From a virus (taxonomy: Duplodnaviria > Caudoviricetes): a DNA stretch of 29,905 nt. The position numbers and the translations under genes were made by a program. Below, piece by piece: positions 1 through 29,905 of this stretch (within the stretch, counting starts at the first letter, position 1; the number at the start of each line of letters is the position of its first letter). A model generated the notes under the pieces. The model was not told the origin of the DNA. It saw only the letters and a program-made list of their open reading frames with translations, and did no database searches. The stretch is taken from the IMG/VR virus record IMGVR_UViG_3300048886_001243, positions 1-29,905 of that record; one strand, given 5' to 3'.

Positions 1-1644
1 AACGCTACTTCGGAAGCAACGACCGGTTCTAATACCACAGGTACCGGGCTTCAAGTCAAGAATGACTTGCATTGGGAAGAGAGTTATGACACCGGTTCTG
101 GTAACGTTGGTCCTTGGATCGCGAAGTATCCTGGTGCTCTAGGAAACTCATTGAAGGTTTCTGTTTGCCCATCCTCAAATGCCTTTTCATCTACCCTGTC
201 TGGTAACGTAGCTGTCGCAGCTAGTGGTAATACCGTTACGGGCACTTTGACTGCCTTTACCGCTGAATTGAATCCTGGTGATATTCTGGTATTGAATGGT
301 GAACAAGTCAAGGTTTCATCTATTACAAACTCTACTTCTCTATCCATTCGCACCAATCACGTTGCTGGTGCCTCTGCCAACGCCTCTGTTGAGCGTCGTT
401 GGGAGTACTATAATTTCGTGAACGTTGCTCCTGGTACCGGTGATACCGCTACCCAGTTCAGTGGAACGAATGATGAAATCCACGTTGTGGTCGTTGACGA
501 AGACGGTGAGTTCACCGGCGTAGTTGATACCGTTCTGGAAGTATATGACGCCGTTTCTATGGCAACCGACGCTAAGTTGGAAGATGGTTCTACGAACTAT
601 TACAAGAACGTTATTGCTCAGAAGTCAAATTATATCCGTTGGATGGATCATCCTGCCAGTCTTTCTAGCTTGCTATCTGCCGATGCGGTTGCTACTGCCA
701 CTTTTGGTACAGACGGTAAGAACGAGACTCACAGCCTAGCAGCCGGCGCCCGTGGTGCCGCACCTACCGCTGGTAATCTCCAGACTGGTTATGATTTCTT
801 CAAGGATGCTGAGGACGTAGACGTTTCTTTCCTACTAGGCGCCTCTGTTACCTCTGCAACCGCTATCCACATGATCAACATGATTGCCGAGAGTCGTAAG
901 GACTGCATCGTATGTCTTTCACCAGAACGTGCCGACGTTGTTAATAACAGCGGTAGCGAACATACCGATTCTATTGCCTTCCGTGACACTTTGCCATCTT
1001 CCTCTTACGCTGTCCTAGACAGTGGTTGGAAGTACATGCTTGACAAATATAACGATGTTTTCCGTTTTGTTCCATTGAATGGCGATACCGCTGGTCTTAT
1101 GGTTCAGACTGATATCGCCCGTGATCCATGGTGGAGCCCTGCCGGTTACAATCGTGGTAACGTCAAGAGCGCTGTTAAGTTGGCATACAACCCAATCAAA
1201 GCAGAACGTGACTTGCTTTACAAGAACGGTGTTAACCCAGTGGTTCAATTCCCTGGTCAGGGTACAGTTCTATTCGGCGACAAAACGTTGCTGGCTAAGC
1301 CTTCAGCATTCGACCGAATTAACGTTCGCCGTCTGTTTATTGTCCTAGAAAAAGCGATTGCTACCGCTGCTAAGTTCACCCTTTTCGAATTCAACGATGA
1401 ATTTACTCGCTCCCAGTTCAAGAATATGGTCGAGCCATTCCTTCGTGATGTTCAGGGTCGACGCGGCATCATTGACTTCCGCGTTGTCTGTGACGAAACA
1501 AACAATACAGGTGAGGTTATTGACCGTAATGAGTTCATCGGGGACATATATATTAAGCCAAGTAGAAGTATCAACTTTATCCAACTGAATTTCGTAGCAG
1601 TTCGTACTGGAGTTGACTTCAGCGAAGTAGTTGGGCGCTTCTAG
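1..1644 (+). CDS. gp18: Tail sheath protein (T4 gp18-like), 5'-truncated by the window edge
   Basis: Frame is open from base 1 (NATSEATTGSNTTG...). Typical gp18 motifs are present: KYPGALGN, WWSPAGYNRG, LFGDKT, FDRINVRRLF, FEFNDEFTR, YIKPSRSINFIQLNFVA. Confidence 0.97.
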   Translation, partial: NATSEATTGSNTTGTGLQVKNDLHWEESYDTGSGNVGPWIAKYPGALGNSLKVSVCPSSNAFSSTLSGNVAVAASGNTVTGTLTAFTAELNPGDILVLNGEQVKVSSITNSTSLSIRTNHVAGASANASVERRWEYYNFVNVAPGTGDTATQFSGTNDEIHVVVVDEDGEFTGVVDTVLEVYDAVSMATDAKLEDGSTNYYKNVIAQKSNYIRWMDHPASLSSLLSADAVATATFGTDGKNETHSLAAGARGAAPTAGNLQTGYDFFKDAEDVDVSFLLGASVTSATAIHMINMIAESRKDCIVCLSPERADVVNNSGSEHTDSIAFRDTLPSSSYAVLDSGWKYMLDKYNDVFRFVPLNGDTAGLMVQTDIARDPWWSPAGYNRGNVKSAVKLAYNPIKAERDLLYKNGVNPVVQFPGQGTVLFGDKTLLAKPSAFDRINVRRLFIVLEKAIATAAKFTLFEFNDEFTRSQFKNMVEPFLRDVQGRRGIIDFRVVCDETNNTGEVIDRNEFIGDIYIKPSRSINFIQLNFVAVRTGVDFSEVVGRF

Positions 1645-1665
1645 CCAACTAGTTGATATTAAACA

Positions 1666-2445
1666 CTAAATTGCGGGTGGTACTTCATAGTGCCACCCGT
1701 TTCTATTTCCAGAACACCGATATTGCACAGTATATGTGGGGATGTTATGTTCTTTCGCGGCGTGTTGTATCGAATCAAACAGTTTCTCACCATCAAACAC
1801 TTTATATCTTCGACGGTTCATAGCTTTCTTATGGTTCTCTATGCCTATGTTCATGGTCATAGGGTTATCAGCTAAAGCCTGTTCTCTCAAAATCTGCCTA
1901 GTTTTATCAGAGACTGGGCGCCCTGTTGCTGCCAGTCCTATTTTCTTTCTCATTTCTGGTGAGTATATATTACCCCAGTTTGAATTCTTAGGTCCGCTCC
2001 TATCCCCAAAACAACCACCCCGTTCATAACCATCGGCTAAGTATGTTTCCACTAGACATTCAGCCACCATCATATGTTTACCGTCTTTTTTAACGGCTTT
2101 CAGTCCGAGTTTTCTATCGGTCATTTTCTGACGGACTTCGGCATCATAATAGATTGATCCTGCTATGTTCTTATTGAGCCATTTACTCTCATTGAGCACC
2201 TTCAATCGGCGGAGTACTTTTTGTTCCCAGACAAGCGCGGGTTTCGCGGTTTTGAATAACCGGCGGACTTCGATAACATCTGGAAGACCAGAATCGGCAA
2301 TGATAGCATGGACATATTTGGATGAAGTGAAGTAGGTAGTAAATAGGTCTTTCGGGTGGCAATCTTTTGCGTATCTTACTCCGTAGTACCATATATCTAG
2401 TTTACTCCAACCTATCAGATAAGTAAAGGGTATCTTTTTACTCAT
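1666..2445 (-). mobile_element. Free-standing homing endonuclease, GIY-YIG (Seg-like) type, with NUMOD3-like and HTH-like C-terminal DNA-binding modules
   Basis: N-terminus PFTYLIGW...WYYGVR...YFTSS...WEQKVL...WLNKN matches the degenerate GIY-YIG pattern. YSPEMRKKIG/VSDKTRQILRE resemble NUMOD3 and FDSIQHAAKEHNI resembles a NUMOD1/HTH module. The gene is antisense within a structural operon. Start placed at the ATG at 2445 (MSKKIPF) rather than 2544. Confidence 0.8.
1674..1708 (+). terminator. Probable intrinsic terminator for the gp18 transcript, overlapping the 3' end of the antisense endonuclease gene
   Basis: CGGGTGGTAC-TTCATA-GTGCCACCCG forms a 10-bp stem with one G-U pair, followed by TTTCTATTT, 30 nt after the gp18 stop. 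Confidence 0.65.
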
Positions 2446-2482
2446 TTTTATATTCCGTATTGTTCGTGCCGCCTTGATATAG

Positions 2483-2500
2483 TATATATAAGCATAAATA
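2483..2500. promoter_or_regulatory. Divergent late-promoter-like elements (palindromic TATATATA 2483-2490; CATAAATA 2493-2500 on +)
   Basis: Both are one-mismatch variants of the T4 late consensus TATAAATA, located between the divergent starts at 2445(-) and 2538(+). Confidence 0.5.
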
Positions 2501-2537
2501 ACTGGAGAAGAATAAAGGATATTAGAGGATAACCAGT

Positions 2538-2942
2538 ATGACATTTGAGAAAGACTTACGCGAAGCAGCTACATTGGATGACCTATTTGATCTAAACGAA
2601 GCGGCTATAAAAGTTGCACAAATCAGCAAAGAATTAGCTATGGATGTTCTGGCGATGGTCAAAGATTTGCCCTGGGATCACTATGTTTATTTGTCGCCAG
2701 CCCAGAAAGGTCGTCTGAAAGATCGCCATGGAAAACTTCCTCGTGGTATGCCAGGCGCAGATCGTCCTCGTGGTTTTCCAGTGACCCTTAGTACTTTCAT
2801 CAAAGCTGCTACGGGGTTGGACGTATATACCGATGGTGATGAATTGGTAAAGGGTGAAAAAACTATTGGTGATGCTGCAAAGATCAAGACGAATAGTGAT
2901 GTATATAAAATGGCTGGTCTAAAAATCACGGGTAATAAATAA
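2538..2942 (+). CDS. Hypothetical protein, possible gp21-processed internal head protein
   Basis: GAGG RBS. The N-terminus MTFEKDLREA...DLNEA carries L-x-E motifs like gp21 cleavage sites. Lies in the late region. Confidence 0.7.
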   Translation: MTFEKDLREAATLDDLFDLNEAAIKVAQISKELAMDVLAMVKDLPWDHYVYLSPAQKGRLKDRHGKLPRGMPGADRPRGFPVTLSTFIKAATGLDVYTDGDELVKGEKTIGDAAKIKTNSDVYKMAGLKITGNK

Positions 2943-2965
2943 GTAACTAAAGAGGAAAATAACAA

Positions 2966-3514
2966 ATGGCTTTTAACATTGAACAATTCAAAGGTGCAAT
3001 GAAACTTGGCGGCGCTCGTAATTCGTTGTTCTCTGTAACGATTTCCAATCCGGTAAATACTTTTGCAGATATTCAAGTGCCTTTCATGGTAAAAACTTCA
3101 CAGATTCCAGCATCAACGTTGGGTGTCATTCCTATTCAGTATTTCGGCCGTGAAGTGAAGATTCCTGGTAACCGAACGTATGCTGAATGGACGGTAACGG
3201 TTCTAAATGATGAGGACTTTGCGGTGCGTAATGCCCTAGAGCATTGGTCACATTCTATCAATTCGCCTTCAAGCAATTTGCGTGGATTAGGATCAGCTAG
3301 CCCATCACTTTACAAATCATCCGCACAAGTAACCCAGTTCTCAAAGACTGGTATTCCTTTGCGTATCTATGACTTTGCAGGCATCTGGCCTTCTGAAGTT
3401 AGCACGATTGACCTAGATTGGTCTACTGAGGGTATTGAAGAGTATACGGTGAACTTCACTTATGATTACTGGACAATATCTGGTGGCCAAACGGGTAATG
3501 CAGGGTCAAGCTAA
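2966..3514 (+). CDS. gp19: Tail tube protein (gp19)
   Basis: GGARNSLF, IPASTLG, YFGREVKIPGNRTYAEWTVTVLNDEDF, WPSEVSTIDLDW and YDYW motifs. GAGG RBS and AATAAATA at 2934-2941 upstream. Confidence 0.96.
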   Translation: MAFNIEQFKGAMKLGGARNSLFSVTISNPVNTFADIQVPFMVKTSQIPASTLGVIPIQYFGREVKIPGNRTYAEWTVTVLNDEDFAVRNALEHWSHSINSPSSNLRGLGSASPSLYKSSAQVTQFSKTGIPLRIYDFAGIWPSEVSTIDLDWSTEGIEEYTVNFTYDYWTISGGQTGNAGSS

Positions 3515-3548
3515 ACTCGTAAATCCTACAAGAACCATATAGAGTATT

Positions 3549-3584
3549 AGGGGCGCACTATATATATATGGTGTGCCCCTTTTT
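3549..3584 (+). terminator. Near-perfect 32-bp palindrome/terminator with a TATATATA core, between gp19 and gp20
   Basis: AGGGGCGCACTATATA|TATATGGTGTGCCCCT (two G-U pairs) followed by a T run. Confidence 0.7.
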
Positions 3585-3598
3585 GATAGAGGAAGAAT

Positions 3599-5332
3599 AT
3601 GGTAGGTTTCAATCTATTCGGTTACCGAATTGGTAAAGACGAACAAGAAAAAGCGAAGGAAGAAGCTAAGATTCCTTCTTTTGCGCCGCCGGCGCAGGAT
3701 GATGGTTCTGTTACGGTTGCTGCTGGAGGTGCATTTGGCACCTTCATTGATATGGATGGTAGTGCCAAAAATGAAGCAGCCCTTATCACGAAATATCGTT
3801 CTCTAGGATTACAAGCTGAATCTGAGATCGCCATTGATGATATTGTCAATGAGGCGATTATTCGTGATGAACGGAAGCCTCCAGTTCGTCTTATTCTGGA
3901 CGATCTAGAGTTTTCGGCTGGTGTCAAAAAGAAAGTCGAAGCCGAGTTTAAGCAGATTTTGAAGTTAATGGATTTCAACACTCAAGCTTATGATATTTTC
4001 AAGAAATGGTATGTAGACGGCAGAATTTACTACCATAAGATGATCGATATTGATAACCCTTCTGAAGGTATCCAAGAATTACGCTATATTGATCCGCGAA
4101 AGATTCGCAAAATTCGTCAGGAAGTCAAGAACAAACAGGGCATCCCTGGCGGGCAGGTTGAGGTTAATCGAAATATTAATGAATTCTTTCTCTATAATCC
4201 ACGTGGGCTTACGAGTACCCATGAAGGATTGAAGATTGCCAAAGATTCTATCGCTTATGTTCATTCTGGCATCTTAGATGAAAAGAGCCATATGATCCAT
4301 TCGTATGTTCATAAAGCATTGAAGCCTATGAACCAGCTGCGGATGCTAGAAGACGCCCAGGTCATTTATCGTATTGCCCGAGCGCCTGAACGACGCATTT
4401 TCTATATCGATGTTGGTAACTTGCCTAAGATGAAGGCAGAACAGTACCTCCGTGATATGATGGTCAAGCACAAAAATAAGCTGGTGTATGACGCGAACGA
4501 CGGAACTATCCGTGATGACCGCAAACATATGACCATGTTGGAAGATTTCTGGCTACCGCGAAGAGAAGGTGGTAAAGGTACAGAGATTACCACATTGCCT
4601 GGTGGTCAAAATCTAGGTGAAATGGACGATATCGAGTATTTCAAACGCAAGCTTTATAAGGCTTTGCACGTTCCTATTTCTAGATTAGAGAATGATTCAT
4701 CATTCAATCTCGGTAGAGCCTCAGAGATTTCTAGGGACGAATTGAAATTTACCAAGTTTATTGTTCGGCTTCGCAATCGCTTCACCATGCTCTTTGATGA
4801 TGTTCTAAAGACTCAATTGCTCCTAAAAGGCATCATTGCCGAAGAGGATTGGATTGATATCAAAGACCAAACCTACTACGATTTCCAAGAGGATAATCAC
4901 TTCACCGAGTTGAAGAACCAAGAAGTATTGCGCGAACGATTCAGCATATTGAACGATGCTGACCAGTTTGTTGGGCGTTATTACCCACTAGAATGGATCA
5001 AGAAAAACATCCTTCAACAGACCGAGGAAGAAATCAAAGTCATGGCTGCTATGATGAAAAAGGATGAGGCTGAAGGTGATGATGAGGGCGATGATAACTT
5101 CGGTGCCTTTGTCGGGCGCGCCGATGTTCCTGTCGAGCCTGTGCCTGATGAAGCGTCGATGGATCAACCTCGACCAGGTGTGAAATCTGGACCAAAAAAG
5201 GATACTTCGCCAAAGAAACCTAGCATAGCCGCAGATGGAAATTCATCACCTGCTAAGAAAAAGGTGGCTGGCGAGGAACAAGCATTTGCGAATACCCAAG
5301 ATGCATTATTGATTACAGATGAATTGATATAG
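3599..5332 (+). CDS. gp20: Portal vertex protein (gp20)
   Basis: WYVDGRIYYH, LRYIDPRKI, NQLRMLEDA, YRIARAPERRIFYIDVGNLPK, EDFWLPRREGGKGTEITTLPGG and RDELKF motifs. Confidence 0.98.
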   Translation: MVGFNLFGYRIGKDEQEKAKEEAKIPSFAPPAQDDGSVTVAAGGAFGTFIDMDGSAKNEAALITKYRSLGLQAESEIAIDDIVNEAIIRDERKPPVRLILDDLEFSAGVKKKVEAEFKQILKLMDFNTQAYDIFKKWYVDGRIYYHKMIDIDNPSEGIQELRYIDPRKIRKIRQEVKNKQGIPGGQVEVNRNINEFFLYNPRGLTSTHEGLKIAKDSIAYVHSGILDEKSHMIHSYVHKALKPMNQLRMLEDAQVIYRIARAPERRIFYIDVGNLPKMKAEQYLRDMMVKHKNKLVYDANDGTIRDDRKHMTMLEDFWLPRREGGKGTEITTLPGGQNLGEMDDIEYFKRKLYKALHVPISRLENDSSFNLGRASEISRDELKFTKFIVRLRNRFTMLFDDVLKTQLLLKGIIAEEDWIDIKDQTYYDFQEDNHFTELKNQEVLRERFSILNDADQFVGRYYPLEWIKKNILQQTEEEIKVMAAMMKKDEAEGDDEGDDNFGAFVGRADVPVEPVPDEASMDQPRPGVKSGPKKDTSPKKPSIAADGNSSPAKKKVAGEEQAFANTQDALLITDELI

Positions 5333-5343
5333 ACACGAAGTCT

Positions 5344-5351
5344 TATAAATA
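5344..5351 (+). promoter_or_regulatory. T4-type late promoter TATAAATA
   Basis: Exact gp55 consensus, intergenic, upstream of the gp67-like gene. Confidence 0.85.
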
Positions 5352-5378
5352 CATTGAGAAACACAAAAGGATATTGAT

Positions 5379-5588
5379 ATGAGTGAAGTAACCGCATTGG
5401 ATATAGTTAAGTCTGCTGCCGCAGGTAAGGGCTCGAAAGTAGAAGGCGGCGTAGAATCACTATTGATGGCGAAAGTATCAGACGCATTAGCAGTTAAACG
5501 TACTGATATTGCTCGACATTATATGGATGAACCTTCAGAAGATGATGCCGAAGAATTTGCCGACCATAGTGAAGATGATACCGATTAG
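5379..5588 (+). CDS. gp67: Small prohead core protein (gp67-like)
   Basis: 69-aa protein with an acidic C-terminus immediately after gp20, with a late promoter and AAGGA RBS. Assignment rests mainly on synteny. Confidence 0.65.
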   Translation: MSEVTALDIVKSAAAGKGSKVEGGVESLLMAKVSDALAVKRTDIARHYMDEPSEDDAEEFADHSEDDTD

Positions 5589-5630
5589 TACCAGAACCGC
5601 AGCCGAAAAAAAAGAAACTTGGAGATAAAA

Positions 5631-6125
5631 ATGAAGAATTTCAGAGGGATTCGTACCGAACTCACCGAGCGAAAGTCTAAGGCTGACGGTAACTTAGGTG
5701 ATCCTAAGAATGAATCGCCATCCAATCGTAAGGGTGAAAAGAAGGTTGCCAAGAAGCATGTCGGTGATTTGACTGATTATCCGATCAAGAACGAGAAACT
5801 ATTCTCTGGTTCTACTACGCCATCTGGCGGAAAAGCTGGTGGTAAGGGTAAGAAATTGGTGCCTGAGGAGGTTAAATCAGAGGACGAAGAAGACCTTCAA
5901 GAGGACGTATATGATACCCTGGAGAAGATCGTCAAAGAGAAACAAATGCAAAAGGTCAAATTTGCCAATAAGAAATCCATGACCGTCGACGGAACAACCG
6001 CTAATCTTTTGATCAAGGTCGTAAAAGCATTGAAACCTGCTAATGCCGAGAAGTTCAAAAAGAACCTAAATCAAGGGCCGAACAGTTTCATGAAAATGGT
6101 CGACTTTGCTTTCGGTCAGGTATAA
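5631..6125 (+). CDS. Putative prohead core/internal head protein (gp68 position)
   Basis: GGAG RBS before the ATG at 5631 (MKNFRGIRTELTE). Contains L-x-E sites (LTE, LQE), a Lys-rich disordered region and a folded C-terminal part. Lies between gp67 and gp21. Confidence 0.7.
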   Translation: MKNFRGIRTELTERKSKADGNLGDPKNESPSNRKGEKKVAKKHVGDLTDYPIKNEKLFSGSTTPSGGKAGGKGKKLVPEEVKSEDEEDLQEDVYDTLEKIVKEKQMQKVKFANKKSMTVDGTTANLLIKVVKALKPANAEKFKKNLNQGPNSFMKMVDFAFGQV

Positions 6126-6138
6126 AGGATAACATAAT

Positions 6139-6501
6139 ATGCCAATTCATAATTCAGGTACCAAAGGCGCCTTTTTGATTGCCTCAGCGACCGCGAACCT
6201 TACAGCCAATACAGCACAGGCTAATGTTGTCGGAGAAACTGTTGATTCAATGGTTATCTCACAGCTGGCATGGTCTGTTGATAGTTCCAACAAATGGACA
6301 TTAGTCAGAGGATCTAACACAACGAATGGTAATACCATTGCAGTTCTTCACGGTTCCGGTGATGTTGATTTTCAGACTCTCGGTCTCAAATTAGAGACCG
6401 CAGAGGAAGCCGCTGATATGTATTTTCGTGCCAATACTGGTGGTACAGGATTTATCTCTGTCCGCCTAAAGAAGACTTCCACATTTGTAGACGTATACTA
6501 G
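6139..6501 (+). CDS. Hypothetical virion protein (beta-strand rich)
   Basis: AAGGA RBS, Ala/Thr/Gly/Asn-rich composition, position inside the head module. Confidence 0.7.
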   Translation: MPIHNSGTKGAFLIASATANLTANTAQANVVGETVDSMVISQLAWSVDSSNKWTLVRGSNTTNGNTIAVLHGSGDVDFQTLGLKLETAEEAADMYFRANTGGTGFISVRLKKTSTFVDVY

Positions 6502-6509
6502 GACAAGCT

Positions 6510-7160
6510 ATGAAATTTATTAGAGAGACTTTCGAGGATATTCAAGTTCTTACCGAATTGGATGAAGCGACCGGTGAAAAGAGTTTTTTCATCGAGGGTA
6601 TTTTCATGCAATCAGACGTAAAGAACCGTAACGGCCGAGTGTATCCAAGAGAAACACTCCAGATGGAAACCAAACGATATATTAAAGAGCATGTTGAAAA
6701 GAATCGTGCCTATGGTGAACTAGGTCATCCAGATGGACCTATAATTAACCTAGATCGCACTTCCCATATGATCAAAAGTATCAAGGAAGATGGAAATAAC
6801 TTCATTGGTAAGGCAAAGATCCTTGATACCCCGAATGGTAACATCGTCAAAGCATTGATGAAAGAGGGAGCATCCCTTGGAGTTTCATCCCGTGGCGTTG
6901 GTTCTCTTCGCCCAATCAAGGGTGTTCAAGAAGTACAGAAAGATTTCCGTTTAGCAACCCCTGCGGATATTGTGGCTGATCCGTCAGCACCTGATGCCTT
7001 TGTAAACGGTATCATGGAAGGGAAAGAATGGATATTTATTGATGGTCGTTATATGGAACAAGATATAGACCAGGCAGTTCAAGTAATCGAGAGTGTTAGT
7101 AGAGAAGATCGTGAAGCGGCAAAGATTACCGTCTTTGAGAACTTCCTATCAAAACTCTAG
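6510..7160 (+). CDS. gp21: Prohead protease (gp21)
   Basis: IEGIFMQ, NRNGRVYP, GELGHP, GVSSRGVGS, DIVADPSAPDAFVNGIME motifs. Confidence 0.97.
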   Translation: MKFIRETFEDIQVLTELDEATGEKSFFIEGIFMQSDVKNRNGRVYPRETLQMETKRYIKEHVEKNRAYGELGHPDGPIINLDRTSHMIKSIKEDGNNFIGKAKILDTPNGNIVKALMKEGASLGVSSRGVGSLRPIKGVQEVQKDFRLATPADIVADPSAPDAFVNGIMEGKEWIFIDGRYMEQDIDQAVQVIESVSREDREAAKITVFENFLSKL

Positions 7161-7164
7161 AAAT

Positions 7165-7172
7165 TATAAATA
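7165..7172 (+). promoter_or_regulatory. T4-type late promoter TATAAATA
   Basis: Exact consensus upstream of gp22. Confidence 0.85.
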
Positions 7173-7215
7173 GTTCGAATGAAGAATAAAACTGGATTTT
7201 ACGAGGAGACTACAA

Positions 7216-8376
7216 ATGCACGTTGAAGATCAAGACCTAGAGGGTTTGAGCGACGAATTCCTTGATGAGGAAGATATCCAGGATGACGATGAGGAAGACC
7301 TAGAGGAATTAAAGGCTGATCATTCTGGCGGCGGTCCCGTAAAGGGCGCTGAAGTAGCAGAGCCAGTAAGTAAAAATGCTGCTGATCCTAAGGGTAGTGC
7401 CAAGGGTACTGCCGGTGCAGAATCAAAAAGTTCTGGTGGTAACAAAGATGGCAAGAAAGCTACTATGCCTAAGACAAAAGCTGGCATGATTAATGCCGCT
7501 CTTGATCTTATGAAGGGTAAGAAAAAGGCTGAACTTGAATCTATGTTCGATGGTATTGTTGACGCTTTGGCTGAGAAGGATGAAACCGACGATGGCGAAG
7601 AGTCAGTTGAGGAAGCTAAGACTCCTATCGAAGCAAAGGTTACCAAGGAAGATATCGATTTAGAAGCTGATGTTACCGCATTGTTTGAAGGTGAAGAACT
7701 TTCCGACGAATTCAAAGCAAAAGCTACTATGATTTTTGAAGCCGCAGTTGTTTCGAAAATCAACGAAAAGCTTGCCGAAGTTACCGCAGAAACCGACATT
7801 GAACTTGATTTCTCAAAGGAGTCTATTCTTAAAGAAGTCGCCGAAAAAGTTGACGGATATCTAGAATATGTAGTCGAGCAATGGATGACTGATAACGAGC
7901 TAGCCGTCGAAGCAGGTATCCGCAACGAGCTAACCGAAGACTTTATCCGCGGTTTGAAATCACTATTCGAAGACCATTACATCGAAGTTCCTGAGGATCG
8001 TGTTGACGTTCTGGAAGAACTTGGTAACCGTAATGGCGAGCTAGAAGAAAAGCTTAATAAGGCTATTGAGGACACGATTGCACTCCGCAGCCAGTTGTCA
8101 GAGTCAAAAGCCGAAGAAATTCTAGCCGACGTAACTGACGGTCTAGCAGACACCCAGGTAGAGAAGGTACGTTCCTTGTCTGAAGGCGTGACTTTCGAGG
8201 GTGAAGATGATTACCGCGAAAAACTGGATACCATCGTTGAAAACTACTTCCCATCTAATGAGAAGGTAGCCCAGGAAGACGATGTTGACACTGATCTTGA
8301 TGGTGAAGAAGAAAAAGTACTTCCTTCTAATATGCAAGGTTACATGAATGCTATCTCCAGAACTACTGTAAAATAG
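7216..8376 (+). CDS. gp22: Prohead core scaffolding protein (gp22)
   Basis: Acidic coiled-coil with LSDEFKAKATMIFEAAV, VDGYLEYVVEQWM and LKSLFEDHYI motifs, located between gp21 and gp23. Confidence 0.95.
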   Translation: MHVEDQDLEGLSDEFLDEEDIQDDDEEDLEELKADHSGGGPVKGAEVAEPVSKNAADPKGSAKGTAGAESKSSGGNKDGKKATMPKTKAGMINAALDLMKGKKKAELESMFDGIVDALAEKDETDDGEESVEEAKTPIEAKVTKEDIDLEADVTALFEGEELSDEFKAKATMIFEAAVVSKINEKLAEVTAETDIELDFSKESILKEVAEKVDGYLEYVVEQWMTDNELAVEAGIRNELTEDFIRGLKSLFEDHYIEVPEDRVDVLEELGNRNGELEEKLNKAIEDTIALRSQLSESKAEEILADVTDGLADTQVEKVRSLSEGVTFEGEDDYREKLDTIVENYFPSNEKVAQEDDVDTDLDGEEEKVLPSNMQGYMNAISRTTVK

Positions 8377-8382
8377 CAATCT

Positions 8383-8390
8383 TATAAATA
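8383..8390 (+). promoter_or_regulatory. T4-type late promoter TATAAATA
   Basis: Exact consensus upstream of gp23. Confidence 0.88.
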
Positions 8391-8429
8391 AAAGAGAATA
8401 AAAAGAAAACCTAAGGGAGAATAAAAACC

Positions 8430-9782
8430 ATGTTTAATGAAGCATTGCAAGAGAAGTGGCAGCCAGTTCTTGAGCACCCTGATCTTCCTAAGATTCAGGA
8501 TGCCCACCGCCGCGCCGTCGTCGCGACTCTTCTAGAAAATCAAGAGAATGATGCTCGCCAGCAAATTGAAGGTTCTGGTGGAGTTAGTGGACCAGGTAGC
8601 TTGTTGGAAGCATGGCCAAACAACCACATGGGAGCTTCTAGTTCTACTGCCAATGCAGGTTCTGTTGATATCTTTGACCCTGTCTTGATTTCGTTGATTC
8701 GTCGTTCTATGCCTAACCTTATCGCGTTTGATATCGTTGGTGTTCAGCCTATGACTGGTCCAACCGGACTTATCTTTGCTATGCGCTCTCGTTATACTAC
8801 CCAAGCTGGTACTGAGGCATTGTTCAACGAAGCTAACACCACGTTCTCTGCCGCAGCCTCTGGTAACTCCGCAATGGCGGCAGCAGCTAACAACCAGACC
8901 GGTTCAACTCCTGCCCTAGCCAATAGCAGCACCTATACCGCAGCTTCCGCAATGTCTACGACCCTAGCAGAGCGTCTAGGTGAGTCAACAAGTCATGATT
9001 TCCCAGAAATGGCCTTCTCTATTGAGAAGATTTCCGTTACTGCCCTTAGCCGTGCTTTGAAGGCTGAGTACACGATGGAACTTGCCCAGGACTTGAAAGC
9101 AATTCATGGCCTCGACGCCGAGACCGAACTTGCTAACATCCTATCTACTGAAATCCTTGCAGAAATCAACCGTGAAATCGTTCGTAAGGTTAACATTTCA
9201 GCTACAGTCGGTGCCCAACAGAACGTAACTACAGCCGGTACGTTTGACATGGACGTTGATGCCAACGGTCGTTGGTCAGTTGAGAAGTTTAAAGGTCTTA
9301 TGTTCCAGCTAGAGCGTGAAGCTAACGCAATCGCAAAAGCTACCCGTCGCGGTAAGGGTAACATCGTCATTTGTTCTAGTGACGTTGCTAGTGCCCTTCA
9401 GATGGCAGGTGTGCTTGACTATAGTTCAACCCTTTCAAACGGTCTGAATGTAGATGACACGGGTAATACCTTCGCTGGTGTCCTAAACGGTCGCTTCAAG
9501 GTCTATATTGATCCTTACTTCGCAGCCTCTAGTGGTGTTCATTACGCTACTGTCGGTTACAAGGGAACAAGCGCCTTTGACGCTGGTATCTTCTACGCAC
9601 CTTATGTTCCATTGCAGATGGTTCGTGCCGTAGGTGAGAATTCCTTCCAGCCCAAAATTGGCTTTAAGACTCGTTACGGACTTGTTGCTAATCCTTTCGC
9701 TACCAGCGCAGCTAACGGTACAATCGAGTTCGATACCAAGAACATCTATTACCGCCGTTTCGCTATCTCAAACTTGATGTAA
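8430..9782 (+). CDS. gp23: Major capsid protein (gp23)
   Basis: LIRRSMPNLIA, GVQPMTGPTGLIFAMR, RALKAEYTMELAQDLKAIHGLDAE, FQPKIGFKTRYG motifs. Confidence 0.99.
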   Translation: MFNEALQEKWQPVLEHPDLPKIQDAHRRAVVATLLENQENDARQQIEGSGGVSGPGSLLEAWPNNHMGASSSTANAGSVDIFDPVLISLIRRSMPNLIAFDIVGVQPMTGPTGLIFAMRSRYTTQAGTEALFNEANTTFSAAASGNSAMAAAANNQTGSTPALANSSTYTAASAMSTTLAERLGESTSHDFPEMAFSIEKISVTALSRALKAEYTMELAQDLKAIHGLDAETELANILSTEILAEINREIVRKVNISATVGAQQNVTTAGTFDMDVDANGRWSVEKFKGLMFQLEREANAIAKATRRGKGNIVICSSDVASALQMAGVLDYSSTLSNGLNVDDTGNTFAGVLNGRFKVYIDPYFAASSGVHYATVGYKGTSAFDAGIFYAPYVPLQMVRAVGENSFQPKIGFKTRYGLVANPFATSAANGTIEFDTKNIYYRRFAISNLM

Positions 9783-9810
9783 GCCATAACAACAATAAAA
9801 CGCTTACAAC

Positions 9811-9848
9811 AAAACTGAGGACTGTGAGAAATCACGGTCCTCTTTTTT
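9811..9848 (+). terminator. Intrinsic terminator after gp23, probably bidirectional
   Basis: GAGGACTGTGA-GAAA-TCACGGTCCTC followed by TTTTTT, with an A run on the 5' side. Confidence 0.9.
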
Positions 9849-9882
9849 GGTCTTTTGGGGATTTGGGAGTTATAAGCCGCCG

Positions 9883-10050
9883 TCAACAAGGTGAGAAGTA
9901 ACCTATTTCCGAAGTAGGACTAATCCATATAATTTCATGCCAGCCAGGACTTTCACCACTAGCTTTATGGATACCAATATGGTTCTCTAGTTGATCACAA
10001 TGAAATGTTTCCGTGCCGAATGTGATTTTTGCTTTACATATATCAGTCAT
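9883..10050 (-). CDS. Small Cys/His-containing hypothetical protein (55 aa; alternative start at 10080)
   Basis: GGAG upstream of MTDICKAKITFGTETFHCDQLENHIGIHKASG. Fills the gp23-gp3 gap and has its own minus-strand sigma70-like promoter. Confidence 0.55.
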   Translation of the reverse strand: MTDICKAKITFGTETFHCDQLENHIGIHKASGESPGWHEIIWISPTSEIGYFSPC

Positions 10051-10098
10051 AATGGACTCCATGGATAACCTTCTATTCATATGTGAGTCTACACACCA

Positions 10099-10131
10099 AA
10101 GGTAACACGTTGTCAACCCATTTGTCAACCC
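10099..10131 (-). promoter_or_regulatory. Sigma70-like early promoter with duplicated GGGTTGACAA boxes
   Basis: Minus strand reads GGGTTGACA-N18-(TGt)TACCTT. TTGTCAACCC occurs twice on the plus strand, at 10110-10119 and 10122-10131. Confidence 0.6.
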
Positions 10132-10140
10132 TATAAGACA

Positions 10141-10148
10141 TATAAATA
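10141..10148 (+). promoter_or_regulatory. T4-type late promoter TATAAATA
   Basis: Exact consensus upstream of gp3. Confidence 0.85.
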
Positions 10149-10175
10149 GGAGATCATAGAAAATAGGATATCCAA

Positions 10176-10703
10176 GTGACTGCGCCAAACCAACAACCAG
10201 ACAATACCAATTTCCTATCACCGGTAGGGTTCAAGTTTCTATTGAAACGAGCTCCTACTGTCAACTATTTTTGCCAATCAGCTAGTATTCCAAGCATCTC
10301 CCTAGGTGAAATTGTCCAAGATACACCATTCACCAAGATACATCATGTTGGTGATAAGTTGGTATTTGATAGTTTCTCCCTACGATTCAGAGTTGATGAA
10401 CACCTGTCCAATTACCTAGAGATATTCAATTGGCTAATTGCTATTGGTTTCCCTGATGATTTCAACCAATACAAAGCCATAGCTGATCGGCCATCACGGC
10501 CGAGCCAAGGTGACGTTCGTTCTGACGCTACCCTGATGGTTTTGACCAGTGCAGGAAACCCTAAAGTTGAGGTCAACCTCCGAGATATATACCCCATTGC
10601 ACTATCAACCCTAGAGTTCAATAGTGCAACCCAAGATATTGAATATCTAGAAGCCGACGTTCAATTTGCACTCACCAAATTTGATATAAATGTCTTGACA
10701 TAA
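10176..10703 (+). CDS. gp3: Tail completion / sheath stabiliser protein (gp3)
   Basis: NFLSPVGFKF, YFCQSASIP, GDKL, VDEHLSNYLEIFNW, SDATL, YPIALSTLEF motifs. Follows gp23 as in environmental T4-likes. Confidence 0.9.
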   Translation: MTAPNQQPDNTNFLSPVGFKFLLKRAPTVNYFCQSASIPSISLGEIVQDTPFTKIHHVGDKLVFDSFSLRFRVDEHLSNYLEIFNWLIAIGFPDDFNQYKAIADRPSRPSQGDVRSDATLMVLTSAGNPKVEVNLRDIYPIALSTLEFNSATQDIEYLEADVQFALTKFDINVLT

Positions 10704-10723
10704 CCCCAAACATGTGATACCAT
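10695..10723 (+). promoter_or_regulatory. Sigma70-like promoter (leaderless transcript)
   Basis: TTGACA-N17-TACCAT with an extended TGn; the ATG at 10730 is only 6 nt after the -10 box. Confidence 0.75.
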
Positions 10724-10729
10724 CCAACC

Positions 10730-10972
10730 ATGGAACCTATCTATTATTACCCGTCGAGTTTACCACCCGATCAGGTAGTACGCATGGAAGAGAAAATGCC
10801 AGACTACAATCTGGCATTCATGATAGAAGCACATGACGGGTTTTATTGGTGGTTCGAACATAAAGAGACAGGGCAGACTATTAACATCCCGGCGATGATC
10901 AACAAGAACCCTGAAGCATTGGCGAAAATGAAAGACATGCTTAGGAAATCGGAGCGAAAAGGAATTTTGTAA
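10730..10972 (+). CDS. Hypothetical protein (80 aa)
   Basis: ORF starts directly after the promoter and its stop overlaps the next start (TAATG). Confidence 0.7.
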   Translation: MEPIYYYPSSLPPDQVVRMEEKMPDYNLAFMIEAHDGFYWWFEHKETGQTINIPAMINKNPEALAKMKDMLRKSERKGIL

Positions 10973-11115
10973 TGGGAGATAGGCAGACAGATTACACTCT
11001 ATTCCGCTGTGATTTCAAGCCATTAGATGATATTACGCCATATGAACGGTGGAAAACTTATGCTACCGTGGTCTTAGTGAATGAATCGAAAAGGAAAGTT
11101 CGTGAAGCTAGATGA
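10972..11115 (+). CDS. Small hypothetical protein (47 aa), not in the ORF track
   Basis: MGDRQTDYTLFRCDFKPLDDITPYERWKTYATVVLVNESKRKVREAR. TAATG coupling, upstream AAGGA, overlaps the uvsY start. Confidence 0.55.
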   Translation: MGDRQTDYTLFRCDFKPLDDITPYERWKTYATVVLVNESKRKVREAR

Positions 11116-11539
11116 AATGATGAGGGAGTGGGACGAAGATTGTAAGATTGATCGTACCGCTCTAGATATCGAAAGTCTACGGGTACCTGAATTACACAAT
11201 AAATGGTTCAAATTGTATACGGCTGAGCGAGTTTTGTACATCGATCTGATGGATAAACGTAAAGCCCTATTACATTGGAAGACCCAATATTATGCTGGCG
11301 AGTTGAATAATGAGGAAGACTGTGAGAAGTATAAGGTTGAACCGTTCCAATTCAGACTGAGCAAGTCGAAACAGGAACAAGCCGTTGATGCCGATGGTGA
11401 TGTCCGTACCCTTGCTAGAACTATATCTATGGCCCAAGAGAAGCAGAGGTTTCTTGAGGGTGTGATAAAGAGCATCAATGGGCGTCAATGGAACATTCGT
11501 GGAGCAATTGATTATGCCAAATTTACCAACCCTGGATAG
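11102..11539 (+). CDS. uvsY: Recombination mediator UvsY
   Basis: WDEDCKIDRTALDIESLRVPELHNKW, YYAG, INGRQWNIRGAIDYAKF motifs. Located upstream of uvsW. Likely GTG start at 11102 after AAGGAAA. Confidence 0.9.
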   Translation: MKLDEMMREWDEDCKIDRTALDIESLRVPELHNKWFKLYTAERVLYIDLMDKRKALLHWKTQYYAGELNNEEDCEKYKVEPFQFRLSKSKQEQAVDADGDVRTLARTISMAQEKQRFLEGVIKSINGRQWNIRGAIDYAKFTNPG

Positions 11540-11550
11540 GAAAGATACAT

Positions 11551-11619
11551 ATGAAGGCCTTCATAACAACCTATTGGCTACAAATTACGGCCTTTGTTAT
11601 GATAATTATTGTTCAGTAA
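11551..11619 (+). CDS. Putative 22-aa hydrophobic micropeptide
   Basis: MKAFITTYWLQITAFVMIIIVQ, with AGGAAAG upstream; fills the uvsY-uvsW gap. Confidence 0.45.
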   Translation: MKAFITTYWLQITAFVMIIIVQ

Positions 11620-11625
11620 AGTGGC

Positions 11626-13110
11626 ATGACAGATACCGTTAAATTAACCAAGATCAATGAAGTCTATATGGGCATATTAGCACCTGAGTATATCTATCAG
11701 GAGCTATCTGACTATTTTACCTTTCCTGTTCCTGGAGCCTGGTTTCAACCGAACTACAGAAACAAGAATTGGGACGGTAAAATACGGCTATTCAATAGAC
11801 GAAACAATACCCTCTATCTGGGACTGTTACCTTACGTTGAACTTCTATGCCACAAATCAGGCTATAAATTAGCCCATGACGGTTCCTTTGAAGCACCTGA
11901 ACAGTATTCTGATAAAGAGGCGATTGATTTTGTCAAGTCTTTGGAACTACCTGAGAAGATTGTGCCCAGAGAGTATCAATTGCAGGCTTTTGTTCGCTCT
12001 ATCCGAGATCGTAGAAACCTACTATTGTCACCGACGGCGTCTGGTAAATCGCTGATCATCTATTTCCTTATCAGGTATTACCGACGCAAAACGTTGATTC
12101 TGGTACCCACTATCAATCTCACCAGTCAAATGTATACGGACTTTCAGGACTATGGCTTTGATTCTGAACGGTATTGCCATGTGATTACCGCTGGTGCCGA
12201 TAAGATATCAGATAAGCCCATCGTGATTTCCACATGGCAAAGTCTCTATGATATGAAGCCCCATATCTTCAAAGATTATAGGGTTGTGATTGGAGATGAG
12301 GCTCATCTATTCAAAGCCAAATCCTTGAAAAAAATCATGGGAATGTTGCCTAATGCTAAGTATCGCCATGCATTGACTGGTACCCTCGACAATTTGGAGA
12401 CCAATCGTTTGACGATTGAAGGGCTTTTTGGATCGGTGAGAAAGATCACAACTACCAAGGAATTAATCGATAAAGGGCATCTATCACCGTTCAGAATCAA
12501 AGCCCTAATACTTGATCATCCTGAAGATGTATCAAAGGAACATAAGAAAGATACCTACCAAGAGGAAGTTGACTTCCTAGTTAGTAACGAGTCTAGAAAT
12601 AAGTTCATTAAGAACCTTGCGCTATCCTTGAAGGGTAATACACTTTTACTCTTCCAACTGGTTGACAAACACGGGAGATTACTGTATAATGGTATTCAAC
12701 AAGATGCAGAAAAAGGTAGAAAGGTATTCTTTGTATGCGGAGAAACTGAAAAAGACGACCGTGAAGCTATTCGGAAGATTTTGGAAACGGAGAGAAATGC
12801 TATTATTGTGGCCTCTTACGGCACTTTTTCTACTGGTGTCAATATTCCTAGCATTGAGCATCTTATTTTCGCTTCTCCTTCAAGAAGCCGTATTAGGGTC
12901 TTACAGTCGATTGGGCGCGCTCTTCGGCAGAATCCGGGAAAGAAAGAGGCGATCCTCTATGACATAGCGGATGATATGAGTTATGCCGGTCATAGAAATT
13001 ATACCCTGAACCACTTCGCGGAACGCATGAAGATATACAATTCTGAAGAGTTTGATTACAAGATTTACAAGGTAAAAATAGATGGAAAAAGAAACCTCTA
13101 CGAAGGGTGA
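11626..13110 (+). CDS. uvsW: UvsW SF2 DNA/RNA-DNA helicase
   Basis: WDGKIRLF, PREYQ, SPTASGKS (Walker A), DEAH, LTGT, YGTFSTGVNI, LQSIGRALR, YDIADD motifs. Confidence 0.97.
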   Translation: MTDTVKLTKINEVYMGILAPEYIYQELSDYFTFPVPGAWFQPNYRNKNWDGKIRLFNRRNNTLYLGLLPYVELLCHKSGYKLAHDGSFEAPEQYSDKEAIDFVKSLELPEKIVPREYQLQAFVRSIRDRRNLLLSPTASGKSLIIYFLIRYYRRKTLILVPTINLTSQMYTDFQDYGFDSERYCHVITAGADKISDKPIVISTWQSLYDMKPHIFKDYRVVIGDEAHLFKAKSLKKIMGMLPNAKYRHALTGTLDNLETNRLTIEGLFGSVRKITTTKELIDKGHLSPFRIKALILDHPEDVSKEHKKDTYQEEVDFLVSNESRNKFIKNLALSLKGNTLLLFQLVDKHGRLLYNGIQQDAEKGRKVFFVCGETEKDDREAIRKILETERNAIIVASYGTFSTGVNIPSIEHLIFASPSRSRIRVLQSIGRALRQNPGKKEAILYDIADDMSYAGHRNYTLNHFAERMKIYNSEEFDYKIYKVKIDGKRNLYEG

Positions 13111-13546
13111 AAATGCTGAGATTCGCTATATTAAATTGGTTAATGGCGAAAACATTATGGCGACAATTATACAATATGAGGATGAATCAGTCTGGATATG
13201 CAATCCTCTAAGGATATTAGAACAACGATCCGAAAACGGATACATGGTTGCACATATGATAAAGTGGATCCCATTCATGGGAAAGGAAGCATTTGAGGTC
13301 GCTAAGTCGACCATAGTTACCATGGCATTTGTTCCGCCTGAAACCGAAGGAATTTACGTCGATATAGTTGAGTCAATATTCGCAGAACCAGCGCCGTTTG
13401 ATTCTATGAAGGAACAACAATCGGATGCCTCAACGGAAACTCCGAAAGTTGACATTACTCCTGATAAAATCGATGAAATAAGACGCCGAATTAGCAGGCA
13501 AATGTTGGAAGATTGGCAACCTTCAGCGAATACGAAGAGTCATTAA
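13082..13546 (+). CDS. Conserved hypothetical protein (Sm-like beta fold likely)
   Basis: YIKLVNGENIMA...NP...KWIPF pattern, typical of the gene between uvsW and gp55 in T4-likes. Confidence 0.75.
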   Translation: MEKETSTKGENAEIRYIKLVNGENIMATIIQYEDESVWICNPLRILEQRSENGYMVAHMIKWIPFMGKEAFEVAKSTIVTMAFVPPETEGIYVDIVESIFAEPAPFDSMKEQQSDASTETPKVDITPDKIDEIRRRISRQMLEDWQPSANTKSH

Positions 13547-13547
13547 T

Positions 13548-14114
13548 ATGCCTAAAAAGAAACCAGTACATCACTATATCAATAACAAAGACTTCTATAC
13601 CGCCATGGTGGAATACAAGAGACTAGTAAAAGAGGCTGAAGCTATTGATGGAATTCACCCAAGAGTGACCCATTATATTGGTGAATGCTTCATGTTGATT
13701 GCCACGAAACTTTCAAATAGACCTAATTTCATCCGCTACACTTTTAAGGAAGAAATGATCGGCGATGGGATTGAGAATTGTTTGCAATACATTGATAATT
13801 TTGATCCTGACAAATCAAAGAACCCGTTTGCCTATTTCACCCAAATTATTTGGTTTGCCTTTCTAAGACGTATCGCCAAGGAGCAAAAGAACCAATATAT
13901 TAAGTTCAAAGCTATTGAGCATACCGATCTATTTGAGGCTACCAGTCAGACCCATAAATATGATACAGAGTCTAATGTCTCAGGTATCCAAATGAGCGAA
14001 TGGTCCAGAAAATACATGGATGAATTTATTGAGACCTTCGAAGAGACTAAGCGAACGAAAAAGAAGCCCAAGACGGAAGAAAAAACTGTTTACGATACAG
14101 AGAAACCAGCATGA
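13548..14114 (+). CDS. gp55: Late-transcription sigma factor (gp55)
   Basis: HYINNKDF, YIGECFMLIA, PNFIRYT, EMIGDGIENC, FDPDKSKNPFAYFTQI, AFLRRIAKE motifs. Confidence 0.97.
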   Translation: MPKKKPVHHYINNKDFYTAMVEYKRLVKEAEAIDGIHPRVTHYIGECFMLIATKLSNRPNFIRYTFKEEMIGDGIENCLQYIDNFDPDKSKNPFAYFTQIIWFAFLRRIAKEQKNQYIKFKAIEHTDLFEATSQTHKYDTESNVSGIQMSEWSRKYMDEFIETFEETKRTKKKPKTEEKTVYDTEKPA

Positions 14115-15169
14115 AAATCCTGTTGATTACTGATCAACATTTCGGCGTCCGTGGAGACTCACAAGTATTTCTAGAGTATCAACGGAAATTTTACGAGAAC
14201 GTGGTCTTTCCGACTATCGATGAACACGATATCAAGACCGTAATCGACCTCGGAGATACGTTTGATCGCCGAAAGTTTGTCAATTACTATACCCTTAAAG
14301 CAGCCAATCAAATGTGGTTTAATCCTCTTAAGGAGAGAGGTATCGATCTCCATATATTGATTGGTAACCATACAACCTTTTACAAAGATACGAACGAGGT
14401 CAATAGCCCCGACCTGTTATTATCCGGGCATCATGTGTATAGTGAAGCAACTGAAATTGAATTGGACGGAATTAAGTTTTTGATGATCCCTTGGATTAAC
14501 TCAGCAAACCATTCGAAAACTGTGAGGGCGATCAAACGAACGAAAGCCCAGTTGGTTTTTGCCCACCTTGAGCTCCAGGGATTTGAAGTATCCACAGGGG
14601 TAAAGCTTGATCATGGTATGACGTTGAAGCATTTCGAAAAGTTCGATATGGTAATGACTGGGCATTTCCATCATAAATCACACCGTGAAAACGTGTATTA
14701 TCTGGGAGCTCCTCATGAGAATACCTGGATTGATTATGAGGACCCAAAGGGATTTCACCTGTTTGATACTGGGACGAGAGTAACAGAATTCATCCGCAAT
14801 CCTTATACCATGTTCAACAAGCTATGGTATAATGATGAAGGACGAGAACTAGAGAACATTCTGAATTTCAACGCGGAGAAATACGTTGGGACCTATGTCA
14901 AAGTCATTTTGACGAAATGTACCAATCCTTATTTCTTGGACCTGTTCTTGGAGAAGCTCCAAAAGGCAGACGTTCAAAATATCCAGATTGTTGAAGATCA
15001 CCTAAATTCTCACCTAGACGATGATGAATTGGTGAATGAAGCCGAGGATACCTTAACGATTCTGAGCAAGTATATCGGCGGGCTGGAAATCGCCGTGGAT
15101 AAAAGAAGGCTTGACTCCTTAATGAAATCGCTATATCACGAGGCGATGACCCTAGAATTGGAGGCATAA
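14111..15169 (+). CDS. gp47: Recombination endonuclease subunit, Mre11/SbcD-like (gp47)
   Basis: Metallophosphoesterase motifs TDQHFG, LGDTFDRRK, GNH, AHLEL, TGHFH. Confidence 0.96.
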   Translation: MKILLITDQHFGVRGDSQVFLEYQRKFYENVVFPTIDEHDIKTVIDLGDTFDRRKFVNYYTLKAANQMWFNPLKERGIDLHILIGNHTTFYKDTNEVNSPDLLLSGHHVYSEATEIELDGIKFLMIPWINSANHSKTVRAIKRTKAQLVFAHLELQGFEVSTGVKLDHGMTLKHFEKFDMVMTGHFHHKSHRENVYYLGAPHENTWIDYEDPKGFHLFDTGTRVTEFIRNPYTMFNKLWYNDEGRELENILNFNAEKYVGTYVKVILTKCTNPYFLDLFLEKLQKADVQNIQIVEDHLNSHLDDDELVNEAEDTLTILSKYIGGLEIAVDKRRLDSLMKSLYHEAMTLELEA

Positions 15170-15238
15170 ATGCAAGGACCAGACAAATTTAAGGATGCTT
15201 CCATGAAAAGCCAATCTAAAGAGAACAGAAGGAAATGA
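15170..15238 (+). CDS. Putative 22-aa upstream ORF between gp47 and gp46
   Basis: GGAGG RBS at 15160-15164; ATG directly after the gp47 stop; MQGPDKFKDASMKSQSKENRRK. Confidence 0.45.
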   Translation: MQGPDKFKDASMKSQSKENRRK

Positions 15239-15242
15239 TCCT

Positions 15243-16955
15243 ATTATAAAATTCAAGGCCGTCAGGTACAAGAATTTTCTAGCCACGGGGAACAGTTTTA
15301 CAGAGATTCGACTAAATGATCACCTGAATACCCTAATTATTGGGGATAATGGCGCTGGTAAATCCACTGTATTGGATGCTTTGACCTATGGGCTATTCAA
15401 TAAACCGTTCCGAAAGATCAACAAACCACAGCTAATCTCTAGCGTTAATGAGAAGGGCTGTTTGGTAGAGGTTGAGTTTTCAATCGGACGCCGGCAGTAT
15501 ACTATCCGACGAGGTATGCGTCCTGCGATCTTTGAGATCGTCAAGGACGGAACAATCCTCAATCAATCTGCTTCCGCGAGAGATTACCAGTCGATCCTAG
15601 AAAAGACTATCCTGAAACTCAATTTCAAGTCGTTCACCCAGATTGTCATTTTAGGCAACTCTTCATTCGTACCTTTCATGCAATTACCAGCGGCTCACCG
15701 TCGTGAGGTCATTGAAGACCTTCTGGATATTCAGATTTTCTCCATCATGAATCAATTGCTCAAGGAGAAGATTTCAGACAACAAAGAGGCTCAGCGAACC
15801 GTTGGATTTCAGATCGAATTAAAGGGTGAAAAGATTGCCCTTCAAGAGGCTCATTTGACCAGCCTGAAAGTAAACAACCAGAAAAAGATCAAGGACAATG
15901 AAGCCCAAATAAAGAAATCCCAAGAGGCTATCCAAGATCATGAGGATACCATTGAAGGGCTGTACCAATCGATAGCTGACGATGAGGCTAGTATTACTGA
16001 CCAAAAGGTTGTTCGTACCAGACATACGAAGGTTTCAAACATTATTACCCAACTTCAAACTCAGGTTAGAAACCTAAAAAAGAACCTCAAATTCTACGAG
16101 GACAATGATGAATGCCCGACGTGCCGGCAATCATTAGGAGGGAACCATGTTCATAAGACGGTCGCTGATGATACTTCAAAATTGGAAGAGGCACAGAATG
16201 CCATTGTATCATTAGGTGATAAGTTTACTGTTGGAACCATGCGGATTGGTGATATAGAACAAGTGGTTAAACGTATAGCAGAACACTTCCAAAACCTCTC
16301 AATTGAACAAAACAGCATAACACACTTGCAAGAGTACATCAATACTTACTTGCAGGAGAACGAAAACTTACAAGAGCATAAAGAGTCCTTGAAAGATGAG
16401 GCCTCTAAGCTTCGCGATATGAAGAAGGAGCTAAGAGATCATAATAAAGACAAAGAAAAACTGGTCAAAACGAGAGCAGTTTTTGAAGTTGGCGCTAGAC
16501 TATTAAAGGATAACGGAGTAAAGACAAAGATCATCCGGCAATATATTCCAGTAATAAACAAGTTAGTCAACAAGTATTTAGCCTCTATGGACTTTTTCGT
16601 GAATTTTGAACTTAACGAAGCATTCCACGAGACAATCAAGAGTCGCCACAGGGATACCTTTTCCTACGCCTCTTTCTCTGAAGGCGAGAAACAAAGAATT
16701 GACTTGGCACTATTATTGACCTGGAGAGCCGTGGCTCGTATGAAAAACTCAGTGGCTACAAATCTGATGATGCTGGATGAAGTGTTTGACGCTTCCCTTG
16801 ATGCCAACGGTACTGAGGAGCTCATGAAGATTCTCCAGGGATTTGATAATGATACCAACATCTTTGTTATCAGCCATAAGCAAGAGGCATTGGTAGATAA
16901 ATTCATGGACACCATTCGATTCATGAAACGTGGTAATTTCTCGGAGATTGTGTGA
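15243..16955 (+). CDS. gp46: Recombination ATPase subunit, Rad50/SbcC-like (gp46), probable non-canonical ATT start
   Basis: Frame extends upstream of the track start 15372 through IKFKAVRYKNFLATGN...GDNGAGKST (Walker A). Also has the CPTC zinc hook, FSEGEK signature, LDEVFD and ISH. Confidence 0.95.
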   Translation: MIKFKAVRYKNFLATGNSFTEIRLNDHLNTLIIGDNGAGKSTVLDALTYGLFNKPFRKINKPQLISSVNEKGCLVEVEFSIGRRQYTIRRGMRPAIFEIVKDGTILNQSASARDYQSILEKTILKLNFKSFTQIVILGNSSFVPFMQLPAAHRREVIEDLLDIQIFSIMNQLLKEKISDNKEAQRTVGFQIELKGEKIALQEAHLTSLKVNNQKKIKDNEAQIKKSQEAIQDHEDTIEGLYQSIADDEASITDQKVVRTRHTKVSNIITQLQTQVRNLKKNLKFYEDNDECPTCRQSLGGNHVHKTVADDTSKLEEAQNAIVSLGDKFTVGTMRIGDIEQVVKRIAEHFQNLSIEQNSITHLQEYINTYLQENENLQEHKESLKDEASKLRDMKKELRDHNKDKEKLVKTRAVFEVGARLLKDNGVKTKIIRQYIPVINKLVNKYLASMDFFVNFELNEAFHETIKSRHRDTFSYASFSEGEKQRIDLALLLTWRAVARMKNSVATNLMMLDEVFDASLDANGTEELMKILQGFDNDTNIFVISHKQEALVDKFMDTIRFMKRGNFSEIV

Positions 16956-17515
16956 TGTATAAAGTGATTCTTTCTGATCCTCCATGGAATTTCAAAGTTC
17001 GGTCTGAAAAGGGCATGGGGAAGTCCGCGGAAAATCATTATGATACCATGAGTTTGGATGATATCAAAGCAATTCCAGTAAATGATTGGGCTGACGAATC
17101 GTGTGTTTTATTGATGTGGACCACTGATCCTTTCCTTGAAGAAAGTTTCAATGTCATAAAATCTTGGGGGTTCACATATCGTACCATGGGATTTGTCTGG
17201 GCAAAAACAAATAGATGTTCACCAGGATATTTCATGGGTATGGGGTATTATACGAGATCAAATCCTGAATATTGTCTCTTAGCAGCCCGGGGTACTCCTA
17301 AACGTAAAGCCCGTAATATTCGAAAATTGGTAGTTGATCCCATTAGAGAACATAGCCGAAAGCCTGATAGAATATATCAGGATATTGAAGACTTATTTGA
17401 TGGTCCTTATTTAGAAATGTTTGCTAGAACAAGTCGTCCTGGATGGAAACAGTGGGGTAATGAAACAATGAAATTCGATAGTTCACCCTCTGCGAGCCAC
17501 CTATTTAAAACTTGA
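16952..17515 (+). CDS. MT-A70-family N6-adenine methyltransferase
   Basis: ILSDPPW catalytic motif, HYDTM, LLMWT, WGFTY, GMGYYTRSNPE, HSRKP, LEMFAR, WGNE. Confidence 0.92.
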   Translation: MMYKVILSDPPWNFKVRSEKGMGKSAENHYDTMSLDDIKAIPVNDWADESCVLLMWTTDPFLEESFNVIKSWGFTYRTMGFVWAKTNRCSPGYFMGMGYYTRSNPEYCLLAARGTPKRKARNIRKLVVDPIREHSRKPDRIYQDIEDLFDGPYLEMFARTSRPGWKQWGNETMKFDSSPSASHLFKT

Positions 17516-17540
17516 CATACCTAAGGAAATGTGATACCAT
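17512..17540 (+). promoter_or_regulatory. Sigma70-like promoter, same type as the one at 10695
   Basis: TTGACA-N17-TACCAT; shares CTTGACATA and ATGTGATACCAT with the promoter at 10694-10723. Confidence 0.65.
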
Positions 17541-17772
17541 GGATAATAATGAAAAACTCACACGTTGGGGAGTAAGAGTACCCTTTCCTGATGGTGATTG
17601 GATTTGGGTATGTGAGGAAGATAGAATTGAAAATTTCGATGAGAATACTTTACCAGAAATGGTTATAAAGACGTTTGATACCAGAGAACAAGCCGATGCA
17701 TTCGGTAAGATATACAAGAAACACCGTGTGGAGATTTATGATGATAGAGCTAGAACTACTGGACAAGAATGA
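17539..17772 (+). CDS. Hypothetical protein (77 aa)
   Basis: AAGGAAA upstream of MDNNEKLTRWGVRV; contains FDTREQA, a pattern common in small phage proteins. Confidence 0.65.
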   Translation: MDNNEKLTRWGVRVPFPDGDWIWVCEEDRIENFDENTLPEMVIKTFDTREQADAFGKIYKKHRVEIYDDRARTTGQE

Positions 17773-18430
17773 TCCAAAGTTACTTGAGGTAGCTGAACCA
17801 TTCAATTTCGATGACCCCCAGGAAGACCCAGAAGACCTATTTGATAGCCTGGTTAGTTTCATGGTTGAACACCGTGGAATTGGGCTTGCGGCTCCACAAG
17901 TAGGATTGCCATATCGGGTATTTGTCATGGGTAATCCTGATGAACCAGAAATGATCATCCCTGTTTTCAATCCCAGAATTACAGATTTCAGTGATCAAAA
18001 GGGTGTTTATAAAGAGGGGTGTTTGTCGTTTCCTAATTTCCAGGCAGTAGTCAAACGCCCAATGGATATTCGTGTTCGTTATACGACCTGGCAGAACGTC
18101 ACCGACGCTATTAAATTTGAAGGTATTTCCGCTCGTATTTTCCAGCATGAGTTTGATCACCTTGAAGGTATCTTGTTTACTACTTTGGTATCTCGTTTCC
18201 ACATGGAACGTGCCAAGAAGGATGCGAGAAATTTTGCCCGAAAGAAAAAGGCACTAGTGCGAAGGCAGAAAGCGGTCGGTGAGGAAGCGACTATAACTAT
18301 AGGCAGAGATGTTGATGCCTTGAATGTGGTCAACATGAATCGCATGGCACATGGAATGCCAGAAGTTGAGGAGTTAGTTTATGGACGAGCAGACAATCCG
18401 GGACCTCTCAGAAACATTCGATCAAATTGA
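17738..18430 (+). CDS. def: Peptide deformylase with a C-terminal extension
   Basis: All three PDF motifs: GIGLAAPQVG, EGCLS, QHEFDHLEG. GGAG RBS before the ATG at 17738. Confidence 0.95.
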   Translation: MMIELELLDKNDPKLLEVAEPFNFDDPQEDPEDLFDSLVSFMVEHRGIGLAAPQVGLPYRVFVMGNPDEPEMIIPVFNPRITDFSDQKGVYKEGCLSFPNFQAVVKRPMDIRVRYTTWQNVTDAIKFEGISARIFQHEFDHLEGILFTTLVSRFHMERAKKDARNFARKKKALVRRQKAVGEEATITIGRDVDALNVVNMNRMAHGMPEVEELVYGRADNPGPLRNIRSN

Positions 18431-18596
18431 GAAATGGGTAAAGATGAAACCAGGAACTGATTCCTGGTGGGTTCCTAAAATGCGTGAATTGAAGGAGAAA
18501 ATAGACAATGAGAAACATCGTATTAGTGACCGGCGGCTTCGATCCCATACACTCAGGACACCTAGAGTTTTTCAAAGCCGCCGCCGAACTTGGTGA
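18381..18596 (+). CDS. Small hypothetical protein overlapping both neighbours
   Basis: Strong GAGGAG RBS before MDEQTIRDLSETFDQIEKW. Confidence 0.5.
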   Translation: MDEQTIRDLSETFDQIEKWVKMKPGTDSWWVPKMRELKEKIDNEKHRISDRRLRSHTLRTPRVFQSRRRTW

Positions 18597-19290
18597 TGTT
18601 CTAGTCGTTGGTGTGAATAGTGACGAATGGTTGACTAGAAAGAAAGGACGTCCATTCCAATTCTGGGATGAACGAGTTGAAATCATTGACAGTCTGAGAA
18701 TGGTTTCATCGGTCATTGATTTTGACGATACGGATGATACTGCCGTGGATGCGATTAACCGAGTACATACCATCTATCCTCAAGATCGAATCACCTTTGC
18801 AAATGGCGGGGATAGAACGGCGACAAATATTGCCGAAATGGAAGCGGAATATGAAGCGGACGTTGAATTTGTTTTTGGTATAGGTGGTACTGATAAAAAG
18901 AATAGTTCCAGTTGGATCGTCAATGATTTCCTTGAGGAGACTTCAAAGGTTGGTCGAATTTGGGGAGATTATGCCGTTGTCAAAGCATATGGTGATACTT
19001 GTAAGATCAAAGAATTATCCGTTGAGCCAGGAAGATGTCTCAGTAACCAGCGACATTTCAAACGCGAAGAGGTTTGGTTTGTATTGGACGGCAAGGGCAA
19101 AGTGATCATACAGGAAGCTGGTGACACCGATGGAGCCGCTGTTTCTGTCCGAACACTCGAAAAGGGCGACGTTACTTTAATTGAAAAGGTGCAATGGCAT
19201 CAATTGATTAACGCTGGTCCTAAACCATTGCGTATCATTGAAATCCAACATGGTAATGCCTGTTTGGAAGAGGACATTGAAAGAAAATGA
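18508..19290 (+). CDS. Cytidylyl/adenylyltransferase (RfaE/TagD-like) fused to a cupin (type II mannose-6-phosphate isomerase-like)
   Basis: TGGFDPIHSGH (HxGH), VGVNSDEWL, FANGGDR; then RIWGDY, LSNQRHFKREEVW, WHQL, IIEIQHG, EEDIER. Confidence 0.9.
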   Translation: MRNIVLVTGGFDPIHSGHLEFFKAAAELGDVLVVGVNSDEWLTRKKGRPFQFWDERVEIIDSLRMVSSVIDFDDTDDTAVDAINRVHTIYPQDRITFANGGDRTATNIAEMEAEYEADVEFVFGIGGTDKKNSSSWIVNDFLEETSKVGRIWGDYAVVKAYGDTCKIKELSVEPGRCLSNQRHFKREEVWFVLDGKGKVIIQEAGDTDGAAVSVRTLEKGDVTLIEKVQWHQLINAGPKPLRIIEIQHGNACLEEDIERK

Positions 19291-20663
19291 GCCTATTTGA
19301 TAATGAATATGAAATGATCAACGGGTATCAAATTCTATTGGTACCCAACATTACATACCTTGAGGACATTGACAAAGACTCGTATGTCAAATTCATGTCT
19401 GACATTATCCGTGAGTTGAACAAGATACGGGATGATCTATTTTGGCATGCCGTACTTCCCACGGCGTCCGTGCTTTTGGATTTTCCAAACGTGAAACAAT
19501 ATCACGGGCTCAAAATTCAGAGCTACCCAAACTCCATGCGTGGTGATTTTCATTATCAGGACTGGTTGAACATTCTCGATTGGAAGGGGCAGCATTTTGA
19601 TCTGATCTGGTCCCATCTCCCTGAATGGACCACAAACATTGACAATCTGGTCCATAACGTCACTAATCATGGCGGTACCCCGATCATGGGATATTGTCAC
19701 TGGACAGAGACACCAGAATTTGCGAAGTATGACCGGACATACCTGATGAATAATCTAACCGGTATGCTTCCAATGAAGGTCTGTGGGTACAATACTCAGC
19801 ACCAGATTAACAATATTCTCACAATCGCCCAACAATATTTTTCGCTGCCAGTGATGAATAAACTCCAGAAGATCATGCAGCCTATGTTGATTGGTATCAA
19901 CGATGCAGAGATTCAAGAGGAACCATCTGATCAATATGGTAAGGTCATTGTTTTCAATCACCGCACCCAACAATATAGAGGATGGACAACGTTTCTAGAA
20001 GCCATCAAATTACTCCGTGCGGACCAACAGGATTTCTCCGTATGGGCAAGCTTGGCTGATCCATCTGGTATGCAACAAGCGAAAGAGATTCTAGAAGATA
20101 CGTCATTCATCAATACCACTCCTGCAGATAGTCGAGCCGATTATCTTAACCAATTACGCCATTCTTGCGTCGGGGTATTGTGTGGAAATCGTTGGAGTAT
20201 CTCAGTTCTAGACGGGTTGTCACAGGGGCTGCCATATATACATGAGCCAGTACCTGAAATGGATGAACTGTTTGGGCATAATAAGTTTGAAGCAAATTCG
20301 ACGAACCAGCTATATTTAATGCTCAAAAAATGTTTGAAGGATAACAAACATAGGATGATGAGAGCCCATAAGGCTATTCAGGTTGCTAAGGAAAGTTCTT
20401 GGGGAAGCCGAATTCAAATCATCAATGACCATATTCAGGCATCCATAAATACTGGTAGAGTTTCCTCGGAACGATCTGAGAAACGAGAGGAACTGGTTGA
20501 AGCTGTACGGCACCATAAGAAAGTGACCAAGTCCTTGTTGACGGTAAAGATGGGTTGGGGTAGAGGTATATCCTTTACATCGTATCGTAATTACCTCAGA
20601 GAACATCCACAGATTACGATGACCTTTGATGGAATGCATGAATTTTTTGAGTGGCGAGAATGA
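19287..20663 (+). CDS. GT-B-fold glycosyltransferase-like protein with an extra C-terminal, possibly winged-helix, domain
   Basis: FDLIWSHLPE, YCHW, VIVFNHR, WSISVLDGLSQGLPYI (degenerate GT4 nucleotide-sugar motif), followed by about 65 extra residues. ATGA-coupled on both sides. Confidence 0.75.
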   Translation: MSLFDNEYEMINGYQILLVPNITYLEDIDKDSYVKFMSDIIRELNKIRDDLFWHAVLPTASVLLDFPNVKQYHGLKIQSYPNSMRGDFHYQDWLNILDWKGQHFDLIWSHLPEWTTNIDNLVHNVTNHGGTPIMGYCHWTETPEFAKYDRTYLMNNLTGMLPMKVCGYNTQHQINNILTIAQQYFSLPVMNKLQKIMQPMLIGINDAEIQEEPSDQYGKVIVFNHRTQQYRGWTTFLEAIKLLRADQQDFSVWASLADPSGMQQAKEILEDTSFINTTPADSRADYLNQLRHSCVGVLCGNRWSISVLDGLSQGLPYIHEPVPEMDELFGHNKFEANSTNQLYLMLKKCLKDNKHRMMRAHKAIQVAKESSWGSRIQIINDHIQASINTGRVSSERSEKREELVEAVRHHKKVTKSLLTVKMGWGRGISFTSYRNYLREHPQITMTFDGMHEFFEWRE

Positions 20664-21700
20664 AAATATTACTGCCCTATATCGATCTAAACAACCATTC
20701 GATAAATCATCCACAAGTAACCGGAGGTTCAGAATTGTTCTGTAGGCATCTGGTCAATAATTTTGATACCTATATTTCTCAGATACCTATTGAGGCCCTG
20801 AATTACAACCTCAAAGAAAAGAATGCGATTGTCCAAAGAATCATTGAGGAAGCTATAACCTTCGACGTGGACATAATCGTATCCAATTTCTCAGGATCAA
20901 TCTTTGCCGGGCATGAGATAACGACAAAATCTCCGATCCCCTTGATGGTCATTGAGCATTGCATTTATCCAATGTTGACGGTAATCGCCAAATGGAACAA
21001 TGTGGTCAATCGTGGTCACTCTGTTTTCTTTGTGTCGAAAGCCCAGGTGATGCGATATCAAAAGATGGCAGACCGTTCTGAACAATCCCTATATACAACA
21101 GGGTATTACATTAGACCGTCGTATTGTCATGGAGAAAAATCTGCCATACAAGATGTTGAATATGATTGCATGACTATTGGTCGTAGTTACAAGGGTAAAG
21201 ACCCATTCAAGCTTCATAGATTTTTGAAGGATACAGACCTACGAAGCCTTGTTATATCGTCAAGAACCGATTATGATGACCAGGCATATTACGAGAAAAA
21301 CAAACATTGGGACCATACCATTTGGGATCAACCGTATGATGTTGTGATGGATACTCTAGGTAAAGCAGCCACGTATTTTTCTACTTGTGAATATGAGACC
21401 TGGGGAATTACAGCTTTGGAAGCCTTGAGTCATGGCGTACCGATCATATTGAGCTCCGATAAGGATATCCCTCATGCGTCTGAAGTTATCGCAGCCAGCC
21501 ATAGACATTACCGAAGTATCCCAAAAGGGTCAGCAAGTGAGTTGATTCAGAGTATCCAAGAGAATGATCTTGACCGTCAAGAGGTTCAAGATATGACTTG
21601 GGAGAAACATAGCGAAAAGAAGTGGAGAGAAAACTTCGAAACCGCGGCCCAAATGACGATTGACAAATTCAACAAACACAATAATTCACTATTTGGTTAA
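20660..21700 (+). CDS. GT4-like (GT-B) glycosyltransferase
   Basis: MKILL...TGGSE, FVSK, IGR...KDP, ETWGITALEALSHGVPII (E-x7-E motif). ATG at 20660 overlaps the previous stop. Confidence 0.88.
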   Translation: MKILLPYIDLNNHSINHPQVTGGSELFCRHLVNNFDTYISQIPIEALNYNLKEKNAIVQRIIEEAITFDVDIIVSNFSGSIFAGHEITTKSPIPLMVIEHCIYPMLTVIAKWNNVVNRGHSVFFVSKAQVMRYQKMADRSEQSLYTTGYYIRPSYCHGEKSAIQDVEYDCMTIGRSYKGKDPFKLHRFLKDTDLRSLVISSRTDYDDQAYYEKNKHWDHTIWDQPYDVVMDTLGKAATYFSTCEYETWGITALEALSHGVPIILSSDKDIPHASEVIAASHRHYRSIPKGSASELIQSIQENDLDRQEVQDMTWEKHSEKKWRENFETAAQMTIDKFNKHNNSLFG

Positions 21701-21704
21701 TGAA

Positions 21705-23009
21705 ATGAGCGAACGACTACCTTACGATGACCAACTGGAAATCATGTTTGAGGAATGGGCTAAGATGGAGGATGAATTATCCCATACTGATCCGATTTCT
21801 GAAGAGGACAAGGATACCGCTCGAATCAGTGAGTTGGTCAAGAACGATTTGAATCAATTCAACCACATGACTGTTGAGGAGTATACCCTTTGGCAGAAAT
21901 GGGAGCAAATCAACCGCGTCTACCCTAGTACCACTTCATTGTTCGGTGATTCTGAGCCAGTCAACAAAGAACAAGCTATGGCTATCCAACGGGTAAAGAG
22001 TAAAATTTGGGTACCAGAAACTCCTGAATCGTATCAGGCTCTAGAGCCTGAACTGGTATATACTCATGAGGAGACAGAGAATTGGAATCCACTCGCCAAT
22101 GACTGGACAACCATGCGCCACTTTATTCATACCCAAATGCATGCCGGTGTCATTGGTCGAGCTATGAATTTCTTGGTTCGTGATAAGGTGACAGGCGGAT
22201 ATCTTGGTGTGATAACTATCTCCGGTGATTTTCTAGATATGACCGCCCGTGATGAAAAGATCGGTTGGACCAGAGAACAACGAACCGCGGAACAAAGAAT
22301 TCAATATACCGCGATTGGTTCAACGATTGTACCTACTCAGCCATTGGGGTTCAATTATGTTGGTGGTAAACTTCTGGCTTTGCTTTGTCTCTCTGATACA
22401 GTTGCAAACAAATGGGAGGAATTGTACGGCAAAAAGCTTATCGGGCTATCCACGACCTCGTTGTATGGTAAGAACAAGCGCGGGCATGGTATGTCGCAAT
22501 ATGACAACCTGAAGTATTGGAAGAAAATGGGTTATTCTAAGGGTAGCGTTTCCTATCAACTCTCTCGACCAGTACGGAAACAAATGCGCCAGTGGCTCCG
22601 TTGGCATCATCCGAGAAAATATTGGGAGTGGCTGATCGCCTCAGATAAGGACGGTAAGCCGTTGAAACGTGACGCGACCAATCGATCAAACCAATATGCA
22701 TACCGGAAGTTGGGTATCTCCGGGAAGATGTTCTCGTCCGCTCATGAACGCGGTATCTATTTTTGCCGGTTGTATGAAAACTCGGATGCTTTTCTTAAGG
22801 ATGAAATCACTGAAAGTGATCTCCGACCTAGGTTCGATAATACCGAGGACGCCCTAGCTGAAATCTGGAAGTCAAAATATGCGTCCCGGCGTATATCCAG
22901 TCTCCAGAAGAATGATCGCGTAAGTAGTGGAACTCTGTTCTATAACGACCTGATGGGTGTTCCCTGGGAAGAGGCGAAAGACAAATATCTTAGCCAAGTC
23001 GGTCGCTAG
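21705..23009 (+). CDS. DUF4338 / Druantia DruA-like protein
   Basis: GRAMNFLVRD..TG.YLGVI, RDEKIGW, PLGFNYVGGKLLA, TTSLYG, SQY, MGYSKG resemble the DruA/DUF4338 conserved blocks as recalled, not searched. Start placed at MSERL (21705). Confidence 0.75.
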   Translation: MSERLPYDDQLEIMFEEWAKMEDELSHTDPISEEDKDTARISELVKNDLNQFNHMTVEEYTLWQKWEQINRVYPSTTSLFGDSEPVNKEQAMAIQRVKSKIWVPETPESYQALEPELVYTHEETENWNPLANDWTTMRHFIHTQMHAGVIGRAMNFLVRDKVTGGYLGVITISGDFLDMTARDEKIGWTREQRTAEQRIQYTAIGSTIVPTQPLGFNYVGGKLLALLCLSDTVANKWEELYGKKLIGLSTTSLYGKNKRGHGMSQYDNLKYWKKMGYSKGSVSYQLSRPVRKQMRQWLRWHHPRKYWEWLIASDKDGKPLKRDATNRSNQYAYRKLGISGKMFSSAHERGIYFCRLYENSDAFLKDEITESDLRPRFDNTEDALAEIWKSKYASRRISSLQKNDRVSSGTLFYNDLMGVPWEEAKDKYLSQVGR

Positions 23010-23060
23010 GTCGCACAGTAGGTTGCATAAGAAAAACGCAATTCAACCACGAAAAGTTCA

Positions 23061-23098
23061 TTTTAGGGGTTGACTTTAGCCCCGCTATCCCTTATACT
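23061..23098 (+). promoter_or_regulatory. Strong early promoter, TTTAGGGGTTGAC class (leaderless transcript)
   Basis: TTTTAGGGG-TTGACT-N17-TATACT, with the ATG 7 nt downstream at 23106. Confidence 0.85.
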
Positions 23099-23105
23099 CC
23101 AAACC

Positions 23106-25307
23106 ATGATGAAACGTAAAAACGTTGACGGAGCCAAAAGCCAGCTTGCCAAGCTGATGGCTACCGAGAATATCGCCGTCGAGCATTCCGCTTGCCAACG
23201 GACCGCTTCCTTTAACCCCGCAAATCGGGTTCTGACTTTGCCCATCCTGAAGGATGGATTGTCCAATGACGTTTATGACCTGTTCGTAGGTCATGAGGTC
23301 GGGCATGCATTGTGGACCCCAGGCGCTGGTTGGAAGAAAGTGGTCCATGATTCGAAGGGTCCTCGCTTTACCGATTTCGTCAATGTGACCGAGGATGCTC
23401 GCATTGAGAAATTGATCAAGCGGCGGTTTCCTGGTATTCGCCGTTCGTTTTACCAGGCTTACAAGGAACTGACAGATTCGAATTTTTTCGGTACCAAGGG
23501 TCGTGACCTGAATGGGTTGAACCTGATTGACCGTTTGAATGTTCATGCCAAGGGCGGTACCCAAGCAATGGTATCGTTCACGCCCAGCGAACAGGTCTGG
23601 GTAGACCGTCTTGAAGCCTTGGAGACTTGGGTTGAAGCCGTTCAGTTAGCCGAAGACCTTTTCACCCAGTGCAAACAGGATATGGCTTCTACGACCCAGT
23701 CCTTCACTCTGAAAAATGAGGCTGAGCCGCAGCCGTCGGATGACGATGATGATTCGGATGGTGAGGGTGACCAAGCCCAACAGGTCGAGGGCGATCCTGA
23801 TGACCAAGCCGAGCAAGATGATGCCGACTCTGGTGACCAAGAGGGCGATTCTGAGGAAGATTCTAAGGGTAAGTCTGGTAAAGACGACTCTGAGGAAGAC
23901 GGCGAAGATGGTGCCGACGGTTCGTCCGGTACCGATGATCCCGCTGAAGGCGACAACGACTCTGAGGAAGACGGAAACGATCCTAGTGGGAATTCTGCCG
24001 GCCATGGTAGCGAATTAGACAATATCCCTGACCCTGAGGTTTCTACTGAGGAAGCTTCCGAGCGTGCCAAAGAGTCTTTGGTCGATCCGTATGCCCCTAC
24101 CAAGTATTATAAGGATGTGCCTGAAGCGATCCTGAGTGCCTTGATTCGTCCCTGGAAGACGGTCATGAGTGACCTCCAGACCCAGTATTCAATATTTGAT
24201 GATTGGGCTGAAAAGTCCAAGAGTGATTTTGCCAAGTTCAAGCGGGATAACTCTAAGGTCGTCGCATACCTTGCCAAGGAATTCGAAATGCGGAAAGCCG
24301 CCGACCAATATCAGCGCACCAACGTTTCCAAGAAAGGTTCGCTCGACCCCCTGAAGATTCACAGCTATTCCTTCAACGAGGATATTTTTAAGCGGGTCGC
24401 GACCGTAACCGGTGGCAAGAACCACGGCTTGGTGATGTATGTCGATTGGTCTGGCTCTATGGCCAGTAGCCTGTTGGGCACCATCGAGCAGGTGTTGAAC
24501 CTCGTATTGTTTTGCAAGAAAGTTGGTATCCCTTTCCGGGTTTTTGCCTTCAGTGACAATTACTGTTTCGCTGCCAACCATGTGCGCGGGCAAAAAACAG
24601 TTTCTGTTACCAGCGACCTGCGCTGGATCGAGTTTTTCAGCAACGAAATGCCGAAGGCTGCCTTTCAGAAAGCATGTGAGGCCGTATACTACCTGGCACA
24701 TTCCTTGGATTACAGCCACCGCAATAACGGCACCTATCACAACCCGCGCGATCATAAGTATGATCTTAGTGGCACCCCCTTGGATGCTAGCCTGGCGCTG
24801 ACCCCTGATTTCGTCAATAAGTTTCGGCGCCAGAATCAGCTCCAGATCGTCAATGTGGTATATTTGACCGATGGAAATTCCTCGCCCTGCGTGAGTGATA
24901 ATACGATAGTCACCGATGAATTCCATAACTCTTATGAATTCGAGTATGGTGACCACACCAAGACGTGGATCGAAATTTGTGCCGCTCGTACCAGCGCGAA
25001 CATGATCGGATTTTTCCTGACGGGCATCGGTAACGGTGACCGGGTATGGCGCACCAAGATGGTCGGTACCAAGGGATATCGAAATGGCACCGACGTGGTG
25101 AAGGCTGTAGCGAAAAACGGCGCTGCCATTTCTACCTCGCAGGGTTACAAGGAGTTGTATATCATTTCGAATGAGGACCTGTCGACTGGTAATACCGCCA
25201 TGGATACCAGCGCCTCTGATACGGGCGCCGCCTTCATGGCCGCAGCCAAGAAAAAGCTGACCAATCGGGTCGTGCTTTCGAAATTTATCGACCAAATCAC
25301 GGGATAA
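23106..25307 (+). CDS. cobT: CobT-like protein: HExxH metallopeptidase-like domain, acidic linker and vWA domain
   Basis: HEVGHALWT, NVTEDARIE, a D/E/G/S-rich linker, MIDAS DWSGSM, GTPL, YLTDG. Partner AAA+ gene follows. The track start at 23070 is the -35 box, not a start codon. Confidence 0.85.
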   Translation: MMKRKNVDGAKSQLAKLMATENIAVEHSACQRTASFNPANRVLTLPILKDGLSNDVYDLFVGHEVGHALWTPGAGWKKVVHDSKGPRFTDFVNVTEDARIEKLIKRRFPGIRRSFYQAYKELTDSNFFGTKGRDLNGLNLIDRLNVHAKGGTQAMVSFTPSEQVWVDRLEALETWVEAVQLAEDLFTQCKQDMASTTQSFTLKNEAEPQPSDDDDDSDGEGDQAQQVEGDPDDQAEQDDADSGDQEGDSEEDSKGKSGKDDSEEDGEDGADGSSGTDDPAEGDNDSEEDGNDPSGNSAGHGSELDNIPDPEVSTEEASERAKESLVDPYAPTKYYKDVPEAILSALIRPWKTVMSDLQTQYSIFDDWAEKSKSDFAKFKRDNSKVVAYLAKEFEMRKAADQYQRTNVSKKGSLDPLKIHSYSFNEDIFKRVATVTGGKNHGLVMYVDWSGSMASSLLGTIEQVLNLVLFCKKVGIPFRVFAFSDNYCFAANHVRGQKTVSVTSDLRWIEFFSNEMPKAAFQKACEAVYYLAHSLDYSHRNNGTYHNPRDHKYDLSGTPLDASLALTPDFVNKFRRQNQLQIVNVVYLTDGNSSPCVSDNTIVTDEFHNSYEFEYGDHTKTWIEICAARTSANMIGFFLTGIGNGDRVWRTKMVGTKGYRNGTDVVKAVAKNGAAISTSQGYKELYIISNEDLSTGNTAMDTSASDTGAAFMAAAKKKLTNRVVLSKFIDQITG
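23846..23974 (+). repeat. Short direct repeats in the acidic linker
   Basis: ACGACTCTGAGGAAGACGG at 23884-23902 and 23956-23974, plus a degenerate GATTCTGAGGAAGA copy near 23847 (DSEED three times). Confidence 0.7.
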
Positions 25308-25311
25308 CGCA

Positions 25312-25349
25312 TTTTAGGGGTTGACTCTGACCCCTACCCGTGTTAGGAT
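25312..25349 (+). promoter_or_regulatory. Early promoter, TTTAGGGGTTGAC class
   Basis: TTTTAGGGG-TTGACT-N17-TAGGAT with an extended TGn. Confidence 0.8.
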
Positions 25350-25385
25350 GTGTATACTGAAGAAAACGAGAGAGAGAACCGAGAA

Positions 25386-26627
25386 ATGAAGACCCTTTCC
25401 CCTATGAAGCGTAAATTTGTGGAGGCTTGCGTTAAGCGTGGGTATGCTCCGATTATCACCCGTCAACAGGTGATCGAGGTATATGACGCCGAAGGCATGA
25501 GCCATCCGCAATGGTTGCTCAATAATGCCGAATACCGCGTCCAACGCGGTGTCTACCAGCTTCCCGTCGAGGGTCTGGGTGACAATGTTGTCCAGCCTCC
25601 GGCCCAGCCCGATGCCCCGATTTTAGCGGTCCAAGCGACCGCCGAGGTCATTCCCCTTCCGGTTGCCCCTGTGGTAGCTGACCGGCTCGTTCCCGCCGTT
25701 GACAAGCTTTTTGTGCCCTTCGGATTTTTCCCCGACCTGGTAAAGATTCTGGAGAGCAAGCTTTTCTATCCTGCCTTCATTACCGGCCTAAGCGGCAACG
25801 GCAAGACCTACATGGTCCTGCAGGCTGCCGCGAAAGCCAAGCGTGAGGTCATTCGGGTCAACTTGACGACCGAGACCGATGAGGATGATTTGATCGGTGG
25901 TTTGCGATTGGTGAACGGTAACACCGATTTCGAGTATGGTCCTGTTATCAAGGCCATGAAGCGCGGCGCCGTTCTCCTGTTGGACGAAATCGATTTGGCG
26001 CACCCTGCCAAAATCCTTTGCCTCCAGAGCATCCTTGAGGGTGTTGGTTATTTCATCAAAAAGACTGGTGAAATGATCGTTCCGGCTGACGGGTTCACCG
26101 TTGTTGCAACGGCGAATACCAAGGGCAAGGGTTCCGACGATGGTCAGTTCATTGGCACCAATGTCATGAATGAGGCGTTCCTTGAGCGTTTTCCAATCAC
26201 GATTGAGCAGGAGTATCCCTCCAAGAGAATCGAAATCAAGATCATGAAAATGGTTTTCGCCTCGTTGGGTCTCGACAAGAACGATACCTTTATCACCCGC
26301 TTGGTTGAGTGGGCCATGATTGTCCGGAAGACTTATGCCGAAGACGCCGTGGACGAAATCATCGCCACGCGCCGTTTAGTACATATCGCGAAAGCCTTTG
26401 CCATCTTCCATAATCGTCTCCGTGCCGTGGAACTTTGTGTTGCACGTTTCGATGACGAAACTCGTGGCGCCTTTGTCGATCTTTATACCAAGGTCGATGC
26501 CGATGCCACGAAGGAAGAGGATCGTGCCAATCGCCCCGATCCGGGTAGCAGCCTGCGGGCAACAATCGCAGACCGCGAAAAGACCCAGCCCGATCCTGAT
26601 CCGAATGACGATCTGGTACCCTTCTAA
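25386..26627 (+). CDS. cobS: CobS-like MoxR-family AAA+ ATPase
   Basis: GLSGNGKT (Walker A), ETDEDDLIGG, LLLDEID (Walker B), ATANTKGKGSDDG, NEAFLERF, TRRLVHI. Has an extra N-terminal domain. Start placed at MKTLSP (25386). Confidence 0.92.
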   Translation: MKTLSPMKRKFVEACVKRGYAPIITRQQVIEVYDAEGMSHPQWLLNNAEYRVQRGVYQLPVEGLGDNVVQPPAQPDAPILAVQATAEVIPLPVAPVVADRLVPAVDKLFVPFGFFPDLVKILESKLFYPAFITGLSGNGKTYMVLQAAAKAKREVIRVNLTTETDEDDLIGGLRLVNGNTDFEYGPVIKAMKRGAVLLLDEIDLAHPAKILCLQSILEGVGYFIKKTGEMIVPADGFTVVATANTKGKGSDDGQFIGTNVMNEAFLERFPITIEQEYPSKRIEIKIMKMVFASLGLDKNDTFITRLVEWAMIVRKTYAEDAVDEIIATRRLVHIAKAFAIFHNRLRAVELCVARFDDETRGAFVDLYTKVDADATKEEDRANRPDPGSSLRATIADREKTQPDPDPNDDLVPF

Positions 26628-26636
26628 AACAAAAAT

Positions 26637-26666
26637 CTGGGAACCGTGAGAAATCACGGTTCCCAG
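26637..26666. terminator. Perfect 13-bp hairpin after cobS
   Basis: CTGGGAACCGTGA-GAAA-TCACGGTTCCCAG; A run on the 5' side, weak U tract on the plus strand. Confidence 0.75.
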
Positions 26667-26715
26667 TTGTATATATAGACCACCAAGAGAATAATTATTA
26701 TTATAGTGATCACAT

Positions 26716-27684
26716 ATGGAAATTTCGATTGAAATCGCTGAATTAAGAAAACGAAAAATTATGGTGTGTACCCCGATGTACGGAGGAATGTGCGCCGGGA
26801 TGTATACAAAATCCACAGCCGACCTAGCAATACTTTCAAGTCAGTATGGTATTGAGGTTCGGTTTTTCTACATTTTTAACGAGAGCCTAATCACCCGCGC
26901 CAGGAATTATCTAGTTGATGAATTCCTCCGGAGCGAGTGTACCCACATGATTTTCATCGATGCCGATATCGGCTTCGATCCAAATGATGTTTTGTCCCTT
27001 GCCGCGCTCGCGGAACCCGGGTCAGATTATGAGATCATTTGTGGGCCTTACCCAAAAAAGACCATCGCCTGGGAAAAGATCAAGCGAGCCGTCGATAAAG
27101 GCTTTGCCGATCAAGATCCAGACGCCCTAGAAAATTATGTCGGCGACTATGTTTTCAACCCAGTGGCCGATACCCCTGAAATCCGACTAGACATTCCTGT
27201 CCAGGTAATGGAAGGCGGTACAGGGTTCATGATGATCCAGCGAAGTGCCCTAGAAAAATATGCTGCCGCATATCCAGAATTCACCTATTTGCCCGATCAT
27301 GTCCGTACCGATTCCTTCGATGGCACCCGCGAAATCACGGCATTCTTTGATTGCATCATTGACCAGGATAGTAAACGATATTTATCCGAGGATTATATGT
27401 TTTGCCAGTGGGCTCAAAAAGCCGACATTAAGGTATGGCTGTGCCCATGGATGAAACTCCAGCATTACGGATCCTATAACTTTGCCGGCAGCCTGATTGA
27501 CATTGCACAAATCGGTGCCTCTGCTACCGTCGATGGTGAGTACCTACAGAGAAAGAAGGGCAAGCCTATGGATGCCTTGCCTATCAAAACGTTAGACCAA
27601 ATCAAGAATTCCCCAAAAGAAGCCAAGAAACCAAAGAGTCCAAAGAGAGGTCGTAAAAAGGCAGCTAAAAGGAAAAAGAAATAA
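26716..27684 (+). CDS. GT-A-fold glycosyltransferase-like protein with a basic C-terminal tail
   Basis: TPMYGG, ESLITRARN, FIDADIGF (DxD), GPYPKK, GTGFMMI, LSEDYMFC, LQHYG. Tail reads SPKEAKKPKSPKRGRKKAAKRKKK. TATATATA upstream at 26670-26677. Confidence 0.82.
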   Translation: MEISIEIAELRKRKIMVCTPMYGGMCAGMYTKSTADLAILSSQYGIEVRFFYIFNESLITRARNYLVDEFLRSECTHMIFIDADIGFDPNDVLSLAALAEPGSDYEIICGPYPKKTIAWEKIKRAVDKGFADQDPDALENYVGDYVFNPVADTPEIRLDIPVQVMEGGTGFMMIQRSALEKYAAAYPEFTYLPDHVRTDSFDGTREITAFFDCIIDQDSKRYLSEDYMFCQWAQKADIKVWLCPWMKLQHYGSYNFAGSLIDIAQIGASATVDGEYLQRKKGKPMDALPIKTLDQIKNSPKEAKKPKSPKRGRKKAAKRKKK

Positions 27685-28145
27685 TGGAAGAAGTACCATT
27701 AGTGAAAATTGATTACAAGTTTAATGAACCAGCCCTGCTGGACGAATTGCGAAAATACATTGATGGCACCTACCAAGAGCATTACGCCAAAGACAAATAT
27801 CAGGCTACTGAGGTAATCGTGGATGCCGGACACGGCATCGGGTTCTGTCTAGGCAACATCTGGAAATATTCCAAGCGATGGGGTAAGAAAGATGGTAAGC
27901 AACGTCGAGATATCTTGAAGATTCTCCATTATGCCATCATCCTACTCAAGGCAATCGACCTCGAAGAGGAACGAGCTAAGGTGCCATTCAAACCCTTGCC
28001 CGAGTTTGACAGGGAGGACGAGGCCAAACGCCAGGCCGAGGGGAAAGAAGCCGCCGTGGATGAAAATGGGTGTCGAAAAGAACCTGCGCGATTGGTCCCT
28101 CGATATCCGAAGAAATGGTCCACGGTGATGCCTTTGAAACAATGA
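27684..28145 (+). CDS. DUF3310-like (SaV / T7 gp1.7-related) protein
   Basis: YKFNE...TYQEHY, GFCLGNIWKYSKRWGKK, DILKILHYA motifs. TAATG-coupled to the glycosyltransferase. Confidence 0.8.
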   Translation: MEEVPLVKIDYKFNEPALLDELRKYIDGTYQEHYAKDKYQATEVIVDAGHGIGFCLGNIWKYSKRWGKKDGKQRRDILKILHYAIILLKAIDLEEERAKVPFKPLPEFDREDEAKRQAEGKEAAVDENGCRKEPARLVPRYPKKWSTVMPLKQ

Positions 28146-28170
28146 GTTTTCAACAAAACTTGGAAGTAGT

Positions 28171-28201
28171 GGTTGACAAATCGTCGGAACTGTGCGATAA
28201 T
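28171..28201 (+). promoter_or_regulatory. Sigma70-like promoter for gp45-gp44
   Basis: GG-TTGACA-N17-GATAAT with an extended TGn. Confidence 0.7.
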
Positions 28202-28233
28202 GGTATAGTAATGTGAAATAAAGGAAATTTATA

Positions 28234-28893
28234 ATGAATTTATCTGAAGGAACGTTAAGCGTTCTCAAAAACTTTGCTCAAATCAATCCCTCTCTCCTGT
28301 TTGAGCCAGGATCAACTCTGCGGACTGTATCACCTCAGAAGACTGTTTTGGCGAAAGCCAAAATCGCCGAGAAGATGCCTCAACAATTCGCCATCTATGA
28401 TTTGCCTCAGCTATTGGGCGTTATCAGCATGTATGAAGAATATGAATTGGCATTCAGTGATACCAAGATGCAGATTGCCAATGGTATGAAAAGTACCAAT
28501 TTCTTTTTCGCCGATCCGGGCGCTATCATTTCTCCTCCTGATAAGGAAGTCAAGGTAGAAAATGCCGAGATCGAATTCACTCTGACCGATAAGGTTCTCC
28601 AAGAAATCATCAAGGCCGCCCAGATTCATGGTGCGCCCAAAATTGCAATCATTGGTACTGACGGCATTATGTCGATCACTGCCATTGATACCGATAACCC
28701 AGCGGCTAACAGTACCTCAATCAAGCTGGGTGAAACGACTGCGACATACCAAATGATATTCGCAATTGAGAATTTCAAATTGCTGCCTCGTGAATATAAG
28801 GTAAGCATTACAGCCGGCGGAGTTTCATTCTTTGAAGCCGAAGACGTGGAATACTTCATTGCAGCCGATCGGAGTTCTACTTACACTGGCTAG
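28234..28893 (+). CDS. gp45: DNA polymerase sliding clamp (gp45)
   Basis: MNLSEGTLSVLKNFAQINPSL, FAIYDL, ENFKLLPREYKVSI, EYFIA motifs; upstream of gp44. Confidence 0.95.
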   Translation: MNLSEGTLSVLKNFAQINPSLLFEPGSTLRTVSPQKTVLAKAKIAEKMPQQFAIYDLPQLLGVISMYEEYELAFSDTKMQIANGMKSTNFFFADPGAIISPPDKEVKVENAEIEFTLTDKVLQEIIKAAQIHGAPKIAIIGTDGIMSITAIDTDNPAANSTSIKLGETTATYQMIFAIENFKLLPREYKVSITAGGVSFFEAEDVEYFIAADRSSTYTG

Positions 28894-28901
28894 AGGAAAA
28901 C

Positions 28902-29855
28902 ATGCAACATAATGGTCAAGAGTTCCTGTGGGTGGAGAAGTGGCGCCCGCAGAAAATTGAAGATTGTATCCTTTCAGCAAATCTAAAAGCTACGTTCCAA
29001 CAATTTGTCGACCAACGTAACGTACCTAACCTGCTTCTAGCGGGTAGTGCAGGCGTCGGTAAAACGACTGTGGCCCGTGCTATGCTGGAGGAGATCGGCA
29101 GCGAATATATCATTATCAATGGATCTAATGACAGAAACATTGATACTCTCCGTAATGAGGTTGGTCAATTTGCTTCCACAATGTCCTTGATGGGTGATGA
29201 TTCTAGGCGGATGATCATCTTGGACGAGGCTGATTATCTCAACCCACAATCATTTCAGCCAGCTTTCCGTTACCAGATGGAGGTGACTTCGAAAAACTGT
29301 GGCTACATTCTAACATGTAACCATGAGGATCGAATCATTCCGGAAATCCATTCACGGTGTTCTGTGATCAAGTTTGGAATTACCGGAGAAGAAAAAGCCC
29401 AATTGGCTGCCGCCTTTTTGCACCGGGTCGAAGAGATTCTGGAATTCGAAAAGGTTGAGTATGATAAGCGGGCCGTTGCTGAGTTAATTATGAAGCATTT
29501 CCCAGACTGGCGCCGTTGTCTCAACGAGCTCCAGCGATATTCTGCTTCAGGCAAAATCGACACGGGCATCCTAGTCCAGATATCGGATAACAATTTCCTT
29601 GAGTTGATCAAGATGATTAAGGCCAAGGAATTTACGTCGATGCGGAAATGGGTGGGTGTAAACACGGAGATTGAATTCAATAGCCTGTGCCGCAAGTTTT
29701 ACAATATGGCCTATGATATCGTGAAGGACGATAGTATCCCTGTGATTATTCTAATTATAGGTGAGTACCAGCGGTCGATCAGCCAGTGTGCCGATCCTGA
29801 AATCCAGAAGGTATGTATGTTGACCGAAATGATGCAGAATGTGGAGTGGAAGTGA
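28902..29855 (+). CDS. gp44: Clamp loader ATPase subunit (gp44)
   Basis: LWVEKWRP, GSAGVGKTT, ILDEADYL, IHSRC, FPDWRRCLNELQRY motifs. Confidence 0.96.
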   Translation: MQHNGQEFLWVEKWRPQKIEDCILSANLKATFQQFVDQRNVPNLLLAGSAGVGKTTVARAMLEEIGSEYIIINGSNDRNIDTLRNEVGQFASTMSLMGDDSRRMIILDEADYLNPQSFQPAFRYQMEVTSKNCGYILTCNHEDRIIPEIHSRCSVIKFGITGEEKAQLAAAFLHRVEEILEFEKVEYDKRAVAELIMKHFPDWRRCLNELQRYSASGKIDTGILVQISDNNFLELIKMIKAKEFTSMRKWVGVNTEIEFNSLCRKFYNMAYDIVKDDSIPVIILIIGEYQRSISQCADPEIQKVCMLTEMMQNVEWK

Positions 29856-29856
29856 A

Positions 29857-29894
29857 TTTAGGGGTTGACACCCCGGGCGTTTTTGTGTTACAAT
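29857..29894 (+). promoter_or_regulatory. Early promoter, TTTAGGGGTTGAC class, for a gene beyond the window
   Basis: TTTAGGGG-TTGACA-N18-TACAAT with an extended TGn. Confidence 0.8.
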
Positions 29895-29905
29895 ATACTT
29901 AGACA

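Follow-up and report, generated by a model that had tools for sequence, protein, structure and literature searches.

A GNAT-fold gene of the DruA/DUF4338 family is paired with a glycosyltransferase (GT) across related viruses, and DNA hypermodification, as proposed in the initial annotation, is the best reading of the locus. DNA modification of some kind is regarded as likely, and a more specific pathway is slightly favoured, in which a handle derived from an aminoacyl group is put on a base by the GNAT, glycosylated by GT1 and extended by GT2. The window, meaning the whole 29,905-nt stretch of DNA analysed and the extent of the genomic search for this phage, is from an uncultured T4-like phage, and the four genes lie, as annotated, on the plus strand between gp46 (end 16955) and gp45 (start 28234), with the coordinates given in Table 1. 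The sequence shows ATGA overlaps between genes 1 and 2 (19287-19290) and between genes 2 and 3 (20660-20663), with 4 nt separating genes 3 and 4 (21701-21704), and an in-frame TTG at 21660 provides an alternative start for gene 4, giving 449 aa.

Table 1. Features of the locus and its surroundings (positions in the window).
Feature	Position	Strand	Remarks
MT-A70	16952-17515		present as annotated
Sigma70-like promoter match	17512-17540	+	TTGACA-17-TACCAT with TG, 10/12, weak
Gene 1, nucleotidyltransferase-cupin	18508-19290	+	260 aa ORF
Gene 2, GT1	19287-20663	+	458 aa ORF
GT1 GT-B catalytic region	19287-20459	+	residues about 11-391; AF2 pLDDT 89.6
GT1 C-terminal winged-helix domain (predicted)	20460-20663	+	residues 392-458
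Gene 3, GT2	20660-21700	+	346 aa, counted from ATG
Gene 4, DruA/DUF4338-family protein	21705-23009	+	434 aa from ATG
Gene 4 GNAT core (modelled)	about 22026-22838	+	AF2 pLDDT 84.2
'Third GT' of the initial annotation	26716-27684		weak Anp1 match, E 0.0022; unknown-function phrog_1574
DUF3310	27684-28145		present as annotated

The labelling of gene 4 as DruA/DUF4338-like was borne out by its match to PF14236 (E 3.1e-18, 66.4 bits against a gathering cut-off of 27, making it a member) and to the PADLOC DruA profile (E 1.8e-16). The suggested comparison with GNAT folds revealed a GNAT core in the AF2 model, with nearly all of the VIA top 50 being GNAT-fold proteins and the best solved match being Mom of phage Mu (8bv8, Z 9.6, rmsd 4.2, 174/202 residues aligned), a GNAT fold with insertions; many generic GNATs scored within 1 Z of Mom. 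Foldseek matches were likewise mostly GNAT-fold proteins, none below E 0.001. The model thus places gene 4 in the GNAT superfamily, to which passages of PMC10853773 also assign the DUF4338/DruA family. Membership of the Mom family itself was rejected, there being no PF25680 match at E 0.01 and an hhalign probability of 4%, and this profile alignment gives no significant sequence homology between DruA and Mom either. Mom moves glycine from Gly-tRNA onto adenine N6 (Silva et al. 2026, PMC13219725), with R111/S124/D149/R151 as catalytic residues. It differs from gene 4 in being about 240 aa long and in acting alone, its product 6-NcmdA carrying no sugar. Pfam Mom genes do however adjoin GT1 in four loci where DruA is missing (L033, L037, L039 and L060), taking its place. 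From its modelled fold, gene 4 is predicted to be a handle-installing DNA acyl- or aminoacyltransferase; its residues R182, Q212, T250/T251 and Y266 are invariant. A homolog of gene 4, ORF152 of S-SCSM2R, was called 'methylcarbamoylase mom' from a Mom-like predicted structure in PMC12801897, a predicted function only, which the passages of that paper link neither to DruA nor to a GT. The Mom-likeness of the DruA-like family is accordingly already in print. The GNAT-GT pairing appears to be new, as it was not found in the literature searched, main texts without supplements, so that an earlier description is possible; nor did the searches return literature linking DruA to Mom or a Mom-like protein to a phage glycosyltransferase.

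The linkage between GNAT and GT was assessed in locus sets that comprised the best 80 of each scan (80 of 395, 80 of 243 and 80 of 195) and are not random samples. A DruA-like gene was found in 54/80 GT1 loci (best 80 of 395), always upstream and in 33 directly abutting, and in 24 of the 25 of these loci with at least 5 kb of upstream sequence. After pooling and clustering at 95%, DruA was present in 22/24 well-flanked GT1 clusters, rising to 23/24 for DruA or the Mom family within 5 kb, and in 16/17 well-flanked clusters of a second, BGT-like partner. The latter is a homolog of T4 BGT (Atlas feature score of 0.97 to PF09198 clusters; E 1.4e-4 to phrog_7922 for gp104 of phage HTVC008M). GT1 and the BGT-like enzyme have no significant similarity and never occurred together (92 GT1 and 46 BGT-like clusters). 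L325 (GT1) and L396 (BGT-like) are exceptions that have no GNAT within 5 kb. Several genomic positions, and also a second phage lineage, harbour the pair, so that a single insertion hotspot is insufficient as explanation. Related phages thereby showed the expected association of the GTs with the DUF4338-like gene, but the view of all four genes as one conserved cassette did not hold: the conserved unit is smaller, the closest gene 1 homologs stand apart from the others, and the DruA-like gene, near-core in these phages and present as a gene motif in about 5,600 viral stretches, mostly lacks a neighbouring GT (3/80 closest loci with one). In a FastTree phylogeny the DruA of the window is the basal branch of a clade whose members mostly lack a GT, a point against the favoured pathway. 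The four-gene order was otherwise seen only in a close strain, L480.

The initial annotation had the DUF4338 protein add a further decoration. In genomic terms the GT needs the GNAT whereas the GNAT does not need the GT, and because of this one-way dependence it is more likely that the first step, supplying the handle, belongs to the DUF4338 protein, so the reaction order is likely the reverse. In the proposed post-replicative pathway, with phage DNA as the presumed substrate, the DruA-family GNAT would acylate a DNA base, probably adenine at N6, with a donor that by analogy to Mom is perhaps an aminoacyl-tRNA. The sugar could be accepted by the hydroxyl of a Ser- or Thr-derived adduct or, if the adduct derives from Gly, by its amide or amine. 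GT1 would then attach the first sugar to the GNAT-made handle and GT2 the second, the order and the sugars being presumptive, while the nucleotidyltransferase-cupin may supply the donor in this phage in a pathway that would do without gene 1. The likely purpose would be to shield the genome from host nucleases, with exchange of GTs varying the coat.

Both enzymes initially called GT-B appear to be so, GT1 by a confident AF2 model and GT2 by PF00534 (E 1.3e-6). For GT1, PF00534 was the only Pfam match (E 0.0051, under cut-off). Its model shows the two Rossmann domains of a GT-B fold and aligns best with GT4-like folds (Z 26.1, rmsd 3.2, 350 aligned). When compared with AGT and GT4 structures as suggested, GT1 was thus confirmed as GT-B, but T4 AGT was not its nearest structure (Z 18.8, rank 26), the closer solved structures being GT4 enzymes that act on small molecules and lipids (Z 24-26). 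GT4-type retaining GTs bind the donor through an E-x7-E motif. In GT1 only D309, within W-x-I-S-x-x-D-G, is invariant; GT2 carries E246-x7-E254 with both Glu invariant, fitting the motif, and is predicted from its sequence to be a GT4-type GT-B enzyme transferring the second sugar. The C-terminal tail of GT1 has the secondary structure H-E-H-H-E-E by DSSP on the AF2 model, which is the winged helix-turn-helix topology H1-b1-H2-H3-b2-b3, and it resembled an archaeal HTH regulator model (TM 0.81) and MarR-like models (0.70-0.74), all below the naming bar of the tool. The tail is net-positive in 156/175 family ORFs, though with just 12 K+R against 10 D+E in this window, and is predicted from the model to be a DNA-binding domain. 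Neither this tail nor the GNAT fold of gene 4 was identified in the initial annotation.

The GT1 family is virus-restricted and nearly absent from cellular genomes, with 395 viral stretches and, in a search of 185,579 species genomes, 6 short MAG contigs. By tblastn in 50,697 phage records there was no match to GT1 and one weak match to GT2; a PDB sequence search with GT1 gave no match, and with the BGT-like and DruA profiles nothing useful. In strain L480 the GT1 allele is only 30% identical and has been exchanged at the ORF edges, a swap that speaks for the favoured pathway. GT2 is 97% identical across this strain pair despite the GT1 swap, which counts against the pathway favoured here and must be absorbed by it.

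The GT2 family was found in four settings, with DruA and GT1, with DruA and the BGT-like enzyme, in the order C5MT-TET-GT2-TAGT, and in hydroxymethylase loci. Among GT2 ORFs near DruA, 28/31 also had GT1 or the BGT-like enzyme, L093 and L094 having DruA and GT2 and no first GT, and TAGT was present for all nine (9/9) near TET. In methyltransferase-TET operons GT2 relatives occupy the position of a known second-sugar enzyme, and TET-linked and DruA-linked members interleave within one clade of a tree built by a quick method. The C5-MTase-TET-GT-I-GT-II clusters, as described in passages of PMC8256090 and bioRxiv 10.1101/2023.12.21.572611, resemble the present locus in having two sequential GTs acting on DNA, with GT2 homologs in the GT-I position, and one of them needs a cytidylyltransferase together with a BGT-like GT. 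The cassette differs in having no C5-MTase or TET alongside and a GNAT at the handle position. T4, with gp42 hydroxymethylase and AGT/BGT, similarly has GT-B enzymes in the replication block and a BGT whose homolog is interchangeable with GT1, but no hydroxymethylase was found here and GT1 has the extra winged-helix tail.

No base-handle enzyme (hydroxymethylase, C5-MTase or TET) lies beside the cassette in the window, in agreement with the initial annotation, and none of the 92 GT1 or 46 BGT-like clusters had a hydroxymethylase or TET within 5 kb. A ThyA/hydroxymethylase-family gene was absent from HTVC008M (complete) and from a 95% complete genome (G005), with controls detected; in the latter 71/145 ORFs were scanned in Pfam, the rest being judged on inspection to be structural, replication-related or doubtful and left out. 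This near-complete-genome search covers the BGT-like version only, the GT1-bearing records searched being 28-68% complete; among these, G004 (locus L081) carries a complete ThyA-family gene. C5-MTase was absent from 11 records with 2 controls detected, and in L026 such a gene directly follows GT1. Pfam TET searches recovered no control; a custom profile, excluding one TET clade only, found none of that clade in HTVC008M and G005. It is unlikely, though less so than the other alternatives, that the DNA is glycosylated by direct attack on base or phosphate, or on a handle made by a divergent hydroxymethylase or an oxygenase that escaped recognition, with the GNAT acylating the sugar later or modifying a different base. 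BGT, TAGT and GT2 relatives do act on or accompany 5hmC pathways, TAGT stands next to the DruA-GT pairs in 5/92 GT1 and 11/46 BGT-like clusters, the TET exclusion is incomplete, and these phages often carry 2OG oxygenases, several 2OG-Fe(II) enzymes occurring in HTVC008M. Against this, the GT almost never occurs without the GNAT, and the GNAT mostly lacks a GT in its vicinity and hence has a substrate that does not depend on one.

The DruA matches also invite comparison with Druantia type I, whose DruA is of the same family as gene 4. A Druantia type I system at the locus was rejected: the flanks of gene 4 are GT2 and a phage peptidase, with no DruE or DruB-D among the neighbours scanned, PADLOC gave no other Dru match among 6 window proteins, and the gene is phage-borne, near-core and GT-coupled. 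According to passages of bioRxiv 10.1101/2024.04.14.589459, Druantia type I has no methylase domain and gives a PacBio adenine mark at CAGCTGNC, which also counts in favour of the proposed pathway, and evasion by Druad1 tracks an adenine mark. These observations and the PF14236 and PADLOC matches fit the improbable alternative that the phage enzyme copies a Druantia-type self-mark of the host as anti-defence, the GTs being separate cargo gathering alongside, as Dam, N4/N6 MTases and GmrSD_N-HNH genes likewise insert next to the GNAT. Left unexplained by it are two unrelated and mutually exclusive GT families tracking the GNAT across positions. Such mimicry could be what the GNAT does where it stands without a GT.

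Gene 1 was confirmed as an HxGH nucleotidyltransferase (HSGH at residues 15-18; CTP_transf_like PF01467, E 9.8e-13) fused to a PMI-type cupin (MannoseP_isomer PF01050, E 5.8e-19). By sequence its nucleotidyltransferase resembles RfaE domain II and TagD, the match to TIGR02199 (E 2.6e-19) being below the cut-off; as an RfaE/HldE heptose adenylyltransferase or TagD equivalog it was rejected, with scores of 69.5 and 46.6 bits where the NCBIfam equivalog cut-offs are 181.5 and 165.4. It adjoins GT1 in L022, L023, L025, L042 and L043 and lies 2-3 genes downstream of DruA in L195, L201, L206 and L224, and 0/80 of its closest viral homologs had a DruA-like gene, GT1 or GT2 within 4 kb. As the proposed maker of a sugar donor it stands as a candidate supplier here but not as a requirement of the pathway, an optional accessory and occasional partner that possibly provides an NDP-sugar. 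Its RfaE/TagD-likeness, the rank of GT4 enzymes from LPS, lipid and thiol metabolism at the head of the GT1 fold matches, and HIGH nucleotidyltransferase and cupin genes within cyanophage surface-glycan clusters (PMC7824862) agree with an auxiliary role of the genes in host surface polysaccharide, LPS or the glycosylation of virion proteins. For the locus this is very unlikely given the GT1 tail and near absence of GT1 from cellular genomes, the BGT homolog in the GT1 slot, GT2 in TET operons, and a late-promoter motif, TATAAATA, with no match beyond position 10148 and hence none in the cassette; for gene 1 alone it may well apply.

In the literature covered, phage DNA glycosylation routes all begin at a hydroxyl on a pyrimidine (5hmC, 5hmU, 5hoC). 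Were the handle made by a GNAT, this would be new nucleobase chemistry in a large viral gene family, and the DruA-like GNAT is a candidate source of the adenine mark left unexplained in Druantia type I. The broadest proposal, offered tentatively and at somewhat less than even credence, is that DNA can become glycosylated by a third route, in addition to those through hydroxymethylase and TET. Here an amino-acid-derived handle put on a purine by a DruA/Mom-type GNAT, an interchangeable winged-helix GT1 or BGT homolog and GT2 would give the first glycosylated adenine, spread through abundant aquatic phages and varied by GT allele swapping, and the self-marking enzyme so far missing from accounts of Druantia type I would be DruA. 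The prediction is directly testable in the cultured phage HTVC008M, which has the BGT-like version of the pair (gp104 with gp106), and E. coli reconstitution platforms exist. In Mosig, S-SM2, S-CAM9 and many cyanophages in culture the GNAT is present and close homologs of both GTs are absent. Sequencing may under-sample genomes that are heavily modified, and viral ecology would be biased as a result.

Finally, the promoter match upstream of the cassette is a weak candidate, from sequence, for driving a small ORF and a deformylase onward through the cassette, the scan giving 20 sigma70-like sites against 14.8 +/- 3.8 by chance. Its early-type character, again weak, agrees with a module that modifies host DNA, tRNA or protein for takeover instead of protecting phage DNA, as do GNATs acting on tRNA and proteins (PMC13219725) and DndF-fused DUF4338 GNATs read as possible protein-targeting co-effectors in passages of PMC10853773. 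Such a role has the least probability of the readings weighed, since the BGT and GT2 precedents favour phage DNA and the location is among replication genes in T4-like relatives. The surrounding modification neighbourhood of the initial annotation was upheld for MT-A70 and DUF3310 but not in its connection to the pathway, no tie being found for these two or for the weakly matching 'third GT'; all three are frequent residents of the replication block.

The 29.9-kb window is a segment of a T4-like phage with the tail sheath at one end and the clamp loader at the other, and the cassette sits between peptide deformylase and a peptidase-CobS pair as four coupled ORFs, all on the plus strand, with the GC content of the flanking genes. 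The tight coupling described in the initial annotation was verified in the sequence: neighbouring ORFs overlap by ATGA at 19287 and at 20660, and 4 nt separate the third ORF from the fourth, which starts at 21705. Four matches to the T4 late-promoter motif were found in the window, all within its structural half, and a sigma70-like site could drive the stretch, such sites barely exceeding chance. The gp46 ORF lacks the family N-terminus (527 versus about 570 aa in relatives) and is also short, 540 aa, in the close strain L480.

Positions of cassette genes and of other features, in the window and in related loci
Feature	Record	Position (strand)	Remark
Homing-endonuclease-like gene	window	1666-2544 (-)	opposite strand, flanked by the tail sheath and tail tube genes; phrog_314, E 2.9e-16
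Region at the start of gp46	window	15170-15372	ORF called from TTG 15372
MT-A70 methyltransferase	window	16952-17515	directly after gp46
sigma70-like site	window	17512	candidate
Nucleotidyltransferase-cupin	window	18508-19290 (+)	HxGH
GT1	window	19287-20663 (+)	GT-B, 458 aa
GT2	window	20660-21700 (+)	GT-B, 346 aa
DruA-like gene	window	21705-23009 (+)	DruA/DUF4338
Putative third GT	window	26716-27684	phrog_1574
GmrSD_N (DUF262) proteins	L044; L061; L071; others	455-2221; 6094-7665; 7052-8818	some with HNH
Mom-like arrays	L033; L039	6047-10128 (L039)	four to six genes, directly downstream of GT1
GT1 facing DruA protein	L259 (MAG contig)	7962-11344	opposite strands; DruA of 621 aa with extra N-terminal domain
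Two DruA-like paralogs	HTVC008M, NC_020484.1	86116-87258; 99535-100656	different subfamilies

The GT1 family is viral, found in 395 IMG/VR stretches and in 356 clusters at 50% identity with E < 1e-10, and in GTDB in 6 short MAG contigs only. Among the best 80 of the 395, a DruA-like gene is present in 54 loci, always upstream and abutting in 33, and in 24 of the 25 with at least 5 kb of upstream sequence. With the loci pooled and then clustered at 95%, DruA occurs in 22 of 24 well-flanked GT1 clusters, and DruA or a Pfam Mom gene in 23. The BGT-like family, a T4 beta-glucosyltransferase homolog, takes GT1's slot, its well-flanked clusters having DruA in 16 of 17 and GT1 in none; in the cultured phage HTVC008M it lies two genes upstream of a DruA-like gene. 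The DruA-GT1 pair is located after gp44, after gp43, beside gp47 or ahead of a peptidase, and recurs in a second phage lineage adjoining an HD-domain gene and baseplate genes. The space separating DruA from GT1, or BGT-like from GT2, can be occupied by GmrSD_N proteins and other variable genes of 400-600 aa; these could be nucleases telling modified from unmodified DNA.

Viral stretches with the DruA motif itself number about 5,600. In the 80 loci most similar to the window's gene, many with short flanks, DruA is near-core and mostly placed as gp46-deformylase-DruA; three of them have a GT beside it, BGT-like each time, and none has GT1 or GT2. Nor was a GT1 match found in the 31 phage-collection records with a DruA-like gene, mostly cultured cyanophages and pelagiphages. 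When DruA is clustered at 72% identity, members of one cluster differ in partner, which may be GT1, BGT-like or none. The dependence is thus one-way, GT1 and BGT-like genes being nearly always accompanied by DruA, which needs no GT. Two DruA-like copies, as in HTVC008M, also occur in L001, L202 and L255. An MT-A70 gene is immediately upstream of the DruA-like gene in L028-L032. The putative third GT was counted close to the DruA-like gene in 32 of those 80 loci, frequently downstream of it with one small gene in between.

Where the initial annotation had two GT-B enzymes and a DUF4338 protein, the GT-B fold of GT1 is upheld by its predicted model (pLDDT 89.6; GT4-like, best Z 26.1; T4 AGT Z 18.8) and the fourth product is predicted to be a GNAT (pLDDT 84.2). 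GT1 ends in a 67-residue domain of predicted winged-helix topology (TM 0.81 to HTH-regulator models), kept throughout the family; its net charge is positive in 156 of 175 ORFs, the window copy being just slightly so. Of the usual GT4 acidic motif, GT1 retains the second position alone (D309) and GT2 both. The best VIA match of the DruA-like model among solved structures was Mom of phage Mu (Z 9.6, rmsd 4.2, 174 of 202 residues), but generic acetyltransferases score within 1 Z of it, in effect a tie; Foldseek returned the same GNAT fold at no significant E-value, and DruA and Mom sequence profiles gave no significant alignment.

Thirty-one of 100 distinct GT2 ORFs are near DruA, 28 of these also with GT1 or BGT-like. 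Nine adjoin TET, always with TAGT and never with DruA, usually in the order C5MT-TET-GT2-TAGT; in such C5-MTase-TET-GT clusters GT2 occupies the position of a known second-sugar enzyme. Remoter members belong to thymidylate-synthase-like hydroxymethylase clusters, and in a quick tree TET-linked and DruA-linked members intermix in one supported clade. GT2 pairs with three unrelated first GTs, which would be explained if it accepts a sugar. Six clusters (L137, L140, L147, L148, L155 and L158) combine a thymidylate-synthase-like gene, dCMP deaminase, methyltransferase and GT2 with myo-inositol-1-phosphate synthase, a C5-MTase-like gene and a protein with an HMUDK_hel domain; they may serve an inositol-bearing pyrimidine modification.

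It is quite likely that the cassette performs DNA modification of some kind. The DUF4338 protein had been proposed to add a further decoration; since the GT-GNAT dependence runs one way, the GNAT is instead placed first. It would acylate a base, GT1 or the BGT homolog would glycosylate the hydroxyl, amide or amine so introduced, and GT2 would extend that sugar, an order we somewhat favour and whose chemical steps we infer throughout. According to PMC13219725, the glycine of Gly-tRNA is transferred by Mom to adenine N6 and the product then rearranges, and according to bioRxiv 2024.04.14.589459 the defence system Druantia type I yields a PacBio adenine mark despite having no methylase domain, the responsible gene being unassigned. 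DUF4338 has been named a GNAT (PMC10853773) and a cyanophage homolog annotated as Mom-like from structure (PMC12801897). No description of GNAT-GT coupling was found in the literature searched, and the main text of Pyle et al. (bioRxiv 10.1101/2023.12.21.572611) nowhere mentions GNAT, acetyltransferase or DruA. The cassette is probably a real, undescribed DNA hypermodification route.

Of the genes that could make another handle, the base group accepting the first sugar, no hydroxymethylase or TET lies within 5 kb of GT1 in 92 clusters. The ThyA/hydroxymethylase family was found neither in complete HTVC008M nor in 95%-complete G005, both of BGT-like type (three controls matched), nor in the other partial records except G004, which has GT1, DruA and a full ThyA-family gene; the GT1-bearing records searched were all incomplete. 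No C5-MTase was found in 11 records (2 controls matched); one lies beside GT1 in L026. For TET, exclusion from the records is weak, as the Pfam search missed its own control and the custom profile covers one clade. HTVC008M encodes several 2OG oxygenases.

The four-gene cassette initially proposed holds for the GTs, which recur with the DUF4338 gene, and not for the nucleotidyltransferase-cupin, as none of its 80 closest homologs has DruA, GT1 or GT2 within 4 kb. The fused gene adjoins GT1 in two other lineages, and in four loci it follows DruA at a short distance downstream. A short nucleotidyltransferase without the fusion is often placed between DruA and BGT-like, and viral stretches with the family number about 6,000. 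The nucleotidyltransferase-cupin is an optional accessory of the pathway, outside the core. Supply of the sugar donor is a plausible role by analogy, because 5hmC heptosylation in one tested cluster needed a cytidylyltransferase (bioRxiv 10.1101/2023.12.21.572611).

In L480, with the gene order of the window and most core proteins 95-98% identical, GT2 is 97%, DruA 93%, the nucleotidyltransferase 88% and GT1 30.5% identical. Nucleotide identity is 74-85% across the cupin half and the final part of DruA and falls to 39-50% between about 19300 and 20650, an interval that is the GT1 ORF itself. GT1s from other phages match the L480 allele at 60-67% identity. The gene has been replaced as a whole at its position, the pattern that a diversified defence-evasion trait should show.
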